NCBI GenBank assembly: GCA_964373695.1 | Contig: CAYJVT010000001.1 | Coordinates: 22,328 to 86,327 of the forward strand | Source: an uncultured archaeon | Lineage (GTDB): Archaea; Aenigmatarchaeota; Aenigmatarchaeia; GW2011-AR5 | Reading direction: 5' to 3' | Length of the DNA stretch: 64,000 nt | Shown: in pieces, positions 1-64,000 of the stretch | Layout of the letters: each line of letters opens with the position of its first letter | How positions within the stretch are numbered: the first letter of the stretch is position 1 | The notes under the pieces: model-generated | The model's database searches: none | Seen by the model: only the letters and a program-made list of their open reading frames with translations | Told to the model about the DNA's origin: nothing | Made by a program: the position numbers and the translations under genes

Positions 1-1076
1 CGGGCCTGAGGTTCTGTTTCTTCAGCAGGCTTCCGGCGTCCTTCGCATACTTGGGGTTCTTCGCTATGCTGCCGATTATCTTGGCATAATTTATGTCAGG
101 AGGCAGCTTTTCGCTGCTGGTCCTAGGATACGACATAAGCCCGGCTTGGTAAAGCGACTCGGCGATGTTCATCGCCTGGTGCGGTGAGTATCCGAAGAAC
201 CTGTATATGTCCGCCAGGAAGGAGGTCGTGTTGTAGGGTTTGGGTGGCTTCTGTATCATGAGCTTCTTCTTTATGTCAGCTATGGTCCCTTTCTTTCCCG
301 ACGCGCTCTTCAGGACGCTTTCGGCATCGGCCTTGTTCCACATCTTGTCCTTCTCGTAGAAGGCCTTCAGCTGCTGCTTTCCCATGATTACGTCGGCTTC
401 CAGCTCCCAGAAGGGCTTTGGGACGAAATCTTTTATTTTTTTCTCGTGCTTTGACACCATATGAAGCACAGGCCCCTGCACCCGGCCGGTGGAGAGTATC
501 TTGAACCTCTTCGCCGAGACTTTTATCGCAAGCGTCAGGGCCCTCGTGAAGTTTACACCCCAGTACATGTCAAGATAGTGCCTGGCGTACCCGGCCTCGA
601 CCTGGTTGTTGTTTATTTTTGACGGCTTCAGGAAGCTCTCAAGCAGCTCATCCTTCGTCATAGTGGAGAATTTCATCCGCGGCGCCGTCTTCCTTCCGCA
701 TATCAGCCTCAGTATGTTGTAGCCTATGACCTCTCCCTCGTCGTCGTAGTCGGTCGCTACGATAACGTCCTCAGCTTCCTTTCCGAGGGCTTCCATGTTG
801 ATGAAATAGGGCTGGGAGAATGCGGCCATCTTGTTCGCCTTGTAGGAAGGCATCCATTCGACGTCAAAAACGGGATAGGACCACCCCTTTCCCTGCTGCT
901 TCAGTGTGAACAGGTGGCCGACGGCTGGCGCCGTGACGTATTTTTTTCCGTCCCTCTCGAATTCGTACCACACGACCTTTCCCTCGCCTTTCTTCAACGG
1001 CTTCCCCTCGGCAAGGGCTTCCGCAATGCTTTTCGATGCGGAAGGCTTTTCGCAGATTATTAGCGTGTATCCCATT
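1..1076 (-). CDS. topA: DNA topoisomerase I (type IA), N-terminal Toprim part; gene runs off the window start
   Basis: Reverse-strand translation from the ATG at 1074-1076 reads MGYTLIICEKPSASKSIAEALAEG... with the Toprim signature (EKPS, ...ATDYDDEGE...) and ...STGRVQGP.... The frame is open to position 1. Confidence 0.85.
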
Positions 1077-1127
1077 CGACCACTCTTTATTATTCCGGAT
1101 TTAACTTTTATAATATTGTCAAAAAGC

Positions 1128-2408
1128 TTAAGAACTTCTTATGGAGTCAAATCCGGTGTAAGGCACAAGAACTTTCGGTATCTCAATCGTGCCGTCCTCC
1201 TTCTGGAAATTCTCCATGATGGCGACAATGATGCGCGGGGACGCCACTCCTGTGTTGTTGAGCGTGTGGACCAGACCTGTGGCCGGTGCGTCCTTCTTCC
1301 CGTACTTTATGTTCAGCCTCCTGGCCTGATAATCGGTGCAGTTGCTGCACGAGGCCATCTCCCTGTACCTGTTCTGTGCCGGAAGCCACGCCTCTATGTC
1401 GTATTTCTTGGCTGCCACGCTCCCTATGTCGCCGGTGCATATGTTGACGACCCTGTAAGGTATTCCGAGCTCCCTGAAGAGCTCCTCGGTGTTCAGGAGA
1501 AGCTCCTCGTGCATGCGCCACGAGTCGTCCGGGTGGCAGAAAACGAACTGCTCGACCTTGTCGAACTGGTGCACGCGGAAGATGCCCTTTGTGTCCTTCC
1601 CGTGGGCTCCGGCCTCTTTTCTGAAGCAGGGCGATATGCCTGCCAGCTTTATTGGAAGCTCCTCTTCGTTTATCTTCTCCCCCATGTACATCGCCGCCAT
1701 CGGGTGCTCCGAAGTCGCTATGAGATGCATGTCCTCGCCGTCAATCTTGTACATGACTGTCTCGAAATCCGTCATGTCAGTGACCCCCTCGTAGGCCTCC
1801 CTCCTCATCATGTACGGCGGCTGCACGGGGATGAAATCCTTCTTCACAAGCCTGTCCAGAGCAAAGCGCAGTATGGAATGGTTAAGTATGACGAGTTCCT
1901 TCTTCAGGAAGTAGAACCTTGCGCCGGATATCTTTGCAGCCCTCTCAAGGTCTACGAGTCCGAGCTGCATGCCAATGTCAACGTGGCTCCTCTGCTCAAA
2001 GCCGAAATCCCTTTTCCTGCCCCATGCCCTTATCTCCACGTTCTCCGAATCGTCCTTGCCGACCGGCACGCTGTCGTGGAGTATATTGGGCAGCACTTTC
2101 AGTATCGCATCGCATTGCTTGTTGATAAGCAGCAGTTTCTCCTCCGATTTCTTTATCTCTGCCGGCAGGCTCTTTGCTTCCTTCATGAGGCGCACGGCGC
2201 TTTTTCCGGACGCCTTCGCCTTGGATATGTCCTTTGTTATCTCGTTCCGCGTCTTCTTCGTCTCCTCGACTTTTTTTATCAGCGCGCGCCTTTTCTTGTC
2301 AATGTTTATTAAGTTTTCAAGAAGTTTCATCCTTTCAGTGTCCTGCCTTTTCTCCAGGTCCTTCCTTACGGCATCAGGGGACTCCCTTATCAGCTTTATG
2401 TCGAGCAT
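1128..2408 (-). CDS. serS: Seryl-tRNA synthetase
   Basis: 426-aa ORF MLDIKLIRESPDAVRKDLEKRQD... with an N-terminal coiled-coil arm and a class II aaRS core. The ATG at 2406-2408 fits. Confidence 0.93.
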   Translation of the reverse strand: MLDIKLIRESPDAVRKDLEKRQDTERMKLLENLINIDKKRRALIKKVEETKKTRNEITKDISKAKASGKSAVRLMKEAKSLPAEIKKSEEKLLLINKQCDAILKVLPNILHDSVPVGKDDSENVEIRAWGRKRDFGFEQRSHVDIGMQLGLVDLERAAKISGARFYFLKKELVILNHSILRFALDRLVKKDFIPVQPPYMMRREAYEGVTDMTDFETVMYKIDGEDMHLIATSEHPMAAMYMGEKINEEELPIKLAGISPCFRKEAGAHGKDTKGIFRVHQFDKVEQFVFCHPDDSWRMHEELLLNTEELFRELGIPYRVVNICTGDIGSVAAKKYDIEAWLPAQNRYREMASCSNCTDYQARRLNIKYGKKDAPATGLVHTLNNTGVASPRIIVAIMENFQKEDGTIEIPKVLVPYTGFDSIRSS

Positions 2409-2446
2409 ATGGTAAGAATGTCTGAAGGGAATTTAAATAAGATTGG

Positions 2447-2761
2447 TTGAATGTTATTTCAATGCTCCACAAAGTTTATCGCATGCTCGGGAAAATCCCA
2501 AGAAGAAAAGTCGCCACGTACGGCTCTCTGGCTAGGGCCTGCGGGACGTCGCCGCGCGCTGTCGGTGCGCTGATGCGCTCGAACAGGCATCCTGAAATGT
2601 GCCCGTGCTACAAGGTCGTTAAGTCCACAGGAGAAATCGGCGGATACGGCGGCTGCATCAAAGGCGCAAAGCTCAGGAAGAAGGTTTCGCTTCTCAGGAA
2701 AGACGGAGTGAAAGTCGCTGGCGGCAGGATAGACCTCGAGAAATTCGCCCATAAGTTCTAG
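2447..2761 (+). CDS. Methylated-DNA-protein-cysteine methyltransferase family protein, C-terminal domain only (active-site Cys retained: PCYKVV)
   Basis: 104 aa: ...KVATYGSLARACGTSPRAVGALMRSNRHPEMCPCYKVV... matches the Ogt/MGMT helix-turn-helix plus the PCHRV-like motif. The true start may be an internal Met (2462 or 2483). Confidence 0.6.
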   Translation: MNVISMLHKVYRMLGKIPRRKVATYGSLARACGTSPRAVGALMRSNRHPEMCPCYKVVKSTGEIGGYGGCIKGAKLRKKVSLLRKDGVKVAGGRIDLEKFAHKF

Positions 2762-2838
2762 CGCGTGACATTAACTATAATTTATTCATTTCATCATGAG
2801 TATTCTTAATACGACGCTAGATGTAAGGGTATGGAATC

Positions 2839-3912
2839 CTATCGTGTTACCCTGGAATTTTTTACTATTTCATAAAGCCTTTTTGCCTCGCTCTTCTCAA
2901 AGTGCTTCCTCACCGGGGACAATATTTCATCCAGCGCCTCTGCAGTCTCTTTTTTCAGGTCCAGTGGATGAAGCTCGCCTTTTATGAACTTGTTTTCCAG
3001 TTCTTCGTATGATTGCACTTCAAAATTCCCGCCAAACTTTTCCGGCCTGTATATTGTTCTCGAGACAAATTTCCTCAAGATTATGTATTTCCACATCTCA
3101 AGTATCGGGTTTCCTTCTGTAGTTTTTCCGGGACAATACGCCTTGTTTATTTTTTCTTCTATTTCTTTTTTGGTGTCATGTATGAATATCGCCGTCTGCG
3201 GCTTCGACTTGCTCATCTTGTCTTCAATCCCTGCTGTTTCCTGCCCCATTCTTCCTTTCGAGCCCTGCAATCCCATTAGAAGATGGTGATGGACGCAGAC
3301 TCTCTGGGATCTGCCAATTTTTTTTGACAGTTCCCTTGAGAGTATTGTTGAATGCCTCTGGTCCATTCCAAGCTGCAAGATGTCGGCCTTGAAATAAAAA
3401 GGGTCCCACACCTGCATCATAGGATACAGAAGCTGCGCCGTATATTGCATCTCAGTCTCGTTTCTGCCCATCGTAGGGCTTGCCCTTATAGTTCTTTGTA
3501 CTGTAACATTTTTTGCAATATCAATGACGCCTTTCCAGTAATTCTGGTCTTTTACGGCATCACTAGTCCATAATATTTTTATTTTTTTGGTATCAACGCC
3601 GCATGCTTCCCAGCCTTCGATAAAATACTCGCCTACATTTTTTATGAGTTCCAGGTTGCCGCCCATCTTGTTATTGATGTAAGCAAACCAGTCAGCAATC
3701 CATAGGGTGAAATCTATCTTTGCCTCGAGAAGGTCTTTTATTTTTATCGCGCGCAGAATTCCGCTCCCAAGATGCAAAAATCCGCTGGGTTCGAAGCCGT
3801 CATAAGCCATTGGACTCTGCTTGGTCTCTAAAAGATGTCTTAGGTCTTCCTCTGTAATGACTTCCTCCGTAGGCGGCCTCTTTATCAACTCTAACCGTTC
3901 TTCTATGTCCAT
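2839..3912 (-). CDS. tyrS: Tyrosyl-tRNA synthetase, archaeal type
   Basis: From the internal Met (ATG at 3910-3912) the ORF reads MDIEERLELIKRPPTEEVITEEDLRHLLETKQSPMAYDGFEPSGFLHLGSG... with a KMSKS-like motif (DKMSKSKP). The 83-aa Arg/Ser-rich N-terminal extension in the listed ORF is rejected. Confidence 0.9.
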   Translation of the reverse strand: MDIEERLELIKRPPTEEVITEEDLRHLLETKQSPMAYDGFEPSGFLHLGSGILRAIKIKDLLEAKIDFTLWIADWFAYINNKMGGNLELIKNVGEYFIEGWEACGVDTKKIKILWTSDAVKDQNYWKGVIDIAKNVTVQRTIRASPTMGRNETEMQYTAQLLYPMMQVWDPFYFKADILQLGMDQRHSTILSRELSKKIGRSQRVCVHHHLLMGLQGSKGRMGQETAGIEDKMSKSKPQTAIFIHDTKKEIEEKINKAYCPGKTTEGNPILEMWKYIILRKFVSRTIYRPEKFGGNFEVQSYEELENKFIKGELHPLDLKKETAEALDEILSPVRKHFEKSEAKRLYEIVKNSRVTR

Positions 3913-3962
3913 GTATACACCTTTTAACCTTATTCGATAGGAATAATTTAAAGGCAAACAGA
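3913..3962. promoter_or_regulatory. Divergent promoter region between tyrS and the beta-CASP RNase gene; AT-rich box aataatttaaagg resembles an archaeal TATA/BRE
   Basis: 50-bp gap between divergent start codons with a tttaaa element ~15 nt upstream of the ATG at 3963. Confidence 0.3.
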
Positions 3963-5192
3963 ATGAAGATAAAAGTTCTCGGCGCCGGGCGCGAGGTTGG
4001 CAGGAGCTGCATACTTGTCGAAAGCGAAAGAAAGGTTGTTCTTGACTGCGGCGTGAAGCTGCAGCCGGAGCCTCCGCAGTATCCGCTTGTAGAGCAGATT
4101 GGGGACATTGACGCCGCCATCCTGTCCCATGCGCATCTGGACCACTGCGGCGCGATGCCACTTCTGATGAAGAACAGGAAGATTCCGGTGTTCATGAACG
4201 CCATTACGATGGAGCTTGCGGCGCTGCTGGTGAAGGACTCGATGAAGGTCGCGAAGATGCAGGGATACGGCACGCCCTACGGAATCCAGGACTTCAAGAG
4301 GTTCATGAAGAACTCAAAGCCAGTCAATTACGGGGAGAAATTCATGTCGTGCCGCCTCTACGACGCGGGGCATATCCCCGGGAGCGCCGGCATCATGATG
4401 GAAAAGGAGAAGATTTTCTACACCGGGGACATCCAGACGATACAGAGCCGGCTTCTTTCGCCGGCGAAGCTGCCGGAAAAATGCGAGACTCTTGTCATGG
4501 AAAGCACTTACGGTTTGGGGAACCATCCACTGAGGGAGCAGGAGGAGAGGAACCTTATAGAGTCCGTCGAGGAGGCCATAAGCAAGGACGAGACGGCCCT
4601 CATGCCGGTCTTCGCGGTCGGGCGTGCACAGGAAGTTCTCATGATACTGAAGGATTACGCAAACAAGATAGCGCTTGACGGGATGACGCGCACCGCCAGT
4701 GAGATAATCGCGGAATATGGCTCCTACCTGAAGAACCCGAAGGAATTTAGGAAGGTCCTGAAGAAGGTCCATATCGTGAAGAAAGGGGCCGAGAGGGGCA
4801 GGATACTGAAGAAATTTCCCATAATAATAGCCAGTGCAGGAATGCTCGGCGGCGGGCCTGCCGTTGATTACCTCTCGAAAATATCGCACAGGGAGGAAAG
4901 CAAGGTGCTCTTCACCGGCTTCCTGGTGGAGGAGAGCCCGGGAAGCAACCTCATCAAGACGAAGATATTCGAGAACGGAAGGGACAAATTCGATGTCAAC
5001 TGCGAGCTCAGGCAGTTCAACCTCAGCGCCCACGCCGACAGGAAGGGCCTGTTTTCGATAATAGAGAGGCTGAAGCCGAAGAACGTGCTCTGCATTCACA
5101 GCGATTCGTGCGGCGCATTCGCCAGGGAGATACATGAGAAATACGGGATAAATGCCTTCGCCCCCGGAAACGGCGAAGAGGTAAGGATATGA
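3963..5192 (+). CDS. Metallo-beta-lactamase / beta-CASP family ribonuclease (aCPSF2 / aRNase J-like, no KH domains)
   Basis: 409 aa: MKIKVLGAGREVGRSCILVE... with an HxHxDH motif (SHAHLDHCGAMP) and a C-terminal beta-CASP region. It is translationally coupled to rtcA (ATGA overlap at 5189-5192). Confidence 0.8.
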   Translation: MKIKVLGAGREVGRSCILVESERKVVLDCGVKLQPEPPQYPLVEQIGDIDAAILSHAHLDHCGAMPLLMKNRKIPVFMNAITMELAALLVKDSMKVAKMQGYGTPYGIQDFKRFMKNSKPVNYGEKFMSCRLYDAGHIPGSAGIMMEKEKIFYTGDIQTIQSRLLSPAKLPEKCETLVMESTYGLGNHPLREQEERNLIESVEEAISKDETALMPVFAVGRAQEVLMILKDYANKIALDGMTRTASEIIAEYGSYLKNPKEFRKVLKKVHIVKKGAERGRILKKFPIIIASAGMLGGGPAVDYLSKISHREESKVLFTGFLVEESPGSNLIKTKIFENGRDKFDVNCELRQFNLSAHADRKGLFSIIERLKPKNVLCIHSDSCGAFAREIHEKYGINAFAPGNGEEVRI

Positions 5193-6202
5193 TTGTTGTC
5201 GACGGCTCTCATGGTGAGGGGGGCGGCCAGATACTGAGGACCTCGCTTGCATTGTCCGCAGTCACCGGCGAGCCGTGTAAAATCTTGAACATAAGGAAAG
5301 GCAGGCAGAACCCGGGCATGCAGGCGCAGCATGTGGAGGCTGCAAAAGCCTTGGCCCAACTGTGCGATGCTGAAACAAGTGGCCTTCATCTTCATTCATC
5401 TGAACTTGAATTTGTTCCGCATGACATAAAGGGCGGCAATATACGTATTTTCATCCCCACTGCAGGCTCAGTTGCACTCGTTCTTCAGGGAATCATGATA
5501 GCGTCCCTTCGCGCGAAGAAGGGAGTTTCCGTGAGGATAGAGGGAGGCGCCACCCATGGAAAGTGGGCGCCCTCGGTGGTATATGCAAAGAACATCCTGC
5601 TGCCGCTCCTTTCAAAGATGGATTATGAGGGCTACATAGATGTGGAGAAGTACGGCTACTATCCAAAGGGCGGCGCCAGCGTGTCCTGCAACTTTGCCCC
5701 GAAAAAGCTGAAACCACTTGAGCTCATTGAAAGGGGGAAGGTGCTGTCAGTTGAGGGGGTTTCCCACGCATCCAAGCTTCTGGAGAAATCCCATGTAGCC
5801 GAGAGGCAGAAGAAATCCTGCGTGGAACACATGGAGAAGAACGGGTTTGAATGCAGGATATTCGATTCTTATTTCAACACAGTATGCGAGGGCTCCGCCG
5901 TCGACCTCTGGGCGAGAACGGAGAACTCTTTTCTTGGCGCCGACGGGCTTGGAGAAAAAGGGATGCGCGCGGAGGATGTCGGGAAGTGTGCGGCCGAAAA
6001 GCTCGTCGCTCTGCTGAAGGCCGGTGCCGCCCTGGACGAGCATGCGGAAGACCAGCTCCTTCCCTACATCGCCCTTGCAGGCGGCAGCTTCAGTTATCAT
6101 CACCTGACGCCGCACACGCGCACCAACATGCATGTGATAGAGAAATTCCTTCCAGTGAAATTCTCAATAGGTGAAAATATCATTTCATGCCGGGGCTCAT
6201 GA
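5189..6202 (+). CDS. rtcA: RNA 3'-terminal phosphate cyclase
   Basis: 337 aa starting MIVVDGSHGEGGGQILRTSLALSAVTGEPCKI..., the canonical RtcA N-terminus. A His-containing active-site region is present. Confidence 0.9.
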   Translation: MIVVDGSHGEGGGQILRTSLALSAVTGEPCKILNIRKGRQNPGMQAQHVEAAKALAQLCDAETSGLHLHSSELEFVPHDIKGGNIRIFIPTAGSVALVLQGIMIASLRAKKGVSVRIEGGATHGKWAPSVVYAKNILLPLLSKMDYEGYIDVEKYGYYPKGGASVSCNFAPKKLKPLELIERGKVLSVEGVSHASKLLEKSHVAERQKKSCVEHMEKNGFECRIFDSYFNTVCEGSAVDLWARTENSFLGADGLGEKGMRAEDVGKCAAEKLVALLKAGAALDEHAEDQLLPYIALAGGSFSYHHLTPHTRTNMHVIEKFLPVKFSIGENIISCRGS

Positions 6203-6748
6203 GGAAAACTTCATTTTCAGGTATTCTGCTATCGCGTGGCATATGAAGGAATGGACCGGTTCTATTATTGTGTAGTCGTTGTCATCCACTACAATGCAGT
6301 GCCCGGCGATTTTCTTGAGCATCCCGCCGGTAGAGCCTGTCAATCCGACTGTGGTTGCGCCTTTTTCTTTCGCGTACTCCACAGACTTGACAATGTTACG
6401 AGAGTTTCCCTTTGAGCTTATCGCTACGAGAACGTCATGTCCGTTCACGTTATGGATTCTCAGCTGTTCTGAAAAAACGTCGTCATACGATATGTCGTTT
6501 GAGATTGTTGTCATGAGGGATATGTTGACGGTGAGTGGTATGACATTGAACTGCTTTTTCGGCTTTGTATACGTGACGAGGTCGTTCGAAAAATGGGACG
6601 CTATGGAGGCGCTGCCGCCGTTGCCGCATATGAAGACCCTTCCGGCGCTCCCGTAAGTATTAAGCATGATATCCGCGATTTCATTTATCTTCTGATGCTC
6701 CAGGGAATTCAGGGCCTTGATATACATCTGCGTCATTTCCTGGAACAT
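6197..6748 (-). CDS. gmhA: SIS-domain phosphoheptose isomerase (D-sedoheptulose-7-phosphate isomerase)
   Basis: 183 aa with ...AGRVFICGNGGSASIASHFSNDL... (GmhA-type SIS motif) and the right size for GmhA. It is the last gene of the minus-strand heptose operon. Confidence 0.7.
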   Translation of the reverse strand: MFQEMTQMYIKALNSLEHQKINEIADIMLNTYGSAGRVFICGNGGSASIASHFSNDLVTYTKPKKQFNVIPLTVNISLMTTISNDISYDDVFSEQLRIHNVNGHDVLVAISSKGNSRNIVKSVEYAKEKGATTVGLTGSTGGMLKKIAGHCIVVDDNDYTIIEPVHSFICHAIAEYLKMKFSS

Positions 6749-6817
6749 AAATATGTCTTCCGTGGTGATTACTAAAGGGTTTTGCGTATGAATGCTTCGC
6801 CCATGAAATATCTTTCT

Positions 6818-7456
6818 TCACACCATAGCGCTCTTCTGGCTGCTTGCCATCGCCTGCTTTATGACGAAATCGACGCCGCCCGATTTCGCGGCGCCGTGGC
6901 CTGGAAAAAGGTATGAGATGCCCAGTTCCGAGAGCTTCTGGAGGGATTTGACCATGTCATCCCTGCTGCCGCCCGGGAAATCCGTCCTGCCTGATACTGT
7001 ATCGCCCGATATGAGTATCCTTTTCGCTCTCTCGTAGAGGCACACAGAGCCTGGCGTGTGCCCCGGAGTATGCAGTACTTCGAACCTGAAATTCTTTGTC
7101 TTTATGGCGGACTTGTCCTTCAGGAGCCTGTCAACAGTTGTCACCCGCGGCCTTTCGCCAAAAACCTCCGCAAGTGTCTCGCCGCTTTCAAGGCAGTCCT
7201 TGTCTTTCTGGTGTATGTATATCTCGGAGCCCAGCCAGTCCCTGAATTTCTTGTTCCCGCCTGTGTGGTCAAAGTGATGGTGCGTGTTTATTATGCTCTT
7301 GAGGCTCATTATGTCGGATATCGACTCTATCTCTCTTTTCATCTCATAAAAGAATCTCCCTGTGCCGGTGTCGATTATAAGCTCGTCATCCACGACATAG
7401 ACGTTGCAGTCGCCCTCAACGCCGGGCAGGACATGTATGTTTCTGAAGACCTGCAT
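6818..7456 (-). CDS. Metallo-beta-lactamase fold hydrolase
   Basis: 212 aa with INTHHHFDHTGG (HxHxDH) and a downstream ...HTPGHTPGS... metal-ligand motif. Confidence 0.7.
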   Translation of the reverse strand: MQVFRNIHVLPGVEGDCNVYVVDDELIIDTGTGRFFYEMKREIESISDIMSLKSIINTHHHFDHTGGNKKFRDWLGSEIYIHQKDKDCLESGETLAEVFGERPRVTTVDRLLKDKSAIKTKNFRFEVLHTPGHTPGSVCLYERAKRILISGDTVSGRTDFPGGSRDDMVKSLQKLSELGISYLFPGHGAAKSGGVDFVIKQAMASSQKSAMV

Positions 7457-7480
7457 CTTTTAGATATGCAGTGAAATTTT

Positions 7481-8290
7481 TTATAGGGATTCGGGCTGGA
7501 CATGCCTCCCGATAAGCCTGTGGGCGTTTATTGCGGAGAAGCGCGTCCCGTCCTTTAAGGCTATTATGTTCCCTTTGGCCGATGTTACCGTGCCCTTTAT
7601 CCTGATGCCGTCTGCAACCTCGACAACTTCGGGCTCCGATATTATCCTGTCGAGCCTGTAGTGGCTTCGCAGGTCGTATATCTCCGGGTTTATCAGATGC
7701 GCGTCGAATCCGTTCCCTCCAAGGCGTGCTATGGCTGAGGATATGGAGCCGATGCAGACATTGGGGTCGCAGAACAGCCTGGAATGCTTTTCCTTGGAGA
7801 CCATCCTGTCGACTATGCCGAGATGCCTCCTTATATCCTGCTCTATTATGCGGACCTCCTTCCCGTCCTTCACGTGGCCTATTTTCGCGCCGAAGTCGGC
7901 CCCCTGCTCTATGAGGCGGTAGAGAAACCTCATATCGAACGATATCCCTACTTTCAGCATCCCGTCAAAAGCGGCAAGATAGATGAAATACTTGTTCTCC
8001 ATGCAGCTGTCTCTCTTGACTGGGTTTATGCACTCCTTTCCAGTGCACTGGACGCAGTTGAAAAAATCGTCCTGCATGCAGCAGTAGTTGCACATGTAGT
8101 TGTTGTCGGTCGGTGAGGAGTTGGGGCATTCAAAGTGCTTTCCTCTTTTTTTGTACCCGGTGCATGTCTTCTTTCCGAGAACCATGTCTATGTAGCGGCC
8201 GAAAAGCTTAATGGAAGAGCCGTCGGAGAACGATATGAAGGGCTCGTAGGAGCCTGATTCCTGCTTCCATGAATATTTCATTATTTGCAT
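7481..8290 (-). CDS. Cysteine-rich hypothetical protein (Zn-ribbon-like clusters CTGY...C-x11-CNYCC...CVQCTGKEC)
   Basis: 269-aa ORF. Its start overlaps the stop of the upstream hypothetical gene by 10 nt. I recognise no family. Confidence 0.5.
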   Translation of the reverse strand: MQIMKYSWKQESGSYEPFISFSDGSSIKLFGRYIDMVLGKKTCTGYKKRGKHFECPNSSPTDNNYMCNYCCMQDDFFNCVQCTGKECINPVKRDSCMENKYFIYLAAFDGMLKVGISFDMRFLYRLIEQGADFGAKIGHVKDGKEVRIIEQDIRRHLGIVDRMVSKEKHSRLFCDPNVCIGSISSAIARLGGNGFDAHLINPEIYDLRSHYRLDRIISEPEVVEVADGIRIKGTVTSAKGNIIALKDGTRFSAINAHRLIGRHVQPESL

Positions 8291-8754
8291 CGGACTCTCC
8301 TCTTTGCCGCCTCAACCGCGGCTCTTATGAAATCCGAGTCGTCAAGATTTCGGAATGCCTTCAGCGCCGGAGCGCATTCCTCTATGTCCTCGGGCCTGCC
8401 GGAGGAGGCTATTTGGCTGTAATATATGTAAAAGAGATCGTCTGAATGCCCGTTCTTTGACATTTCCGCATTCACTTGGTCGTCGTCGCTTGTTCCCAGG
8501 GCGGCCTTGAAGAGCTGCCTTGTCAATAAGGCCTTTATCCCGCGCTCGTCCTTCTCGCGGACGAATATGTTGTCATAATCAATGCATATGAGCGCTGTGT
8601 CGCCCGACGAAAAGAAGGATGTTGAGTCCCTCACATGGAACTCCATTGATGAATACCTCAGTGGCAGGCCGAACCCTGTCAGGACTTCGTCAAATATTTT
8701 CGAGGCGAGCTTTGTAGAATCGTCATCTTTCACGAGGCTCTTCGTTACTCTCAT
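8281..8754 (-). CDS. Hypothetical protein, acidic
   Basis: 157 aa, no recognisable motif. It lies in an operon, translationally coupled to the downstream Cys-rich gene. Confidence 0.4.
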   Translation of the reverse strand: MRVTKSLVKDDDSTKLASKIFDEVLTGFGLPLRYSSMEFHVRDSTSFFSSGDTALICIDYDNIFVREKDERGIKALLTRQLFKAALGTSDDDQVNAEMSKNGHSDDLFYIYYSQIASSGRPEDIEECAPALKAFRNLDDSDFIRAAVEAAKRRVRCK

Positions 8755-8788
8755 GATAGTTATTTGGTTTCAGCGGTAAATAAAATTT

Positions 8789-9484
8789 CTATATGCCGGA
8801 GAAGTCCTTCCTCGCCTTCTCAAGCGCCTCAAAGGTTCCTACATCCACAAGCCTTTCGACCTCGAAGGCATACATCTTTTCGCCGGCCTTCAGCATGGAG
8901 GGGAATACGTCCTTCCCGAAGTCGCAGAAGCCGCTTGTTATGTACTTGAAAACCGACGGCTCCAGTATATAGACAGCTCCGCTGGCAAGATTTGACCTGG
9001 GCTTCTTGGGCTTCTCCTCAAAGGACACGATCCTTCCGTTGCCGTCCGTCTCTATTATGCCCTTTGATTGCGGATTGTTCGTTTCCATGTAGACCCCTAT
9101 GGTGGCCGCCGCGCCTTTCTTCCTGTGGAGCTTTGCCATGGCGCTCAGGTCGGCGTTTGTCATGTTGTCGCCGTAAATGACGACAAATGTGCCTTCAAGG
9201 AAATTTTCGAGGGATTTCACCCCTCCGGCCGCTCCGACAAGCTCCTTCTCCACCGTGTATAGTATGTTCACGCCGGAATCCGTGCCGTCACGAAAGTATT
9301 CGTGTATGCAGCTGGCGAGGTGGTGGGTCGTTATTACTATGTCCTTTATGCCGTGCTTTTTCAGGAGCTCTATTATATGCCATAGTATTGGCTTGCCGCC
9401 TACGTCTATCATCGGTTTGGGCACCTTCTCGGTGAGCGGAAGAAGCCGCGTCCCTTTGCCGGCGGCCACTATGACGCCTATCAT
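8789..9484 (-). CDS. hddC: Sugar-phosphate nucleotidyltransferase (candidate D-glycero-alpha-D-manno-heptose-1-phosphate guanylyltransferase)
   Basis: 231 aa: MIGVIVAAGKGTRLLPLTEKVPKPMIDVGGKPILWHII... (G-x-G-T-R-L loop). It lies next to gmhA and the hddA-like kinase. The hddC assignment is contextual. Confidence 0.7.
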   Translation of the reverse strand: MIGVIVAAGKGTRLLPLTEKVPKPMIDVGGKPILWHIIELLKKHGIKDIVITTHHLASCIHEYFRDGTDSGVNILYTVEKELVGAAGGVKSLENFLEGTFVVIYGDNMTNADLSAMAKLHRKKGAAATIGVYMETNNPQSKGIIETDGNGRIVSFEEKPKKPRSNLASGAVYILEPSVFKYITSGFCDFGKDVFPSMLKAGEKMYAFEVERLVDVGTFEALEKARKDFSGI

Positions 9485-10311
9485 ACTCCGCCACCCTTCA
9501 TGGCCCTTATGGCCCTCTCATATCCGTCGTGGCTTCCGACGTCAAGCACCATGCCGTCATAGATGTATCCCGAAAGCTGGCCGTCCATGGCCAGCCTGTT
9601 GAAGAGGTCTTCTATCATGAACTTCTGGCGAGTGACGTAATCCGACACTCCGGGCTCGAATATGCAGAGCCCGGCGTTTATTATGTTTGAAGTGCTCCTC
9701 GCCGGTTTTTCCTTGAAATGCACGACGCGGTTTCCCCTCATCTTGGCCACGCCGTAATTCCTCGTTTCGCTGGATGTGGAAAGCAGGACGGTAGCTAGCG
9801 TCCCCTGGCTCTTGTGGAATTCGTGCATCTCGTATAGGTCCGGATTGAGAAGCGTATCGACATTTACCATCACGAACCTGTTCCTTATCAGCTCCTTGGC
9901 CGGCATGAGGCACCCGGCTGTGCCGAAAGGCTTGTCCTCGGCTATGTATTCTATACTTACCCCGAAGTTGGAGCCGTTGCCGAAATGCTCCATCACCTTC
10001 TCCTTCATGTGGCCGACAGAAACCACGAGGTTGCGTATGTCATATTTCTTTAGCATCCTTATCTGATGCTCCAGTATCGGCCGTCCGTTTATCGGTATCA
10101 GCGGCTTGGGTATCTCGTAGGTTATGGGACGGAGGCTAACGCCTTCGCCTCCGGCCAGTATCAGCGCGGTATCCATGTCGGTTTTCCCGAATGCCCTGGA
10201 CAGCATGACCTCTATGGCATGGGACCTGTTTCTTATGTTTCTCTTGTCAACCATGCTGTCCAGCCTTTTCAGGACATCCTGCTTCACAGTTATCGTCACG
10301 CGCTCTACCAT
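9481..10311 (-). CDS. Ribbon-helix-helix (CopG/NikR-like) domain fused to a sugar-phosphate nucleotidyltransferase
   Basis: The N-terminal ~45 aa ...ITVKQDVLKRLDSMVDKRNIRNRSHAIEVMLSRAF is an RHH fold signature. It is followed by ALILAGGEGVSLRPITYEIPKPLIPINGRPILEHQI... (NTP-transferase G-loop). Probable ATG at 10309-10311; a GTG at 10312-10314 is also in frame. Confidence 0.7.
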   Translation of the reverse strand: MVERVTITVKQDVLKRLDSMVDKRNIRNRSHAIEVMLSRAFGKTDMDTALILAGGEGVSLRPITYEIPKPLIPINGRPILEHQIRMLKKYDIRNLVVSVGHMKEKVMEHFGNGSNFGVSIEYIAEDKPFGTAGCLMPAKELIRNRFVMVNVDTLLNPDLYEMHEFHKSQGTLATVLLSTSSETRNYGVAKMRGNRVVHFKEKPARSTSNIINAGLCIFEPGVSDYVTRQKFMIEDLFNRLAMDGQLSGYIYDGMVLDVGSHDGYERAIRAMKGGGV

Positions 10312-10314
10312 CAC

Positions 10315-10385
10315 ACCACCGTATTGAAATAGTATGAAAAAGTATGAAACTCAAATTATTTAAGCGGTAGTCCCATATTCTGCAG
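10315..10385. promoter_or_regulatory. Bidirectional promoter region with tandem direct repeat agtatgaaa (10331-10339, 10341-10349) and AT-rich TATA-like box aaattatttaag (10353-10364)
   Basis: 71-bp gap between the divergent RHH-NTase and hddA-like genes. The repeats sit immediately upstream of the RHH-NTase start. Confidence 0.4.
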
Positions 10386-11402
10386 ATGGTAATCAGGAGC
10401 AGGTCCCCGGTGAGGATATCCTTTGCCGGAGGGGGGACAGATGTGCCCCCGTATAGGGATGAAAAGGGCGGGTGCGTCGTTTCAGCGACGATAAACAAAT
10501 ACGCCTACGCGACGCTGGAGCAGCGCAACGACAGCAACATACACATACATTCCGCCGATTTCCTGAAGAGCTTGGCTTTCAAGAACACGGCCGAAATCGA
10601 ATACAATAACGAACTCGACCTTCTCAAGGCCGTGATAAAGAAGATGGCGCCTTCTGCCGGCATGAACATATTCATGAGGTGCGATGTCCCGCCGAAATCC
10701 GGGCTGGGCAGCAGCGCGGCCGCGTTTGCCGCCATGATAGGGCTGTTCAATCACATGAGAAAGGAAAGAAGGATGACGGATTATGAAGTGGCGGAACTGG
10801 CATACAGGCTTGAGAGGGAGGAGCTTAAGGTGGGCCGCGGGAACCAGGACCAGTATGCAACGGTTTTCGGCGGGATGAATTTCATAGAATTCGGGGAAGG
10901 CTGGGTGAAGGTCAACCCGCTGAGGATGAAAAAGGACCACTTGCTTGAGCTTGAAAAGCATCTTATCCTCGCGTACATAAAGCCGCGGCAGGACGAAAGC
11001 AGCAACATCATAGACGACCAGACGAACCGTTACATATCCGGCGATACGAGGACTGTGGAGGGCCTCGACAAGGCGAAGGAAGTGGCTGTCGAGATGAGAT
11101 ATGCCCTCCTCGGCGGCGACCTGATGCGGTTCGGCGAACTCCTCAATGAGGGTTGGGAGGCAAAGAAGAAGTTTTCGCCGCTCATCAGCAACAGGTATAT
11201 AGACGATATTTACGACCTGGCGAGGAGGAACGGCGCCCTCGGAGGGAAGATTACTGGAGCCGGTGGATCCGGCTTTTTCCTTTTTTTCTGCGAACCCAAC
11301 AAGGAGCATGTCCTAACAGACGTGCTGGAGAAATCGGGGCTCAAGCCCATGACTTTCACGTTCGACCACGACGGGCTTCAGACATGGGAAGTAAACAAGT
11401 GA
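10386..11402 (+). CDS. hddA: GHMP-family sugar kinase, D-glycero-D-manno-heptose-7-phosphate kinase-like
   Basis: 338 aa: MVIRSRSPVRISFAGGGTDVPPY... (HddA/GmhB-kinase-type N-terminus), a GHMP motif PPKSGLGSSAAAFAAM, and a C-terminal GAGGSGFFLFF. Confidence 0.75.
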   Translation: MVIRSRSPVRISFAGGGTDVPPYRDEKGGCVVSATINKYAYATLEQRNDSNIHIHSADFLKSLAFKNTAEIEYNNELDLLKAVIKKMAPSAGMNIFMRCDVPPKSGLGSSAAAFAAMIGLFNHMRKERRMTDYEVAELAYRLEREELKVGRGNQDQYATVFGGMNFIEFGEGWVKVNPLRMKKDHLLELEKHLILAYIKPRQDESSNIIDDQTNRYISGDTRTVEGLDKAKEVAVEMRYALLGGDLMRFGELLNEGWEAKKKFSPLISNRYIDDIYDLARRNGALGGKITGAGGSGFFLFFCEPNKEHVLTDVLEKSGLKPMTFTFDHDGLQTWEVNK

Positions 11403-11411
11403 GGTGTTGAG

Positions 11412-11669
11412 ATGAATGATGGATATAGGGAACTTATGGAAGCCGTAGGAGATATTCCGGTAGGGGCGAGAAGGGTCGTGTCCATAGGAGCATATCCGGG
11501 AAGGACGGAAATCATGATGACGGATAACGGCCCGAAGGCAATTTATGCAAATGGGGGCGACTCGGGATTGGCAACTGTTTACCTGGACAAAGAAGCGCCC
11601 CCTGAGGAGTGGAGAATAGGACGCGGCCTCAGCGAAGATGACTTTAGGAGGGCAGCTGAAAGGCTTTGA
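11412..11669 (+). CDS. Small hypothetical protein (85 aa)
   Basis: An ATG 10 nt after the hddA stop is preceded by GAGGTG. No recognised motif. Confidence 0.3.
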   Translation: MNDGYRELMEAVGDIPVGARRVVSIGAYPGRTEIMMTDNGPKAIYANGGDSGLATVYLDKEAPPEEWRIGRGLSEDDFRRAAERL

Positions 11670-11758
11670 CCCAAGGCTTAAAAAGAATTTGGGGAAGGGA
11701 TAGCCATGAAAATCCTTGAAAAACAAAGTTTTTCAGGATCTCAAAGGAGGCACCTCCT

Positions 11759-12676
11759 TTGAAGATATTGGTGACGGGCGGCGCGGGTTTCATAGGCAGC
11801 AATCTTTCCAAGGCGCTAGTCAAAAAGGGCCATGAAGTGACCGTCCTTGACAACTTCTTCCTCGGCGCAGAGAATAACATCGCAGACATCAAAAGCCGCA
11901 TAAAGCTCGTTAAGGCCGACATAACGGACGCGGCGGCCGTTACAGAAGCGTCTAGAGGATGTGACGTGATATTCAACGAAGCTGCTGCATCATCCTCCCC
12001 GATGTTCAAAAAGGACCTTCGCCGCAGCGTCGCCGTCAATGTCGACGGGTTCATCAACGTGATGGACGCGGCTGTGAAAAACGGCGTGAAACGCGTTGTT
12101 TATGCATCGACGTCGTCTATTTACGGTAACATGAAGCCCCCTCTTACAGAAGACGTGAAGTGCGTTCCGGTCAATATGTACGCATCAACGAAGCTCATGA
12201 ATGAGCATATAGCTCTCCTTTTAGGCATGGAAAACGGAATCGAAACCATAGGCCTCCGCTATATGAGCGTTTACGGCCCGGGGGAAGAGCCAAAGGGAAT
12301 CTTTGCCAATCTGGTGTCGCAGTTCCTGTGGGCCATGAAGAGGGGGGAGAGTCCTGTTATATACGGCGATGGCACCCAGACGCGCGACTTCACCTACGTG
12401 AAGGATGTCGTCAAAGCCAACATACTCGCAATGGAATCCAAAAAACACCTTAATGACGTGTTCAACGTAGGCACCGGAACGGAAGTTTCGCTCAACGGGC
12501 TCGTGGAAATCCTTAACCGTGTTCTGGGAAAGAAGATAAAAGCCAAGTACGTGAGAAACGATGTCAAAAATTATATATCAGCACAAAGGGTGGACATCTC
12601 GAAGATAAGGAAGGAGCTTGGATATGAGCCAGAGTTCACACTGGAAGCCGGCATAAGGGATATGCTATCACAATAG
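11759..12676 (+). CDS. NAD-dependent nucleotide-sugar epimerase/dehydratase (extended SDR)
   Basis: 305 aa: MKILVTGGAGFIGSNL... (Rossmann GxxGxxG) with a YxxxK region (YASTK). Confidence 0.8.
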   Translation: MKILVTGGAGFIGSNLSKALVKKGHEVTVLDNFFLGAENNIADIKSRIKLVKADITDAAAVTEASRGCDVIFNEAAASSSPMFKKDLRRSVAVNVDGFINVMDAAVKNGVKRVVYASTSSIYGNMKPPLTEDVKCVPVNMYASTKLMNEHIALLLGMENGIETIGLRYMSVYGPGEEPKGIFANLVSQFLWAMKRGESPVIYGDGTQTRDFTYVKDVVKANILAMESKKHLNDVFNVGTGTEVSLNGLVEILNRVLGKKIKAKYVRNDVKNYISAQRVDISKIRKELGYEPEFTLEAGIRDMLSQ

Positions 12677-13729
12677 TTTCTTTGCCATGTTCTTCATCTT
12701 TCTTTCGAATTGCGACGTGTCGTATTTCCTCGATTCTTTCATTAGCAATGCGGCATTCCACTTCGTCTTCTCCGACCTCTCTACAGCGGCGTTGAGCGAA
12801 TCCTCGTCAGGCTGGAAGAATATTCCTGTCTTTCCGTCCTTTATTGTCTCGGTGAAACCTCCTTCATTGACAGCTATGCACGGCTTGCCTGACGCCATGC
12901 TTTCGACAGCAACAAGACCGAAGTCTTCATCAACGGCAGCTGCAACCGTGGCCCTGCATCTGGAATATATGTCTATCAGTTCCTTTTCATCCAGGCTCCC
13001 GGTAAATTCTATGCTGTCATGCCCGGCAGCCAGTGCCTTGAGTCTTTTCTCGTCCGGGCCTGTGCTGGCTATCACAAGTCGCCTGCCATTCTCTATGAAC
13101 GCGTTTATTACCATATCGATTCTTTTGAGTTTATCCAGCCTGGACGTGGATAGGTAAAAGTCCTCGCTTTTCCTATTGAGGAATTTATTCGTGTCTACAG
13201 GAGGGTTCACAATGGAACATTTTTTGTACACGTCAGGCCCGTAATATTTCATGACCCTGCTCAGGGTATTTCTAGAATTGACAGCGATGGAACTGAATTC
13301 CCTGACAGCAGACTGGTCCAGATACATATATTTTTTGCAGAATCTCCTGAAAAAGAGCCTTGTTACCGGATTAATGCCGGATTCGAAATGAGCCTTCAGG
13401 TCGTAAAGGAAGCGCGGCGGGGTGTGCATGTAAAGTATGTTGGGCTTCAGCCTCTCCGCAGCGCTCATGCACCATGTCCCGGAAAATATGTAGAGGTCAT
13501 ATTTTATGTCAAGTTTTTTGAAGAGCCTTGACAGCTTGGTTATCCTGGAACGTCCGGCAGGCGGCCTGCCCATAAAGGTTTTCACGTTTATCCCGTCCGT
13601 ACAGTAAGTCTTCCCGCTATCCACGAACCCCGTGTAGAGGTCTGCATCGAACATCCTTGCAAGGGCCAGTGCAACACGCTCTCCGCCTCCCTTTTTGCCG
13701 AAATAATCGTGGAGTATCGCAACTCTCAT
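12668..13729 (-). CDS. Glycosyltransferase family 4
   Basis: MRVAILHDYFGKKGGGERV... N-terminal GT-B domain and a C-terminal E-x7-E-like region (...AVESMASGKPCIAVNEGG...). The start ATG at 13727-13729 overlaps the upstream stop (ATGA). Confidence 0.8.
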   Translation of the reverse strand: MRVAILHDYFGKKGGGERVALALARMFDADLYTGFVDSGKTYCTDGINVKTFMGRPPAGRSRITKLSRLFKKLDIKYDLYIFSGTWCMSAAERLKPNILYMHTPPRFLYDLKAHFESGINPVTRLFFRRFCKKYMYLDQSAVREFSSIAVNSRNTLSRVMKYYGPDVYKKCSIVNPPVDTNKFLNRKSEDFYLSTSRLDKLKRIDMVINAFIENGRRLVIASTGPDEKRLKALAAGHDSIEFTGSLDEKELIDIYSRCRATVAAAVDEDFGLVAVESMASGKPCIAVNEGGFTETIKDGKTGIFFQPDEDSLNAAVERSEKTKWNAALLMKESRKYDTSQFERKMKNMAKKLL

Positions 13730-14724
13730 TGGAGCACTTCCTCGTAGACATTTCCGGTCTTTTTCGCGGCTGTTTTCCACGTGAAATTATTCGACCTCTT
13801 CAGGGACTTCCTTGACATCTTTCTGGAAAGTCCGCTGTCGGCAAGTATGGACGAAACCTTGCTGCATATGTCTGCGGGGCTTTCCGGATCGAAGTATGTG
13901 GGGGCGTCGCCAAGTATCTCTGGCATTGCCGCAGCATTGCTTGAAGCCACCGGGCAGCCGCATGCCATGGCCTCGAGCGGCGTGAAGCCAAACCCCTCGA
14001 AAAGCGACGGGTATACGAACGCCCTTGCATTGGAATAGTACTCGGCCATCCCGTCCTCAGTAAGGTTCCCCGTTATTTTGACATCCTTCTCCAGTCCGAG
14101 GGACCTTATCCTCTCACGTATTGCCGGATTGTCGTAATTCTTGACCAGCTTCAGTCCCGGAAAATCCGCCTTCAGCATCGCGAAGGCGTCTATGAGGACC
14201 GGGATGTTTTTTCTCCTCTCTTCGGAACCGAAATAAACTATGTAATCTGCCTCTTTCTTCTTTCTTCGCGGCCTGAAAGCCCCGGATATCCCTGAATGCA
14301 CCACCCGTATGTCATCCTCTCGGGCCTGTGTGTATCTCATCACTTCGTTCTTGGTGAATTCTGATACGCATATTATTTTGCCGCATTTTTCCATGCCCTT
14401 TATAGCAAGCCTTGAGAAGAATGCATGCCTCCTGCTTTCAAAAAGCTCTGGTCTTGAAAACGCCATCATGTCATGGCAAGTTATTACCGTGGGCTTTCCC
14501 GTGGCAGACTTTGAAAGGTGCCCGAACGTCTGGGAGCTGAAATGGATGATGTCGCCACCGTCAAGATGCGGGGGCCGCATGTGCCTGAGGAACCCGTTTT
14601 CCGTCTCCTTTACCGTTATGCGGAATCCTTTTCCGATGTTCTTCGAAAGGCTCAGTATGTAGTTCTTTATGCCCCAGTTGTATTCGCTTCCGATACCGCC
14701 CGAAATCATCTGGACGTTTATCAT
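13726..14724 (-). CDS. Glycosyltransferase family 4
   Basis: 332 aa with ...PSLFEGFGFTPLEAMACGCPVASSNAAAMPEILGDAP..., the GT4 signature. Confidence 0.8.
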   Translation of the reverse strand: MINVQMISGGIGSEYNWGIKNYILSLSKNIGKGFRITVKETENGFLRHMRPPHLDGGDIIHFSSQTFGHLSKSATGKPTVITCHDMMAFSRPELFESRRHAFFSRLAIKGMEKCGKIICVSEFTKNEVMRYTQAREDDIRVVHSGISGAFRPRRKKKEADYIVYFGSEERRKNIPVLIDAFAMLKADFPGLKLVKNYDNPAIRERIRSLGLEKDVKITGNLTEDGMAEYYSNARAFVYPSLFEGFGFTPLEAMACGCPVASSNAAAMPEILGDAPTYFDPESPADICSKVSSILADSGLSRKMSRKSLKRSNNFTWKTAAKKTGNVYEEVLQ

Positions 14725-16220
14725 GAAGAAAACCTCTCCGCCACGGCTGCAAGCTTTTCAGGGAACGAACTCCTGATTATCATCATGTCGCTTTTGGTGA
14801 ATATTTTCACTTTGAGGAATATGCCGGCGTAGAACAGGCCCGCCAGCGATGCGCATATCGCGGCTTCGGCCAGTATGTTCATCGACAGAGCCTGCTTCAC
14901 GAAATAGATTATGACAACCGATGCGAGGGAGTTGGACAGGATGATTGATATGTCCCTCACTGGCGCCGATATTTTTATCTCTTTCCTGAGATGCAAATAA
15001 AATATCAGGAAACCTATGACGTATGAAGAAATGGCCGATGCGGCGGCGCCGGCGATGCCAAAAGCCGGCACCAGGATTATGTTTGCTGCCACGTTGAACG
15101 CCGACACTATAATGACAGTAAGCGTGCTTTTTTTGGGCTGTCCTATCGCGTTCAGGATGACAGAGAACAGGATGTTCATGCTGAAAAATATCATGCCAAA
15201 GCTGAGAACCTGCAGTGGCAGGGCGGAATCTATGTACTTTCTGCTAAGAAACAGGTCCATTATAATCTCGGGGAATGCTATGAATATGGCGGCCGCGAAC
15301 GCTATGAAAAGGAAAACGGACTTTATCATGAATTCCACATGCGTCGTCAGTTCCTTCTTATTCCCTTTTGCCCACATTTCCGACACCACAGGAAACAGTA
15401 TAACCGACAGCGAGCCGGCGAACACGAGGAGCATCTGCGATGTTGAAACGGCCGCCTGATAGAGTCCAACTTCGTATAGCGACCTGAAATACGTGAGTAT
15501 CATTGTGTCGGCAGAGCCTATGAGAAAAGTCGATATGCTCCCCAGAAAAACGAAGGAGCCGAATATTATGACATTCTTTTCCGAACCCATGAGTGCCTTC
15601 CCCTTCCCAAGACCCCTCACATGCTTTGCAACATAAAGCGCCATCATAACCTGTATCATCATTGACGCCGCGAAATAGCTCACGGCAACGCCGATGAGCG
15701 TGGCGTCGCCTGATGCCAATATGAAGGAGAAAATGACGGCTATTCTTATCGCTTCTATGAGCGAGAATGCAAGTATTTTCTGGAATCCCTGGAGGAGCAT
15801 TTTAAGGAACGATACTGCAAGCACCAGCTCGACTGAAAAAAGCTTTATCAGGAAGGATGCCTTCTCCGAGTGGAAGAAAGATAATGCTATGTAGTCGGAC
15901 ATCATGAAAGTTGCGAGCCCTATCACAGCCCCTATTGACAGCTGAAGCAGGAATGATGACTTTATGGCTCTTCCGATGGAAGCATAGGCTCCCTTTACCA
16001 TGAACTCTGGTATGTATTTTACCAGAGCCGAGCCGAGCCCGAAATCCTTTATCACGAAAAACAGCGAGAAAAAGGTCAGTATGGAATAAAAGAGGCCGAA
16101 ATCATCGACAGGGAGGCTCCTTGCAACAAATATCCTGAGAAGATATCCCATCCCGGTTCCAAGTATGGACAGTACAAAAGCAATTGAAGCGCCTTTTATT
16201 ATCCTGTTGGCGTAGCCCAT
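14721..16220 (-). CDS. Polysaccharide biosynthesis protein / oligosaccharide flippase (Wzx-like, MOP superfamily)
   Basis: 499-aa polytopic protein with ~12-14 hydrophobic helices. It overlaps the upstream gene by 4 nt. Confidence 0.75.
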   Translation of the reverse strand: MGYANRIIKGASIAFVLSILGTGMGYLLRIFVARSLPVDDFGLFYSILTFFSLFFVIKDFGLGSALVKYIPEFMVKGAYASIGRAIKSSFLLQLSIGAVIGLATFMMSDYIALSFFHSEKASFLIKLFSVELVLAVSFLKMLLQGFQKILAFSLIEAIRIAVIFSFILASGDATLIGVAVSYFAASMMIQVMMALYVAKHVRGLGKGKALMGSEKNVIIFGSFVFLGSISTFLIGSADTMILTYFRSLYEVGLYQAAVSTSQMLLVFAGSLSVILFPVVSEMWAKGNKKELTTHVEFMIKSVFLFIAFAAAIFIAFPEIIMDLFLSRKYIDSALPLQVLSFGMIFFSMNILFSVILNAIGQPKKSTLTVIIVSAFNVAANIILVPAFGIAGAAASAISSYVIGFLIFYLHLRKEIKISAPVRDISIILSNSLASVVIIYFVKQALSMNILAEAAICASLAGLFYAGIFLKVKIFTKSDMMIIRSSFPEKLAAVAERFSS

Positions 16221-16280
16221 TGGTGATATTTCAATAAGACCCTTTTAAAAGTGAAATTATCTTTAGATTTTTGTTCTAAG

Positions 16281-18038
16281 TTATTTCTTTTCTATCACGT
16301 AATTCCCCATTGCAAGGTACCTGAGGCCGCTTCTCTCAAGGGTGCTGAAAGCGTCGTGCGGCGTGCATACGATGGGCTCGCCGTGCAGGTTGAATGAGGT
16401 GTTCAGTATGCCGCCGTGACCCGTCTCCTTCTTGAAGGTTTTTATCAGTGCATGGTAGCGGGGATTCCATTCCCTGTCAACCACCTGCGGTCTTGCGGTG
16501 AAGTCTGACTGGTGCAGGGCAGCGCGCAACGCGTCCCTGCCGAGAGGCGTCGTATTGAAGGACAGTATCATATACTGGTCATTGGCGGACTTTCTGGGCA
16601 TCTCAAGGAGCTTCCTCGCGTCCTCCCTCATTATGGAAGGCGCGAAAGGCATCCAGAAATCGCGCTGCTTTATCTGGGAGTTTATCTCAGTTATTGCGCG
16701 CATGTCCCGCGGGTCCGCTAGTATGCTTCTGTTGCCGAGGGAGCGGGCGCCGAACTCCATCCTGCCGCTAAGGCGGGCAACTATTCGCCCTTCTGACAGC
16801 ATCTCGCCGACAGCCTTGTCTATGTCCCTGTGGCTCTCTATCCTGTACTTCTTCCTGTCTATCCCCTTCACGAATTCATCTATTTTGTCGTCGTAGGAGG
16901 GTCCTAAATATATGTCCTTTATCTCTTCGAATATTGGTTTGGAGCCGTCTTCCTTGCACAAGTCCGCGTATCCAAGCATCGCGGCTCCGATGCAGCTGCT
17001 CTCGTCTCCGCCCGAAGGCATCGCGAAAATGCTGCCGACCTCAGGCATCTCCATAAGGCGCTGGTTGCATTTGACGTTCATGAAGAACCCGCCGCATACC
17101 ATTATATCGTCTATTCCGTAGCGGCTTATGCAGTTCCTGACCCATCCAGCCGTCACTTTTTCGGCCATGTTCTGCAACGCATATGCGACGGCGTCGAATC
17201 TGTGCTTGTGCAGGCTGTCCCTGAGGTAGAGGCCGTATGAATGCGCCCACCTCTTCGTCCTGTTCCTGAATTTGACCCCTCTGACATCAGCCATGCGCTC
17301 GAACACATCGACGGATTTCCTGGCGTAATGTTCTGATGAATATGGAGCAAGGCCCATAACCTTGTACTCATGCTCCCATGGCTTCATCCCAAGGTACCAT
17401 GTCACCTCGTTGTACATCTTCGCTATGGAATGTACGAAGGGTATCGAAACCGTGCGGTGGATGTCTCCGTTCTCCGCTATGCTGACCGTTGCGCACAGGC
17501 CGTCGCCCTCTCCGTCGGATGTGAATACAAGCCTCCTGCCCTTTGGCGTGCCCTTGAAATAATAAGCGGTCGCCGCATGGACCTTGTGATGCTCATACAT
17601 GACTATCGGCGCGGTTATCCCGATCTGCCTGAGGGCTTTCATGTACGCAGGGAGGAATTTTCTTGTCTTGTAGAAGCGCCTGAACCTCGTCGCGGCCGGG
17701 CACAATATGCTCTCCGTCACTTTCATGGGAAATATCCTCGCAGCATGGGAGAACGCGACTATGGATTTCCTTTTCTCCTTCCTCATCTTCGCTATCTCGT
17801 TCAGGTCGGCGGGGGTTATATCCTTCGAGCTGAAGGCGACGAGGTTTATCTGTTCGCCGTTTATTCCCTCATCGGACATCATTTTTTGTATGGAATTTAT
17901 GGGAAACCTGTGGTCGTTCTTTATCCTCGTCAGCCTCTCCTCTATTATGCAGGAAACTGTGCGCCCGTTTACCATGATACACGCTGAAGAGGGGTGGCTG
18001 TCATTGATTCCAAGAACTATCCTGTCTGTCATTTTCAT
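16281..18038 (-). CDS. Carbamoyltransferase, NodU/CmcH family
   Basis: 585 aa with an N-terminal Kae1/YgjD-like domain (MKMTDRIVLGINDSHPSSACIMVNG..., ...TSDGEGDG...) and a C-terminal carbamoyltransferase domain (...ILNTSFNLHGEPIVCTPHDA...). Confidence 0.75.
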   Translation of the reverse strand: MKMTDRIVLGINDSHPSSACIMVNGRTVSCIIEERLTRIKNDHRFPINSIQKMMSDEGINGEQINLVAFSSKDITPADLNEIAKMRKEKRKSIVAFSHAARIFPMKVTESILCPAATRFRRFYKTRKFLPAYMKALRQIGITAPIVMYEHHKVHAATAYYFKGTPKGRRLVFTSDGEGDGLCATVSIAENGDIHRTVSIPFVHSIAKMYNEVTWYLGMKPWEHEYKVMGLAPYSSEHYARKSVDVFERMADVRGVKFRNRTKRWAHSYGLYLRDSLHKHRFDAVAYALQNMAEKVTAGWVRNCISRYGIDDIMVCGGFFMNVKCNQRLMEMPEVGSIFAMPSGGDESSCIGAAMLGYADLCKEDGSKPIFEEIKDIYLGPSYDDKIDEFVKGIDRKKYRIESHRDIDKAVGEMLSEGRIVARLSGRMEFGARSLGNRSILADPRDMRAITEINSQIKQRDFWMPFAPSIMREDARKLLEMPRKSANDQYMILSFNTTPLGRDALRAALHQSDFTARPQVVDREWNPRYHALIKTFKKETGHGGILNTSFNLHGEPIVCTPHDAFSTLERSGLRYLAMGNYVIEKK

Positions 18039-18130
18039 AATCTTTGTGAAAGCCTTTTTAAAAACTGATTTTGATATTCAAAATAATGTCCTAATGTAGT
18101 ATTTTAAACGTGTAACCCATATGCAGTTCA

Positions 18131-19819
18131 ATGAAAAAATACGCGCTGGCGGCGGCGCTTTGCCTCCTGATTGCCTCGATGGTGCAGTATGCCCTCTTCT
18201 TCGGGCTCCATCCCGAAGGTCTGGTATTCAACTCGCTTGGCGAGGACGAGGCCCTGTTCGTCACTGCCATAAAGCTGTCTGAGTTCGGCTACGAAAGCCC
18301 GTGGACCTTGGAAAGCGACGGCGTTGTCAGGCTTGCGTTCCTGAACCCGGCTAACGGCCCGGTTTTCATGCTGTTCCCTATATCCGTTTTTTACGCCGCT
18401 TCCGGCATAAGTGCCTTGGGGCTATTTGCGCTCTTCAAGCTCTTTTCGGCGGCGTTGATGCTCGCAGCCATATACCTGCTTGTCAGGCATTTCGATTTCA
18501 AATCAAGGTATAGGATTTTTATCCTACTCGTGCTTTCTGCAGGGTTCGGCGGATTAATCCATCTCGTGTCATCCTTCTTTTACCCGGACCGCCTTCTGTA
18601 CCCACAGTCGCTTTTCGGATTCGGCGTCAGCATCTTCCGCTTTGTGGAATCCTATCAGGCGTTCTCGCTTGCCCTGGGGCTCATGTCCCTGTTATTTTTC
18701 GTGAAAAAAAGGATTCTTCTATCGTCAGCGTTCCTCGGATTTACGGTTCTCGTGTATCCTTTTCACGGCATATCGTTCTTCATAGTAATGGCCATTTATT
18801 GCCGCGTCTTTTCGCTTGGAGCGTCTCATATATCAAAGGTGTTCGCGGCCCTGCTGGCCTTTTCGTCTGTATGGGCATTTTCATACTTTTTCCAGCCGGT
18901 TCTGTTTGACAACTATGCAAATGCGGTAGGCACGGTGAGCGTCAACGTCCTGCCTTCCGTTCTCCTGGGACTGGGGCCTCTGTTCATATTTCTCCTGTAC
19001 GACATGAAGAAAAGGTTTCCGTTTGTTTCTGAAAGGAGGCATTTGGCGTTCTTTCTTGCATCCTTCGCGCTCATGTCGTACTACCAGATATCAAGCTCGG
19101 TGTGGGCGCCGCCTCTTCCCTCTAATCCACTGTTCGTCATTTTCAGCGTGCCATTCCTCGCCTTTCTTGGATATCTTGCAAAGAAGATGCTGGAAAGCGG
19201 GCATGAAAAGCGCATTGTTTTCATGTATGCGTGGTTCGTTGTATTCCTCTTCATTGTGGTGTTTCCAGTCAAGATATTCTCGGTTCTGCCGCCGAAGGTG
19301 ACGGTGTTCCTTTATTTTCCGCTTGCTTTCCTGGCTTACGAGGGGATGAAGAAATCCGGTAAAGTCTTTATTGCCGTTGTAGCGGTTTCTGCACTGTCAA
19401 TATTCTTCTTCTATTCGTTCGAGCAGATGGACGCCAGGGATATCTACGATAACGGCACCATTAAGGAGCAGAACTTCTTTTACACTGAACCAGACATAAA
19501 GGCTCTTGGTTTCCTGAAGGGCATGCCGGCCGGGAATGCGATATCATCTCAGGCCATAGGAACTTACCTGCCGTATTATTCAGGGAAGAAATCCCTTCTG
19601 TTCGGCACCAACAGGGGCGATATAGTCCTTAATGTGGGCGAAAAGCTTTCGGATTACAGGAAGTTTTATTCGTCTCCGGACAGAAGCGTTCTTGAAAAGT
19701 ACGGCATCAGGTACGTGTTTTACGGGACTTTTGAAAAACGCCTGGGAGATTTAGGAAGCCCCGATTATCTCAGAAAGGTGTACAGCGACGGCACCGAGAT
19801 ATACGAATTCATCCCATGA
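18131..19819 (+). CDS. Polytopic membrane protein with C-terminal soluble domain, GT-C-like; member of a 3-paralog family in this window
   Basis: 562 aa with >10 predicted TM helices. Its C-terminus ...EKYGIRYVFYGTFEKRLGDLGSPDYLRKVYSDGTEIYEF aligns with the C-termini of the proteins at 20515..22248 and 56706..58538. Confidence 0.5.
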   Translation: MKKYALAAALCLLIASMVQYALFFGLHPEGLVFNSLGEDEALFVTAIKLSEFGYESPWTLESDGVVRLAFLNPANGPVFMLFPISVFYAASGISALGLFALFKLFSAALMLAAIYLLVRHFDFKSRYRIFILLVLSAGFGGLIHLVSSFFYPDRLLYPQSLFGFGVSIFRFVESYQAFSLALGLMSLLFFVKKRILLSSAFLGFTVLVYPFHGISFFIVMAIYCRVFSLGASHISKVFAALLAFSSVWAFSYFFQPVLFDNYANAVGTVSVNVLPSVLLGLGPLFIFLLYDMKKRFPFVSERRHLAFFLASFALMSYYQISSSVWAPPLPSNPLFVIFSVPFLAFLGYLAKKMLESGHEKRIVFMYAWFVVFLFIVVFPVKIFSVLPPKVTVFLYFPLAFLAYEGMKKSGKVFIAVVAVSALSIFFFYSFEQMDARDIYDNGTIKEQNFFYTEPDIKALGFLKGMPAGNAISSQAIGTYLPYYSGKKSLLFGTNRGDIVLNVGEKLSDYRKFYSSPDRSVLEKYGIRYVFYGTFEKRLGDLGSPDYLRKVYSDGTEIYEFIP

Positions 19820-20510
19820 GCCTGATGGCCATGAGCCTTAGCGCCATGCGCGGGCCGGACTTTATCCTGAAAGTGGAGAATTCGCTGTGGGACCACTTTA
19901 CAGGGAATTCTATTATGTTTCCTCCGCTCTTTTTTATTCTCCACAGCATCTCGGCGTCGAACTCGAATCCGCCGGATTTCATGCTGGCCAGGCATGATAA
20001 CATTTTCCTCGTCATGACCTTGGCGCCGCATTGGGTGTCCGTAATCCCTAGGCCGAAGAGAATGTTGACGTAATGGCTGAAGACATTGCCGAGAAGCCGC
20101 CTGTAGGCCGGCTGTTTTTTCGTCACGAATGATTTTTCCATGTTGCGGGAGCCTATTACAATGCAGTCCGCGCTTTTCCGGCAAGTCTCCATCATGGAAC
20201 GGAAATTGCCGGGCCCGACGGAGCCGTCGGCATCCGTAAAGCCTATTATATCTCCGCTGGCATGCCTTAGCCCTTCCATCACCGCCCTTCCCTTTCCGAG
20301 CCGGTTTCCGGACTCGATGATTCTCACGTCCTTATGAGCCTTCATGAAGCTTTTCGTGATGGAAGCCGTCGTGTCGCTTCCGTCGCATACCACTATAATC
20401 TCAAACTTCATCCCTGACTTCTTGAAGTGCCTGAAATAAGACTCCAGCGTTCCTTCTATCCTCTTCTCCTCGTTGTAGGCCGGTATCACGATGGAATACG
20501 AATTCTTCAT
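19809..20510 (-). CDS. GT2 glycosyltransferase, dolichyl-phosphate hexose synthase-like (DPM1/AglD/AglJ-type)
   Basis: From MKNSYSIVIPAYNEE... with ...DGSDTT...TDADGS... (DxD). ~230-aa soluble GT-A. Confidence 0.8.
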   Translation of the reverse strand: MKNSYSIVIPAYNEEKRIEGTLESYFRHFKKSGMKFEIIVVCDGSDTTASITKSFMKAHKDVRIIESGNRLGKGRAVMEGLRHASGDIIGFTDADGSVGPGNFRSMMETCRKSADCIVIGSRNMEKSFVTKKQPAYRRLLGNVFSHYVNILFGLGITDTQCGAKVMTRKMLSCLASMKSGGFEFDAEMLWRIKKSGGNIIEFPVKWSHSEFSTFRIKSGPRMALRLMAIRLMG

Positions 20511-20514
20511 GGCA

Positions 20515-22248
20515 TCATCTTCTGTAAACGTCAAACTTTCCGTTCCCCCACACTTTGTCGCCCGAAGCCGCCGCTCCGGCGCTTCTTTCGTAGGGGCCTA
20601 TAAGTACGTAGTCTGCTCTGTATTTTTCCCGGTTGGCTGCGTCCTCCAAATACCTCCTGTAGTTTTCCAGTATGTCAGCTTTCTTGGATTCGGGTATTCC
20701 GCTTCCGTACTCGAGGGAAAAGAGGTAGAGGTCCCAGAATGCTATTTCGAAGGACGATTTATTGAACGTATTGGTTCTGTGGTCTATTATATAGGAATTT
20801 CTTGTCTCTTCGTTGTTTATCATTCCACTGACATGGGATTCGTTGATGCCCAGCATCGAGTATGATATGTAGAATCTCTCCCATATCTCATCCGTCGTTG
20901 CAAGGGAATACGGGCCGTAAGGAAGGTATACGTTGTTATGGGTGTAGAGCGGTATGAGATAGCTCTGCTCCGTGCTCAACGTCAGCACGACATCGTCCTT
21001 TTCCGTATTTTCATCGAGCCACTCGTAGAGCTCTTTGTCGCTGTCGTCTATGGCGTAGAGGCTGTGCTTTTTGTCGGCAAATGAATACTGCGAGTAGAAT
21101 CCTATCGAGAAGAGAAATATGAACAGAATAGCGCCTATCTTCCTCATATCAAAGCGCTTTTCCGCGGCCTGCCACAGCGCGTAAATCATCATGATGGAGG
21201 CGAATGGCGCCATTGCAAACTCGTAGTGGCTTTTCTGTATCGAGAATCCCGTGATTATCTGGGAGTTCATGAGGAAAATTCCGGAAATTATTATGGAGCC
21301 CATGAGGAGGGAAAAATAGTCTTTTTTTGAAAACGCGTAGAAAATGGCGATGATAACCGCATATTTTGCCGTCTCTGCTATAGGAAGAGGGGACGAATAA
21401 GTTTTTCCGTTCCTTGTCGATATGTCCTCCAGAAAGCTCTTGTCGAAGGACGTATAGGACAACCAGAAAGGCAGCGAAACCGCGGCGAATACCGCGAGTA
21501 TGATAACAACGTGCTTCAGAATCCCGGGATTTTTCTTTGCCGCAAAATAGATGGTATGGAGCGCGAGAACGCCTGCGAATATCGTCCAGTAGAAAAAATA
21601 CGTATAGAACAGGAGTCCTGAAACGAGCCCGCATAGGATAGAATAAAATGCCTTTCTTTTTTTCATGGAAATGTAGAGGAGGAATACGGAAATGGCGAGA
21701 AAGATGAAAGTCATCTGTATGTGCGGTATCCTGCCGAAATAATTAAGAGGCCCGGATGCGTCCAGTATGTTTGTCGCGTGATAGGATATGTTGCGCAATG
21801 TGACAGGCGGCGTCACAATATAATCAAAGGCTATCAGCATGAAAACCGGCGCCAGGATGCTCAGATGAAGGTTTCCGGTCTGCCTGTAGATGAGCATGTA
21901 GATTATGAGAAATATTATGACTGGGAAGATGAAATTGCCGGCCGCGAAGGCGCCGGAAACCGAGCCTGAAAGAAGCGACATCGCTGCCAGTAGAGCCGTC
22001 GGAACGAGCGGCACGAAGGGGTTTATTTTGCCCTTGTATTCGTAAACGGTCGGGTCTCCTGGTATGTTGCCCTCGTAAAAATCCCTCGCAAGGGATGCGT
22101 ACGTAGTCTGGTCCCTGGAATACGCAAAAACGCCGTTGACGGCAAGCTGTGTGTAGCTGTCATCCCCTCTGAAGAGGGGCATCAGGATATTGGCTGTGGA
22201 AAAATAGATGCCGCAAAGAAGCGCCGCGGCCAGCACTATCTTTTTCAT
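20515..22248 (-). CDS. Large polytopic membrane protein, GT-C-like, paralog A
   Basis: 577 aa. The N-terminus MKKIVLAAALLCGIYFSTANILMPLFRGDDSYTQLAVNGVFAY... and C-terminus ...EWLDENTEKDDVVLTLSTEQSYLIPLYTHNNVYLP... are clearly homologous to 56706..58538. Confidence 0.6.
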   Translation of the reverse strand: MKKIVLAAALLCGIYFSTANILMPLFRGDDSYTQLAVNGVFAYSRDQTTYASLARDFYEGNIPGDPTVYEYKGKINPFVPLVPTALLAAMSLLSGSVSGAFAAGNFIFPVIIFLIIYMLIYRQTGNLHLSILAPVFMLIAFDYIVTPPVTLRNISYHATNILDASGPLNYFGRIPHIQMTFIFLAISVFLLYISMKKRKAFYSILCGLVSGLLFYTYFFYWTIFAGVLALHTIYFAAKKNPGILKHVVIILAVFAAVSLPFWLSYTSFDKSFLEDISTRNGKTYSSPLPIAETAKYAVIIAIFYAFSKKDYFSLLMGSIIISGIFLMNSQIITGFSIQKSHYEFAMAPFASIMMIYALWQAAEKRFDMRKIGAILFIFLFSIGFYSQYSFADKKHSLYAIDDSDKELYEWLDENTEKDDVVLTLSTEQSYLIPLYTHNNVYLPYGPYSLATTDEIWERFYISYSMLGINESHVSGMINNEETRNSYIIDHRTNTFNKSSFEIAFWDLYLFSLEYGSGIPESKKADILENYRRYLEDAANREKYRADYVLIGPYERSAGAAASGDKVWGNGKFDVYRR

Positions 22249-22340
22249 GAGTTTAATGTTGCAATGAGCTTTTTATACTGTGAAGCCGTCTTTGCAATAT
22301 ACTTTTAAATACTATTAAAATTAATAAAAATTCAGGTACC

Positions 22341-23804
22341 ATGTCGGAAATTCTTCTCATCCAGCCAAATATAGGCATACACGATTTCCTAGCCACCAGA
22401 TTCCCCGACCCTCTGCTCGCAATAGCCTCGGTGCCGCATATGAGGGGTTACAAGGTCAAGATACTTGACCAGAGGATAGAAAAAAACTTCAAGCATCTTC
22501 TGGAGCAGGAAATCGGAAAAAAGCCGCTGTGCATCGCCCTGCCTGTTATGACTGGCGGCCAGATACTCCGCGCCCTTGAGATATCGAAATTCATCAGAAG
22601 CATCGACAAAGACATAAAAATAGTCTGGGGCGGGCCGCATCCGACATTATTCCCTGTCCAGGTCTTGGAAAATGAAAATGTGGACATAATCGTGTCGGGC
22701 GAGGGCGAAATAACGTTTTTCGAGCTTGTCGAGGCTCTTTCAAAAGGCGCTCCTCTTTCAGGCATAAAAGGGATATCGTATAAGGAGGACAGCAGCATAA
22801 AAACGAATCCGGAAAGGGAGCTTATCAAAAATCTTGATGAGCTGCCGCCTATTCCATACGACCTGATAGACGCAAGCAAATATAATCCGACATACATATC
22901 AGGAAGGAAAGCCTTCACGCTCCTGACATCGAGGGGATGTCCATATCGATGCACGTTCTGCTTCGCTACTGCATACTACAACTTCACATGGCGCGGCTAT
23001 TCCGTGGACAGGACGATGGAAATGATACATGAAGCTGTCAACAAATTCGGCGCGCAGACAATACTGTTCCAGGAAGACAACTTCGCGACCAGCATACCGA
23101 GATGCAACGAGATATTTGACAGGATTATAGCGGACGGCCTCGACATTACGTTCAGCCTGGTGGGTATACGCGCCACCGATGTCGCAAGGATGGACCTGGA
23201 CAAGATGTACAAGGCCGGGTGCAGGAACTGCGACATGGGCGTCGAATCAGGGGACCCTGAAGTGATGAAAACCATGATAAAGGCCCTGACGCCGGAACTC
23301 GTCCTGGACGTGAACAGGAAGATAAGGGATTACGGCATAAAGGTGAAATATTCCTTCATAGCCGGCCTCCCGATGGAGAAGGACCCGAAGATATCGATAA
23401 ACTTCGCATTCAAGCTCATAAAGGAGAACAAGAACGCGTATACGCCGTTCTTCCCCTACACGCCTTTTCCGGGCACTGAAATGTACCATGCCGCGATAGA
23501 AAAAGGCTTTGTGCCGCCAACAACGCTCGAAGGCTGGGGCAATTTTGACCTGGAGCACTGGAGGGACCACTATCCCAGCTGGTACACAGAAGAGGAGAAG
23601 CGATGGATAGAGGGCATAGAAAGGATGTCGGTCCTAGGGAACCGCAACTCGAAATACAAGATATCAAACAAGACTTTCAGGTTTTTCTTCGACCTGTACC
23701 ACCCGATTGCCAAGTTCAGGTTCATGAGGAACTACTACGGGATGCCGCTTGACATAAAGATGCAGAACAAGGTCATGAATATGGTAGTCAAGACGCTTGA
23801 TTAA
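22341..23804 (+). CDS. B12-binding domain radical SAM enzyme (class B rSAM, probable C-methyltransferase or related)
   Basis: 487 aa with an N-terminal cobalamin-binding Rossmann domain and a radical SAM motif SRGCPYRCTFC (CxxxCxxC), then ...GVESGDPEV.... Confidence 0.85.
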   Translation: MSEILLIQPNIGIHDFLATRFPDPLLAIASVPHMRGYKVKILDQRIEKNFKHLLEQEIGKKPLCIALPVMTGGQILRALEISKFIRSIDKDIKIVWGGPHPTLFPVQVLENENVDIIVSGEGEITFFELVEALSKGAPLSGIKGISYKEDSSIKTNPERELIKNLDELPPIPYDLIDASKYNPTYISGRKAFTLLTSRGCPYRCTFCFATAYYNFTWRGYSVDRTMEMIHEAVNKFGAQTILFQEDNFATSIPRCNEIFDRIIADGLDITFSLVGIRATDVARMDLDKMYKAGCRNCDMGVESGDPEVMKTMIKALTPELVLDVNRKIRDYGIKVKYSFIAGLPMEKDPKISINFAFKLIKENKNAYTPFFPYTPFPGTEMYHAAIEKGFVPPTTLEGWGNFDLEHWRDHYPSWYTEEEKRWIEGIERMSVLGNRNSKYKISNKTFRFFFDLYHPIAKFRFMRNYYGMPLDIKMQNKVMNMVVKTLD

Positions 23805-25636
23805 TCAATAACAACGAGCTGCTCGTTCACGGATTTTTTTGTCTCTTCAAGATTCGGATAAAGGCTGAACGCCTCGAACTTGTCTCTCCAGTATTCCGAC
23901 TCGCTTAGATATTTCTCTACAAGCCGTATTCTTTCAGCCGCCCCGCCGACGTTGCCGGAATTAAACTCGCATGCGGCAAGCGTCATGTTTGCAAGCGCGT
24001 GGCCTGAAGTGACCACATCGCATATGTATCTCATCTGCCTGACGATCTTAGACAGCCTATCACGATCTTTTATGTTCATGACCCTCTCGTAATTTATTTT
24101 ATAATTCATGTAGAACCATATATCCATCAGCTGCTCCGAAGTCGGCTCCGCATCCAGGTTGCCGCTTTCGAATGGGTTGGCGAATTTTTTCACTTCCTTT
24201 TTGTGCTCGACGGTGTTCTGCTTCCCGTGGGGGCCTATCATGAACCGCGTTTCATTCGTCTGGAGCTTGTCCTCTATCAGGCCCTCTTTCACCATCGCCT
24301 TGTATATCGGGGTAGAGGGCAGAGGCTGCAGTATGTTCAGTGCATACCAGTCCAAGTCCAGCTCAAGTGCAAGGTTCATGGTATCGAGCATCATTCTCAG
24401 CGTTTCATGGGGAAAGCCCAGCATGAGGAAGCCGCGGGAGAATATCTTGGGATATTTCCTTAGAAGGGCCGCCGCATTCCTGAAATTGTCCACTGTCCCG
24501 GGCTTTTTTATGTCCAGAAGTATTTTCGGGTTTCCGGATTCGATGCCGAAGAAAAGCCCTATGCATCCCGATTCGGCCGTAGCCTCTATTATAGCAGGCT
24601 TGCACGCAGCAGCTATGACGCCGTTGGAGGCGTCCCATGTTATGCCGAGGTTGCGCCTTTTTATCTCCTGGAAAAGCTCTATTGTCCTCTTCTCGTTGAA
24701 GAAAAGGTCGTCGTCAAGCCACATTATATGCTTCACGCCGTATTTCCTGGCAAGGAGTTCTATCTCGTCCGCAACGCTTTCAATGCTTCTCTGCCTGACA
24801 CCCATGCCATTGAAGCTGCGGACGCTGCAGAACGTGCACATCGCCCGGCATCCCTTGTTGGAAAGCACGGTCGCGACCCTGGTTCCTGGCTCAAGCAGCG
24901 CAGTGAAGGAGCCGATGGTGCCCACGGAAGAATAATTCGATATATCGACAAGATCGTACGCCGGTATCCTGTTCAAATCATCCGTCTCCGGTGCCTTCCT
25001 TTCCTCCAGCGAATAATATTTGCCGCCTGCAATCACTGACACCTGATAAATCTCATCCCCATGACCGTTCGCGGCCTCAAGAAGCTTCTGGAAAGCCACC
25101 TCGCTCTCGTAGGAGCATGCTATGAGCCTTTCGTAGTCTATTGAGCGCAGAACCCTTTCTGTGTCGTTAGACACGTGAACGCCTCCGACAATTATCGGCA
25201 GTTCCTTTCCGGCGACCTCGCTGCATACTCGCACAAAGCTGTCGTGCGTCATCGTGAACATGCATGTTATGCCGACCGCGTCAGGCCTGAATTCGTCAAT
25301 CTTTCTGGCCAGAAGGCCTTTCCATTCGGCATCGTAATCCATCTTGCCCCCTGATTCCACGGCCCTCTTTATCACATGATAATTTAGGTCGACAATCTCG
25401 GGCTCGTGGCCATTCTCTCGCAAAACGTCGGCGAGAAGCAGCGGGCCATAAGGCGGATATGTATAACACCTTTTCTGCAATGCGGCCTCAAAGTTGAATT
25501 CCTCTGATGCGATGTCCGGCGGGTTGACGAGAAGCACCTTCCTAGCTTTTTTTCCGCCGAATATCTCGCGTATTCTCGCCAATATTGCCGCCTTCGCCTC
25601 CTGTCCCGGCTCGTGCTCTTTCAGAAGCTGCTCCAT
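23801..25636 (-). CDS. B12-binding domain radical SAM enzyme
   Basis: 611 aa with ...LLVNPPD... B12-like N-domain, NKGCRAMCTFC (CxxxCxxC) and ...FGIESGNPKIL.... Its stop codon overlaps the convergent rSAM gene's stop within the palindrome GATTAATC. Confidence 0.85.
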   Translation of the reverse strand: MEQLLKEHEPGQEAKAAILARIREIFGGKKARKVLLVNPPDIASEEFNFEAALQKRCYTYPPYGPLLLADVLRENGHEPEIVDLNYHVIKRAVESGGKMDYDAEWKGLLARKIDEFRPDAVGITCMFTMTHDSFVRVCSEVAGKELPIIVGGVHVSNDTERVLRSIDYERLIACSYESEVAFQKLLEAANGHGDEIYQVSVIAGGKYYSLEERKAPETDDLNRIPAYDLVDISNYSSVGTIGSFTALLEPGTRVATVLSNKGCRAMCTFCSVRSFNGMGVRQRSIESVADEIELLARKYGVKHIMWLDDDLFFNEKRTIELFQEIKRRNLGITWDASNGVIAAACKPAIIEATAESGCIGLFFGIESGNPKILLDIKKPGTVDNFRNAAALLRKYPKIFSRGFLMLGFPHETLRMMLDTMNLALELDLDWYALNILQPLPSTPIYKAMVKEGLIEDKLQTNETRFMIGPHGKQNTVEHKKEVKKFANPFESGNLDAEPTSEQLMDIWFYMNYKINYERVMNIKDRDRLSKIVRQMRYICDVVTSGHALANMTLAACEFNSGNVGGAAERIRLVEKYLSESEYWRDKFEAFSLYPNLEETKKSVNEQLVVID

Positions 25637-25735
25637 ACAAGAACTAGCATTTCACAGTTTTTAAAACTTGTAAAAGCAGTTCACGCCCTGCAGGTGGCTA
25701 TGTTGCCTGCAAGACCGAAAGCGATGGAATTATCA

Positions 25736-26143
25736 TTACGCGCTCGGGATCAACGTTCTTTTCCTCAGGTCCCTTTGTAATCTGGGGCGCAGCAAGATGT
25801 CCCTGAATGCGTCACCGACAAGGTATGTTCTTGTCATGAACTCGTCCTCGCTTATGCCGAAATTTTCTCTCGCCGCCTCCCTGTGCATGACTTTGTCTGG
25901 AAATTTCTCGTCAGCGCCGAGCCAGAAATGAAGGTATTTGGCAATTTTATGATATGTTACAACTCTGTCAAGATGCTCCTGCGGTATTCCTGTCGAGATG
26001 CATGCATGATTTCCGCCTTCTGCCATTCTCCTTAGGCATGCCTCGGCGTCGTCGTACAGGGGATATATTCTCGAAGTAACTCTTGATACGTATTTTCTTG
26101 CCAGTTCTTCCGCCCTTTCAGCCGGAAGACCAAACATTCCCAT
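25736..26143 (-). pseudogene. N-terminally truncated HAD-like hydrolase (motifs II-IV present, DxD motif I absent); likely a gene remnant
   Basis: 135 aa with ...CISTG... and ...TRTYLVGDAFRDIL... (HAD motifs). The upstream in-frame sequence is open to a stop at 26237-26239 but has no DxDxT motif. Compare the intact paralog at 32935..33594. Confidence 0.4.
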
Positions 26144-26213
26144 GATTTCCGCATACTGGTGCCCGGCAGGCTTTCCGCCTCCTTCTTTTAAGCTTATCTG
26201 CGATATGTGAAAA

Positions 26214-27149
26214 ATGCAAGCTGCAAGGATGGAAGACTATCTGTCTTCTTTGGGATTCAGAGACCTGACAATATATTTGGGCACTGCTGTCAGTATCGGA
26301 AGCCAATCGCTTTTGGACGCGAATAGGCATCTTTTTTCAGAGGATTTTGAAATGAAACCTGACGGTTCGATGGTTGGCGTTCTTGACAAAACAAGCGATG
26401 TGGCCATTGCAGCATATCTTAATTCTACTCCTGCAACTGAAGCCTGCAGATTCAGGTCAGAGGAAGGGATGGAATTCAGGCAGCCGTCTGAATATGAATA
26501 TGGGGCAATAATAGACCCTTTGGACGGAAGCATAAATCCACGAATAGGCGGGACAAACTTGCACTACATCGGAGTGGGCGGGGCTATTCACCAAAAGCCC
26601 GATGATGAACAGGTTGCTGCGGCAGCCTGTCTGCCTTTTGATGACGATGCCTTGTACGTGACGGAATGGGGAAAAGGAGTCTATAGAGTAACAAATACTG
26701 ATGGAGATTTTCAGTCAAGAAAATTGACGGTACCTGAGAAGCCTGCCCAGACAAATACTTTTATACAGTCAGGATGGCGGACTCCTTACACAAGAAAGGC
26801 GGAGGAAGCGCTTCACAGAAGCGGATTTTACGAGGAACTTGACTTCAACGCAGGCGACACGGTGACTGCCGGTATCTTCCAGACAATTTCCGGTATAAGG
26901 GATTACAGACAGGTCGTGATTAATATCGCGGCTACGCATCAGGCGGATTTTTGCTATCTGTTCCTTAAGGAAACAGGTATGAATCCCATAGCAAACGACG
27001 GCAGACCGATACATTCACAGGCATGCGCTATGCTTTCCGTATCGCCATCATACAGCAAAGATGCAAGTAGGCTTAAAGGAAAATTTGTCGAAGCTTTGCA
27101 TGATTACAGCGGCCATAACAACACCGGCATGCAGCGCGTCTGCGACTAA
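26214..27149 (+). CDS. Inositol-monophosphatase family phosphatase (IMPase/FBPase/CysQ-like)
   Basis: ...AIIDPLDGSINP... metal-binding motif with an upstream Glu and C-terminal Asp motifs. The start is uncertain (26214 or an internal Met at 26352). Confidence 0.65.
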   Translation: MQAARMEDYLSSLGFRDLTIYLGTAVSIGSQSLLDANRHLFSEDFEMKPDGSMVGVLDKTSDVAIAAYLNSTPATEACRFRSEEGMEFRQPSEYEYGAIIDPLDGSINPRIGGTNLHYIGVGGAIHQKPDDEQVAAAACLPFDDDALYVTEWGKGVYRVTNTDGDFQSRKLTVPEKPAQTNTFIQSGWRTPYTRKAEEALHRSGFYEELDFNAGDTVTAGIFQTISGIRDYRQVVINIAATHQADFCYLFLKETGMNPIANDGRPIHSQACAMLSVSPSYSKDASRLKGKFVEALHDYSGHNNTGMQRVCD

Positions 27150-27179
27150 TCATTTAAGCCTTTTTCTCATACGTAAAGC

Positions 27180-27824
27180 ATGCCAGGTCTCATAATACAG
27201 CACCGCGTCAACAATATAGGCGCGCTCCGCAAGATACAACCAAAATACGGCGTGGAGATAGACATCCGTCACGACAACAGGACAGGCAGCCTGTATCTGA
27301 ACCATGACCCGGGAGAGGGCGACGACTTCTTTGAATATTTGGATGTTTTCGCGGAGCAGGGCAACCGCTTCGCTATATTCAACCCGAAAGAAATCGGCAT
27401 TGAGCAGCGAATAATAGAAGCTGCCAAGGAACGCGGCATTGAGGACTACTTCCTTCTCGACCTTGAATTCCCTTTCATATATCGTGCCGCTCAAGGCGGC
27501 GTGCCAAACATCGGCAAACGCATCGCCATCCGCTATTCAGAGGCCGAGCCTTTGGAGCAGGCAATGCTGCTCAAAGGCAGGTTTGACTGGGTATTCGTCG
27601 ACGTCAACACTCGCCTGCCGCTCGACAAAAAAATATGCAATATGCTTGATGAAGCAGGCTTCAGGACCTGCATCGTATGCCCGTCGCGCTGGAAGCGTCC
27701 TGATGACATACCAAAGTTCATAGAGCAGATGAAGAAAGAAGGCATAAAGATAGACGCTGTCATGACCAAGGACCCGTATGCAGAACAGTGGGAGAACAGC
27801 GGCGTTGTGAGGCCGTTCAAATGA
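27180..27824 (+). CDS. Glycerophosphodiester phosphodiesterase-like (GDPD/PI-PLC-X TIM barrel), short form
   Basis: MPGLIIQHRVNN...GVEIDIRHDNRTGSLYLNHD... follows the GDPD pattern HR...E-I-D-I...DG..V..HD. The C-terminus reads ...GIKIDAVMTKDP. Confidence 0.5.
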   Translation: MPGLIIQHRVNNIGALRKIQPKYGVEIDIRHDNRTGSLYLNHDPGEGDDFFEYLDVFAEQGNRFAIFNPKEIGIEQRIIEAAKERGIEDYFLLDLEFPFIYRAAQGGVPNIGKRIAIRYSEAEPLEQAMLLKGRFDWVFVDVNTRLPLDKKICNMLDEAGFRTCIVCPSRWKRPDDIPKFIEQMKKEGIKIDAVMTKDPYAEQWENSGVVRPFK

Positions 27825-28648
27825 CAAACCTCGTCCCGATGGCAGGGCTCGGGAAGCGCTTCTCTGACGAAGGCTACAGCTTGCCGAAGCCGCTGATACC
27901 AGTGTCAGGCAGGCCGATGATAGTGCAGGCAATAAGGAGCATGCCTTCTGACAAGGATTGGGTTTTCGTGTGCAGGAAGGAGCACATAGAAAAATATCAT
28001 GTTGACAAAATCCTCATGAAGGAAGCGCCTTCCTGTAAAATCATTGCCGTTGACAAAACGACAGAAGGACAGGCATCCACATGCCTCCTCGCAAAGGGCT
28101 TCATAGACATGGAAAAGCCGCTTTTCATAGGCGCGTGCGACAACGGCATGGTATTCGACAGGGAGAAATGGAAAAAGCTTACTTCTGACAAGAGTATAGA
28201 CGCAATAATTCTGACATTCACGAGGCAGCCCAACATGACAAGAAATCCCAAGGCGTGGGGCTGGGTTGTTAATGACAATGGCGTTGTGCGGGATATATCT
28301 GTAAAAGTGCCTGTGAGCGACGACCCTTTCAACGACCACGCCGTCGTGGGCTCGTTCTGGTTCCGCACCGGCCAGGTATTCGTTGACGCGGCGGAGCAGA
28401 TGATAGCCTCCAACAAGCGCACGAACAACGAGTTCTATGTCGATTCTGTGCCCATGGAAATCATCGCGAACGGCGGCAAGGTCATGATATTCGACCTGAA
28501 GCAGTACATAGGATGGGGAACCCCCATAGACCTCCGCGAGTACGAGCATTGGGAATCTGCCATATTGAAGGGCGCCTCAGAGCAAGACAGGAAATCCGAT
28601 TTTTACGGCTTCTGGAAGGATTATTTCACGAAAAACATGATAAGATGA
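27821..28648 (+). CDS. Sugar/polyol-phosphate nucleotidyltransferase, WGTP-motif family (paralog 1 of 4 domains)
   Basis: MTNLVPMAGLGKRFSDEGYSLPKPLIPVSGRPMI... with a C-terminal ...YIGWGTPIDLREYEHW. The ATGA overlap with the upstream gene supports the start at 27821. Confidence 0.75.
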   Translation: MTNLVPMAGLGKRFSDEGYSLPKPLIPVSGRPMIVQAIRSMPSDKDWVFVCRKEHIEKYHVDKILMKEAPSCKIIAVDKTTEGQASTCLLAKGFIDMEKPLFIGACDNGMVFDREKWKKLTSDKSIDAIILTFTRQPNMTRNPKAWGWVVNDNGVVRDISVKVPVSDDPFNDHAVVGSFWFRTGQVFVDAAEQMIASNKRTNNEFYVDSVPMEIIANGGKVMIFDLKQYIGWGTPIDLREYEHWESAILKGASEQDRKSDFYGFWKDYFTKNMIR

Positions 28649-28691
28649 GCGCCCTGCCAAAAGTTAAATAAACTTGATTTAATGTGGTCAA

Positions 28692-31172
28692 ATGGGGCTC
28701 GTGGAAAGGCTTGAAGCGGGCGACAGGATAGGAAGCCAGTTTTCAAGGTTCGTCGTCATAGGCGGCATAAGCACGCTGATAAACTACGCCGTTTTCCTCG
28801 TCCTGTATGCCATGCTTTCCGTAAACTACCTTGTCGCGTCAGCCGCCGGCTACGTGGTCGGCGCCGTCTTTGGATATTACTTCAACGCCCGCCTGACCTT
28901 CAGGAGCAGGCCCGGCCTCAGCGTGATGCCCTATTTTGCCGTATACCTGTTCTCGCTGGTGGCGGGTCTTGGGGTGCTGAGGTTCTTCTCTGTGTCGGCC
29001 GGCATAGAGCCGCTGTTTTCAAACGTGATTTCAATAGCGTTCACGGCGGCGGCCAACTTCCTGGGGTGCAGGTATCTGGTTTTCGGCGGCCTGAAAATAC
29101 CTTCGGTATTCAAAAGTAAGGCATTCCTGTCTGTGCTTGCCTTAAAGATAATTTTCGCCTTTCTTTTAGCCTCGGACTTCATGACGCAGCTCTTCATACC
29201 GTTTGTGCAATATTTCGTCGGGAACCCGCTTTCAAATCCCTACCAGCATTTCATCGACATAGGCAACGTGAAGGCGTTCCCGTACCCCCCATTCATGCTC
29301 CTGGTAGTCTCCGTCCCGTACATGCTGTTTGGCGTCTTCAGCGGGCCGTTTTTTGAGCTTTTCGCGATGCGTATACCGCTTCTGGCGGCCGACATAGCGA
29401 TATTCTACGTTCTGTACAGGATTCTGGACGGGAAGAAGGTGATGCTCCTCTACTGGGCGTCCCCTGTGGTGTTCTACATAACGTATATCCACGGCCAGCT
29501 CGACATAATACCCGTGGCGCTCCTGTTCCTGTCAGCCTATTTCCTCAAAGGCCGTCAGTACGTGAAATCCGCGGCCCTCCTGGGCGCCGGCATCGCGGCG
29601 AAGTCGTTTGTCTTCGTGGCGCTTCCTCTTTACCTCGCTTACCTGATAAAGAAAAAAATCCGCTGGATAGGGACGGCTGCATTTTTCGCCATTTCCCTGG
29701 GGATGTATGCCGCCTTCCTCGTGCCCTTTGTCTTCAGCGAAGGCTTCGTCCGCATGGTATTCGGCGCCGAGGAGCAGTTCAGGCTGTTCAATCTTTCGGT
29801 GGATTTAACCCTTGGCCTGGTCTATTACATAGTTCCTGCAGCCTATGCATACATACTTTTCAAGGCATTCTCCTTCAAGAGGATGACGAGTGACATGCTG
29901 TTCGTCCTTCTGGGCATGACCCTTACATTTCTTGTCACGTTCATACATCCTGAGCGCGGCTGGTATATGTGGGCTATCCCGTTCGTAATCTATTTTCTGG
30001 TGAAGGAGAGGATAAGCGTATGGATTTACTCGGCTTTCAATGCCGCGTACCTCCTTTACTTCCTTTTCGTTCCGGACTCGGACGTGTTCCGCGTATTCCA
30101 GGTGGTGTGGCCATCTATATCATCACTGATGACGCCGTACTACATGCTGGTTTCCGCAGGAATCCCATCGGACATACTGGTCAACGTCCTGTTCACCGCC
30201 ATGACGTCGGCGCTGCTTTACCTTACGTACATAATCTACAGGAGGGGCGTCAGAAGCGGTCTGCTGTTCCAGGAGAAGAACGGAATACCGATAATAGGGA
30301 TAGGAGGCGACTCAGGCTCCGGCAAGACCACCCTTGCGAAGACTCTTTCGGAACTGTTTGGCAGGGAGCGCGTGACGACTGTATACGGGGATGACATACA
30401 CAGATGGGAGAGAAAAGACAGTAACTGGGAAAAGTATACGCATCTCAACCCTGCCGGAAACAGAATTTACCTGAATTACAGGCAGATAAGGAAGCTGAAG
30501 GGCGGCGCCACGATAAGCAGGCCGCATTACGACCACGGCACCGGGAAATTCACTTCCCCGTCCAGTATAAAGCCGAGAGACATAATAATCTCCGAAGGCC
30601 TCCATACGTTTTTCATCAGCGAATCCAATAGCATCTACGAAATAAAGGCTTTCCTTGACCCCGATCCATCATTAAGAGTTCTGTGGAAGCTCAGGCGTGA
30701 TATGAAGCTCAGGGGATACTCAAAGAAGGAGGTAATGAAGAAACTTGGGCAAAGAAGGCGCGACTCAGACAGGTTCATCGCGCCGCAGAAGATGTATGCC
30801 GACATGGTGATTTCTTACATGCCTGAAGGGAAGGTGAGCTTTTCCGACATTGAAAATGACGTTCCTGTAAGGCTGCAGATCGACGTGAAGAACGACATAC
30901 CGCTCGAAGGTTTTCTGGAGGCTGCGTCCGGAATAAAATCTCTCGGCATAGAGATGGAATACCATGACCACAGATTCCAGCGCATGGTGTTCAGGGGCGG
31001 CGCTTCGGTGGAAGATATTGGAAATCTGCTGAACTCCCTTGACATAGATTACGAAACGTACGAAATAGACAGGAACGGAATCAGGGGCGGGTTCGACGGC
31101 ATTTTACAGGTTATTTTCCTTTATTGCCTCAACGAAAGGCTCAAGGTGCTGGGTGGTGGCGGCGATGAATGA
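28692..31172 (+). CDS. Three-domain fusion: GtrA-like module + GT-C-like polytopic membrane domain + phosphoribulokinase/uridine-kinase-family P-loop kinase
   Basis: aa 1-125 FSRFVVIGGISTLINYAVFLVLY...FLGCRYLVFG (GtrA); aa ~130-520 carry >10 hydrophobic helices; aa ~525-826 carry GIPIIGIGGDSGSGKTTLAKTL (Walker A) and ISEGLHTFF...FLDPDPSLRVLWKLRRDMKLRGYSKKEVMKKLGQRRRDSDRFIAPQKMYADMVI (PRK signature region). Confidence 0.8.
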   Translation: MGLVERLEAGDRIGSQFSRFVVIGGISTLINYAVFLVLYAMLSVNYLVASAAGYVVGAVFGYYFNARLTFRSRPGLSVMPYFAVYLFSLVAGLGVLRFFSVSAGIEPLFSNVISIAFTAAANFLGCRYLVFGGLKIPSVFKSKAFLSVLALKIIFAFLLASDFMTQLFIPFVQYFVGNPLSNPYQHFIDIGNVKAFPYPPFMLLVVSVPYMLFGVFSGPFFELFAMRIPLLAADIAIFYVLYRILDGKKVMLLYWASPVVFYITYIHGQLDIIPVALLFLSAYFLKGRQYVKSAALLGAGIAAKSFVFVALPLYLAYLIKKKIRWIGTAAFFAISLGMYAAFLVPFVFSEGFVRMVFGAEEQFRLFNLSVDLTLGLVYYIVPAAYAYILFKAFSFKRMTSDMLFVLLGMTLTFLVTFIHPERGWYMWAIPFVIYFLVKERISVWIYSAFNAAYLLYFLFVPDSDVFRVFQVVWPSISSLMTPYYMLVSAGIPSDILVNVLFTAMTSALLYLTYIIYRRGVRSGLLFQEKNGIPIIGIGGDSGSGKTTLAKTLSELFGRERVTTVYGDDIHRWERKDSNWEKYTHLNPAGNRIYLNYRQIRKLKGGATISRPHYDHGTGKFTSPSSIKPRDIIISEGLHTFFISESNSIYEIKAFLDPDPSLRVLWKLRRDMKLRGYSKKEVMKKLGQRRRDSDRFIAPQKMYADMVISYMPEGKVSFSDIENDVPVRLQIDVKNDIPLEGFLEAASGIKSLGIEMEYHDHRFQRMVFRGGASVEDIGNLLNSLDIDYETYEIDRNGIRGGFDGILQVIFLYCLNERLKVLGGGGDE

Positions 31173-32097
31173 ACTTGAATGGCTCGTAAAGACCTCAGGG
31201 AATATCGGAAGCGACCCAAGGCTTGTCCAGGGCACCGGGGGCAACCTGTCAGTGAAGCTCGGCGGAAAGATGATGATAAAATCCTCCGGGGTCAGAATGG
31301 ATGCTGTCAGTAACGGCAGCGGATGGAGCGTCGTCGACCACGGGAAGATAGCCGGCATATATTCAAGAAGATTAACAGAGGAAGACGCCGGGAGGGTTTT
31401 GGAAGAAGCCATTATCGAAGGCTCAAAGCCCTCGATAGAGACGGGGTTTCACTCGTTTCTTGAAAAATACGTCATTCACGTCCACCCTGTCCATCTTAAT
31501 GTCATTCTGTGCTGTGAAAAAAGCGCTGAAATTATGTCCGAAATTTTCTCGCCGGACGAATTCACCTGGGTTCCTTATACCAAGGTAGGCCACAGACTGG
31601 CAGCAGAGATAAAAGACCGCGGCCATGACAGAGGGATTATATTCCTGGAAAATCACGGTGTGATAATATCATCAGACAGCCCCAAGGACTGCACAGAAAT
31701 TCTTTCGTCTGTCGAGGAGCGTGTAAGAAAATACCTAGAGTCAAAAATCCGGCCGTTCGAGCCGTTTTCATATACGATACCAAGGGAAGCGGAAGGCTGC
31801 TATGTCAGCACTTCCGAAGCGGTTCTGCGCGGCAGGTCGGGAATTTTCTCCGGCTTTCTTTTCCCTGACGCCGTCGTCTTCTCCTTGCCGGAAAAGATAA
31901 AAGCTGACGCCAAGGGCGTAACGTATTTAATGGATTATGCGAATGCTGTAAACGTTGATGGCGTGCTGGCGGCTCATGCATACATAAAGGAAAATGCCGC
32001 AAAGCTCGGCATGCTGAAATACCTCACGGAAATGGAAATCAGCGACATAATAGGCATGGAATCTGAAAAATACAGGAGAAAGATGGTTGGATTATGA
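31165..32097 (+). CDS. Class II aldolase/adducin-family protein (FucA/AraD/MtnB-like aldolase, epimerase or dehydratase)
   Basis: ...GNIGSDPRLVQGTGGNLSVKLGG... matches the class II aldolase N-terminal motif, with metal-ligand His residues (HSFLEKYVIHVHPVH). ATG at 31165 overlaps the upstream stop (ATGA). Confidence 0.7.
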   Translation: MNELEWLVKTSGNIGSDPRLVQGTGGNLSVKLGGKMMIKSSGVRMDAVSNGSGWSVVDHGKIAGIYSRRLTEEDAGRVLEEAIIEGSKPSIETGFHSFLEKYVIHVHPVHLNVILCCEKSAEIMSEIFSPDEFTWVPYTKVGHRLAAEIKDRGHDRGIIFLENHGVIISSDSPKDCTEILSSVEERVRKYLESKIRPFEPFSYTIPREAEGCYVSTSEAVLRGRSGIFSGFLFPDAVVFSLPEKIKADAKGVTYLMDYANAVNVDGVLAAHAYIKENAAKLGMLKYLTEMEISDIIGMESEKYRRKMVGL

Positions 32098-32963
32098 AAG
32101 TGATAATACCGGCGGCCGGGATTGGCCAGAGATTTCTGGATGCCGGATATAAAAAACCGAAGCCGCTGATACTCGCCGACGGCATCCCGTTTGCCAGGCA
32201 TGTGGCAAATATGTTTTCCCCTAGCGATGAGTTTGTTTTCGTGTGCAATGAAGAGCACCTGAAAACGACGGAGATGCGCAGCGTCGTCGAAAGCGTCGGC
32301 CGCATAGTTTCCATAAAGCCCCACTCCCTCGGCCCTGTGCACAGCGTTCTTGCCGCCTCTGACCTCATAGAGGAAGATGAGCCTGTGATGGTCTGCTACT
32401 GCGATTTCTACGAATGGTGGGATTATCAGCATTTCAAAGATACAGTGAAAGAAAGCGGATGCGACGCGGCCGTCACCGCGTACACCGGATTCCACCCCCA
32501 CCTTCTGGGCACCGGCCTATACGCCTCGATGAAAGTGGAAAACGGCTGGATGCTGGAATGCAGGGAGAAGCACAGCTTTACGGAGGACAAGATGGACAGC
32601 TTCCACCAGACTGGAAAGTTTTACTTCTCCACCGGAAGCATTTTGAAAAGGTTCTTCAGTGATATAAAGGAAAGGAACCTCGTAGTGAACGGTGAATTCT
32701 ACATCAGCGTCGTGACGCAGGCGATGGTGGAGGCGGGCCTGAAGGTGATGGTATATCCGGTGGAGCATTTCCTCCAGTGGGGCACGCCGCAGGAGCTGGA
32801 GGAATACACGCAGTGGTCAGGGTACTTCTCGGGCAAGAACGGGTTGCCGGAGGCTTTCGACGAAAGGAGCTTAGGATACTGGGAATCGTTCTTCAGGAAA
32901 TGCCCGTGGCATCCGTACGGAAAAGGTGGGGCTCATGATAAAGGGGATTATGCTAGACCTTGA
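32094..32963 (+). CDS. Sugar/polyol-phosphate nucleotidyltransferase, WGTP-motif family (paralog 2)
   Basis: MKVIIPAAGIGQRFLDAGYKKPKPLILADGIPF... with a C-terminal ...FLQWGTPQELEEYTQW. ATGA overlap with the aldolase gene. Confidence 0.75.
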   Translation: MKVIIPAAGIGQRFLDAGYKKPKPLILADGIPFARHVANMFSPSDEFVFVCNEEHLKTTEMRSVVESVGRIVSIKPHSLGPVHSVLAASDLIEEDEPVMVCYCDFYEWWDYQHFKDTVKESGCDAAVTAYTGFHPHLLGTGLYASMKVENGWMLECREKHSFTEDKMDSFHQTGKFYFSTGSILKRFFSDIKERNLVVNGEFYISVVTQAMVEAGLKVMVYPVEHFLQWGTPQELEEYTQWSGYFSGKNGLPEAFDERSLGYWESFFRKCPWHPYGKGGAHDKGDYARP

Positions 32964-33594
32964 CAACACCCTCTATGACTATGAAACCTGCAATGAATAC
33001 GCAAAATACGAGCTTTTCCGCAAAATCGAGGGCGATATGGGCGTTGCCGGCGCCGAAAAGGCGTTCGACGAAGCAAGAAAATCCGTGAAGAAGTCTCTTG
33101 AGAAGACGGCGGCCGGCCATTCGCGCCTTCTTTACATAGGGAAGGCGCTAGAGGCCCTTGGCATAAGCGCACTCCATTCGGTGCGCTATCATGATTTTTT
33201 CTGGGAAAAATATTTCGAGAAAATGGAGCTTTTCGAGAGCGTCGCGGATTTTCTCGAGCATGCAAAAAATTCCGGGATGAAAATCTGCATAGTCACGGAC
33301 CTCACCGCCGAAATCCAGATGAAGAAAATAATCCACCTCGGGATAGAAGGCTATGTAGATTTTATCGTGTCGTCTGAGGAGGTGGGTGAAGATAAGCCGT
33401 CATCGAAGGTGTTCTGCATGGCCCTAGAGAAGATGGGTATGAAAAAGGAGGATGTTGTTATGGTGGGGGACGACGAGGAAAAGGACATAAAAGGCGCGGA
33501 AAATGCAGGCATCCGTGCGGTGAAGGCGGACCCTTCCATCTTTGCATCCGGGAGGCTCGTGGAAATCCTGCAGGCGGCGGATAGGTTTAAGTAA
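32935..33594 (+). CDS. HAD-superfamily hydrolase (subfamily IA-like phosphatase)
   Basis: MIKGIMLDLDNTLYDYE... (motif I DxDxT), ...CIVTD... (motif II), ...KP... and ...VVMVGDDEEKDIKGAENAG... (motifs III/IV). Confidence 0.8.
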   Translation: MIKGIMLDLDNTLYDYETCNEYAKYELFRKIEGDMGVAGAEKAFDEARKSVKKSLEKTAAGHSRLLYIGKALEALGISALHSVRYHDFFWEKYFEKMELFESVADFLEHAKNSGMKICIVTDLTAEIQMKKIIHLGIEGYVDFIVSSEEVGEDKPSSKVFCMALEKMGMKKEDVVMVGDDEEKDIKGAENAGIRAVKADPSIFASGRLVEILQAADRFK

Positions 33595-33616
33595 ATTTTT
33601 TGCGTATCTTTGGAAT

Positions 33617-34246
33617 ATGATACTGCTCCCGAAGCTCAGGCTCGGCGTAACCGCATTTTCGGGCCCAGAATCCGTGGAAGCGATAAGTAAAATGGGGGTC
33701 AGGCATGTGAACATCCCTTCATCTCTCCTGAATGCTGACAACGCCGGTGCCTACATGGAGAACGCCAAAAAATTCAATATCACAATCGAGGCCGTGTGCA
33801 CCGGCGGCTCGGATAATTTCGCGGAGCTGGCGGCAGCCGTGGGAGCGAAGGCACTGTGCATAGCCTTGGATGACATAAGCCTTATCGGAGCCGTTTCGGA
33901 CAGCGCCAAGAGCACAGGACTTAATTATCTGATATGGGAACCTGCAGGCATCGGTATGGAAGACTGTAAAAGGACTCTGACAGACATCAGCAAGACGTCT
34001 GCCATTCCTGTGAAGCTCGCACTCTCTCTCGAGTCGGATAACATCTACGAGATGTCGAGAATTATAGGAAAGGACGCCATGATAATCATAAGGAGGAAGG
34101 AAGACATTGCAATACTCGGGAAGGTTATCGACAGCCTGAGAACGGGTGGCTCTAGGGAAAACATGATAATGCTGGATATGCCTTCGGCAGCCATTGACAG
34201 CCTCGAGACCTCGGTGGACTACTGTAGGAGTTTCGTCAGAGAGTGA
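33617..34246 (+). CDS. Hypothetical protein, possibly TIM-barrel-like
   Basis: ~210 aa from MILLPKLRLGVTAFSG.... No confident family. Its position in the operon supports a real gene. Confidence 0.35.
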   Translation: MILLPKLRLGVTAFSGPESVEAISKMGVRHVNIPSSLLNADNAGAYMENAKKFNITIEAVCTGGSDNFAELAAAVGAKALCIALDDISLIGAVSDSAKSTGLNYLIWEPAGIGMEDCKRTLTDISKTSAIPVKLALSLESDNIYEMSRIIGKDAMIIIRRKEDIAILGKVIDSLRTGGSRENMIMLDMPSAAIDSLETSVDYCRSFVRE

Positions 34247-34251
34247 AATTA

Positions 34252-35151
34252 ATGACAAAAATCAAATTCGGCACTGACCTTGACTTTGCGGTTAACAGGT
34301 ATCCGGAGCCTGAGGAATGGGCACGCGTCCTGTCGGAAGAGCTTGGCGTCAGGCATGCCCAGTTCCGCTCCGACCTCATCCAGCCGCATTTTTCCGATGA
34401 AATAATAAATGAGCAGGCTGAAAGGGTAAGAGCCGCATGCAAGGAATACGGAATCAGGCTGGAGCATGCGTTCACCAGCCAGAGATGGGCCTACTGCGGC
34501 CATCCTGACGCAAAAATAAGGGAATACTGGCACTGGTGGCTGAAGCGCTATTCTGATATTGCTGCAAAAGTCGGTGCGCGGAGCGCAGGAAGCCGCCTCG
34601 GCATATACAGCATGAAAGACCTTTCAACAAGGAAGGAGTTCATTCTAAAGGAGATAATGAGTTTCTGGAAGAAATGGGCATCTTATTCGAAGAAGGCCGG
34701 CCTTGACTGCCTGACATTCGAGCATCTCTCAATCCCGAGGGAGCTTGCCGACACGATAGAAGGCGCAAGACAGGTGCTTGACATGGCAAAGGGCTCCGAA
34801 ATTCCAATCCTGTTGTGCCTTGACACCGACCAAGGAAATGTGATGTCCGGAAACCCGAAGGATGGCGACCCGTACGAATGGCTCAGGGAATTCGGCAAAG
34901 ACGCGCCTATCCTGCACCTCAAACAGAGAATAAGAGGCAACGCCTCGTCTGGCAAGCCGTTCACGCCCGAAAACAACAAGGAAGGAATGATAATACCGGA
35001 GAAAGTCGTGGAAGCACTTGAAGAAAGCGGAGCGAAGGAAGTCAACCTTTACCTTGAGCCTTCATTCCGCGAACGCCTGCCGCAGGACAACAACGTAATC
35101 AGTGACCTCAGGCAGTCGGTCAACTTCTGGAAGCCTTACGCCGACGAATAG
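34252..35151 (+). CDS. Xylose-isomerase-like TIM-barrel protein (sugar-phosphate isomerase/epimerase family)
   Basis: 300 aa. MTKIKFGTDLDFAV... and the spacing of conserved E/H/D residues (...TFEHLS..., ...LCLDTDQGN..., ...LHLKQ...) are typical of the AP-endonuclease-2/xylose-isomerase-like fold. Confidence 0.6.
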   Translation: MTKIKFGTDLDFAVNRYPEPEEWARVLSEELGVRHAQFRSDLIQPHFSDEIINEQAERVRAACKEYGIRLEHAFTSQRWAYCGHPDAKIREYWHWWLKRYSDIAAKVGARSAGSRLGIYSMKDLSTRKEFILKEIMSFWKKWASYSKKAGLDCLTFEHLSIPRELADTIEGARQVLDMAKGSEIPILLCLDTDQGNVMSGNPKDGDPYEWLREFGKDAPILHLKQRIRGNASSGKPFTPENNKEGMIIPEKVVEALEESGAKEVNLYLEPSFRERLPQDNNVISDLRQSVNFWKPYADE

Positions 35152-35179
35152 CTCAAAGCCTATGAAACGTCTGTCATGC

Positions 35180-35752
35180 TCACTCCAGATTCGCGTGGTA
35201 TTTCCACAGCTCTTCGCCGGGAATGCTTTTCCTGCCTTGTATCATCAAAGATACTATGTCCCCGAATACGTGGAGTGACTGGTCAAAGAGCGTGCTCATG
35301 GGCTGTATAGACTTCACGCCTTCCTGCATATTGGTCTTCGTCGGGCATTTCAGGTGGACGCACATGTCTGCAAGAGATTTTATTGTGGATTGCTCCGAAG
35401 ATGTAATGAGAGCCAGCTTGGCGTTGTGCTTCTTCGCTATCTGCGATATTGTGACAGGAACCTTGCTCTCGCCTGAGCCGCTGGCGACTATGAGGAGATC
35501 GCGCGGCGTTATGGCCTTTTCTGCGACGGAGCCGACGACGTGGCAGTCTATGCCCAAATGGCTTAAGCGCTTTGCCATGCACTGCAAGGAAAGGAATACG
35601 CGGCCGACTGCTATGAAGAATACTTTCTCGGCTCTCAGTATTTCTTCCACTAGCGCATCCACTTCGTTTGTATCGACCATTTTCGTTACGCTGTATATCT
35701 CGTCCAGGACAGACACTGTGAACTTGCTGTATTCGTGCTCCATAAACATCAC
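35180..35752 (-). CDS. SIS-domain sugar isomerase, 6-phospho-3-hexuloisomerase (PHI)-like
   Basis: 190 aa with ...KVFFIAVGRVFLSLQCMAKRLSHLG... and ...LLIVASGSGES..., an SIS pattern with PHI-like length. Confidence 0.65.
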   Translation of the reverse strand: MMFMEHEYSKFTVSVLDEIYSVTKMVDTNEVDALVEEILRAEKVFFIAVGRVFLSLQCMAKRLSHLGIDCHVVGSVAEKAITPRDLLIVASGSGESKVPVTISQIAKKHNAKLALITSSEQSTIKSLADMCVHLKCPTKTNMQEGVKSIQPMSTLFDQSLHVFGDIVSLMIQGRKSIPGEELWKYHANLE

Positions 35753-36789
35753 GGTTCCACGACGACCTTCAGGCCGTCACGGTTTTTTACTGTTTCAAAC
35801 GCCTTTAAAATATCGTCAAGTGGGAATTTGTGAGTTATGATATTTTTCGTCTTTATGTCTCCGTTTGCAAGCAGCTCCAGGGCCTTCCTGTGGTGATCTT
35901 TTGTGGAGGAAAATGAGCCGCCGACGGCGAACTGCCTGTAATGCATGTAGTTGTTCTGGAATGTCACGGTGTCGTCGGTGCCTTTCGGCACGCCGCCAAA
36001 AAGGTTCACGAAACCGCCCTTTGCCACAGCCTGGATGCAGGCGCGATGCGCATTTATGTCACTGCACGCCGAAACAACGATATCATATCCCCTTCCGCCT
36101 GTCAGCTCTATGGACTCCTCAAGGAAGTCGTTGTTCTCCGAATGGATATAATGGTCGGCGCCTGTAGGCCTTGACATCTCAAGCCTTTTCTCATTCCTGT
36201 CAACAAGAACAGCCATCGAGGCGCCCATTATCTGTGCCGTATTTATCATGAGATTTCCTATCGGCCCAGCCCCTATCACGAGCACACTTTTCCCTTCTTT
36301 CATGCCGGCGAATTCCAGCCCGTTGTATACGCATGCGAGCGGCTCTGCAAAGGACGCCTCGACAAAGTCGAGGTTCTTCGGCATGAAATTAATCGGCCCG
36401 CGTTCCGCCGCTTCCTTCGGCAAAAGCAGATATTCAGCGAAGCCTCCCGGGACGGTCGAGCCTATGGAGATAACATTCTGGCAAAGCATGTCCAGGCCCC
36501 TCCGGCATTCCTCACAGTTTCTGCATGATATCTCATTACCCATGGCAAGCCTGTCTCCAATGCTGAAATTCTCCACGCCTTTTCCAATTTCAGTAACAGT
36601 GCCGGCGATTTCGTGCCCCATTACAAAGGGGAATTTCTTTATCCTGTCGCCGTACTCGTAGAACCTGAGGTCTGAGCCGCAGACGCCGCATGCGCCAACC
36701 TTAAGGAGTATCTCACCTTCTTTCGGGACAGGCGTTTCGACATCCCCGACCCTCATATTTTTGGGGCTTTCAAGAAGGGCGGCTTTCAT
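35749..36789 (-). CDS. Zinc-dependent alcohol/polyol(-phosphate) dehydrogenase (MDR family)
   Basis: 346 aa with ...GACGVCGSDL...GHEIAG... (catalytic Zn), CRNCEECRRG (structural Zn) and GAGPIGN (Rossmann). Confidence 0.85.
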   Translation of the reverse strand: MKAALLESPKNMRVGDVETPVPKEGEILLKVGACGVCGSDLRFYEYGDRIKKFPFVMGHEIAGTVTEIGKGVENFSIGDRLAMGNEISCRNCEECRRGLDMLCQNVISIGSTVPGGFAEYLLLPKEAAERGPINFMPKNLDFVEASFAEPLACVYNGLEFAGMKEGKSVLVIGAGPIGNLMINTAQIMGASMAVLVDRNEKRLEMSRPTGADHYIHSENNDFLEESIELTGGRGYDIVVSACSDINAHRACIQAVAKGGFVNLFGGVPKGTDDTVTFQNNYMHYRQFAVGGSFSSTKDHHRKALELLANGDIKTKNIITHKFPLDDILKAFETVKNRDGLKVVVEP

Positions 36790-36910
36790 GCTAGTCCTAA
36801 ATCAAAAGTCTTTATAACAGTATCGTATGAAAAAAACGTCGTTTTGTTGCATTGTTTATGAAGAATAGAACGGTTTCGGTTTTAAAAGCGTTTTTCCTTA
36901 ATACAAATAA
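36790..36910. promoter_or_regulatory. AT-rich bidirectional promoter region between the divergent ADH/SIS operon and the tandem nucleotidyltransferase gene
   Basis: 121-bp gap containing ctttataa and ttttaaaa TATA-like boxes. Confidence 0.3.
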
Positions 36911-38518
36911 ATGAAGGTTATCATACCGATGGCCGGGAATAACGAGGACTTCCGCCGGGAAGGGATGGATGAAGTAAAGCACATGATGAATATAGACGGC
37001 AAGAGCATGATAGAGCACGTATGCGGCATGTTCCCCCAGAACAGCAGCTTCATATTTCTCTGCAGGAAGGCGCATCTGGATAATTCAGGCCTTATGGAAC
37101 ATCTCCAGAAAATAGTCAAGAATTCCACGATAATAGTAGTTGAAAACGACACGAGAGGGCCGGTGGAAACTGTGTTGCTCGCTGACGGGGCTGTGAGAGA
37201 TGATGAGGAAGTAATAATAGCCCATTCCGACGCCATATCGGACTGGGATTTCAGCGTGTTCCTGAAGAAAATAAAGGACAGAAAAGCCGATGGCGCCCTT
37301 TCAACGTTCATAGGCTTTCATCCGACACACCTCAACGGGGTGCGTTATGCCTCCATATCAACAGACGACAACGACTATGTAGTCAGTATAAAGGAAAAGG
37401 AGCTCATAACAAAGGGCTACATTGAAAACTACACTTCCGCCGGTGTGTATTATTTTTCAAGGTGGGATGTGTTCAAGAAATACGCTGAAAGGATGATAGA
37501 AAACGTCGAACACGAGATGTTTTACATAAGCCTGGTATACAACGAGATGTTGAAAGACGGCCTGAAGGTCGTGCCTTTCGAGGCTGAGGGCCTAATTTAC
37601 TGGGGTGAACCGCAGAATCTGAAGGAGTATGTGTTCTGGTCGGAATATTTTGCGTCCCTGACCAAGCAGGGCAAGGAAAGGGGAATGTACGATATGGTAA
37701 ATCTCATACCTTCCGCAGGCCGCGGAAAGAGATTTGCAGACGCTGGGTACAAGATTCCCAAGCCGTTCATAGATGTTCTTGGCGAGCATATGATAGTGAA
37801 ATGTGCAAAATCGCTTCCAAAAACGGCCAGATACGTCTTCGTCTGCCTAAGGCAGCATGTAGAAAATTTCGGGCTCGACGAAATTCTGAAAAAAAACTTC
37901 CCGGAATGCGATATTGTCATAGTAAATGACTATACAGACGGCATGGCACGCTCGTGTCTCATGGCCAAGCATCTTCTGGACAAGGACAAGCCTGTTTTCG
38001 TCTCGTCATGCGACTACAGCTTCGTCTACAACGACGAAAATCTCAGGAGGCTGATTGAGGACGAGGACCCTGATGCAGTAGTGTGGACATTCAGGGGGTA
38101 TCCGGATGCCAGAATAGCACCAATGGCATACGCCTACATGGTAGTGGAGAACGGCCGTGTCAAAAGAATCTCGGAAAAGGTTCCGATAAGCGACGAGCCG
38201 CACAAGGATCCAATAGTGCAGGGCATTTTCTACTTCAAGACAGCCAAGCTTCTGATAGATTGCATAAACGAGATGATAGAAAAAAACATAACCGTCAACG
38301 GCGAGTTCTACGTCGGAACCGCCATAAACCATCTCATAGAGAAGGGTATGAAAGTCATGCCATTTGAGCTGGATAAATACATATGCTGGGGAACGCCGCA
38401 CGACCTGCTTGTGTTCCAGTTCTGGGAAAACTACTTCATAAATAATCCGAATCACCCATATAAAAGGATTGTACCTAAATCGGAATTAAGCCAACTGAAA
38501 TTGGCTAAGATGTGGTAA
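36911..38518 (+). CDS. Internally duplicated (tandem) WGTP-family nucleotidyltransferase; N-terminal copy has a degenerate G-loop, C-terminal copy canonical
   Basis: Domain 1: MKVIIPMAGNNEDFRREGMDEVKHMMNIDGKSMI...LIYWGEPQNLKEYVFW. Domain 2: LIPSAGRGKRFADAGYKIPKPFIDVLGEHMI...YICWGTPHDLLVFQFW. Confidence 0.75.
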   Translation: MKVIIPMAGNNEDFRREGMDEVKHMMNIDGKSMIEHVCGMFPQNSSFIFLCRKAHLDNSGLMEHLQKIVKNSTIIVVENDTRGPVETVLLADGAVRDDEEVIIAHSDAISDWDFSVFLKKIKDRKADGALSTFIGFHPTHLNGVRYASISTDDNDYVVSIKEKELITKGYIENYTSAGVYYFSRWDVFKKYAERMIENVEHEMFYISLVYNEMLKDGLKVVPFEAEGLIYWGEPQNLKEYVFWSEYFASLTKQGKERGMYDMVNLIPSAGRGKRFADAGYKIPKPFIDVLGEHMIVKCAKSLPKTARYVFVCLRQHVENFGLDEILKKNFPECDIVIVNDYTDGMARSCLMAKHLLDKDKPVFVSSCDYSFVYNDENLRRLIEDEDPDAVVWTFRGYPDARIAPMAYAYMVVENGRVKRISEKVPISDEPHKDPIVQGIFYFKTAKLLIDCINEMIEKNITVNGEFYVGTAINHLIEKGMKVMPFELDKYICWGTPHDLLVFQFWENYFINNPNHPYKRIVPKSELSQLKLAKMW

Positions 38519-38520
38519 AA

Positions 38521-39555
38521 ATGAGCTCGATGGATGCTGTCGTTGTTGAGGGGATAGGGAATATAGAATGCAAGAAAATACCTTTTCCTGAATGCGGCGA
38601 CAACGACGTCATCATACTTACCGAAAGGTCCGGGATATGCAGCACCGACGTCATAAGGTCGATGAAAACCGGATTCTACCGCTACCCAATCGTGCCAGGC
38701 CATGAATTCTGCGGGGTTGTGGTCAAGAAAGGGAAGAACGTCGCCGGCGTTGATATAGAGGATAACGTGGTCGTGTACCCCCTCATACCGTGCAAGAAAT
38801 GCGTTCCGTGCATGGCAGGACACCACAACCTGTGCGACACGTACGATTTTCTGGGCTCGAGATCCAACGGAGGGCACGCCGAATACGTCAAGTGTCCCTC
38901 AGAAAACCTGCTGAAAATACCGAAAAACATAAGCTTCGATGAAGCCTGTATGGCGGAGCCGTCGTCTGTCGGTCTTCATGCCAGCCGAGTTTCCGGAAAG
39001 GCTGTGAATGTGGTCGTAATGGGCCTTGGCCCAATAGGCTTCTTTACGGCCCAATGGGCAAAGATTCTGGGAGCGAACCATATTTTTGGTGTGGACAGAC
39101 ACGACCAGAGATTCAAAATCTCCAGAAAGGTCGGCATCCACGAATTCATAGACTCCAGGGACCAGGAAATTACAAAGGCAATAAAGGAGCTTACGGACGG
39201 TCAGGGAGCCGACGTGATATTTGAGTGCTCGGGCTCCATAGACCTTCAGAGGGAAGCTATCTCATCGGCCGCGAAGCGTGGCAGGATTATTCTCCTTGGA
39301 AACCCGACTAACGACCTTGTTTTGAACAAGGAAACTTATTCGATGGTGCTCAGAAGGGAACTGAGTATAATAGGCTCATGGAGCTCGCTTATCTCGACCG
39401 ACGAATGGAGCCAGTCCCTGGAGCACATGTCGAGCAAAAAGATAAACGCAATGCCGGTGATAACCCATAATTTTCACGTGAGCGAGGCCAAGAACGTCAT
39501 AGAGGACATGCATCACAAGAGATTCGAGTTCTCCAAAGTGGTCTTCCGGATGTAG
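38521..39555 (+). CDS. Zinc-dependent alcohol/polyol(-phosphate) dehydrogenase (MDR family), second copy
   Basis: ...GICSTDV...GHEFCG..., CKKCVPCMAGHHNLC (structural Zn) and GLGPIG. The ATG at 38521 directly follows the upstream stop. Confidence 0.85.
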   Translation: MSSMDAVVVEGIGNIECKKIPFPECGDNDVIILTERSGICSTDVIRSMKTGFYRYPIVPGHEFCGVVVKKGKNVAGVDIEDNVVVYPLIPCKKCVPCMAGHHNLCDTYDFLGSRSNGGHAEYVKCPSENLLKIPKNISFDEACMAEPSSVGLHASRVSGKAVNVVVMGLGPIGFFTAQWAKILGANHIFGVDRHDQRFKISRKVGIHEFIDSRDQEITKAIKELTDGQGADVIFECSGSIDLQREAISSAAKRGRIILLGNPTNDLVLNKETYSMVLRRELSIIGSWSSLISTDEWSQSLEHMSSKKINAMPVITHNFHVSEAKNVIEDMHHKRFEFSKVVFRM

Positions 39556-39593
39556 TATGAATTTAAAAGTCATAGCATCAATATTTCTCTTGG

Positions 39594-40286
39594 ATGACAA
39601 AGCTTTCCGTTATACTCCCGTGCTACAACGAGGGGGAGAACATACCGCTCATTCTTGAGAGATATTCGCAGGTTGCGAAGAGGGTGCCTATGGAGCTCGT
39701 CTTGGTCGATAACGGCTCTACGGACGGGACTGAAGGCATCCTCAGAAAGGAGCTCCCGAAATACAAGTTCGCAAGGTCTGTGAAAGTCGGAAAGAACATA
39801 GGGTACGGCTTCGGCATCCTTTCTGGCCTCAGAACCGCCAAGAGCGGGTATCTGGCGTTCTCCCATGCCGACATGCAGTGCGACCCCAGAGACATAGAGA
39901 AGGGGTGGAAAATTCTCATATCATCCGTCTCCCCGGAAAGGACGCTGGTAAAGGGCAACCGCGAGGGGAGGGCGAACTTCTTCACGTCATGCTTCCATGC
40001 GGCATCCTCTGCCGTCCTTATGAAGCATTTCGACGACGTCAACGGCCAGCCGAAGATATTCCATAAAGACCTTCTGGGAATGATGAAGAAGCCGCCGAAC
40101 GGGTTTTCTCTGGACCTTTACGTTCAGTACACCGCCCTCAGGAACGGATTTGCCGTCAGAAGCTTCCCGGTGAAATTCAAGAGAAGGCTTCATGGGAAGT
40201 CCAGCTGGGCGACCGGCATACGCTCAAGAGCGAAGACGATAGCCGGAATGTCCGCATATATTCTGAAGCTCAGGATGGGGCTTTAG
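39594..40286 (+). CDS. GT2 glycosyltransferase (dolichyl-phosphate sugar synthase-like)
   Basis: MTKLSVILPCYNEGENI...VDNGSTDGT...SHADMQCDP (DxD-equivalent). Confidence 0.8.
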   Translation: MTKLSVILPCYNEGENIPLILERYSQVAKRVPMELVLVDNGSTDGTEGILRKELPKYKFARSVKVGKNIGYGFGILSGLRTAKSGYLAFSHADMQCDPRDIEKGWKILISSVSPERTLVKGNREGRANFFTSCFHAASSAVLMKHFDDVNGQPKIFHKDLLGMMKKPPNGFSLDLYVQYTALRNGFAVRSFPVKFKRRLHGKSSWATGIRSRAKTIAGMSAYILKLRMGL

Positions 40287-40317
40287 CATTTAAGAATCGT
40301 GCTAAAATAGTGTCTTT

Positions 40318-41028
40318 ATGTCCAGACCAGAGCTTTCCGTGGTTGTCCCGTTTTACAACGAGCAGGACAACGCAAAAACAGTTCTATCCGGCCTCGGCAA
40401 CGCCCTGGATGATATAAATTACGAAATCATAGCCGTCAACAACGGCTCTACAGACAATACGGCGTCCGTGCTCCGTGAGGTGAAAAACAGCAGAATAATA
40501 ATCGTGACAGTGGAAAAAAACATCGGATTCGGCTACGGCATCAGAAAGGGCCTGGAATCGGCGAAAGGCAAATATCTCGGCTACATGTGGGGGGACAACC
40601 AGATTTCCGCCGGCGTCGTCGCGGAGATTTACAGGAAGCTCGCCAAAGAGGGGCTGGATTTGTGCAAGATAAGGCGCGCCGCAAGGGATTACGGATTTTT
40701 CAGGAAGCTTGAATCCGCCGCATACAACAGGATATTTCTGGCGCTGTTTTTTGGGAAGATAAGCAACGACATAAACGGAAGCCCCAAGATAATGAAGAGG
40801 GCGCTTTACGAAAGGCTGGGCCTGGAGTCAAACGACTGGTTCATCGACACGGAACTCATGGTGAAAGTGAAGGTCCTGGGCGGCAGGGTTGGCGAAGTGA
40901 AGGCTGCCTACAACAAGAGAAGCAAGGGAAAGTCCAAAGTAAAGTTCTACGTCATGATGGAATTCCTCTCAAATATCCTCAGATTCAGGTTCAGCGGGCT
41001 CAAGAAATTTAAAGACTCCGTAGACTAG
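40318..41028 (+). CDS. GT2 glycosyltransferase, paralog of 39594..40286
   Basis: MSRPELSVVVPFYNEQDN...VNNGSTDNT...WGDNQ. Confidence 0.75.
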   Translation: MSRPELSVVVPFYNEQDNAKTVLSGLGNALDDINYEIIAVNNGSTDNTASVLREVKNSRIIIVTVEKNIGFGYGIRKGLESAKGKYLGYMWGDNQISAGVVAEIYRKLAKEGLDLCKIRRAARDYGFFRKLESAAYNRIFLALFFGKISNDINGSPKIMKRALYERLGLESNDWFIDTELMVKVKVLGGRVGEVKAAYNKRSKGKSKVKFYVMMEFLSNILRFRFSGLKKFKDSVD

Positions 41029-41034
41029 TCAAGA

Positions 41035-41970
41035 ATGTCATCGCTCGGCGGCGCCAGTGTTCTTGTGACAGGTGGCAACGGCTTCATAGGCTCGCACCTC
41101 GTGGAAAGACTTGCCGATGAAGGCGCTGCAGTTCACGTTCTTTCCAGAAGCGACGTTAATATCAGGGGTATGGGAAATGTCATATTCCATAAAGCCGACA
41201 TCAGGGACTACGGGGCCGTCAAAAACGTCGTAAACGAAGCGGAGCCAAAAAAAATCTTCCATCTTGCCGCAATGGTCAACCTCAGCAGGGAAATGAAGGA
41301 CCTGAAGCCTGTGATGGAAACGAAAATAAACGGGACGCTGAACCTGCTGAATGCTCTTGACGGCATCGATTATGACTGCTTTATCAACACGGGAACGTGT
41401 GAGGAATACGGCTCAAACCACCCGCCTTTCAGGGAGGACATGACTCCAAGGCCCATATCCCACTATTCGGCCGCCAATGCGTCCGTGACTTCCATATGCA
41501 GGATGCTGTACGAAACAAACGCTCTGCCGATTCTTACTCTGCGGCAGTTCACATGCTACGGCCCGGGCCAGAAGCCCAGCATGCTGATACCCTACGTCAT
41601 AAGCTCCGCGATGACGGGGAATGACATCAGGCTGACGAAGGGGGAGCAGAAAAGGGATTTCAACTACGTGGATGACGCCGTCGAATCATTCATGAAAGCT
41701 TCGGCAGAGAAGCGAGCCATAGGCGAGGTGATAAACATAGGGACCGGCGAGAGCCGTAGAATAACGGATGTCGTGGCGTCAATACTTTCCATTACAAATA
41801 GTTCCGCGAAGCCGCTGTTCGGGGCCATTCCATACAGGAAACCTGAGATATGGGAAATAAGGGCCGACATCTCAAAGGCGGAGCGCATCCTGGGATGGAG
41901 ACCTGTAACCGGCATGGAAGACGGGTTGAAAAGGACTGTGGAATGGTACAGAAAATCTATTTCCTCGTGA
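41035..41970 (+). CDS. NAD-dependent nucleotide-sugar epimerase/dehydratase (SDR)
   Basis: VLVTGGNGFIGSHLVERL... with a YSAANAS region (YxxxN/K). Confidence 0.8.
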   Translation: MSSLGGASVLVTGGNGFIGSHLVERLADEGAAVHVLSRSDVNIRGMGNVIFHKADIRDYGAVKNVVNEAEPKKIFHLAAMVNLSREMKDLKPVMETKINGTLNLLNALDGIDYDCFINTGTCEEYGSNHPPFREDMTPRPISHYSAANASVTSICRMLYETNALPILTLRQFTCYGPGQKPSMLIPYVISSAMTGNDIRLTKGEQKRDFNYVDDAVESFMKASAEKRAIGEVINIGTGESRRITDVVASILSITNSSAKPLFGAIPYRKPEIWEIRADISKAERILGWRPVTGMEDGLKRTVEWYRKSISS

Positions 41971-43429
41971 GTATATCAAAAGGCCCGACCGAAGCGCTTT
42001 TTCGGTATTCGTTCTCCAGATATTCGTATGTTATGGGATTGAAATATCTCGACTGCTGTGTGTTGTCCACCACGACTGTCTTTACGCCGCTTGAGCGTAA
42101 TATCTCCACAGTCCTTGCCTGCTCAGTGTCGTTCACGTGCTCTTTGTAAGGATAAAGGTAATACATGCCGGGCGGCGGGTCCCTTTCCGACAGATGGTAT
42201 ATGGTGGGGTTGTATCCGAACACGTAGAGCATCTCCTCCTCTTCCATGGTATTTTTCAGGTAAGACGACACGTCCTCCATATGTGTGTAGTAATCCGACG
42301 ATGCGCTATGCAGCCTGTAGACGCTGTAGGAATTGAGACCAAGTGAAAGTGCCAGGAGCACGGCTATCGGGAAGACGATGAGTATTTTGGCGTATAAGCT
42401 ATCAATTTTAGCCGACATCGTCCTCTGAATCATTATCGCAGACAAGACGGAAAGTGGTATTACCATAAGGCTCATGTACTTGAGAACCGCCACGAACGGA
42501 TACGACGTTACAGCAAGCAGGATGGCGAAAAACATGTCGCTGCCCATGTCCCTTTTCCTGTCCAAAAGGAAAGCTATGAAAAAGGCCGTGGCAAGGAAAA
42601 GTACCGGCGACATGACGGAGAGATTATATATGGTCTCCAGTGATGTGAATTTCGACGGGTCGCTCAGCCAGGTATCATCTTTTCTTATGTTCAGTGCCTC
42701 CGCGGTGGTCCAGTTGAGTATCTCGGCGAAGGCTCCTATGAGAATGAAATGAGCTGCAACAATGATGAGCGGTATAAGCAGGGAAGCGACTATAAGCACT
42801 GCCGGCTTTATTTTGGCGGCTATGTTTTTTCTCTCGGCAGCGAAGCATATGAAATAAAATAGAATAAGCATCGCTGCCGTCTGTTTTGAAAGCAGGGCCA
42901 GCCCGGCAAGCATTCCAGAGGCGGCTATGTATTTTGCTCTTTTCTCTTTGGTAAAAAAGAACAAGGATGCGGCGGAAAACAGTATCATAAGTCTGTCTCC
43001 ATTGAGAGCATAACCAAAAAACGAGGGCATCGTGAATATGAAGAGGAATATTGATGCGGCCGCCAGAGCCGTTCTCTTGCTGTACATCCTTGTAACGATC
43101 GTGTATATCATCAAGGAGGCGGCGGCATTCATGGAGATTGCCAGCATCCTTATGAGCTGCAGAATCTGGCCTGAATACGCCAGAACGGAAAAGATGTAGT
43201 AATTGAGGGGGGGCTTTACGTCCGTCGAATAGTCCTTGTAGGGGGCGTAACCTTCTAGCATTTTTTCTGAAGTGAAAATATAATTGCTTTCGTCCGGAGT
43301 AAACCCTGTATTCAGGTATATCGAGCTGTTTACAAGGATGTATGCAACAACGACAATCCAAATCTCCTTGCCTCTCAGGTCCATTCTAAAAACTTCATTT
43401 TTAATGCTTAAAAATCGCCATCGTTTCAT
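41957..43429 (-). CDS. GT-C membrane glycosyltransferase, ArnT/PMT (GT39/GT83)-like
   Basis: 490 aa. The N-terminal TM helix is followed by ...FTPDESNYIFTSEKMLEGYAPYKDYSTDVKPPLNYYI... (GT-C first-loop D/E motif), then ~11 TM helices and a C-terminal soluble tail. Confidence 0.6.
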   Translation of the reverse strand: MKRWRFLSIKNEVFRMDLRGKEIWIVVVAYILVNSSIYLNTGFTPDESNYIFTSEKMLEGYAPYKDYSTDVKPPLNYYIFSVLAYSGQILQLIRMLAISMNAAASLMIYTIVTRMYSKRTALAAASIFLFIFTMPSFFGYALNGDRLMILFSAASLFFFTKEKRAKYIAASGMLAGLALLSKQTAAMLILFYFICFAAERKNIAAKIKPAVLIVASLLIPLIIVAAHFILIGAFAEILNWTTAEALNIRKDDTWLSDPSKFTSLETIYNLSVMSPVLFLATAFFIAFLLDRKRDMGSDMFFAILLAVTSYPFVAVLKYMSLMVIPLSVLSAIMIQRTMSAKIDSLYAKILIVFPIAVLLALSLGLNSYSVYRLHSASSDYYTHMEDVSSYLKNTMEEEEMLYVFGYNPTIYHLSERDPPPGMYYLYPYKEHVNDTEQARTVEILRSSGVKTVVVDNTQQSRYFNPITYEYLENEYRKSASVGPFDILTRK

Positions 43430-43487
43430 TAGGACATATTTTGAACCAATTTTTGTATATTAAAAGGGTTTTTGCGTATCTGATAAA

Positions 43488-44258
43488 ATGGACGTTGTGA
43501 TACTCTGCGGCGGCCGCGGAACACGGCTTGCTGAAAAGACTTCTGTGATGCCGAAGCCGCTCGTTCCGATAGGGGAGAAGCCGATAATCTGGCATATAAT
43601 GAAGCTGTATTTCCACTACGGCTACAAGAGGTTTGTTCTTCCTCTAGGATATTTGGGACATGAGATAAAGAGGTTCTTCGTCGAATATCCGTGGATAAGC
43701 GGGGACTTCGAGCTTAATATGCATTCCGTGTCGGTGCCGAAGCCGAGGGAAGACTGGTCTGTGGCGCTTGTCGACACCGGTATCGACTCTAAGACGCAGA
43801 AAAGGCTGCATCTGGTGAAGGAGCACATAAAAACCGACAGGTTCATGCTCACGTACGGGGACGGCGTCGCCGACATAGACATCGGAGACCTTGTAAGAAG
43901 GCATGAATACCTGAGGAAAACATATGGCGTCCTGGGCACGGTAACTCTCCATACTCCGAAATCAAAGTTCGGCGTGGTCGACATAGAAAAAGACCTTGCC
44001 ACGGCATTCAGGGAAAAGCCTGATGCCGACAAGTTCGTGAATATAGGATTCATGGTCCTTGAAAAAGGCGTCTTCGACTACATGGACGGCTCGGATGTGA
44101 TGCTTGAGACTTCTCTTCTGCCGAAGCTTGCAGCCGAAGGCAAGATAGGATTCTATCACCATCGAAACTTCTGGGGGTGCATGGACACCTATGGCGACTA
44201 TATGCACCTTAATGATATATGGAAAAATGAAAGGCCGTGGAAGGTATGGCAGGACTAG
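43488..44258 (+). CDS. rfbF: Glucose-1-phosphate cytidylyltransferase
   Basis: MDVVILCGGRGTRLAEKTSVMPKPLVPIGEKPIIWHIMKLY... matches the RfbF/DdhA N-terminus. ~256 aa. Confidence 0.85.
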   Translation: MDVVILCGGRGTRLAEKTSVMPKPLVPIGEKPIIWHIMKLYFHYGYKRFVLPLGYLGHEIKRFFVEYPWISGDFELNMHSVSVPKPREDWSVALVDTGIDSKTQKRLHLVKEHIKTDRFMLTYGDGVADIDIGDLVRRHEYLRKTYGVLGTVTLHTPKSKFGVVDIEKDLATAFREKPDADKFVNIGFMVLEKGVFDYMDGSDVMLETSLLPKLAAEGKIGFYHHRNFWGCMDTYGDYMHLNDIWKNERPWKVWQD

Positions 44259-45229
44259 ATTTCTGGAAGGGTAAAAAAGTGCTTATAACGGGAGCCACCG
44301 GGTTCATAGGCTCTCACGTAGCTTCGGCTCTGTGCAGAACAGCTGATGTCACGGTGCTGGAAAGGGATAGTACAAAGGATTCTTTTCTCACTCTGTCGGG
44401 AAACATGAAACACGTTAACATAGCGAGGGGAGAGCTTGAAAGCATGGATGCTGTGATGCGCGTCCTTGCTGAGTATGAGATAGACACAGTCTTCCATATA
44501 GGCGCCCAGCCGATAGTGGAAATATCCAAAGTAGAGCCCAGGAAGACATTCGAATCAAACATAGAAGGGACATGGAACGTACTGGAAGCCTGCCGCCTCG
44601 TTTCGTATGAAAGCAGGAAGCTACAGAGAATAATCGTTGCGTCAAGCGACAAGTCCTACGGCAGCCAGGCGCCGCCTTACACTGAGGACATGCCCCTCGG
44701 AGGCGAGTCTCCATACGACGTGTCGAAGGCGTGCGCAGACCTGATATCACAGTCGTACCGAAAAAACTATGCTCTGCCGATATGCATCTCCCGCCTGGGA
44801 AACGTTTTCGGCCCGGGCGACACGAACTTCAACCGTATCGTGCCTGGAACTATAAAGTCCATAATCGAAGGCGGCGACGTGAAAATAAGAAGCGACGGCT
44901 CTCTGGTCAGGGAATATTTCTATGTGAAGGACGCCGTCTCGGCCTATCTCACATTGGCGGAAAACATGCACAGGAAGGAAGTTCTTGGCGAAGCCTTCAA
45001 TTTCGGCAGCGGCGAAAAAATGTCTGTCCTGGACGTGGTGAAAAGGATTTCGGACTTCATGGGATACAAAGGGCAGCCCAAAATACTCGATTCGGCAAGG
45101 AACGAGATACAGACGCAGTTCCTGTCGACGGGAAAGGCAAGGCGTATCCTTGGATGGTCGCCTTCGTTCTCATTTTCCGGCGCTTTGCCGGAAACCGTGG
45201 GATGGTACAAAGCATTCCTGGGTGGATGA
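44246..45229 (+). CDS. rfbG: CDP-glucose 4,6-dehydratase
   Basis: ...LDFWKGKKVLITGATGFIGSHV... (RfbG/DdhB N-terminal signature) with a YDVSK catalytic pair. Confidence 0.85.
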   Translation: MAGLDFWKGKKVLITGATGFIGSHVASALCRTADVTVLERDSTKDSFLTLSGNMKHVNIARGELESMDAVMRVLAEYEIDTVFHIGAQPIVEISKVEPRKTFESNIEGTWNVLEACRLVSYESRKLQRIIVASSDKSYGSQAPPYTEDMPLGGESPYDVSKACADLISQSYRKNYALPICISRLGNVFGPGDTNFNRIVPGTIKSIIEGGDVKIRSDGSLVREYFYVKDAVSAYLTLAENMHRKEVLGEAFNFGSGEKMSVLDVVKRISDFMGYKGQPKILDSARNEIQTQFLSTGKARRILGWSPSFSFSGALPETVGWYKAFLGG

Positions 45230-45230
45230 A

Positions 45231-46529
45231 ATGGAGAAAGAACTTAGGGAGGAAATAAGGAAGAAGGTTGCAGAATACTACAGGGAAGTCCTGTCGGAAA
45301 GGCAGAGGCACAAGATACCGGCATCGGGAAAGGTCTTTGACGAGAACGAAATGATGAATGCCGTTGACGCTGTACTGGACGGTGTTTGGACCCACGGAAG
45401 GTTCGCTCTTGCATTTGAAAATGCTCTCTCCTCATTTCTAAGCGTAAGGCACTGCGTCATAACCAATTCGGGGTCGTCAGCTAATCTTCTCGCGGCCTCT
45501 GTACTGTTCTCCGCTGAGGTGGAAAACAGCATCAGGAAGGGGGATGAGATAATCACGGCCGCAGCCGGTTTCCCGACGACGACAAACCCTATAATACAGA
45601 ATGGCGGTGTCCCAGTGTTTGTCGACATAAAAGAGGGCACATACAACATAGACGAAAGTCTTGTGGAAGATGCCATAACAGACAAAACAAAAGCCATAAT
45701 GACGGCCCATACTCTGGGAAATCCTTTCAACTTGGATAAAATTGTGTCAATATGCAAAAAGCACGGCCTGTTCCTTATAGAGGACTGCTGCGACGCCCTC
45801 GGCTCAAAATACAGGGATAAATACGTATCAACATTCGGCGATTTGGCGACTTTCAGCTTTTATCCGGCCCATCATATAACAATGGGGGAGGGAGGGGCGG
45901 TTGTCACGAACTCCGACATACTTGAAAAGTGCGCCGAATCCATAAGGGACTGGGGAAGGGACTGCTGGTGCATGCCTGGCGTGGACAACACATGCGGAAA
46001 GCGCTTCTCCTGGAAGCTCGGCGGGCTCCCGGAAGGATACGACCACAAATATACGTATTCCAGGCTCGGATACAACCTTAAGGCAACGGACATGCAGGCT
46101 GCCATAGGCCTTGCCCAGCTCGGCAAGCTCCCTTCGTTCATCGAGGCCAGGAAAAGGAACTTTGATGCTCTCAAGTCGGCGCTTTCCGGGTTCGACTGCC
46201 TTGCATTCGCTGAAAGCGAGCCTGGCGCGGAGCCGTCATGGTTCGGGTTCATCATAAGACTGAAAGGGGGGTGCGGCTTCAGCAGGGAGCATCTGACAGG
46301 CTTCCTGGAAAAAAACGGGATAGTGACGCGGCTTGTATTCGCCGGAAACCTGACAAAACAGCCCTATTTATTCAACGGAAATGTTGATTACAGAATCTCA
46401 GGAAATCTGGAAAAGTCGGACAACGCCATGAAGAACGCATTCTGGATAGGCGTCTGGCCCGGTATTACCGAACAGGACATAAGCCATATATACGAGACGT
46501 TTGGAAAATTTATTGGTGGTTCAAGATGA
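45231..46529 (+). CDS. ddhC: CDP-6-deoxy-D-xylo-4-hexulose-3-dehydrase-like (E1), DegT/DnrJ/EryC1 PMP-dependent family
   Basis: MEKELREEIRKKVAEYY... with ...VITNSGSSANLLA... and ...SFYPAHHITMGEGGAV... (His replacing the Lys, as in E1 dehydrases). ~433 aa. It directly follows rfbG. Confidence 0.75.
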   Translation: MEKELREEIRKKVAEYYREVLSERQRHKIPASGKVFDENEMMNAVDAVLDGVWTHGRFALAFENALSSFLSVRHCVITNSGSSANLLAASVLFSAEVENSIRKGDEIITAAAGFPTTTNPIIQNGGVPVFVDIKEGTYNIDESLVEDAITDKTKAIMTAHTLGNPFNLDKIVSICKKHGLFLIEDCCDALGSKYRDKYVSTFGDLATFSFYPAHHITMGEGGAVVTNSDILEKCAESIRDWGRDCWCMPGVDNTCGKRFSWKLGGLPEGYDHKYTYSRLGYNLKATDMQAAIGLAQLGKLPSFIEARKRNFDALKSALSGFDCLAFAESEPGAEPSWFGFIIRLKGGCGFSREHLTGFLEKNGIVTRLVFAGNLTKQPYLFNGNVDYRISGNLEKSDNAMKNAFWIGVWPGITEQDISHIYETFGKFIGGSR

Positions 46530-47473
46530 AGCCTCTCGTGAGCATATGCATACCCAATTACAACGGAGAAAGGTATATAAGGCACGCCATAGAGAGCGCC
46601 CTGGCGCAGACATACCGCAGGACTGAAATCATCGTGACGGACAACGCATCCACGGACGGCTCGTGGGATATAATAAAATCCTTCAGGAGGATAAAAAAAT
46701 TCAGGCATAAGTCCAACATGGGATATAACAGGAACCTCAATACATGCGTAGAGCTTGCAAAAGGAAAGTATGTGAAGATTCTACATTCCGATGACATGCT
46801 TGAAAAGGATGCCGTGAAAACGCAGGTGGAAGCGATGGAAAGCGCGCCGGCAGCCGGCTTCATATACAGCCCGGTGAAGCTTATTGACGAGAAGGGGGAT
46901 TTCATTGAAAATTTCTCCGCCGGAGACGCCGCCCTCATAATACCGGGGAAGCAGAAACTGGCCGAGCTACTCAATGGCAACCATATAATGTTTCCTTCTG
47001 TCATGATAAGGGCCGAATGCTTCAGGAAGGTCGGTTTGTTCGACGGTGAAATACCGTACTGCAATGACTGGGACATGTGGATGAGGATATCCATGAAATA
47101 TGACGTCGCGTACAGCAATTGTGTTTCCGCATCATACAGGGTATACCGCCATAGCGGAGGCACCGTCAGGTATGAGGTTCATGACATATCGGGCTTCCAG
47201 ATGTACATGTGCCTGACAAAAATCCTCTCCATGATAAGCGACGAATCTATCCTGAAAAACGGGAGAAGATACTATAAGAATCTTGCGATGGAGCAGATAT
47301 CCAGGGGCCTTTCCCTGATAAAGAAGGGAAGAAAATCCCACGGCAGGAGATACGTCCTGGCGGCTTCTTCCATGTATGACGGCTTCCTGTTCAGGCTGTC
47401 CGTCTATGCCGTATATCTTCTGACATATGCCGGCATGAGCGGAATTATTCTCAGGCTGGGAAAAATCAAGTAG
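46526..47473 (+). CDS. GT2 glycosyltransferase
   Basis: MKPLVSICIPNYNGERYI...TDNASTDGS...HSDD (DxD). ATGA overlap with ddhC. Confidence 0.8.
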   Translation: MKPLVSICIPNYNGERYIRHAIESALAQTYRRTEIIVTDNASTDGSWDIIKSFRRIKKFRHKSNMGYNRNLNTCVELAKGKYVKILHSDDMLEKDAVKTQVEAMESAPAAGFIYSPVKLIDEKGDFIENFSAGDAALIIPGKQKLAELLNGNHIMFPSVMIRAECFRKVGLFDGEIPYCNDWDMWMRISMKYDVAYSNCVSASYRVYRHSGGTVRYEVHDISGFQMYMCLTKILSMISDESILKNGRRYYKNLAMEQISRGLSLIKKGRKSHGRRYVLAASSMYDGFLFRLSVYAVYLLTYAGMSGIILRLGKIK

Positions 47474-47549
47474 GACATTATTCGAAACTCCTGTATATAT
47501 TCATAAATTTATTTGGGCATGTTATGTTACCAAAAACTTTGGTGTAAAT

Positions 47550-48437
47550 ATGCGTATACTTGTGACTGGCGGAAGCGGATTCGTAGGCAGGAATGCGGCG
47601 GAACATTTCGGGAAAAAACACGAAGTCCTGGCGCCAACGCACAGGGAACTGGACCTGCTTGAGGAAAACAAGGTAAGGGATTTCTTCAGGCAGAATGAAG
47701 TGGACGTTGTAGTCCACGCTGCAATAAAGCCAGGAAACAGGAATACAAAAGAGACTTCCAACCGATTTTACAGCAACGTCAGGATGTTCTTCAACATAAT
47801 GCGCAATTCCGACAGGTTTGGTAAGATGATATTCACGAGTTCTGGCGCCATTTATGACATGAGGTATCCGATACAGAAAGTGACGGAGGATTTCGCCGGC
47901 GAACGCGTCCCGGCAGACGACCTGGGCTTTTCCAAGTATATAATATCAAAACACATCGACCACTCGCCAAACGTGACGGAGCTCAGGGTATTCGGGGTTT
48001 TCGGGAAATACGAGGATTATGAAATAAGGTTTATTTCAAATGCAATTTGCAGGGCGCTTCTAGGTCTGCCGATAGCAATAAAACAGAACAGGGTTTTCAG
48101 CTATGTTTACATTGATGACCTGATGAAAGTAATGGAGCACTTCATCAAAAAGGATGGTGAATACAGGTCGTACAACGTCACGGACGGGCTCCCTATGGAG
48201 CTTTTGACCATCGCAAAGAAGGTATCTGAAATAGCCGGAAAGGACGCGGGTATCAAAGTGAGGTATGAAGGCATGGAAGACGAGTACAGCGGAGACAATT
48301 CACGCTTGAAGAAAGAGACAGGCATCGGATTCACGCCAATAGGCGATGCAATAAAGAACCTTGTTGCATGGTATGAAGAAAATATAAGCCAAATCAACAA
48401 AGACCTGTTGGTTCTGGATGAAAAGAGTAGGTGGTAA
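47550..48437 (+). CDS. NAD(P)-dependent SDR reductase/epimerase (candidate CDP-4-keto-3,6-dideoxyhexose reductase, RfbJ/RfbS/YerF-like)
   Basis: MRILVTGGSGFVGRNAAEHF.... 295 aa, the size of abequose/paratose synthases. Confidence 0.65.
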   Translation: MRILVTGGSGFVGRNAAEHFGKKHEVLAPTHRELDLLEENKVRDFFRQNEVDVVVHAAIKPGNRNTKETSNRFYSNVRMFFNIMRNSDRFGKMIFTSSGAIYDMRYPIQKVTEDFAGERVPADDLGFSKYIISKHIDHSPNVTELRVFGVFGKYEDYEIRFISNAICRALLGLPIAIKQNRVFSYVYIDDLMKVMEHFIKKDGEYRSYNVTDGLPMELLTIAKKVSEIAGKDAGIKVRYEGMEDEYSGDNSRLKKETGIGFTPIGDAIKNLVAWYEENISQINKDLLVLDEKSRW

Positions 48438-48442
48438 TAAAT

Positions 48443-50257
48443 ATGATGATACTATCCGACTACATTATGAAGAGGCTTGTTGAATACGGGGTCAGGCATA
48501 TTTTCACTATCACTGGCGGCGGCGCCATGTACCTTAACGATGCCATGCAGAAATGCAAGGAAATAGAATACATATGTAACCACCACGAGCAAGCGTGCGC
48601 CATGGCCGCGGAAGGCTACTCGAGGGCGTGCGAAAAGATGGCCGTCGTCCAGGTGACGACAGGCCCGGGGGGCACCAATACGGTTACCGGGGTCTTGGGC
48701 CAGTGGACGGACTCCGTGCCAGTATTGTATATCTCCGGCCAGGTGAAGCTGGAGACTTCTGTTGAATCGTGCCTAGATATAGGACTGAGGCAGCTGGGCG
48801 ACCAGGAAGCCAGGATTGTGAAAATAGTGAAGCCAATAACCAAATTCGCTGCTGTCGTAAAGAACCCGGAAGATATCAGGAAACTCCTTGAGAAAGCGAT
48901 ATACATCTGCACACATGGCAGGCCTGGACCTGTCTGGCTTGACATACCGACAAATGTGCAGAGCACGCTGATAGACGAAACAAATCTGGAAGGGTATGAC
49001 GAAAAGGAAGATGAGATGAAGTTCAATGGGGACAGTTTGAAGGAAAACGTAAAGAAGGTAGTTGCGCTTATAAAGGCGTCCAAGAGGCCTGTAATCATAG
49101 CGGGCCGCGGAATAAGGATTTCAGGCTCGCGCGACATTTTCCTGGGCATAGCAGAGAGCATGGGGATTCCAGTCCTGTCCACCCACAACGGCTACGACGT
49201 AATCTATACGGACCATCCTCTGTCAGTAGGGAGGATAGGGATATACGGCGACAGGTCTGGCAACTTTGCGCTGCAGAATTCCGATTTATTGATATCAATA
49301 GGCTCGAGAAACAACGTGAAGCAGGTGAGCTACAACTGGAAATGCTTCGCAAGGGAGGCAAAAAAGGTTTTTGTTGACATAGACGAGTCCGAGCTGAAGA
49401 AGCCTACGATAAGCCCCGATATCGCAATACATTCCGACGCCAAGGATTTTCTTCTGGAGCTCAAATCTCAGATGGCGAAGGAAAAAATGCCTTCTTTCTC
49501 TGAATGGCTTAAATGGTGCATCGAAAGGAAAAAGCGGTATCCTGTGGTACTTCCCGAATATAAAAAGCCGGGAAAGTTTGTCAACCCATATTATTTCAAC
49601 CAGAAGGTCACGGAATGCCTGAAAGAAGACGACATCATTGTGACCGGCGTCGGCACGTCATTCTTTGCTGTCTATCAGTCGGCAATAGTGAAGAAAAACC
49701 AGCGGTTTATATGGAACACCGGATGCTCGGCAATGGGGTACGACCTCCCGGCTGCGATAGGCGCGTGCGTCGCAAGCGGAAGAAAGGACATAATATGCCT
49801 CGCGGGCGACGGGAGCATACAACTGAACATCCAGGAGCTTCAAACTATTTCTTATCACAAAATGCCGATAAAGATTTTCGTCTACAACAACAACGGATAC
49901 GTCTCCATGAGGCAGACGCAGGAGAACTTTTTTGACAAAAGGTACATAGGATGCGACAAGAACTCTGGAGTAGGATTCCCGGACATCAGAAAAGTGGCAG
50001 CCGCCTACAACATACAGTCCGAAATAATAGAAAGTCATGAAGACATGGAGAGAAAAATAATGAAAGTTCTGGGGCACAAGGGACCAATTGTATGCGAAGT
50101 CGTGATGGACCCTGACTGCAGGTTCCTGCCGAAGATAACGTCGAGAAAGGTTAACGGCACTTTCGTTTCGAGCCCGCTGGAAGACATGTCCCCATTCCTT
50201 GAGCGCGAGGAACTCAAGGACAACATGATAATACCCATGTGGGAAGAAAGCAAGTAG
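48443..50257 (+). CDS. Thiamine-diphosphate-dependent acetolactate-synthase-like enzyme (YerE-like carboligase candidate)
   Basis: ~604 aa with TPP_N (...GVRHIFTITGGGAMYLNDAM...VQVTTGPGGTNTVTGV...) and a TPP-binding C-domain (...GDGSIQLNIQEL...). Confidence 0.7.
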   Translation: MMILSDYIMKRLVEYGVRHIFTITGGGAMYLNDAMQKCKEIEYICNHHEQACAMAAEGYSRACEKMAVVQVTTGPGGTNTVTGVLGQWTDSVPVLYISGQVKLETSVESCLDIGLRQLGDQEARIVKIVKPITKFAAVVKNPEDIRKLLEKAIYICTHGRPGPVWLDIPTNVQSTLIDETNLEGYDEKEDEMKFNGDSLKENVKKVVALIKASKRPVIIAGRGIRISGSRDIFLGIAESMGIPVLSTHNGYDVIYTDHPLSVGRIGIYGDRSGNFALQNSDLLISIGSRNNVKQVSYNWKCFAREAKKVFVDIDESELKKPTISPDIAIHSDAKDFLLELKSQMAKEKMPSFSEWLKWCIERKKRYPVVLPEYKKPGKFVNPYYFNQKVTECLKEDDIIVTGVGTSFFAVYQSAIVKKNQRFIWNTGCSAMGYDLPAAIGACVASGRKDIICLAGDGSIQLNIQELQTISYHKMPIKIFVYNNNGYVSMRQTQENFFDKRYIGCDKNSGVGFPDIRKVAAAYNIQSEIIESHEDMERKIMKVLGHKGPIVCEVVMDPDCRFLPKITSRKVNGTFVSSPLEDMSPFLEREELKDNMIIPMWEESK

Positions 50258-50306
50258 GACATTCTTCAAAAAATAAAGTCAAGCTTAAATAACTTGCCAA
50301 TTTATT

Positions 50307-50924
50307 ATGAAAATGTTTGATGTATCCGACAGGCTCGTTACGGAAAGAAGGGCGCTTTTCAGCTACAGTCCTGTGCTTTTCAGAACTGGCGAATCTTATG
50401 GCCGTTCGATGGAGCAAGTGCCTGAAGGATTCGCTGCATCCTCATTGCGACATGAAGGGTACATAATACAGCAGATGAGAGAAGATGTCGGGCCCCTTTC
50501 TTACGAGCCGTATTCAGAAGTCTTCGGCATCGGAAGCAGCGAGCGAGCGAGGCTCATGCTATCCACAAGGCTTCGCGTTCCGCACGGCCATGACCCGGAG
50601 AAATACGAAACACGGGGCGGGAGAAGACACTGGAGAAGGATGCTTGTGGAAGGAGACAGCGAGACAGGTGTGATGGTTCCTGAAAGCGGCGTTGTCTATC
50701 GGTTCGACAAAGAGTCGGGACTTCCGGAAGTCACCGGACCGCTTGCAGAAAGTTTGTATCCGTTTTCGGTAAGATTCAATTTCAGGCCGTTGTGGAGTGA
50801 CTCGGTTATTGTAATAAAAGATGCCGGCCCTGACACAGACAAAGGCCTAGTAATAGAAGCGTCCAGAAGCACGCGCTACAGGCATCCGGACCACTCTGTA
50901 AGGCTTGTAAGAGAACTGGCCTAA
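50307..50924 (+). CDS. Hypothetical protein
   Basis: 205-aa ORF and the only long ORF in this interval. No recognisable motif. Confidence 0.35.
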   Translation: MKMFDVSDRLVTERRALFSYSPVLFRTGESYGRSMEQVPEGFAASSLRHEGYIIQQMREDVGPLSYEPYSEVFGIGSSERARLMLSTRLRVPHGHDPEKYETRGGRRHWRRMLVEGDSETGVMVPESGVVYRFDKESGLPEVTGPLAESLYPFSVRFNFRPLWSDSVIVIKDAGPDTDKGLVIEASRSTRYRHPDHSVRLVRELA

Positions 50925-51090
50925 ATCTTTCTGCATTTGGCTTTGTAGAAATGCTCTAAAGTTCAGCTAGAATCGACAAGGATATATAAATTAACGCAAA
51001 ATCCACTCCTACCAAAACCTGTAATAAACAGAGTGATTTATTAACTCCTTAATTTGACAGGAAAGAAATTCAAGGATAATCATAGGGTTT

Positions 51091-51711
51091 CTACAGAGCC
51101 CTGCATTTCACTATGTAGCCTTCACAGAAGAACTCGTTCTTGAATGGCATCTCAAACCTGAAGAACGGTATCATTGGCCTGTGGTAGTGCACCTCTTCTA
51201 TTTCAAACATGCCATGAAGCATCTTCTTCAGGTACCACAGGAAAACAGGCGTAACGTGCACTTTCTTTTCCGGTTCGTCGGCAAAGAAGCCGTGGAAGCC
51301 GCCAGTGAAAAGGAAGTACAGTTTCTGGTACCAGTTGTTCGGGTTCGGGGTTGAGATTATGGCTTGGCCGCCTTTTCTTAGCACCCTATGAAACTCTTTT
51401 ATCGCGGTATATGGGCTGTCAAGGTGCTCCAGATTCTCTATTGAAAATATGAAGTCGAATGAATTGTCATTGAAAGGTATTTTCTCGTTGAGGTCGGCTT
51501 TCTTGAATTCCACTCCATCGGCAAAGAATTTTTCCTTCTCTATATCGACTCCATGGAGGTTCTTGTACCCCATCTTCTGCAGTTCATTGAGAAGCGCCCC
51601 CTCGCCGCAGCCGGCATCGAGTACCGCGGCTTTCTTGGCTATATTATTTCTCAGAAATATCTCCATGACCTTTTCATGAAGTTTCGGCGTGGCAATAGGC
51701 TTCGGTTCCAT
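51091..51711 (-). CDS. Class I SAM-dependent methyltransferase
   Basis: ...AAVLDAGCGEGALLNEL... (motif I) and ...DFIFSIENLEHL... (motif II/post I). Confidence 0.75.
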   Translation of the reverse strand: MEPKPIATPKLHEKVMEIFLRNNIAKKAAVLDAGCGEGALLNELQKMGYKNLHGVDIEKEKFFADGVEFKKADLNEKIPFNDNSFDFIFSIENLEHLDSPYTAIKEFHRVLRKGGQAIISTPNPNNWYQKLYFLFTGGFHGFFADEPEKKVHVTPVFLWYLKKMLHGMFEIEEVHYHRPMIPFFRFEMPFKNEFFCEGYIVKCRAL

Positions 51712-51789
51712 TAATTATCCTCTGATTATAGAAGATTAATCAAACGTTTAAAAAGAATGAATAATAGGGGTTTTACTGGTCGTATTGTC

Positions 51790-52452
51790 TTACTGCAATC
51801 CGTTCACTTCTATCAGGTCTCCAACGCCATCGTATCTGGGACGGGAGCCTACATTGTCAAGCCCTTCAAAATCATGTCGCCAGTCAAAGCTGATGTTGAA
51901 TTTTCCGTGTCCTTTAAGCGGGTATGTGCGCCCTACAAATCTATCATCACTAGAGGCGCTGCTGGGCTGAAAAAAGAATGAAACCTGGCCAGGCGGCACG
52001 CCTTTTTTCTCCAGCCTTCTCATCGCCTCTTCTTTGCTGTCAACTGTCTCGAGCGGTATGAGTGTTTCAAAGGTCTCGCATCCGCGTGTTTCTTTACGGA
52101 ACCATCCGTCTTCTGTGAGCACATACCAGCCGCTCCTCGGCGCCCACGTATCAATGACTGCTTCTCTTTCTGTACCGGTATTGAGAACATACTTCAAATG
52201 AATCCTGCCTCTTCTGTCGGACCCGTTTTTGCGTATTCTTGCCGCATCCATTGTTATCTCAGACCAATATCTCATTTCTCTGCCTCTTTCATCGTCCGTA
52301 CGGCATATGGGATTGTCAAAATTGTTGTGGCTATAGCCTTTCCATAAATTGGCTCCTGAATCCGCCCGCTCAGAAAGTGTTCTGTACGGCAAAGAAAATC
52401 CGTCCACAAAATTTGCAACAGCCAGTCCATTTCCGAGAGAAATATATTGCAT
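51790..52452 (-). CDS. Hypothetical protein
   Basis: 220-aa ORF. The structured repeat element lies just upstream. No family recognised. Confidence 0.4.
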   Translation of the reverse strand: MQYISLGNGLAVANFVDGFSLPYRTLSERADSGANLWKGYSHNNFDNPICRTDDERGREMRYWSEITMDAARIRKNGSDRRGRIHLKYVLNTGTEREAVIDTWAPRSGWYVLTEDGWFRKETRGCETFETLIPLETVDSKEEAMRRLEKKGVPPGQVSFFFQPSSASSDDRFVGRTYPLKGHGKFNISFDWRHDFEGLDNVGSRPRYDGVGDLIEVNGLQ

Positions 52453-52518
52453 AGATTTTTTAGGTGGTAAATTTATTTAAAAAACATGAAAAACTTTTAT
52501 CTTTGTTCTAGGCGTTCA

Positions 52519-52611
52519 TATAGTGCTCCAAGAAAACAATCATAATTATTAGTTTTCTTGGCACTATATGTGAACCAAATAAGTTATATCCTGTTTATTT
52601 ATTTGGTTCAC
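52519..52611. repeat. Structured ~95-bp repeat element, copy 1 (palindrome TATAGTGCTCCAA...TTGGCACTATA plus hairpin GTGAACCAAATAA...TTATTTGGTTCAC)
   Basis: An imperfect inverted repeat at 52519-52537 / 52552-52568, and a perfect 13-bp inverted repeat at 52570-52582 / 52599-52611 abutting the GT4 stop codon. It is homologous to 56601-56695 in inverted orientation. Confidence 0.7.
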
Positions 52612-53675
52612 TATAGAAGCGATTTATATATTTTGTAAACTTTTTCCGACACTTCGCCGTCCCTGAACTGCGTTGTGTGCTTTATTGCTTTCTTTCCAAG
52701 AGACTTTCTTTTTCTGCTGTCGTCGATGAGATTCTCTATCTTCTCTTTCATGTCTTTCCAGTCCCCGTAATCAACTAGGACTCCGCCTTCGCCAACTGTC
52801 TCAGGCACGGCACCGACGCGTGTGCTCACTACGGGCGTGCCGCACATCCCTGCCTCGGCAAGCACATATCCGAACGACTCGTATTTCGTTGGTGCCACCA
52901 ATATGTCCATGGAATTCAGGTGCGAGGCTATGTTCTTTGGGGCAAGTTCTCTGTGGAATTTGAACCTGCCGTTCTTTCTTATCTCGCTCTCAAGTTCGCC
53001 GAACCCTATGAAAACAAACTCGACGTCTTTCCTCTCCTCCTGTATCTTGCCGAAAATCTCGGCCGCTACCAGAGCCCCTTTCCACGGAAGCATGGGGCCT
53101 ATGAAACCTATGCGTGTTTTTCCGCTTTCCTTCCTGTCAGGATAGAATGTTCTGCTGTCGACCGGCGGCGGCACGACATCGAAGTTCCCTTTCACGTACC
53201 TGGAAAGCCTTGTCCTCTCGTCTTTGTTGAAGGCCAGCGTCTTTTTTGAGAATTTCAGGAGCGGCCATCCCTGAAAAATCCCGTACTGCCAAGAAAGCAT
53301 CCTCTTTCCTGTGGTGTAAATGGGGGGGTGGAAGGCCGGGGTGAAAATATGCGGGCTCTTCATCCTTATCGACGATACGAAGCCGGCCGTTGCCGGAAAG
53401 TATCCGTAATGGAACGAATGAAATATGTCAGGCCTGGATCTGGGCTCCGTCAGCATCTTTCTGGCGAAAAGAAAGCTTTTCATTCCGGCTTCGAATCTTT
53501 TCACGCTTATGTTGCCCTCTTTTTCGTATGTTTTCTGGGGGCCGGAAACTATGGAACAGACGCTTATTTCGTCGCCTTTTTCAGCCATATTTCTCGCTAG
53601 GAAATACGCAGCATTGGATATGCCGAATTTCGAATGGCCGAGGCTGAACATTGTGGTGAACATAGATACTTTCAT
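52611..53675 (-). CDS. Glycosyltransferase family 4
   Basis: ...ESFGYVLAEAGMCGTPVVSTRVGAVPETV... GT4 signature. Confidence 0.8.
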   Translation of the reverse strand: MKVSMFTTMFSLGHSKFGISNAAYFLARNMAEKGDEISVCSIVSGPQKTYEKEGNISVKRFEAGMKSFLFARKMLTEPRSRPDIFHSFHYGYFPATAGFVSSIRMKSPHIFTPAFHPPIYTTGKRMLSWQYGIFQGWPLLKFSKKTLAFNKDERTRLSRYVKGNFDVVPPPVDSRTFYPDRKESGKTRIGFIGPMLPWKGALVAAEIFGKIQEERKDVEFVFIGFGELESEIRKNGRFKFHRELAPKNIASHLNSMDILVAPTKYESFGYVLAEAGMCGTPVVSTRVGAVPETVGEGGVLVDYGDWKDMKEKIENLIDDSRKRKSLGKKAIKHTTQFRDGEVSEKVYKIYKSLL

Positions 53676-54586
53676 TCCATCATCACCTTGGAAAAAACAT
53701 CCGAATAAAGTTTTGCCTGGTTCTTCCAGTCATGTTTTTTCGCCACCTCGACGGCATCTTTACCCTTCACATTATAGACGCCTTTCCTGATGGGGAATAT
53801 CTCTAAATTAGACTCCATGCTGGCGATTATGTTCAGACCGCATGCAGCCGCCTCCATAGGCACCAGCGGATGTCCCTCGAATTTCGAAAAAAACAGCAGA
53901 GTGCTGGCAGCCCTGTATAAATCTGGCATATCCTCATGCCTCATCATGCCAAGATACCTGATGCCGTCAGAATCCTGGCCTTCGACGCCGACTATTGTTA
54001 TCACGCCTTTGTGCCTCTTGGCGTATTCTATGGCACCATCAAGTCCTTTCAGCGCCGGGTTGTCGCCGACCCAGATAAAACCCCTGCCCCTTTTCGTGGG
54101 GCTGAAAAATCCCGTATCAACGCCGTTATGCACCACTGTTATCTTCTCTGAATCTATCCTATATTCCTGGATTATCTGGCTTTTGACGCTGTTGGAAACC
54201 GCTATTATATGGTCCGACTTCCTCAATAGCCTTCCCTGGAAGAACACCGCCATCCTGGACTTTATTTTCTCTGTTGCTGTACGCGGGGGCGATATCTTGT
54301 AGTAGTTTTTCCACAGTCCGTGGCATGTGTACACCGTCTTTTTCATGAAAGGTCGGAAGGTGCAGAAATATCCGTGAGTGTCATGAATATTGACGATGTC
54401 GCATCCGCTTGCCGCGACCCTCAGAGGTGCCGCCAGCATCAATAAAATATTTTTCACGGCGCTCCTTGAGCCGGAAACCGTGTGCCCCCCGACATATCTC
54501 CTTATGTTTCTCACGACGTTCGGCGTGCCGCCATTATACCTGTCCGGATTGGAATCGAGCACATAGCAGACCTGCATTTTATACAC
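53672..54586 (-). CDS. Glycosyltransferase family 4
   Basis: ...FEGHPLVPMEAAACGLNIIAS... with an N-terminal GT-B domain. Confidence 0.8.
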   Translation of the reverse strand: MYKMQVCYVLDSNPDRYNGGTPNVVRNIRRYVGGHTVSGSRSAVKNILLMLAAPLRVAASGCDIVNIHDTHGYFCTFRPFMKKTVYTCHGLWKNYYKISPPRTATEKIKSRMAVFFQGRLLRKSDHIIAVSNSVKSQIIQEYRIDSEKITVVHNGVDTGFFSPTKRGRGFIWVGDNPALKGLDGAIEYAKRHKGVITIVGVEGQDSDGIRYLGMMRHEDMPDLYRAASTLLFFSKFEGHPLVPMEAAACGLNIIASMESNLEIFPIRKGVYNVKGKDAVEVAKKHDWKNQAKLYSDVFSKVMME

Positions 54587-54675
54587 TATTAAGCATACCC
54601 ATTTAAACCGTAATTGATTAGAACAGTCTTGGAAAGAATTACGGCTTTAAAGCCGTAGTATAATACTCTTCTGAA

Positions 54676-55623
54676 ATGAAAAGGAAGAAAATCAGCGTCG
54701 TCATAACAACGTACAACAGGGCGCCGCAGCTTCTCAAATGTGTGAATTCTGTCATTAACCAGAATTATCCCAGAAACATGTATGAAATAATAGTCGTGAA
54801 CGACTGCTCGACAGACAGCACGAAAAGTGTGATGGATGGTATTTCGAGGAGCCATAAAAATATTCGTGTATTGTCGCACAGCGAAAATAGGGGCGAGGCC
54901 GGAGCCCGCAACACCGGAATAAAGGCCGCCGGAGGCGATGTAATAGCGTTTATTGACGACGACTGCATTGCCGGGAAGGGATGGCTCTCTTCCATTAACC
55001 ATTCGTTTGGTAAGAACGTGGACGGAGTCGAGGGTAAAACATTCGCTGTGGGTGTTAAGGGGCCTTTTGACAATTATGTGGAGAATCTTCACGGCGGGAA
55101 ATACATGACATGCAACATGTCGTACAGGGCACGGCTCATAAAGGGAATAAGATGCGATGAGCGCCTTCTATATGCAAACAGGGTGGACAGCGACCTCGCA
55201 TTCTCCGTCATTGAAAATGGTGGGAAGATGGTTTTCAGCAAAGAAGCTTCCGTGGAGCATTCAATAACGCGCGGCTCCTTTTGCTCAAAGCTGCGCAGAA
55301 AGAAGTTCTTCATGAACGACGCCCTGCTCTATAAGAAGCATCCGGCTCTGTATAAGAGGGATATAAGATTCCCCTTCGAGAAATTCACGCCGTTTTACAT
55401 GCTCTTTGCAGTAGCCTCGCTCATAAGCCCGCTTTTCCTCGCAGGGCTTTTCTTGGTGGCGGCGGCCGAGCTCGTTGACAGGGGATGGCGCGCCGGTCCC
55501 GCGGACTTCGTTAAATTTGCCGTTCTCCAGTCCGTCGGTTCCTTTGTAATAATAGCCTCCGTTTTATATGGGTGCTGGAAATACGGCTCTTCTCCGAGAA
55601 TCCTCCTCCCTTTTAAATCTTGA
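54676..55623 (+). CDS. GT2 glycosyltransferase with C-terminal transmembrane segments
   Basis: KISVVITTYNRAPQLLKCVNSV...VNDCSTDST...FIDDDC (DxD), and a hydrophobic C-terminus. Confidence 0.8.
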   Translation: MKRKKISVVITTYNRAPQLLKCVNSVINQNYPRNMYEIIVVNDCSTDSTKSVMDGISRSHKNIRVLSHSENRGEAGARNTGIKAAGGDVIAFIDDDCIAGKGWLSSINHSFGKNVDGVEGKTFAVGVKGPFDNYVENLHGGKYMTCNMSYRARLIKGIRCDERLLYANRVDSDLAFSVIENGGKMVFSKEASVEHSITRGSFCSKLRRKKFFMNDALLYKKHPALYKRDIRFPFEKFTPFYMLFAVASLISPLFLAGLFLVAAAELVDRGWRAGPADFVKFAVLQSVGSFVIIASVLYGCWKYGSSPRILLPFKS

Positions 55624-55638
55624 CTTTATAGGAAATAC

Positions 55639-56586
55639 ATGCGCGCCCTAATAACAGGCATCAGCGGCTTTGTAGGCTCACACCTGGCCGAGCATCTCAT
55701 AGAAAATGGAGTTGAAGTATTCGGCAGCATAAGGTGGAGGAGCAGGCTGGACAACATAGTGCACATAAAAGACAGGATAAAGCTCATAGAAACAGACATG
55801 AGAGATTCGCACAGCGTTGTCGGTCTCATAAAGGACACAGAACCTGATTTGATATTTCATCTGGCTGCCCAGTCTTTCGTTCCGACAAGCTGGAACGCGC
55901 CCCAGGACACCATATACACCAACGTGATAGGGACGGTGAATCTTCTGGAGGCGGTGCGCTCGTCAAAGATCGACCCGAAGATACACATAGCAGGCAGCAG
56001 CGAGGAGTACGGGCTCGTAACCCAGGATGAGGTGCCGATAAAGGAGACCAACCAGCTGAGGCCGCTGAGCCCTTACGGCGTCAGCAAAGTGGCGGAGGAA
56101 ATGCTTGGATTCCAGTACTTCCGCTCTTATTCTCTGAGGAGCGTTATAACCCGCGCGTTCAACCATTCTGGCCCTAGAAGGGGGGACGTCTTCGTCGAGT
56201 CCAATTTCGCGAAGCAGATAGCTGACATAGAGAACGGGAAAGAGCCTGTCATATATGTGGGAAACCTGGAAGCCCAGCGGGACTTCACCGATGTCAGGGA
56301 TGTTATAAAGGCTTATGTGATGGCGCTGGAAAAGTGCAGGCCAGGGGAGACGTACAACATATGCTCCGAGAAGGCCGTAAGAATAAAGGACATGCTGGAT
56401 ATGCTTCTTTCCATGTCCGGGAAGGAGATATCAGTCGAAAAGGACGCAAAAAGGATGAGGCCTTCGGACGTCGACCTGCTCGTAGGCGACTGCTCAAAGT
56501 TCAGGAAAGCGACAGGATGGAAGCCCGAAATTCCCCTGAAAAAAACGCTCGAAGACCTTCTGGACTACTGGCGGCAAAAGGCTTAA
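55639..56586 (+). CDS. NAD-dependent nucleotide-sugar 4,6-dehydratase/reductase (GDP-mannose 4,6-dehydratase-like extended SDR)
   Basis: MRALITGISGFVGSHLAEHLIENGVEVFGSIRW... with YGVSK. Confidence 0.7.
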   Translation: MRALITGISGFVGSHLAEHLIENGVEVFGSIRWRSRLDNIVHIKDRIKLIETDMRDSHSVVGLIKDTEPDLIFHLAAQSFVPTSWNAPQDTIYTNVIGTVNLLEAVRSSKIDPKIHIAGSSEEYGLVTQDEVPIKETNQLRPLSPYGVSKVAEEMLGFQYFRSYSLRSVITRAFNHSGPRRGDVFVESNFAKQIADIENGKEPVIYVGNLEAQRDFTDVRDVIKAYVMALEKCRPGETYNICSEKAVRIKDMLDMLLSMSGKEISVEKDAKRMRPSDVDLLVGDCSKFRKATGWKPEIPLKKTLEDLLDYWRQKA

Positions 56587-56600
56587 ATCGCTCCCATTTT

Positions 56601-56695
56601 TATAGTGAAACAAGAAAATAATACCGACATTATAGCTTGTTTCACATATAGTGCCCAATGATATAATATCCTTTTTATTTCATTGGAGCACTATA
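56601..56695. repeat. Structured ~95-bp repeat element, copy 2 (hairpin GTGAAACAAG...CTTGTTTCAC plus palindrome TATAGTGCCCAATGA...TCATTGGAGCACTATA), inverted relative to copy 1
   Basis: The stems are conserved with copy 1 (TATAGTGCTCCAA, GGCACTATATGTGAAMCAA, TTGKTTCACTATA) while the loops differ. It ends 10 nt before the ATG at 56706 and contains ctatataa. Confidence 0.7.
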
Positions 56696-56705
56696 TAACT
56701 ATCAT

Positions 56706-58518
56706 ATGCTTAAATCTCGCGAAGTGATTCTGTCGGCATTGCTGTGCGCCGTGATATTTTCATTGCCTAATTTTCTTATGCCTGTCTTGAGGGGTGACGG
56801 CGCATATACCCCGCTTCTCGTGAAGGACGTCAATACATATGCAGTAGACCAGACCATGCTCTATGCTCCGGGCATAAGGGACGTGATGGACGGGCACCTC
56901 ATCGCCAATGATCCGGCCATCTTTGAAAACAAGGACAGGCTGTCGTTTCTGGCGCCGCTCTTCCCGACTCTGTTTCTTGGGATTATGTCGGTGCTTGCTG
57001 GTTCCGTTCAGGCGACATTTATGCTGGGGAGCTTCGTATTTCCGTTCATAGCATTTATTCTGGTGTATTTCCTCTTCTACGAGGCCACGAAAAGCAGGAA
57101 CGCCTCTTTGCTGTCGTCTTTCTGCGTTTCTCTGGGATTCAATTTCATAGCCAATATGCCGGTGACGGCGGAAACCATACGGTTTTACTTGGGGAGGCTT
57201 TTTCTGAATCCTATAGAGCCCATAAACTATCTTGGGAGGCTGCCGCACATACAGTTTACCTTCATCTTGCTGCTCCTTTCGCTGATATTCATCTACCTTA
57301 CGCTTGAAAGGAAGAAGGTATCGTATGCAGCAGCAGGAGGCATAATGCTTGGGGTGCTTTTCTATTCGTATTTCTATTACTGGACTGCGATATTGGCCGC
57401 GGTAGGGATTCTGTTCCTTGTTTCCATGGCGAAAAGGGACTTCAGAACAGCCGGAAACATGGTGGTGATATCCGTTGTGGGCGCTGTTCTGGCAGCGCCG
57501 TACATAGCGAATCTTTTTGTCATGGCATCATCAGAGAGTTATGCAGACATAGGGAGCAGGCTGGGGCTTGAGTCCGGATTTGAAGTGCTCCTGCCCGTGA
57601 AATACCTGGCCGTTTACCTGATATTCGCCGGGCTGACCAGAAAAAGGAATAATTTTTTCTGGCTTGTGTCGTCGGCTTTCATGGCCGGGATCGCCCTTAT
57701 CATCATGCCTGTGCTGACGGGCTTCGGCATACAGAGCAGGCACTACGACACGACTCTTCTGGCGCCGCTTTCTGCCATGGCTCTGGTTTACGCATTCAGG
57801 GAGCTCTCCATAGGCGACCATAAAAGGCCTGTTCTGTCGCAGATGTCCGATTTTATAAGGACCAATTCCAGGAATATAACGCTTGTGGTTGCGCTGTTTC
57901 TTGTCGTTGTCAGCTTCTACTCGCAAGCCGCTTACGCATTCAATGCTTACAGGGCTTTCGGGCTCAAAGGCGAATATAAAGAGGTTTACGACTGGCTTAA
58001 CGAAAACACCGAAAAAGACAGCGTCGTTTTTACTATGAGCGTCGAGCAGAACTCCCTTATACCTGTCTATACGCACAACAATGTTTTTATTCCAAATGGA
58101 TTCTTCTCTCCATATTCAGACGAGGAGATACTCGAGAGGCTTTTCATTGTCTACAGGCTCTTCGGCGTGACACCGGAATACCTGGAGGGCCTTATGGAAA
58201 ACGGGGATTCGGCAAGAAGGTACAACGGGATGCGGGAGAGGCTTGAGGAGTCCGACCAGGCCCTGTTTGAAAGCGCATACTGGAACCTTTACCCGTTCCA
58301 CGAAAAGTTCATCAATGAAAGGATAATTCAGTCGGAACTCCTGGGGGAGATGGACAAAGCCGGGATATACAAGGCCATGCTCGACTACTACAGAAACTTC
58401 ACGCCGGACATGGAGAAATACAGGATTGATTATATGATGGCCGGCGAATATGAAAGAAGCGTCTCCGATTTTGAGCCGCCGTCGGGGTTCAGGCTTCTGT
58501 GGTCGAATGAAAAGATTT

Positions 58519-58538
<20 letters not shown>
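56706..58538 (+). CDS. Large polytopic membrane protein, GT-C-like, paralog B
   Basis: 610 aa: ...LPNFLMPVLRGDGAYTPLLVKDVNTYAVDQT... and ...DWLNENTEKDSVVFTMSVEQNSLIPVYTHNNVFIP... parallel 20515..22248 throughout. Confidence 0.6.
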
Positions 58539-61493
<2,955 letters not shown>

Positions 61494-61497
<4 letters not shown>

Positions 61498-62426
61498 CCA
61501 GACGCCTCTTTCATCCATTCAGCCGCGCTCTCCACTATAGACCTTATATCATGCCGCGGCTTCCATCCGAGAACTTTTCTGGCCCTCGTTTCATCTGCAA
61601 ATACTTCGGGAGGGTCGCCCGGCATCCTCGGCAATATCCTGAGACGTATGTCCTTTCCTGTGACCTCCTCGACAACCCTGACTATCTCCATGTTGGAAAC
61701 GCCGGAGCCGTATCCTATGTTGTATGTCCCTGTCTTGTCCAGCGAAAGTATGTGCGCCTGCGCTATGTCCTCGACATGCACGTAGTCCCGTATGCACGTG
61801 CCGTCCCTTGTCGGGTAGTCGTTGCCGTATATGTCAAGCGCATGCCCGCCGAGAGCGGCGCCGAGCGCGTTGGATACGAGCCTTCCGGACATTTCGCCTG
61901 TGCCGCGGCTGGCTCCCGCGACGTTGAAATACCTGAGTATTGTGCATTCGAATCCGCGCTGTTTTTCGTACCAGAGAAGTGTCTTTTCCGCCATGGCTTT
62001 CGTTTCGGCGTATACGCTTTCCGGACTTATTGGCGTTTCCTCCGTCACTGGCAGTCTTTTCGGGATGCCATAAACGGCGCACGACGACGAGAATATGATT
62101 TTTTTTATTCCGAAGTCATCCATCGAGCCGAGCAGGTTTACGGTCCCTGAAACATTGTTCACGAAGTAAGCTCCTGGCCGTTTCATTGAATCCCCGACAT
62201 GCGCCAGCGCCGCCAGATGCATCACAGCATCTATGTCGCCTTTTCCCATAACATCGTCTATCTGGGATTTGTTCGTGATATCGCCTTTTACTATATTGAC
62301 GCCTTTCGGAGGGGCGCGGCCTGATGAAAAATTGTCGAAGACTATGGTGTCAAAGCCCTTCTCCTGAAGAACCGCATTGGTCACAGAGCCTATGTACCCT
62401 GCGCCTCCTGTTATAAGCACAGCCAT
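61494..62426 (-). CDS. galE: UDP-glucose 4-epimerase
   Basis: From the internal Met (ATG at 62424-62426): MAVLITGGAGYIGSVTNAVL...YAETKAM... . The 103-aa Arg/Glu-rich N-terminal extension of the listed ORF is rejected. Confidence 0.8.
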
Positions 62427-62479
62427 TTGTTCCTTATCGAATCGACGTTTTAAAAGGAATCTTAGAACAATGCTTGAAA

Positions 62480-64000
62480 TTACTTTCCGGCGAGAAGGCT
62501 CTTTATGACCATCTTCGCGGCGCGCGGATAGTCCCTCTTCTTGGTGAACTTCAGGTTTGCCAGATAGAAAGCTTTTACCCTCTCGTCCGCCGGGTATTCG
62601 GGTGTGTCGAATACGGGCTTCGGCCTGGCGCCTATGTGGAACCCTTCCTTCCAGTCCCTCAGCATCCTCACGTTCGGGTCGGCCCTCACCTGGTTCCATA
62701 CCTCTGTCCCTGGGTAGGGCACAAGTATTCCCCACGAAGCCGATTCAAGCCCGACCTTTTTCACGAATTCCATCGAGCGTTTGTCAGTCTCGTAGGTGCT
62801 TCCGACCAGACCAAGTATGAAGAATCCGTGGACCTTGAGGCCGGCTTTCTTTGCAATTGCTATGCCATGCTCCACGTCCTCGAGCTTCTCGCCCTTGTTT
62901 ATCTTCCTGAATACCTCGGGGTCGCCGCTTTCCACCCCTATCGACACCGAGTAGCATCCGGCCTTCACCATGAGCTCGCACAGCTCGTCATCAAGCCTGT
63001 CCGCCCGTATGCCGTTGGGGCATGTCCATTTCATGTCCAGCCCTTCGTCGATGAAGAACCTGCATATGTCCTTTGCCCTGTCCATCAGGAGCGTGAAGTT
63101 GTCGTCAAGCACCTTGAATTCCGTGCATCCGTATTTCTCCTGGGCATATCTCAGCTCATTCATTATGTTCTCGCCAGAGCGCGTCCTGAACTTCCTGCCT
63201 ATTACTGTCGGGACATTACAGTTGTTCACAAGGAAGCCGTTTGCCGTGTAGGTGTGGTCTTCTTCTACTTCTATGTTATATACAATGCCGGTGAAATCCT
63301 CGGTATCAGCGCTTTCTACCGGGAAGTATACGGCATTTTCATCTCTTATCTCAATTTCTGTTCTTCCTGCATCCTCTGCAATTTCTATTCCAAAAATGCT
63401 CTCAGATAGTCTTTTCACATCCCTTTTTGACTTGAAACTAAGATGATAATTGTAGCCGCAGGAGTCTATTTTCCTGCCGTTTATTTCGCTGCTACCAGCG
63501 TTGTTTTTCTGGAGGCTGGGCGAAAACCCTATTTTTTGGGCGATTATGAAAAACTGGTAGGCGAGGGAATGCGATACAGTTGAAGCCTTTATCATCTTTT
63601 TGCCTTCATATCTGACTATTCCGCCATCTCCGAGTATCCAGCCCTTTAGAAGCCCTTCTAAAGTCACCGCGTCAGATTTCATTATGATTTCAGGTATTGA
63701 TTTTTTGCCTGAACCTGAGCCAAAGAGCTTTTCGAAAAGCATTGAAATCGGGGCATTTGAAACATAAACTCTTGTTACACTATTTTGATTCACAATTAGT
63801 GGATCTAAATCAAAAATATTCTTTATCAGGTATTTTACATCTTCTATGTATGCAATTTCATCATTTCTGAATGTCCATGATATTGTATAGCTATTTGGCC
63901 TTCTTTTGCTCTTTGTTACCGAACCCTCTGCCAGATAATATCCAAAAAGCCTGGACAAATCTTTTGTTATAGGTATTTTTGAAGGGATTCCTTTAGAGAG
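62480..64000 (-). CDS. B12-binding/radical SAM enzyme (paralog of 22341..23804) interrupted by an intein; partial, continues beyond window end
   Basis: C-terminal extein (62480-63220): CNVPTVIGRKFRTRS...GVESGDPEVFRKI... is a radical SAM barrel. Upstream, in frame and open to position 64000, lies the intein sequence. Confidence 0.75.
   Translation of the reverse strand, partial: LSKGIPSKIPITKDLSRLFGYYLAEGSVTKSKRRPNSYTISWTFRNDEIAYIEDVKYLIKNIFDLDPLIVNQNSVTRVYVSNAPISMLFEKLFGSGSGKKSIPEIIMKSDAVTLEGLLKGWILGDGGIVRYEGKKMIKASTVSHSLAYQFFIIAQKIGFSPSLQKNNAGSSEINGRKIDSCGYNYHLSFKSKRDVKRLSESIFGIEIAEDAGRTEIEIRDENAVYFPVESADTEDFTGIVYNIEVEEDHTYTANGFLVNNCNVPTVIGRKFRTRSGENIMNELRYAQEKYGCTEFKVLDDNFTLLMDRAKDICRFFIDEGLDMKWTCPNGIRADRLDDELCELMVKAGCYSVSIGVESGDPEVFRKINKGEKLEDVEHGIAIAKKAGLKVHGFFILGLVGSTYETDKRSMEFVKKVGLESASWGILVPYPGTEVWNQVRADPNVRMLRDWKEGFHIGARPKPVFDTPEYPADERVKAFYLANLKFTKKRDYPRAAKMVIKSLLAGK
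63221..64000 (-). mobile_element. Intein with LAGLIDADG homing-endonuclease domain (C-terminal splice junction ...ANGFLVNN|C), partial
   Basis: DOD motifs LFGYYLAEGSV and LLKGWILGDGGI. The C-terminal Blocks F/G read IVYNIEVEEDHTYTANGFLVNN followed by the +1 Cys. That Cys aligns with the third Cys of the rSAM CxxxCxxC motif of the paralogs. Confidence 0.75.

Follow-up and report, generated by a model that had tools for sequence, protein, structure and literature searches.

One open reading frame in the window, which is the whole 64,000-nucleotide stretch of archaeal DNA analyzed here, encodes a protein of 826 aa. HMM searches and an AF2 model divided the protein into three parts: a GtrA module, a 12-TM GT-C domain, and a full-length phosphoribulokinase (PRK). 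The segments, taken separately, matched by HMM and the AF2 fold agreed, so the three-domain reading made earlier from the DNA was confirmed as a whole, and the model packed the domains confidently against each other (pTM 0.84). The GtrA module has four TM helices and scored above the gathering score of PF04138, although we know of no firm biochemical proof, even for the GtrA family itself, of a role in lipid-linked sugar translocation.

In the AF2 model, the central domain (aa 138-530) adopted the polytopic GT-C fold. Sequence matches were faint: the GT-C segment alone reached 26.0 bits against the GT87 HMM (gathering score 25), the whole fusion protein gave no reported GT87 match at E ≤ 0.01, and the GT-C domains of homologs matched GT87, MptA_B, or Alg6_Alg8 weakly. 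Conserved motifs were FPY (196-198), D234, HGQLD (267-271), K304, E361/Q362, and GW (423-424). Many GT-C enzymes carry their catalytic Asp/Glu in external loop 1. In the homolog alignment, this loop (aa 159-199) had no invariant acidic residue; those of the domain were D234, within a TM helix, and D271, in a predicted outer loop. The presence of a GT2 and GtrA in the same gene set supports a polyprenyl-phosphate-linked sugar as the putative donor of the GT-C domain.

The loops of the fusion protein are biased in charge, with Lys and Arg at 24 of 101 inside-loop residues versus 6 of 178 outside, and on this bias the kinase was assigned to the cytoplasm. The predicted topology has the N terminus and the kinase inside and the conserved polar motifs of the GT-C domain outside. 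The earlier note had left the membrane face of the kinase to be settled, and the loop charges point to the inner side. We dropped a 13-TM topology, which would place the kinase outside the cell, and a 12-TM variant (aa 200-212 as TM, 290-320 merged) that kept the kinase inside but put the K/R-rich loops 243-248 and 286-289 outside.

The kinase domain contains both a Walker A P-loop (G536-K545, with GGDSGSGKT at 537-545), whose residues are invariant, and the Walker B acidic residue E635 (EGLH). The residue set that we looked for consists of the Asp-His dyad, the Arg/Tyr/His residues holding the Ru5P phosphate, and the lid K..RD...R, with roles in catalysis and Ru5P contact taken from published work (bioRxiv 10.1101/422709, PMC9978339). 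In an ungapped alignment to 6KEV, D567, H570, R574, Y613, H615, K666, R669, D670, and R674 correspond to CrPRK D57, H60, R64, Y103, H105, K156, R159, D160, and R164, and all PRK catalytic and Ru5P-contact residues were invariant among 31 homologs. The best NCBIfam model was PRK (NF005655) at 205.4 bits, below the curated cutoff of 236, yet ahead by more than 110 bits; the uridine kinase model gave 88 bits. Structure matches were 1e-40 for PRK versus 1e-15 for uridine kinase, and the AF2 model contained the entire PRK fold of ~300 aa, including the C-terminal sheet that is absent from the 200-aa uridine kinases. The assignment of the C-terminal part to the PRK family, made from the DNA, is upheld by these scores and the fold. 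The core of the fused kinase is 38 to 39% identical to PRKs; over ~285 aa the fused kinases are closer to one another than to assayed PRKs, and S541 and Y565 stand at the aligned positions of the missing regulatory Cys pair. No RuBisCO signature was found within the window, in agreement with what had been noted before, and E. coli, a carrier of the same genes, has no RuBisCO.

Relatives of the fusion are encoded in 460 species-representative genomes from DPANN archaea, CPR, Bacteroidota, Rickettsiales, and others, as well as on plasmids of E. coli, Azospirillum, and Hirschia, and fused kinases made up 119 of the best 150 kinase-domain cluster representatives. An E. coli IncR plasmid of 33 kb carries a compact 9-kb copy of the gene set (NZ_CP145712.1, 6022-14984; fusion homolog WP_338707020.1). 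Further carriers were Azospirillum brasilense (strain MTCC4039 among them), Hirschia baltica ATCC 49814, and cultured Flavobacteriaceae, and Eudoraea adriatica also has the fusion. A tie to the xylulose antigens of E. coli O95/O97 was unsupported: a gammaproteobacterial copy, as a DNA query, matched none of 5,426 E. coli genomes (a DNA-level negative, hence weak evidence), and the plasmid-borne genes were present in no more than 2 genomes. Viral contigs, examined because chloroviruses contain xylulofuranose, were uninformative, with one fusion-type match on a 16-kb contig and otherwise kinase-only matches. RefSeq and JGI name the proteins piecemeal ("GtrA family protein," "glycosyltransferase 87 family protein," "uridine kinase," "phosphoribulokinase"). 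We found no literature describing a PRK+GtrA, GT-C+kinase, or DPANN PRK-glycosyltransferase fusion, and a survey of archaeal fusions does not mention it (PMC11237513). The fusion gene is neither an artefact nor a rarity, and RefSeq/JGI annotation gives it no known function. What the earlier note had claimed was therefore retained for the three domains, the PRK rather than uridine kinase identity, the lack of RuBisCO in the window, and the fusion being undescribed in papers. It was revised for the supposed rarity, for the lineage (Aenigmatarchaeota, within DPANN, rather than Thermoplasmata/Euryarchaeota), for a glycan phospho-decoration, and for half of the proposed operon, the last two of which are taken up below.

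Table 1. Fusion gene, its domains, and partner genes in the window (orthologs counted by blastp orthology in 50 full-flank loci)
Feature	Coordinates	Strand	Remarks
GtrA / GT-C / PRK fusion gene, 826 aa	28692..31172	+	entire ORF with stop
GtrA-type 4-TM module, aa 19-131	28746..29084	+	
12-TM GT-C glycosyltransferase domain, aa 138-530	29103..30281	+	
Full-length phosphoribulokinase domain, predicted cytoplasmic, aa 531-822	30282..31157	+	
Partner X, 214-aa GDPD/PI-PLC-like TIM barrel	27180..27824	+	no Pfam family; orthologs in 43/50 loci
Nucleotidyltransferase type A (NTaseA)	27788..28648	+	PF00483; orthologs in 49/50 loci
Class II aldolase-like Zn enzyme with family-specific C-terminal extension	31153..32097	+	PF00596, E 2.6e-17, 63.7 bits; 42/50 loci
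Nucleotidyltransferase type B (NTaseB)	32094..32963	+	PF12804; 49/50 loci
HAD phosphatase	32926..33594	+	NF053830, 182 bits (cutoff 330), next model 124; 31/50 loci
Second NTase pair, fused B-A double domain, 535 aa	36911..38518	+	two NTP_transferase stretches; co-linear with double NTases of two other loci (L002, L003)
Short soluble GT2, candidate polyprenyl-phosphate sugar synthase (GtrB/DPMS/ArnC-like)	39594..40286	+	PF00535; orthologs in 38/50 loci

The fusion gene co-occurs, and is variably fused, with genes for a HAD phosphatase, an aldolase-like enzyme, two NTases, a TIM barrel, and a GT2 (Table 1). At least five of these six partners were present in 39 of the 50 full-flank loci, and the same neighborhood was seen in all eight loci inspected. 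The locus sits within clusters of glycan genes. The HAD gene was detected within 6 kb in only 31 of the 50. In the bacterial plasmid copies (E. coli, Azospirillum, Hirschia), GtrA is a separate gene adjoining GT2, X, and the fusion. Alternative fusions joined GT-C, PRK, and Aldolase_II in one case (P0107), and Aldolase_II, NTaseB, and IMPase as well as NTaseA and GT2 in another (L005).

Partner X was modeled with a pLDDT of 95; its best folds were GDPDs (3ks5, 7e0v) and also a PI-PLC (5fyr), H8, R9, E26, D28, and H42 are invariant, and RefSeq labels the plasmid orthologs "PI-PLC/GDPD family protein." The listed start of NTaseA is GTG 27788, and an in-frame ATG at 27821 would share 4 nt with the stop of X. 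The first 20 nt of the aldolase-like gene coincide with the last of the fusion gene, and the two lie on the same strand in 62 of 63 loci. The aldolase-like product has intact Zn and catalytic residues with invariant PSxE, HxH, and NHG, and best matches rhamnulose-1-P aldolase domains; against the haloarchaeal Ru1P aldolase model NF053831 it scored 22 bits, below the equivalog cutoff of 300. The A and B NTase regions are distinct in 66 of 75 loci. Searches of solved structures by sequence with the aldolase-like protein and the NTases returned only uncharacterised structural-genomics entries. For the HAD proteins, the RuBP 5-phosphatase model NF053830 was the best NCBIfam match in six of six cases, including five of five from distant loci, at 158 to 186 bits, which is below the equivalog cutoff of 330 and 50 to 70 bits above the next model. 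The GT2 matched ArnC, DPMS, and GtrB sll0501 weakly, so that its assignment to the polyprenyl-phosphate class is a weak one.

The pentulose/polyol-phosphate operon proposed for this region was half right. The HAD, aldolase-like, two NTase, barrel, and GT2 genes are conserved, whereas Zn-ADHs, a SIS protein, a xylose-isomerase-like barrel, an IMPase-like gene, and a 234-aa ORF had orthologs at none of 80 related loci and were rejected as members; the first three kinds are lineage-specific additions. The Inositol_P proteins of two other loci (L001, L005) are unrelated to the IMPase-like gene of the window. Polytopic "hypothetical" proteins of 490 to 820 aa were also discarded as an eighth component, having no cross-lineage similarity by BLAST.

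On balance, we favor the view that the fusion gene encodes a three-module membrane enzyme and marks a conserved module for surface-glycan decoration with an RuBP-based sugar supply. The widespread gene set probably converts a ribulose phosphate into a cell-surface sugar. We infer substrates and products from homology and gene context, and Ru5P or a very close pentulose-5-phosphate is on the same grounds the putative substrate of the kinase. The cytoplasmic kinase would phosphorylate C1 of this substrate to give RuBP, and the HAD would remove the 5-phosphate to leave Ru1P, the net effect being an ATP-driven shift of phosphate from C5 to C1. That the HAD is closest to RuBP 5-phosphatase suggests that one phosphate is taken off again, and a glycan phospho-decoration, as first proposed, is therefore not favored. 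Class II aldolase-like enzymes of this family act on ketose-1-phosphates, and the aldolase-like protein would reshape the intermediate, most plausibly through epimerisation. The NTases, possibly together with the PLC-like barrel, would make a nucleotide-activated sugar, which the GT2 would transfer to polyprenyl or dolichyl phosphate; GtrA would assist translocation of the lipid-linked sugar, and at the outer face the GT-C domain would move it onto the surface glycan. Overall, this would be a three-component system of the GtrA/GtrB/GtrC type carrying its own RuBP-based sugar supply, in which having the first committed enzyme and the last in one protein would keep supply and use in the same place and at the same dose. 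The transferred sugar is most likely a pentulofuranose or a derivative. Several points count against this explanation. The kinase and, by a wide margin, the HAD score below their curated cutoffs, the first external loop of the GT-C domain has no invariant acidic residue, the class assignment of the GT2 is weak, and the HAD gene was detected at only 31 of the 50 loci. The tethering of a kinase with a soluble substrate to the membrane is left unaccounted for, and, since the C1 phosphate of a ketose is non-anomeric, so is the way in which Ru1P would become a glycosyl donor for the GT2.

A different acceptor for the PRK-like fold is, in our view, rather unlikely. The kinase would act on another ketose phosphate (xylulose-5-P or the phosphate of a hexulose or heptulose) or on a membrane- or nucleotide-bound intermediate, for example a polyprenyl-phosphate- or NDP-linked pentulose with its phosphate in the Ru5P phosphate site, and a membrane substrate would explain the tethering to GT-C. 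The kinase is always tethered, directly after a long TM helix, PRK 6KEV holds glucose-6-phosphate in its sugar site (entry title), and both the sub-cutoff PRK score and the closer resemblance of the fused kinases to each other than to assayed PRKs fit such a change. However, every Ru5P-contact residue known from PRK structures is invariant, the partners are soluble enzymes, and the characterised phosphatase closest to the HAD is strictly RuBP-specific. The partners could also be read as a cleavage route, from Ru5P through RuBP and Ru1P to DHAP and glycolaldehyde, with a C2/C3 fragment or derivative (e.g., glycerol-phosphate-like or glycolaldehyde-derived) transferred instead of a pentose. In haloarchaea, the same three enzyme families work in this sequence (PMC9700705), the aldolase-like protein has its full Zn and catalytic site and the rhamnulose-1-P aldolase matches described above, and a GDPD-like enzyme would suit glycerophosphodiester chemistry. 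We nevertheless consider cleavage improbable, as DHAP is an abundant central metabolite and the ATP cost of making it from Ru5P is hard to justify, the Ru1P-aldolase model matches only faintly, the aldolase-like family bears a conserved additional C-terminal domain, and the set of GT2, GT-C, and GtrA indicates a glycosyl unit.

Two simpler readings fared worse. PF00485 spans PRKs and uridine kinases and automated JGI/RefSeq names sometimes give "uridine kinase," but it is very improbable that the C-terminal part works as a uridine/cytidine kinase, salvaging nucleosides near the membrane in support of nucleotide-sugar synthesis, given the far higher PRK scores, the ~300-aa architecture, and the invariant counterpart of PRK Arg64, a contact of the Ru5P phosphate site. 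The source is a metagenome-assembled genome, and an assembly or gene-calling artefact could have united separate genes; we give this next to no credence, as hundreds of independent assemblies, as well as finished plasmids, contain co-linear homologs, conservation is unbroken over the domain junctions, and AF2 packed the domains confidently.

Within the favored RuBP-based module, a speculative and in our judgment unlikely "phosphate walk" would provide the missing route to pentulofuranose (ribulo- or xylulofuranose) in surface glycans. PRK would add the C1 phosphate, the HAD would drop that of C5, NTaseB would form an NDP-1-pentulose, the PLC/GDPD-like barrel would convert it through a 1,2-cyclic phosphate to an anomeric 2-phosphate, and NTaseA would make the true glycosyl donor for GT2, GtrA, and GT-C. 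If correct, this would be the first anabolic role of PRK and RuBP independent of RuBisCO, and many metagenomic "PRK" calls (DPANN, CPR, Bacteroidota, Rickettsiales) would report glycan decoration instead of Calvin-cycle capacity.

PRK commonly serves as an indicator of RuBisCO-based carbon metabolism. In general, DPANN archaea are described as being without PRK (10.1101/386292). If heterotrophs, symbionts, and ultra-small cells have a large clade of membrane-fused PRKs in their glycan clusters, RuBP would gain a second use, an anabolic one, and PRK matches would have to be taken with caution as a sign of Calvin-cycle capacity. Xylulofuranose is known in glycans of E. coli O95 and O97, Yersinia, Campylobacter, Devosia, and chloroviruses, and the module is a concrete, testable candidate route to such sugars, made experimentally tractable by the 9-kb E. 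coli plasmid copy and the copies in cultured bacteria. It would be an unusual design for one protein to contain both the cytoplasmic enzyme that opens a pathway and the extracytoplasmic enzyme that ends it. In E. coli that expresses PRK, RuBP is toxic, and the fusion may keep RuBP tied to its consumer.

Compared with known PRKs from plants, cyanobacteria, and archaea (PDB 9qko, 6kev, 5b3f), the fused kinase is membrane-tethered, unlinked to RuBisCO, and located in glycan clusters of heterotrophs and symbionts, with no regulatory Cys pair and a score below the family cutoff. The GT-C domain shares 11 to 13% sequence identity with GPI-MT-I, ALG3, ALG6, and PimE/GT87, which use lipid-phosphate monosaccharide donors, and differs from them in having no invariant acidic residue in loop 1 and in the attached kinase. 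In NDP-heptose synthesis, the HldA/HddA kinase is followed by the GmhB HAD phosphatase and the HldC/HddC nucleotidyltransferase. By analogy, the module would share this logic, in which a sugar omega-phosphate receives a second phosphate at C1, loses the omega-phosphate to a HAD, and is then nucleotidylated as the 1-phosphate; the kinase family and the sugar class differ, and since ketose C1 is non-anomeric, the module needs an additional step. A nucleotidyltransferase acts on a non-anomeric ketose phosphate, followed by reduction, in the CDP-6-D-fructose/CDP-6-D-glucitol pathway of C. jejuni HS:5 (PMC10918830). This precedent is relevant to the extra Zn-ADHs of the window, although that pathway has no kinase, phosphatase, or GT-C and its enzymes belong to other subfamilies.

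The haloarchaeal non-carboxylating pentose bisphosphate pathway uses a strictly specific RuBP 5-phosphatase, whose product is Ru1P, and an Ru1P aldolase (PMC9700705). As in that pathway, the module encodes a HAD phosphatase and a member of the class II aldolase family alongside an enzyme that would produce RuBP; among characterised enzymes, the haloarchaeal phosphatase is the closest to the HAD of the module. Both are under the haloarchaeal equivalog cutoffs, however, RuBP would come from PRK instead of R15P isomerase, and the context is anabolic (NTases, GT2, GT-C) and not nucleoside catabolism. A similar architecture is that of three-component lipid-linked glycan modification, as in GtcA-CsbB-YfhO of Listeria and Bacillus (PMC7389260) and GtrA/GtrB/GtrC of Shigella phages, where the polyprenyl-phosphate sugar comes from a GT2 and is used by a GT-C for transfer on the outer face. 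The module likewise encodes a small GtrA-family membrane protein, a GT2, and a GT-C: in the window, GtrA and GT-C are fused and accompanied by the GT2, and three plasmids have adjacent GtrA, GT2, and fusion genes. Unlike in those systems, GtrA and GT-C are fused in this lineage and GT-C always comes with a cytoplasmic PRK, and instead of drawing on a housekeeping UDP-sugar, the module brings its own five-enzyme sugar-supply branch.

The gene at 28692..31172 (+) was found to be a single uninterrupted reading frame of 826 aa, and the three segments and motifs that the earlier note had read in it proved real, on the evidence of Pfam, NCBIfam and solved-structure matches and of a segment-wise scan. 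Besides the two domains located by Pfam (see table), GT87 (formerly DUF2029) matched the hydrophobic middle, aa 129-523, when this was scanned alone, with 26.0 bits, barely over the gathering score of 25. The assignment of the C-terminal part to the phosphoribulokinase (PRK) family was also borne out: the top NCBIfam model was phosphoribulokinase NF005655 with 205 bits (below its cutoff of 236), against a far lower 88 bits for the uridine kinase model. Likewise, the best sequence matches among solved structures were cyanobacterial PRKs (about 1e-40) and the Methanospirillum PRK (4e-37), compared to about 1e-15 at most for uridine kinases.

An AlphaFold2 model of the fusion protein, built on 31 homologs, was confident (pLDDT 89.6, pTM 0.84). 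Full-length PRKs superposed on its entire C-terminal 300 aa in Foldseek (TM 0.76-0.78), so that the match extends beyond the P-loop core to the C-terminal sheet specific to PRKs. The kinase core was 38-39% identical to PRKs. The redox-regulatory Cys pair of the plant-type enzymes was absent. PRK structures have defined (in Chlamydomonas numbering) a catalytic dyad, Asp57/His105, ligands of the ribulose-5-phosphate (Ru5P) phosphate, Arg64/Tyr103/His105, and lid residues, Arg159/Asp160/Arg164 (bioRxiv 10.1101/422709, PMC9978339). An ungapped alignment to 6KEV placed these at D567, R574, Y613, H615, R669, D670, and R674 and additionally mapped H570 and K666; all nine residues, along with the P-loop, were invariant in the 31-sequence family alignment. 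We conclude that the fusion kinase is a predicted catalytically complete PRK-type enzyme, whose sugar-phosphate site appears to be built like a Ru5P site.

The helices of the model gave a 4+12 transmembrane (TM) topology, with 24 Lys/Arg in 101 'inside' loop residues versus 6 in 178 'outside'. For the membrane face of the kinase, a point raised by the earlier note, the helices and loop counts indicate a cytoplasmic location: the N-terminus and the kinase are both predicted to be cytoplasmic, and the GT-C domain is predicted to turn its conserved polar motifs (HGQLD 267-271, E361/Q362, and G423/W424) outward. A homolog encoded on an E. coli plasmid (locus L096, 7864..9846) has YGLGLND in place of the otherwise invariant YIHGQLD (window aa 265-271). 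Since only the Asp is retained there, D271 is preferred over H267 or Q269 as the candidate catalytic residue.

A word-indexed search returned 37 homologs, some of them three-domain proteins of 825-843 aa and many ~700-aa GT-C+PRK proteins, such as WP_019670906.1 of Eudoraea adriatica, annotated 'glycosyltransferase 87 family protein'. When only the kinase domain was used as query, an exhaustive HMMER scan yielded 683 cluster representatives at E<1e-30. Among the best 150 of these, 119 carried the kinase C-terminally in a protein of at least 600 aa, and most shorter matches look like truncated calls, as they start inside the last TM helix. Scanning one genome per species, we found relatives in 460 genomes, the nearest (92% identity) being in a groundwater Candidatus Aenigmatarchaeota MAG. 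The hosts included DPANN archaea (Micrarchaeia, Woesearchaeota, Nanoarchaeota), CPR/Patescibacteria lineages, Bacteroidota (among them the cultured E. adriatica, Zeaxanthinibacter enoshimensis, and Geojedonia litorea), Rickettsiales, other Proteobacteria, Melainabacteria, Omnitrophota, Rokubacteria, and a spirochete symbiont; forms with GtrA were found in bacteria too. With homologs across this many species-level genomes, the fusion is real and widespread, and annotation pipelines name only its pieces. A GT-C-PRK fusion gene (30% identity) was also present on a 16-kb viral-classified IMG/VR contig, 3300015262_000245 (L088), and kinase-only PRK homologs on seven other viral contigs. In the literature searched, we found no description of a PRK fused to GtrA or GT-C, in line with the earlier note, which knew of none, nor of a PRK role in glycan synthesis. 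According to Jaffe et al., DPANN archaea generally lack PRK.

Features of the window and plasmid-borne copies of the module
Feature	Location (strand)	Remarks
GtrA/DPMS transmembrane module	aa 19-131 of fusion protein	Pfam, E 1.7e-18
PRK/uridine-kinase family domain	aa 534-715 of fusion protein	Pfam, E 2.2e-38
X, 214 aa	27180..27824 (+)	no Pfam family
NTase type A	27788..28648	
Class II aldolase-like	31153..32097	20-nt overlap with end of fusion gene
NTase type B	32094..32963	
HAD	32926..33594	
Small GT2	39594..40286	
Second NTase copy	36911..38518	fused B-A
Ketose/polyol-type genes	34243..36789, 38512..39555, 26214..27149, 33542..34246	within/beside module; include family-less 234-aa ORF
B12-binding radical SAM enzymes	22341..23804 (+), 487 aa; 23801..25636 (-), 611 aa	convergent; directly upstream of module
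Polytopic membrane proteins	18131..19819 (+), 20515..22248 (-), 56706..58538 (+)	~8-9 TM; no Pfam match
Rest of island	14721..18038 (-), 43488..50257 (+)	Wzx/MurJ-type flippase, carbamoyltransferase, further NTase, GT2, NAD-dependent epimerases/dehydratases, DegT-type aminotransferase, TPP-dependent acetolactate-synthase-like enzyme
E. coli IncR plasmid NZ_CP145712.1, 33 kb	6022..14984 (L096)	double NTase, GtrA, GT2, PI-PLC/GDPD, 660-aa 'uridine kinase', HAD, class II aldolase, polytopic hypothetical protein, then IS26
Azospirillum brasilense MTCC4039 p5		same module, beside O-antigen-type genes (ABC transporter, gmd, GDP-L-fucose synthase, GT1s)
Hirschia baltica ATCC 49814 pHbal01		same module parts, dispersed over larger cluster

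The same companion genes, orthologous to window genes by blastp, were found in 8/8 neighbourhoods inspected by hand. When 50 species-representative loci with full 6-kb flanks were searched by tblastn, NTase A and NTase B were each present in 49, X in 43, the aldolase-like gene in 42, GT2 in 38, and HAD in 31, and 39 of the 50 had at least five of these six partners. Distinct NTase A and B regions were seen in 66/75 loci, and the aldolase-like gene lay on the strand of the fusion gene in 62/63. Alternative fusions joined GT-C, PRK, and Aldolase_II in a single chain of 1058 aa (P0107) and, in one related locus (L005), Aldolase_II, NTase B, and IMPase (12117..14894, 925 aa) and NTase A and GT2 (7735..9249, 504 aa). 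In the window, the NTase pair occurs twice, the fused B-A copy being 42% and 32% identical to the single ones, which hints at two related activated sugars. The pentulose/polyol-phosphate operon described in the earlier note was borne out only in part: the two Zn-ADHs (29% identical to one another), SIS protein, xylose-isomerase-like barrel, IMPase-like gene, and 234-aa ORF had orthologs in 0/80 related loci and are a lineage-specific add-on. This set may extend the pathway, e.g., from an NDP-pentulose to a pentitol by reduction.

A protein search of plasmids recovered the full module on three finished plasmids. Its position beside IS26 in E. coli and its presence on the A. brasilense and H. 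baltica plasmids point to horizontal mobility. The E. coli plasmid protein aligned co-linearly to aa 164-817 of the window protein (29% identity, E 2e-83). GtrA is a separate gene in all three bacteria, which shows that the GtrA at the N-terminus of the window protein is a bona fide module component, fused on. The plasmid operon occurred in 2 of 5,426 complete E. coli genomes; the IncR plasmid sequence was identical in two isolates, from human stool and a bullfrog.

For the module HAD, the top NCBIfam model was the haloarchaeal ribulose-1,5-bisphosphate (RuBP) 5-phosphatase (182 bits; next model 124). It also ranked first, at 158-186 bits, for five orthologs drawn from archaea, Flavobacteriia, and further bacteria; all six scores were under the equivalog cutoff of 330 bits. 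Ribulose-1-phosphate (Ru1P) is the product of the haloarchaeal enzyme, which is strictly specific for RuBP (PMC9700705). The aldolase-like protein kept the PSxE, HxH, and NHG metal/catalytic motifs in 7/7 sequences compared and had a conserved additional C-terminal domain. Class II aldolase family members (FucA, RhaD, AraD, MtnB, and the Ru1P aldolase of PMC9700705) act on ketose phosphates, mostly 1-phosphates. X was modelled as a TIM barrel (pLDDT 95) with invariant H8-R9, E26-x-D28, and H42; its best fold matches were glycerophosphodiester phosphodiesterases, with one PI-PLC also listed, and RefSeq independently names the plasmid orthologs 'PI-PLC/GDPD family protein'. The X family has no Pfam or NCBIfam model, and its 166 homologs, some with an added PF14251 domain, are mostly 'hypothetical protein' in DPANN/CPR genomes. 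The short, soluble GT2 matched ArnC, Dol-P-Man synthase, and GtrB weakly.

A surface-glycan island makes up much of the window between ~14.7 and 50.3 kb and encodes a Wzx-type flippase, a PMT_2-type GT-C, GT2s, a carbamoyltransferase, two B12-radical-SAM enzymes, sugar epimerases/dehydratases, an aminotransferase, and a TPP enzyme. The acetolactate-synthase-like TPP enzyme suggests a branched or acylated sugar. A B12-binding radical SAM ortholog (89% identity) was found in only 2/80 loci. Three polytopic membrane proteins may be glycan polymerases or additional GT-C-like enzymes; those of 577 and 610 aa are paralogs (35% identity), and the 562-aa one resembles two unannotated proteins of a related locus (L001). 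The 64-kb window held no RuBisCO signature, as the earlier note had observed.

Architecture, residue conservation, topology, gene linkage, and alternative fusions were computed; the reaction scheme we infer. The cytoplasmic kinase would convert Ru5P to RuBP, from which the HAD would form Ru1P by taking off the 5-phosphate. This ketose-1-phosphate would then be modified by the aldolase-like enzyme, epimerisation being attractive because cleavage to DHAP would squander ATP. The NTases with X would produce a nucleotide-activated unit, which the GT2 would put on polyprenyl phosphate; GtrA would aid crossing of the lipid-linked unit, and GT-C would pass it to a surface glycan. The chemical weak point is the non-anomeric position of a ketose's C1 phosphate, which means that a donor usable by a GT2 requires a further step. 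One speculative solution would lead from NDP-1-pentulose via a 1,2-cyclic phosphate and pentulose-2-phosphate to an NDP-pentulofuranose; it is suggested by the near-universal presence in the module of two distinct NTases and of a PLC-like enzyme, a type known for the formation of cyclic phosphates. Pentulofuranoses are known from several bacterial and chloroviral glycans. The additional Zn-ADHs of the window might reduce NDP-pentulose to NDP-pentitol, for which the reduction of CDP-6-fructose to CDP-6-glucitol is a precedent (PMC10918830).

We class the module as a lipid-linked glycosylation system of the Gtr type to which a putative, hitherto undescribed PRK/RuBP-based supply branch is added; the fusion of what would be the first enzyme of the pathway to its last is unusual. 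In NDP-heptose synthesis, a kinase, a HAD, and a nucleotidyltransferase act in succession, and the scheme proposed here would match this order. Its export and transfer part would have its counterpart in the three-component GtrA/GtrB/GtrC scheme (PMC7389260).

Follow-up and report, generated by a model that had tools for sequence, protein, structure and literature searches.

A GtrA-GT87-kinase fusion protein proposed as the membrane core of a widespread Gtr/Arn-like surface-glycosylation module

Fusion gene and domain structure

The window analyzed here is the whole 64,000-nucleotide stretch of DNA from an uncultured archaeon, and the gene under study occupies 28692..31172 on its forward (+) strand. 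The region reads through as a single open reading frame (ORF) of 826 aa with no interruption and encodes a GtrA module, a GT87 (GT-C) membrane domain, and a phosphoribulokinase (PRK)-type kinase. Logan contigs from two independent studies each covered the entire ORF and contained no variant letters, indels, or joints; the read-level check of one uninterrupted ORF that had been suggested in the first-pass annotation was thus passed. An assembly chimera was ruled out by these joint-free, indel-free contigs together with the recurrence of the architecture in many genomes. An AlphaFold2 (AF2) model of the fusion, which was built from an input alignment of 18 sequences, was confident, with a pLDDT of 87 and a pTM of 0.80; all three parts can be seen in it, namely GtrA with its four helices, a membrane domain of many helices, and the P-loop kinase in full. 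The three-domain anatomy read earlier from the letters (GtrA, GT87/GT-C, and a complete PRK-family kinase) was borne out by Pfam, AF2, and Foldseek.

The GtrA/DPMS transmembrane module is located at 28746..29084 (+), which corresponds to aa 19-131. It was identified using Pfam (GtrA_DPMS_TM, E 1.7e-18) and the AF2 model, where its four helices span aa 16-41, 46-69, 79-102, and 107-130, in agreement with the GtrA-family four-TM module first described for this position. GtrA subunits of known systems aid the transfer of lipid-linked sugars across the membrane.

The adjoining membrane domain (29085..30266, +; aa ~132-525) was assigned to the GT87 (MptA/B-like) GT-C glycosyltransferases using Pfam and Foldseek. 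The Pfam GT87 (formerly DUF2029) core at 29277-29819 (+; aa 196-376) scored 25.9 bits, which is a marginal pass of the 25-bit gathering cut-off; homologs scored more clearly above this cut-off and carry PF26314 MptA_B_family. When the domain was modeled alone, the pLDDT was 91, and a Foldseek search with this model returned ArnT as the top match, along with ALG6, GPI mannosyltransferase I (PIG-M), PimE, AftA, and EmbB. On the predicted structure, the domain is a GT-C fold like that of polyprenyl-phosphate-sugar-dependent transferases. The earlier description of a GT-C-like or DUF2029-like region therefore stands, marginally by the Pfam GT87 score and by fold in Foldseek. Invariant residues of the domain are D234, H267, Q269, D271, and W424/Y425/W427; of these, D234 and D271 are candidates for the acidic catalytic residue that GT-C enzymes carry on an extracytoplasmic loop.

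The PRK-type P-loop kinase domain (30267..31172, +; aa 526-826) was identified using Pfam, NCBIfam, PDB alignment, and Foldseek. Pfam PRK (PF00485) matched aa 534-715 with an E of 2.2e-38 and 132.5 bits against a cut-off of 22. The top NCBIfam model was PRK07429 'phosphoribulokinase' with 205 bits, compared to 88 bits for the uridine kinase model, so that the PRK profile search proposed for aa 525-826 gave a match well above uridine kinase. These scores lie below the curated PRK cut-offs: PRK07429 requires 236 bits, and PRK15453 gave only 47 bits. In Foldseek comparisons, ~310 residues of the kinase were aligned with PRKs at target-normalized TM-scores of 0.78-0.81, as opposed to only ~190 residues with uridine kinases, which indicates a complete PRK-type fold rather than a uridine-kinase-sized domain.

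The Walker A segment (about 30297-30326) is GIGGDSGSGKTT, with invariant G536/G539/D540/S541/G544/K545, and agrees with the P-loop pattern applied for PF00485, GxxGxSGxGK[ST]. Further invariant residues, judged like these over 18 diverse family members, are D567/H570, R610/Y613/H615, K666/R669/D670/R674, and R688/D691/Q699/D704. Among them, D567, H570, R669, D670, and R674 are presumably the PRK substrate and catalytic positions (the Asp and His of DDxH and the RDxxxRG(H/Y)S segment). The domain aligned residue for residue with PRKs of the PDB, including EGLH, WK(I/L)xRDM, RG(H/Y)S, and 'IxPQ...AD.VI', and the PRK signature motifs quoted in the first-pass annotation were recovered in this alignment. 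With no variation among the 18 members at Walker A or at the PRK-type positions for catalysis and substrate binding, the domain is predicted to be an active enzyme rather than a pseudokinase.

In the kinase tree, the fusion clade was split from the canonical archaeal PRKs (Methanomicrobiales, RuBisCO-associated) with a support of 100/100. Phylogenetically, the kinase is a lineage of its own outside the canonical PRKs, and the comparison that had been drawn with RuBisCO-linked archaeal PRKs was corrected on the basis of this tree. The accompanying statement that no RuBisCO is present was accurate for the window and incorrect for the genome, which encodes a form III RuBisCO on contig C8, away from the window, with T. 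kodakarensis 1geh as its closest match. The genome also encodes a protein resembling AMP phosphorylase and a member of the IF-2B family.

Gene cassette around the fusion

The fusion is placed among sugar-phosphate enzymes, as was noted from the sequence earlier, with an aldolase, a HAD protein, and nucleotidyltransferases adjoining it on the same strand. Upstream are a conserved protein of 214 aa, U214 (27180..27824, +), and a sugar-1-phosphate nucleotidyltransferase of RmlA/GlmU-like type (27788..28648, +; Pfam NTP_transferase; NCBIfam rmlA_long/Arch_glmU). U214 had no family in Pfam or NCBIfam, and Atlas gave hypothetical clusters only. Downstream, a class II (FucA/AraD-type) zinc aldolase/epimerase gene (31153..32097, +; Pfam Aldolase_II 2.6e-17) overlaps the stop of the fusion ORF; its product has HxH and NHG zinc motifs and failed the NCBIfam ribulose-1-phosphate (Ru1P) aldolase model, with 22 bits against a cut-off of 300. 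This gene is followed by a MobA-like sugar nucleotidyltransferase (32094..32963, +; Pfam NTP_transf_3 2.1e-12) and a HAD-IA phosphatase (32926..33594, +). The best NCBIfam model for the phosphatase was the haloarchaeal RuBP 5-phosphatase, which it failed with 182 bits against a cut-off of 330, so its fit to the kinase chemistry is tentative. A GT2 that is a candidate polyprenyl-phosphate-sugar synthase (40318..41028, +; NCBIfam best PRK10714, ArnC-like) is located farther downstream.

Co-occurrence was counted over 84 fusion loci. A nucleotidyltransferase was found in 80/84, the class II aldolase in 70/84, U214 in 67/84, a GT2 of this kind in 59/84, and the HAD phosphatase in 56/84, and matching gene order recurs in independent archaeal and bacterial contexts. 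GtrA was fused in 27/84 loci, separate in 5/84, and absent within 6 kb in the remaining 52/84, which suggests that another flipping agent may serve in many lineages. One lineage has the nucleotidyltransferase joined to the HAD in a single protein, and this points to a linear route with a phosphatase step followed by activation. Standalone kinases of the same clade were also found: P0050 is flanked by a HAD, a class II aldolase, a nucleotidyltransferase, and a standalone GtrA, and P0047 adjoins a class II aldolase. Kinase and cassette therefore travel together, fused or unfused. The Zn-ADH and NTase-IspD (TarIJ-like) genes of the window were ruled out as conserved module members; the ADHs matched 0-1/84 loci.

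Distribution of the fusion

The GT87+kinase architecture was found at about 196 GTDB species loci in DPANN archaea, CPR bacteria, Bacteroidota, and Proteobacteria. The best GTDB match to the fusion was from an Aenigmatarchaeota MAG (92%), and a protein from an Aenigmarchaeota MAG is a member of the fusion's exact-sequence cluster. An origin of the DNA in DPANN (Aenigmarchaeota) is therefore most likely, and one in Thermoplasmata was rejected. Database labels are domain-based only, e.g. 'uridine kinase/putative flippase GtrA' and 'glycosyltransferase 87 family protein'. Literature searches on the fusion or the module found no paper. The claim that no such fusion has been described is thus upheld as to the literature and mistaken as to rarity, and a unique fusion was ruled out by the ~196 species loci and the existing database names. 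Since fusion and cassette are widespread yet functionally unstudied, they probably mark an unstudied surface-decoration pathway.

Proposed function and alternatives

On balance, we slightly favor a reading in which a widespread Gtr/Arn-like surface-glycosylation module has the fusion as its membrane core, with the kinase supplying sugar-donor synthesis. The neighboring enzymes would produce a nucleotide-activated sugar, which the GT2 would move onto a polyprenyl-phosphate carrier. Where present, the GtrA module would flip the lipid-linked sugar to the outer face, and the GT87 (GT-C) domain would take the sugar off its lipid and attach it to an extracytoplasmic acceptor (a surface glycan or glycoprotein). 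The kinase domain would act as a sugar-phosphate kinase that feeds the pathway from the cytoplasmic side; it is expected to face the cytoplasm because ATP is located there, and this placement was also based on rough positive-inside counting. By analogy with phosphoribulokinase, it most likely acts on a ketose phosphate, probably a pentulose-5-phosphate, and phosphorylates the hydroxyl at C1. Kinase, HAD, and FucA-like aldolase together may convert a sugar phosphate of central metabolism into a sugar-1-phosphate that is the substrate of the nucleotidyltransferase, and the kinase-transferase fusion probably tethers precursor synthesis to its point of use. The analysis directly shows the domains and folds, the invariant active site, the conserved neighborhood, and the separate kinase lineage; flux direction, substrate identity, and acceptor are inferred. 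Against this glycosylation reading, a chemical route from ketose C1 phosphorylation to an anomeric sugar-1-phosphate is hard to see, and the class II aldolase could cleave the kinase product instead. The lack of GtrA within 6 kb in 52/84 loci and the HAD score below its model's cut-off likewise count against it.

A more specific version was entertained tentatively. Here the protein would be a single-polypeptide 'make-flip-transfer' machine serving a new pentulose-derived nucleotide-sugar route that spread horizontally in DPANN, CPR, and Bacteroidota. The PRK-family kinase would have been recruited from pentose-phosphate metabolism and would act together with the HAD phosphatase and the class II aldolase, and an unusual donor sugar, once placed on a polyprenyl carrier, would end on surface glycans or S-layer glycoproteins.

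Cleavage by the aldolase is part of a rather unlikely alternative, a non-carboxylating pentose shunt, in which a true phosphoribulokinase would convert Ru5P to RuBP, followed by Ru1P and then DHAP and glycolaldehyde; the link to the glycosylation genes (by adjacency or fusion) would then be regulatory and not through a common substrate. The HAD and FucA-like families match the haloarchaeal RuBP phosphatase and Ru1P aldolase (PMC9700705), the top NCBIfam model of the HAD is the haloarchaeal RuBP 5-phosphatase, and PRKs are the nearest relatives of the kinase by NCBIfam, PDB alignment, and Foldseek. However, the aldolase scored 22 bits where the Ru1P aldolase cut-off is 300 bits, the cassette also conserves a nucleotidyltransferase and a GT2, with the HAD-nucleotidyltransferase fusion in one lineage, and a catabolic kinase joined to a membrane GT-C enzyme is difficult to account for. 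The presence of form III RuBisCO, the AMP phosphorylase-like protein, and the IF-2B-family protein in the genome would suit a Calvin-type PRK that feeds RuBP to that RuBisCO. This was considered highly improbable, given that the kinase clade stands apart from canonical archaeal PRKs and is fused to a glycosyltransferase, and that the cassette, compared by gene neighborhoods alone, is also conserved in Bacteroidota and Proteobacteria.

The first-pass annotation had proposed Ru5P, a pentitol, or a lipid-linked sugar as possible kinase substrates, feeding a glycan phospho-decoration. In the lipid-linked version of this scheme the kinase would phosphorylate a lipid-linked sugar at the cytoplasmic face before flipping, and the GT87 domain would transfer the phosphosugar. 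The fusion of the kinase to membrane transfer machinery and the HAD phosphatase of the module, which could trim such phosphates, are compatible with it, but the nucleotidyltransferase and aldolase of the cassette are left unexplained, and the ligands of PRK/UK-family kinases are small sugar phosphates rather than lipid conjugates. We regard it as improbable; the conserved context points to the making of a sugar donor for a Gtr-like system instead. A structural or regulatory role for an inactive pseudokinase is scarcely credible, since 18 diverse members all retain the lysine of Walker A and the PRK-type residues for catalysis and substrate binding.

If the preferred glycosylation reading is true, the module represents a new and widespread cell-surface glycosylation pathway in which a PRK-family enzyme was recruited for sugar-donor making. 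The cassette runs through DPANN and CPR symbionts, whose surface glycans probably mediate host attachment. Some of the 'PRK homologs' from which a partial Calvin cycle has been read in CPR/DPANN genomes may be glycan-module kinases, and carbon-fixation inferences from gene presence therefore need to be re-checked against the fusion clade.

Comparison with known systems

The kinase has the signature segments of PRKs (Methanospirillum hungatei 5b3f; cyanobacteria-specific 9qkp/9qko/9qkn) and shares their P-loop fold over the whole length of ~310 residues. Unlike them, it is joined to GtrA and GT87, belongs to its own clade, and is accompanied by a glycosylation cassette instead of RuBisCO.

The haloarchaeal non-carboxylating pentose-bisphosphate pathway uses a RuBP phosphatase of the HAD family and a FucA-like Ru1P aldolase (PMC9700705). 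The cassette likewise combines a HAD phosphatase with a class II aldolase of FucA-like type, which fits ketose-1,5-bisphosphate/ketose-1-phosphate chemistry. In contrast to the haloarchaeal route, where R15P isomerase is used, a RuBP-type substrate would here come from the PRK-family kinase; moreover, the genes lie in a glycosylation cassette, and the HAD and aldolase models match below their curated cut-offs.

ADP/GDP-heptose biosynthesis employs GmhA, the HldE/HddA kinase, the GmhB HAD phosphatase, and the HldE/HddC nucleotidyltransferase. Its logic of a C1 kinase, a HAD that removes the distal phosphate, and a nucleotidyltransferase that activates the sugar resembles that proposed here, and a kinase, a HAD phosphatase, and a nucleotidyltransferase occur together in one cassette according to the 84-locus co-occurrence. 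The kinase, however, belongs to the PRK family instead of the ribokinase or GHMP families, the HAD is of type IA and not of the GmhB-type IIIA, and a class II aldolase-family enzyme stands where the SIS isomerase would be.

The membrane domain is similar to the mycobacterial polyprenyl-phosphomannose-dependent mannosyltransferases MptA and MptB in its GT87 family and GT-C fold, but those enzymes are standalone, whereas GT87 is fused here to a kinase and, in some cases, GtrA. In Arn modification of lipid A with L-Ara4N, the ArnC GT2, the ArnE/F flippase, and the ArnT GT-C enzyme act together. The present system likewise combines an ArnC-like GT2 with a GT-C transferase (in Foldseek, ArnT ranked first for the GT87 domain); it differs in having GtrA as the putative flippase instead of ArnE/F, and in a sugar that would be made via kinase, HAD, and aldolase instead of ArnA/ArnB.

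Gtr serotype conversion depends on a GtrA flippase, the GtrB GT2 Und-P-Glc synthase, and a GT-C glucosyltransferase. All three component types (GtrA, an ArnC-like GT2, and a GT-C transferase) are co-encoded in the window, and the same division of labor, read here from the genes alone, would apply, with the GT2 loading the polyprenyl-phosphate sugar, GtrA flipping it, and the GT-C enzyme transferring it. Unlike the Gtr systems, which are known from enteric prophages, the fusion module is found in DPANN, CPR, and Bacteroidota, its transferase is GT87, it has a sugar-phosphate kinase, a HAD, a class II aldolase, and a nucleotidyltransferase of its own, and it unites kinase, GtrA, and glycosyltransferase in one polypeptide.

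Integrity and domain structure of the fusion

The ORF at 28692-31172 (+) encodes an 826-aa protein without interruption. Pfam assigned residues 19-131 to GtrA_DPMS_TM (E 1.7e-18) and residues 534-715 to PRK (E 2.2e-38), and the middle segment, searched alone, matched GT87 (the former DUF2029) at residues 196-376 with 25.9 bits against a gathering cut-off of 25 bits. GT87 was above threshold in full-length homologs, some of which also matched PF26314 (‘MptA_B_family’). In each of two independent studies, the full ORF was covered in one piece by Logan contigs, and none of these showed a difference, an indel or a joint. A near-identical 827-aa protein from a MAG (MBI2172886.1, ‘GtrA family protein [Candidatus Aenigmarchaeota archaeon]’) was found in the exact-sequence cluster, and the genome carrying the window is accordingly most likely that of a DPANN archaeon. 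Both the single ORF and the three-domain anatomy described in the first-pass annotation were confirmed by these searches; the fusion is correct and is not an artefact.

An AlphaFold2 model of the fusion, built from an 18-sequence alignment, was confident (pLDDT 87, pTM 0.80) and comprised four GtrA helices (residues 16-41, 46-69, 79-102, and 107-130), a helical membrane domain extending up to residue ~530, and an entire P-loop kinase. Modelled alone (pLDDT 91, pTM 0.91), the membrane domain matched the GT-C glycosyltransferases ArnT (E 1.5e-4), ALG3, ALG6, PimE, AftA, EmbB, and Pmt in Foldseek, as well as Candida GPI mannosyltransferase I (TMq 0.61, TMt 0.60), in agreement with its earlier description as GT-C-like. 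Invariance was scored across 18 diverse homologs, and in the GT87 domain D234, H267, Q269, and D271 were invariant, as was a WY.W motif of aromatic residues. A rough positive-inside count placed the GtrA N-terminus inside and, with an even count of GT87 helices preceding it, the kinase in the cytoplasm; we infer that the kinase must face the cytoplasm because it needs ATP.

Kinase domain

The best NCBIfam model for the kinase was PRK07429 ‘phosphoribulokinase’ (205 bits, below the cut-off of 236), ahead of the uridine kinase model (88 bits). Its best PDB alignments were with PRKs (new cyanobacteria-specific, Synechococcus, plant, and Methanospirillum), and the EGLH...LD...WK(I/L)xRDM...RG(H/Y)S...IxPQ...AD.VI segments quoted previously were present. 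Approximately 310 residues aligned with PRKs in Foldseek (TMt 0.78-0.81), whereas alignment with uridine-cytidine kinases was limited to approximately 190, so the full PRK-type fold, including its C-terminal part, is present. Residues invariant in the 18 homologs were, in Walker A, G536, G539, D540, S541, G544, and K545; in the DDxH segment, D567/H570; in the RDxxxRG(Y)S segment, K666/R669/D670/R674; and also R610/Y613/H615, R688, D691, Q699, and D704. The kinase is therefore predicted to be active.

The nearest solved structures are the recently released ‘cyanobacteria-specific PRKs’ (PDB 9qkn/9qko/9qkp), in one of which a chain is labelled ‘Uridine kinase’. The function of PRKs of this ‘putative bacterial type’ may be ambiguous, and the same may hold for the CPR ‘PRK’ claims of MBE 2019 (PMC6389311).

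Distribution and conserved cassette

Full-length GtrA-GT87-PRK and GT87-PRK proteins, annotated with domain names only, were retrieved by homolog search, and a GTDB-wide scan yielded 196 fusion loci. These were found in DPANN archaea (Aenigmatarchaeota, Micrarchaeia, Woesearchaeota), CPR bacteria (Saccharibacteria, Peribacteria, Kazan, Kaiserbacteria, Paceibacterota, Gracilibacteria, Kerfeldbacteria), Bacteroidota (Chitinophaga; Flavobacteriaceae including Eudoraea adriatica DSM 19308 and Zeaxanthinibacter enoshimensis DSM 18435), Alpha- and Gammaproteobacteria, Melainabacteria, Omnitrophota, Bdellovibrionales, and a spirochete endosymbiont. The architecture is widespread across databases rather than unique, although a literature search found no published description of the fusion, in line with the first-pass annotation, or of the module.

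The neighbours of the fusion were searched against 84 fetched fusion loci (±6 kb). A sugar-1-P nucleotidyltransferase was present in 80, and 70 encoded a zinc aldolase of class II (FucA/AraD-type); the window aldolase lies directly downstream, overlaps the fusion stop, and carries the HxH...NHG zinc motifs. The 214-aa protein at 27180-27824 (+), which belongs to no known family, occurred in 67 loci and is probably a cassette enzyme. A GT2 (59/84; ArnC-like in the window at 40318, i.e. of the polyprenyl-P-sugar synthase type) and a HAD-IA phosphatase (56/84) were also recurrent. GtrA was fused in 27 loci, a separate gene in 5, and not found within ±6 kb in 52. Gene order was similar in archaeal and bacterial loci, and one lineage encodes nucleotidyltransferase and HAD as a single protein.

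A kinase-domain tree placed fused and standalone module kinases in one clade, apart from the canonical archaeal PRKs of Methanomicrobiales (100/100). The standalone kinases share the cassette as well: one (P0050) is flanked by a HAD, a class II aldolase, a nucleotidyltransferase, a standalone GtrA, and a protein of 385 aa, and another (P0047) adjoins a class II aldolase. Standalone kinases were nested among fused ones; fusion and fission therefore occurred more than once.

Some other sugar genes of the window lie outside the conserved cassette. The sugar-1-P nucleotidyltransferase at 36911-38518 (+) is bifunctional, with an IspD-like domain, and its gene shares 7 bp with that of a polyol-phosphate dehydrogenase of the Zn-dependent type, 38512-39555 (+), whose best NCBIfam model was galactitol-1-P 5-dehydrogenase, below cut-off; a second Zn-ADH lies at 35749-36789 (-). 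These genes resemble TarIJ/Bcs1 CDP-polyol (CDP-ribitol-like) synthesis and were ruled out as cassette members, being present in 0-1 of the 84 loci. Within the plus-strand run of sugar genes, 34243-35151 (+) encodes a TIM-barrel sugar isomerase/epimerase (AP_endonuc_2) resembling xylose isomerase, which was absent from the 84 loci. A second GT-C enzyme, the Dol-P-Man:protein mannosyltransferase-like PMT_2 at 41957-43429 (-), could possibly serve S-layer glycoprotein glycosylation. Beside the glycan cluster are two B12-binding radical SAM enzymes of the cobalamin-dependent methylase type, 22341-23804 (+) and 23801-25636 (-), with near-identical homologs (94 and 89% identity) only in one Aenigmatarchaeota locus (L009).

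Proposed function

The cassette and fusion are best read as a Gtr-like module for surface glycosylation that has recruited a sugar-phosphate kinase of the PRK family. A nucleotide sugar would be produced by a dedicated route, put onto polyprenyl phosphate by the GT2, flipped by GtrA, and transferred outside the cytoplasm by the GT-C enzyme, here GT87; the fusion would link flipping and transfer to the kinase. Given the inferred cytoplasmic placement of the kinase, its substrate is most plausibly a soluble cytoplasmic precursor rather than the GT87 product. The pentitol or lipid-linked sugar proposed in the first-pass annotation is less likely.

A Calvin-type kinase feeding RuBisCO was also considered. 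The window itself contains no RuBisCO, as originally noted, but its genome (1.02 Mb, 91% complete) encodes a form III large subunit of 458 aa on contig C8 (6276-7205; locus L002, 1081-2457), closest to T. kodakarensis 1geh. Together with adjacent IF-2B-family and Glycos_transf_3 (AMP phosphorylase-like) genes on contig C2, it suggests an AMP/pentose-bisphosphate pathway, which is typical of DPANN archaea. The fusion is the sole PRK-family gene of this genome. A Calvin-type role is disfavoured because the kinase belongs to a separate clade and sits in a glycosylation context.

In the PRK reaction, a ketose phosphate is phosphorylated at its C1 hydroxyl, and ketose-1-phosphates are substrates of FucA-like aldolases; since, in addition, the closest curated NCBIfam model of the cassette HAD was RuBP 5-phosphatase (below cut-off), the kinase, HAD, and aldolase probably handle pentulose phosphates. 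This flux could, as a rival possibility, end in catabolic cleavage to DHAP and glycolaldehyde, for which the HAD and aldolase parallel a characterised RuBP 5-phosphatase and FucA-like Ru1P aldolase (PMC9700705).

In the main reading, the flux would instead end in a nucleotide sugar. On this reading, the kinase, HAD, and nucleotidyltransferase are comparable to heptose biosynthesis, and the cassette as a whole shares the logic of Gtr and Arn systems, in which a nucleotide sugar is made, lipid-loaded, flipped, and transferred. In the heptose case the order matches, a kinase being followed by a HAD and then by a nucleotidyltransferase.

Follow-up and report, generated by a model that had tools for sequence, protein, structure and literature searches.

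What is a complete phosphoribulokinase (PRK) fold doing at the end of a polytopic membrane protein? The question is posed by a single open reading frame in the window, a stretch of 64,000 nucleotides of DNA from an uncultured archaeon. The host belongs to the DPANN archaea and is nearest to Candidatus Aenigmatarchaeota; it is not a member of the Thermoplasmata or Euryarchaeota, where the original prediction suggested a search for orthologous fusions. The reading frame, P0001, runs from 28692 to 31172 on the forward strand, starts with ATG and encodes 826 amino acids, in which a GtrA module, a GT-C-fold transferase and a complete PRK fold form one polytopic membrane protein. The original prediction is confirmed in what it observed, an 826-residue frame with these three segments, and its interpretation, taken overall, is partly supported.

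Architecture of the fusion protein

The reading frame is uninterrupted from end to end, with no internal stop codon. The same three-part architecture recurs in independent assemblies, one of them an Aenigmatarchaeota MAG whose protein is 92% identical, and is shared by roughly a dozen clusters of proteins 822 - 843 residues long. This recurrence shows that the three parts were not brought together by a chimeric join. The AF2 model of the whole protein has a pLDDT of 91 and a pTM of 0.83. The division into three domains stands: the first and the last match Pfam families, and the middle one is recognized by structure, not by sequence.

The N-terminal module (aa 19 - 131, positions 28746 - 29084, forward strand) is a member of the GtrA family. 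It matches PF04138 (GtrA_DPMS_TM) in Pfam with an E-value of 1.7e-18 and 67 bits, the cut-off being 26, and consists of four long helices in the AF2 model (residues 16 - 41, 46 - 69, 78 - 102 and 107 - 130).

The middle part (aa ~132 - 530, positions 29085 - 30281, forward strand) gave no significant match to any solved GT-C when its sequence was searched against the PDB. The GT87 family PF09594 matches it marginally if this part is scanned alone (E 1e-5, 25.9 bits, cut-off 25), goes unreported in a scan of the whole protein, and is precomputed in only some homologues. Modelled alone with AF2, residues 132 - 532 have a pLDDT of 95, and the first 29 Foldseek matches of this isolated domain in the PDB are all GT-C-fold membrane proteins. 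These are the glycosyltransferases ALG6 (TM 0.66), GPI mannosyltransferase I, PimE, ArnT, STT3/AglB, ALG3/9 and AftA, as well as PIG-U, a GT-C-like subunit of the GPI transamidase. It is the predicted structure, rather than the sequence, that shows the domain to have a GT-C membrane fold. The likeness to ALG6, GPI mannosyltransferase I and PimE (GT87) is at the level of the fold (TM 0.48 - 0.66), whereas the fusion has invariant motifs of its own, FPYPP and HGQLD..P. Residues F196-P197-Y198, D234, H267, Q269, D271, K304 and W424 are invariant across 43 homologues. The acidic ones among them, D234 and D271, may correspond to the catalytic Asp expected of GT-C transferases in the first extracytoplasmic loop. 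The folds of the GtrA and GT-C parts, together with the requirement of the kinase for ATP, suggest a topology in which the kinase would lie inside the cell and the catalytic loop of the GT-C domain outside.

Identity of the kinase domain

The C-terminal part (aa 534 - 826, positions 30291 - 31169, forward strand) is a complete kinase domain of the PRK fold and is predicted to be cytoplasmic. PF00485 (PRK) matches aa 534 - 715 over 195 of its 196 model positions (E 2.2e-38, 132.5 bits, cut-off 22), and the Walker A motif, GDSGSGKT, is found at aa 539 - 546. Invariant in 43 family members are K545, D567, H570, R574, Y613, H615, K666, R669, D670 and R674. The residues reported by Kono et al. for the enzyme of M. 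hungatei, MhPRK (His55, Arg59, Tyr98, His100, Lys151 and Arg154; PMC5241800), correspond to H570, R574, Y613, H615, K666 and R669 of this set, as mapped via a direct alignment of the fusion kinase to Synechococcus PRK. The kinase is shown to have kept all the residues by which PRKs engage ATP and the phosphate group of ribulose-5-phosphate (Ru5P).

PF00485 spans uridine kinases as well as PRKs, and several members of the family are called 'uridine kinase' by the JGI and NCBI pipelines. The domain might on this account be a uridine/cytidine kinase working in nucleotide salvage, in support of NDP-sugar synthesis beside the transferase. The NCBIfam uridine kinase models PRK05480 and TIGR00235, however, reach 88 and 80 bits against cut-offs of 180 and 220, whereas the PRK model PRK07429 reaches 205 - 209 bits, itself below a cut-off of 236 and over positions 9 - 236 of 326 only. 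With residues 520 - 826 as the query, PRKs in the PDB have E-values from 1e-40 to 4e-37 (Synechococcus 6KEV, 4e-40; M. hungatei 5B3F, 4e-37), compared with ~1e-15 for uridine kinases. In Foldseek comparisons of the whole-protein model, the last ~300 residues superpose on complete PRKs (9QKP, TM 0.79; 5B3F, TM 0.77; 306 - 320 alignment columns), and the superposition includes the C-terminal domain of PRKs, which is absent from uridine kinases. The sugar-phosphate site formed by H570/R574 and Y613/H615 is also of the PRK type. The kinase resembles characterised PRKs far more than it does uridine kinases, as had been predicted, and a nucleoside kinase is an extremely improbable reading. Among the substrates proposed originally, Ru5P is favored; ribitol, ribitol-5-phosphate and a lipid-linked sugar are less likely in view of the invariant PRK sugar-phosphate residues and of a phosphatase in the same cluster that resembles ribulose-1,5-bisphosphate (RuBP) 5-phosphatase.

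The known PRKs (5B3F; 6KEV/6HZK; the 'cyanobacteria-specific PRK' 9QKO/9QKP) share with the fusion kinase a fold of ~300 residues, the P-loop, and the residues for ATP and the Ru5P phosphate; in the alignments, ~40% of the catalytic ~190 residues are identical. Unlike them, the fusion kinase forms the C-terminal end of a polytopic membrane protein, is without the redox cysteines and the CP12 context, and has glycan genes as its genomic partners in place of RuBisCO or Calvin-cycle genes. The fusion kinases and a viral-type family make up a separate clade.

RuBisCO is absent from the window, as noted in the original prediction, but is present elsewhere in the genome, along with AMP phosphorylase and an IF-2B-family (R15P-isomerase-family) gene. 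The fused domain is the sole PF00485 homologue of that genome, a 6-phospho-3-hexuloisomerase is encoded in the same cluster, and any RuBP from the kinase could leak to RuBisCO. All this would suit a bona fide PRK that feeds a form III-type RuBisCO in a partial Calvin-like or reductive hexulose phosphate-like route. The RuBisCO already has its usual partners, however, and with them its own AMP-pathway supply of RuBP. Glycan genes always surround the kinase, which within the host phylum occurs in only 5 of 201 sampled genomes, whereas RuBisCO is reported to be distributed more widely in DPANN (PMC6389311). The kinase is not of the Calvin type, because five other carriers (three Flavobacteriaceae isolates and two DPANN) are without RuBisCO. 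It is neither a Calvin-cycle nor a RuBisCO-supply enzyme, and the supply route is highly improbable.

The gene cassette and its distribution

The fusion belongs to an eight-gene cassette that comprises a PLC/GDPD-like protein, a HAD phosphatase, GtrA, GT-C~PRK, a class II aldolase-like protein, two nucleotidyltransferases (A and B) and a GT2. The neighborhoods were counted at 83 loci, being the 80 best tblastn matches and three others, with self-called ORFs; some of the loci are incomplete. The usual order is PLC-like, HAD, (GtrA), GT-C~PRK, aldolase, nucleotidyltransferase B, nucleotidyltransferase A, GT2. Homologues were found at 63 loci for the PLC-like protein, 60 for HAD, 72 for the aldolase, 79 and 78 for nucleotidyltransferases B and A, respectively, and 67 for GT2; the fusion gene is nearly always flanked by these six. 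In most other cassettes GtrA has a neighboring gene of its own, and the triple fusion GtrA~GT-C~PRK is uncommon (11 of the 83 loci). The claim that the fusion sits in an operon of pentulose-phosphate and nucleotide-sugar enzymes therefore agrees with what is found.

All the conserved members in the window are on the forward strand. The PLC/GDPD-like protein P0121 (27180 - 27824, 214 aa) has no match in Pfam. It has sub-threshold matches only to PI-PLC and GDPD profiles and an atlas lead, and its plasmid orthologues are labelled PI-PLC/GDPD family by NCBI. Nucleotidyltransferase-like protein A (27788 - 28648) matches PF00483 and PF12804 and has distant RmlA/GlmU-type matches; nucleotidyltransferase-like protein B (32094 - 32963) matches PF12804 with an E-value of 2e-12. 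The two are joined in proteins of ~520 - 550 aa in Flavobacteriaceae, on plasmids and on viral contigs, and A is fused to GT2 at 7 of the 83 loci. The GT2 (39594 - 40286, ~230 aa, PF00535) is a candidate polyprenyl-phosphate glycosyltransferase and matches ArnC-, PpgS- and AglJ-type models.

The start of the aldolase-family gene (31153 - 32097; PF00596, E 2.6e-17) overlaps the 3' end of the fusion by 20 nt, and this gene is directly downstream of the fusion in most loci. Its best NCBIfam matches are rhamnulose-1-phosphate aldolase-type domains, the match to ribulose-1-phosphate (Ru1P) aldolase being weak, and the cassette aldolases constitute a distinct, longer subfamily of ~300 - 350 aa. The HAD phosphatase (32926 - 33594) is closest to the haloarchaeal RuBP 5-phosphatase family NF053830 (E 1.3e-53); its 182 bits are below the equivalog cut-off of 330, and the next family reaches 124 bits. 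All 42 cassette HADs tested match NF053830 at E-values up to 1e-10, and this family gave the best E-value of the set, 4e-60. Further fusions at the 83 loci are GT-C~PRK~aldolase (three loci, CPR) and aldolase~HAD (one locus).

Several accessory genes surround this core. A 6-phospho-3-hexuloisomerase of the ribulose monophosphate pathway (35180 - 35752, reverse strand; TIGR03127, 167.8 bits, cut-off 160) is outside the cassette conserved at the 83 loci. A double nucleotidyltransferase (36911 - 38518, forward; Pfam), found at 31 of these loci, is followed by a Zn-dependent polyol-phosphate-type dehydrogenase (38512 - 39555, forward; Pfam), whose best match, galactitol-1-phosphate 5-dehydrogenase, scores 217 bits and is below its cut-off. 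A second GT2 (40318 - 41028, forward), an NDP-sugar epimerase/dehydratase (41035 - 41970, forward) and a PMT_2-type GT-C (41957 - 43429, reverse) were assigned from Pfam and NCBIfam.

The fusion is not rare. The GT-C~PRK core is present in 416 of 185,579 species genomes, among DPANN, CPR, Bacteroidota and Proteobacteria, and also on E. coli and Azospirillum plasmids, and is therefore no artefact of assembly; only the added GtrA is uncommon. Its database labels are generic ('glycosyltransferase 87 family', 'uridine kinase', 'phosphoribulokinase'). The original statement that no described fusion of this kind was known holds, in that literature searches found no paper on the GT-C~PRK fusion or on the eight-gene cassette. 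The cassette thus appears to be undescribed, although it occurs in ~400 microbial species and on plasmids and has a soluble version in giant viruses.

On IMG/VR contigs there is a sister clade of the kinase without any membrane part. Within 3 kb of these soluble kinases, an aldolase is encoded in 71 of 83 cases and nucleotidyltransferases in 61 of 83, and a HAD~aldolase fusion adjoins a viral-type PRK. The soluble clade argues that the activated unit is soluble and is the joint product of kinase, aldolase and nucleotidyltransferases.

A possible route to a surface glycan

In extracytoplasmic glycosylation of the GtrA/GtrB/GtrC type (including mycobacterial PpgS, Rv3632 and Rv3779), a small GT2, a GtrA-family protein and a GT-C are encoded together, as they are here. 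The present system differs in that GtrA and GT-C are fused, with a sugar-phosphate kinase added to the same chain, and in that the cassette brings a dedicated precursor pathway (HAD, aldolase-like, two nucleotidyltransferases, PLC-like) in place of a housekeeping NDP-sugar. The original suggestion that a glycan decoration is supplied by the kinase is supported. We give about an even chance to the proposal that the fusion is the hallmark of a self-contained cassette for surface-glycan decoration, mobile by horizontal transfer, in which the PRK would commit Ru5P to a donor.

On the cytoplasmic face, the tethered kinase would make the 1,5-bisphosphate from Ru5P or from a closely similar pentulose-5-phosphate. 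Possible sources of Ru5P are RpiB, encoded in the same genome, and the 6-phospho-3-hexuloisomerase of the cluster. The HAD would strip the 5-phosphate from RuBP to leave Ru1P, from which a nucleotide-activated unit would be made by the aldolase-family enzyme (acting as an epimerase, an aldolase or a dehydratase) together with the PLC-like protein and both nucleotidyltransferases. The GT2 would put this unit on polyprenyl or dolichyl phosphate, the lipid-linked unit would cross the membrane via GtrA, and the GT-C domain would pass it to a glycan, lipid or protein on the outside of the cell. Fusion of kinase and transferase would tie the committing first reaction to the membrane, probably within a metabolon, and only at the site of the carrier lipid would Ru5P be drawn from central metabolism. 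The roles given to the aldolase-like and PLC-like proteins are guesses. GT2 donors must be activated at the anomeric carbon, and the phosphate of Ru1P is on a non-anomeric carbon; hence at least one step, whether by the aldolase-like protein, the PLC-like protein or the second nucleotidyltransferase, needs chemistry beyond the assigned activities.

An anomeric phosphate, which nucleotidyltransferases and GT2 need, would be obtained directly if the kinase phosphorylated C1 of an aldopentose-5-phosphate (ribose-5-phosphate or arabinose-5-phosphate). The HAD would then act, and an NDP-pentose would lead to a polyprenyl-phosphate-pentofuranose for the GT-C, the GT2 product resembling decaprenyl-phosphate-ribose or -arabinose. 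In the GDP-D-glycero-D-manno-heptose pathway (GmhA, HddA, GmhB, HddC) a kinase makes a bisphosphate and is followed by a HAD phosphatase and a nucleotidyltransferase. The order of kinase, HAD phosphatase, nucleotidyltransferase and GT2 mirrors HddA, GmhB and HddC, and mycobacterial polyprenyl-phosphate-arabinose has GtrA-family and GT-C partners. The same logic underlies the route proposed here for the cassette, but the heptose pathway uses a GHMP kinase and an aldoheptose, and the cassette a membrane-tethered P-loop PRK and a ketopentose. Since the residues with which PRKs bind open-chain Ru5P are invariant, the enzyme that the HAD most resembles acts on a ketose bisphosphate, RuBP, and the aldolase-family and PLC-like proteins are left unexplained, phosphorylation at C1 is rather unlikely.

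A RuBP 5-phosphatase and an operon-linked Ru1P aldolase have been characterised experimentally in haloarchaea (Sato et al. 2022; PMC9700705). In their non-carboxylating pentose bisphosphate pathway, as in the cassette, the genes of a class II aldolase-family protein and of a HAD with the same nearest family adjoin each other, downstream of a RuBP-making enzyme; the two aldolases are of the same superfamily. The haloarchaeal pathway is, however, catabolic and obtains RuBP from nucleosides via R15P isomerase, whereas in the cassette RuBP would come from the PRK, the genes adjoin nucleotidyltransferases and glycosyltransferases, and the aldolase is of a different, longer subfamily. This proven pathway raises the possibility that Ru5P is turned via RuBP and Ru1P into DHAP and glycolaldehyde. 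A C2/C3 fragment, such as glycerol-phosphate or a glycol-type unit, would be activated by the nucleotidyltransferases and used as a phosphodiester decoration, to which a PLC/GDPD-family protein is suited. DHAP is freely at hand in Flavobacteriaceae and E. coli, so that spending ATP on making it would make little sense. The match of the cassette aldolase to Ru1P aldolase is weak, moreover, and GT2, GtrA and GT-C systems normally move glycosyl units. Such a cleavage is distinctly unlikely.

Within the proposed Ru5P-to-donor route, the unit might be a ketopentofuranose, although this is unlikely. Ru1P, made by PRK and HAD, can close to a furanose, which Ru5P cannot. The aldolase-family enzyme would fix the stereochemistry from ribulo- to xylulo-, and one nucleotidyltransferase, the PLC-like protein, working by way of a 1,2-cyclic phosphate, and the other nucleotidyltransferase would shift the activation to the anomeric C2. 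GT2, GtrA and GT-C would install the pentulose on the cell surface, and giant viruses would pair the same soluble core with Leloir glycosyltransferases. Xylulofuranose occurs in the E. coli O95/O97 O-antigens and in some chlorovirus N-glycans, and its donor pathway is not known (PMC7685785, PMC9614988); the cassette would be the missing biosynthetic route to an activated ribulo- or xylulofuranose donor.

If this ketopentofuranose reading is correct, one of the two signature enzymes of the Calvin cycle would have a second, widespread life in glycan synthesis, and the activation of xylulofuranose could also be explained.

The fusion protein and its domains

The gene at 28692-31172 of the window (+ strand) is one ORF of 826 codons, which starts with ATG and has no internal stops. 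Its product, P0001, contains a GtrA module (Pfam GtrA_DPMS_TM, residues 19-131, E 1.7e-18) and a phosphoribulokinase (PRK) domain (PF00485, residues 534-715, E 2.2e-38), and its middle part alone gives a marginal match to GT87 (25.9 bits, the cut-off being 25). The AlphaFold2 model, calculated from 43 homologues, has a pLDDT of 91 and a pTM of 0.83; in it the four helices of GtrA are followed by a helical membrane bundle and by an α/β domain that begins at about residue 534. Because the ORF, the Pfam and NCBIfam matches and the model agree, all three segments described in the original prediction are real, and so is its Walker A motif. The GtrA~GT-C~PRK fusion ('~' joins domains of one protein) is confirmed, and the interpretation that was placed on it is supported in part. 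An exact look-up in public assemblies found no sequence identical to P0001.

Searches of the PDB by sequence gave no matches to the membrane part, either as a single sequence or as a 43-row profile, so that a fold search was needed. The isolated model of residues 132-532 has a pLDDT of 95, and its first 29 Foldseek matches in the PDB are GT-C-fold proteins without exception. They include the glycosyltransferases ALG6 (TM 0.66), GPI mannosyltransferase I (0.59), PimE (0.48), ArnT, STT3/AglB, ALG3/9 and AftA, as well as PIG-U, a GT-C-like subunit of GPI transamidase. The motifs FPY (residues 196-198), D234, H267-x-Q269-x-D271, K304 and W424 are invariant in the family. The middle domain is predicted from its model to be a GT-C-fold enzyme outside every characterised family.

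The top NCBIfam model for P0001 is PRK07429, the cyanobacterial/archaeal-type PRK, with 205 bits (cut-off 236); the models for uridine kinase reach 80-88 bits, and that for the proteobacterial PRK reaches 47. In the PDB, residues 520-826 match biochemically characterised PRKs from Synechococcus (6KEV and 6HZK, E 4e-40), M. hungatei (5B3F, E 4e-37) and plants (about 1e-31), but uridine/cytidine kinases no better than about 1e-15 to 1e-12. On both comparisons the uridine kinase reading is rejected and the assignment of the domain to PRK upheld. About 310 columns of the model align with whole PRK chains in Foldseek (9QKP, TM 0.79; 5B3F, TM 0.77), and therefore the PRK-specific C-terminal domain is present in the fusion.

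In the M. hungatei enzyme the residues for ribulose-5-phosphate (Ru5P) are His55, Arg59, Tyr98, His100 and Lys151, and that for ATP is Arg154; they are common to all PRKs (Kono et al., PMC5241800). Their equivalents in the fusion, found by alignment to the Synechococcus PRK, are H570, R574, Y613, H615, K666 and R669. These six do not vary among the 43 family members; nor do K545, D567, D670 and R674. The kinase domain thus appears to be PRK-like in its substrate site as well as in its fold. A homodimer prediction for two copies of the domain, made with its own alignment and without controls, scored 0.00, which gives no verdict either way. The fused domain is the sole PF00485 homologue in the source genome.

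A conserved and mobile glycan cassette

Every domain family in the fusion is already known. What appears to be new, judging from the sequences, is the link between a PRK and extracytoplasmic glycosylation, together with the precursor pathway that it would imply, based on ribulose-1,5-bisphosphate (RuBP) and ribulose-1-phosphate (Ru1P). The literature searched yielded no description of a fusion between PRK and a membrane glycosyltransferase, as the original prediction had stated, nor of an activated pentulose pathway. P0001 is a lineage-specific, three-part form of a widespread, undescribed GT-C~PRK enzyme, which is central to a conserved, mobile and uncharacterised glycan cassette.

ORFs called in 83 cassette loci were compared with the genes of the window. 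Homologues of nucleotidyltransferase B (32094-32963) are present in 79 of the 83 loci, those of nucleotidyltransferase A (27788-28648) in 78, of the class II aldolase (31153-32097) in 72, of GT2 (39594-40286) in 67, of a PLC-like protein of 214 aa (27180-27824) in 63, and of the HAD phosphatase (32926-33594) in 60. In the neighbourhoods of orthologous fusions one gene order recurs in different phyla: PLC-like, HAD, (GtrA), GT-C~PRK, aldolase, nucleotidyltransferase B, nucleotidyltransferase A, GT2. The neighbours that differ between loci are glycan genes of ordinary kinds (TylF-type methyltransferase, Wzy_C, PMT_2 and epimerases).

Gene fusions tie the steps of the cassette together. Three CPR loci, from Kaiserbacteria, Saccharibacteria and Parcubacteria, encode a GT-C~PRK~aldolase protein of about 1,060 aa with the aldolase at its C-terminus (L053:9914-13090, L054:4155-7331 and L058:9947-13126). 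An aldolase~HAD fusion occurs in one locus (L026) and a nucleotidyltransferase~GT2 fusion in seven. GtrA~GT-C~PRK is found in 11 loci, and elsewhere GtrA is a separate adjoining gene.

The top NCBIfam match of the window HAD is the haloarchaeal RuBP 5-phosphatase model (E 1.3e-53), at 182 bits against an equivalog cut-off of 330; the runner-up family scores 124 bits. With E values of up to 1e-10, all 42 cassette HADs tested match this model, from which the best E-value across the set also came. The haloarchaeal enzyme converts RuBP to Ru1P, and its gene shares an operon with that of a Ru1P-cleaving class II aldolase (Sato et al. 2022, PMC9700705). The cassette, similarly, combines the closest HAD relative of that phosphatase with an enzyme of the aldolase superfamily. 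Because a PRK, a RuBP-phosphatase-like HAD and an aldolase are located together and are sometimes fused, the kinase probably acts on Ru5P, with Ru1P as an intermediate; this triple coincidence is the main reason to believe so.

In the PDB both nucleotidyltransferase-like proteins have no more than marginal relatives. The 214-aa protein has no Pfam match, even at E 10, and no PDB match in a single-sequence search; a profile search gave PI-PLC (E 0.8) and GDPD (E 2), both below threshold. Its plasmid orthologues are annotated by NCBI as members of the PI-PLC/GDPD family, which tentatively suggests a PLC/GDPD identity.

Several other genes surround the fusion. The stretch 36911-39555 (+ strand) encodes a further nucleotidyltransferase, a double one, and behind it a Zn-dependent dehydrogenase whose top match is galactitol-1-phosphate 5-dehydrogenase; the opposite strand has one more Zn-dependent dehydrogenase (35749-36789, -). 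The arrangement of double nucleotidyltransferase and dehydrogenase, peculiar to the cluster as it occurs in this genome, resembles a CDP-polyol branch of the TarI/TarJ kind. A B12-binding radical SAM protein of methyltransferase type (23801-25636, -), encoded immediately upstream of the whole cluster, could be a glycan C- or P-methylase; a similar gene adjoins the fusion in another archaeal MAG (L004:6830-8281). Three cluster genes (26214-27149 and 33542-35151, both +) have weak or absent family assignments: a 311-aa protein with a faint match of FBPase/IMPase type, a 234-aa protein with no match and a xylose-isomerase-like TIM barrel. None of the three is conserved in other cassettes.

The three-part form comprises about a dozen protein-database clusters (822-843 aa), and the two-part GT-C~PRK form of about 700 aa more than 100, from Flavobacteriia, Chitinophagia, Gammaproteobacteria, Babeliales and others. 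A search for orthologous fusions in which each species was represented by a single genome gave 416 species with relatives, and the top 80 of them belong to DPANN, many CPR/Patescibacteria lineages, Bacteroidota, Rickettsiales and other Alphaproteobacteria, Gammaproteobacteria, Melainabacteria, Omnitrophota and Rokubacteria. The possibility, raised in the original prediction, that such fusions are widespread and already assigned a function is borne out in its first part but not in its second, because GT-C~PRK clusters, where named, bear generic annotation only.

The fusion gene is accessory and patchy in its distribution. Its closest public relative, 92% identical, is in a groundwater Candidatus Aenigmatarchaeota MAG. 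In the host phylum, 201 genomes were sampled and the kinase was found in 5; the 15 genomes from the host's own family gave no match. The four carriers in the phylum besides the host belong to one genus and have the two-part form of about 710 aa with 35-38% identity, a pattern that suggests independent acquisitions. Complete cassettes are carried by an Azospirillum brasilense plasmid (NZ_CP032350.1, L173) and, beside IS26, by a 33-kb IncR plasmid of E. coli from human stool (NZ_CP145712.1, 6022-14984, L172). The latter encodes a double nucleotidyltransferase, GtrA, GT2, a PI-PLC/GDPD-family protein, GT-C~PRK (annotated 'uridine kinase'), HAD, a class II aldolase and a 586-aa hypothetical protein. 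An identical copy is on one more E. coli plasmid, from a bullfrog isolate, and the cassette occurs in 2 of 5,426 complete E. coli genomes.

RuBisCO and the supply of RuBP

The original prediction saw no RuBisCO. This is correct for the window, but the source genome (G000; 1.02 Mb, 91% complete) has a single RuBisCO large-subunit gene on a separate contig (C8:6276-7205, L001). An AMP phosphorylase gene (545 bits, above cut-off) adjoins an IF-2B-family gene of R15P-isomerase type on a contig other than that of RuBisCO (the pair occupying C2:337-1020 and C2:1032-2474; L086 and L087). These two enzymes are the usual nucleotide-salvage supply of RuBP. That the fused PRK supplies RuBisCO with RuBP is rejected, since the host RuBisCO has these supply partners of its own and five carriers of the fusion, three Flavobacteriaceae isolates and two DPANN MAGs, are without RuBisCO. 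The genome has a complete salvage route to RuBP alongside the fused PRK, a second potential source, and the HAD phosphatase is a potential sink.

Ru5P is available in the host, because RpiB is present and the cluster includes a 6-phospho-3-hexuloisomerase gene (35180-35752, -; above the NCBIfam cut-off). An ORF on the opposite strand that overlaps this gene (35223-35840, +) has no family match and is probably spurious. For 3-hexulose-6-phosphate synthase, RpiA and ribulose-phosphate 3-epimerase, the family models used found no gene in the genome, which is 91% complete.

PRK is used as a marker of carbon fixation by RuBisCO, and DPANN archaea, to which the host belongs, have been reported to be without it (PMC6389311; bioRxiv 10.64898/2026.05.13.725050): generally in one study (PMC6389311), and with no KofamScan PRK calls in 446 Nanobdellota genomes in the other (bioRxiv 10.64898/2026.05.13.725050). 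Published screens could miss fused, sub-threshold PRK domains such as that of P0001, and threshold-based orthologue calling can overlook fused PRKs. GT-C~PRK, in which a PRK-fold kinase whose Ru5P site is intact is hard-wired to a membrane glycosyltransferase, occurs in hundreds of species, most of which, like the five carriers named above, are probably without RuBisCO; PRK homologues are therefore not to be taken as a sign of a Calvin-type cycle.

Viral-type kinases and the proposed pathway

The kinase tree is a FastTree of catalytic cores. Because it has long branches, no outgroup and no labelled characterised PRKs, the sole result used is the grouping of the fused with the viral-type kinases. 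The fused kinases cluster (97 rows, local support 100) with a family of about 426-482 aa in which PRK follows an N-terminal domain without assigned family, and this group stands apart from PRK-like proteins of 220-335 aa. The N-terminal 200 or so residues of the viral-type kinase show no likeness to PLC or HAD in BLAST and HMM searches.

Among IMG/VR contigs, 181 encode kinase relatives, and several of these contigs bear the names of giant-virus MAGs (loci L088/L090 on the 159-kb IMGVR_UViG_3300023174_006137, L089 and L092-L170). Their neighbours are a class II aldolase or HAD~aldolase, a double nucleotidyltransferase and the eukaryote-type glycosyltransferases GT47, Fringe, GT61 and GT11. Among the 83 loci fetched from this IMG/VR set, the aldolase lies within 3 kb of the kinase in 71 and nucleotidyltransferases in 61, and GtrA, GT2 and GT-C are essentially absent. 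Since these loci keep the kinase, the aldolase-like enzyme and the nucleotidyltransferases without the membrane-associated genes, the three look like a transferable module for the synthesis of a soluble activated unit, to which cells would add GT2, GtrA and GT-C for export. No relative of the viral-type kinase was found in the phage collection, and no literature was found on giant viruses with PRK homologues.

The identities of the domains, the conserved residues and the way in which the genes are linked and fused were observed; the following reactions are what we infer from them. The tethered PRK would convert Ru5P to RuBP, and HAD would convert RuBP to Ru1P. The aldolase-like enzyme, the two nucleotidyltransferases and the PLC-like protein would turn Ru1P into an activated unit, which GT2 would link to polyprenyl phosphate. 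GtrA would flip the lipid-linked unit, and GT-C would hand it to a surface acceptor.

A GT2 enzyme requires an anomerically activated donor, and Ru1P is none; this missing activation is the weakest point of the model. Ru1P is able to close to a furanose, whereas Ru5P is not. A series of nucleotidyltransferase, PLC-like cyclase and nucleotidyltransferase that shifts the activation to C2, giving a pentulofuranose donor, would be a coherent route, speculative and in our estimate improbable. Xylulofuranose occurs in the E. coli O95 and O97 O-antigens, and the review that treats them names no nucleotide-precursor genes for D-Ribf or Xulf among the O-antigen gene clusters (PMC7685785). The sugar is also found in some chlorovirus N-glycans (PMC9614988). 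Its display is known as well from Yersinia enterocolitica O:5,27, C. jejuni RM1221 and the chloroviruses MT325 and TN603.

The hypothesis is directly testable, because the cassette is present in cultured Flavobacteriaceae and on an IncR plasmid of E. coli. The cassette is a compact, apparently self-sufficient pathway of eight genes that occurs in DPANN, CPR, Bacteroidota and Proteobacteria and on plasmids; its soluble core is also found in giant-virus contigs. An unrecognised surface sugar is its probable product, in the very episymbiotic lineages for which the cell surface is most important and least known.
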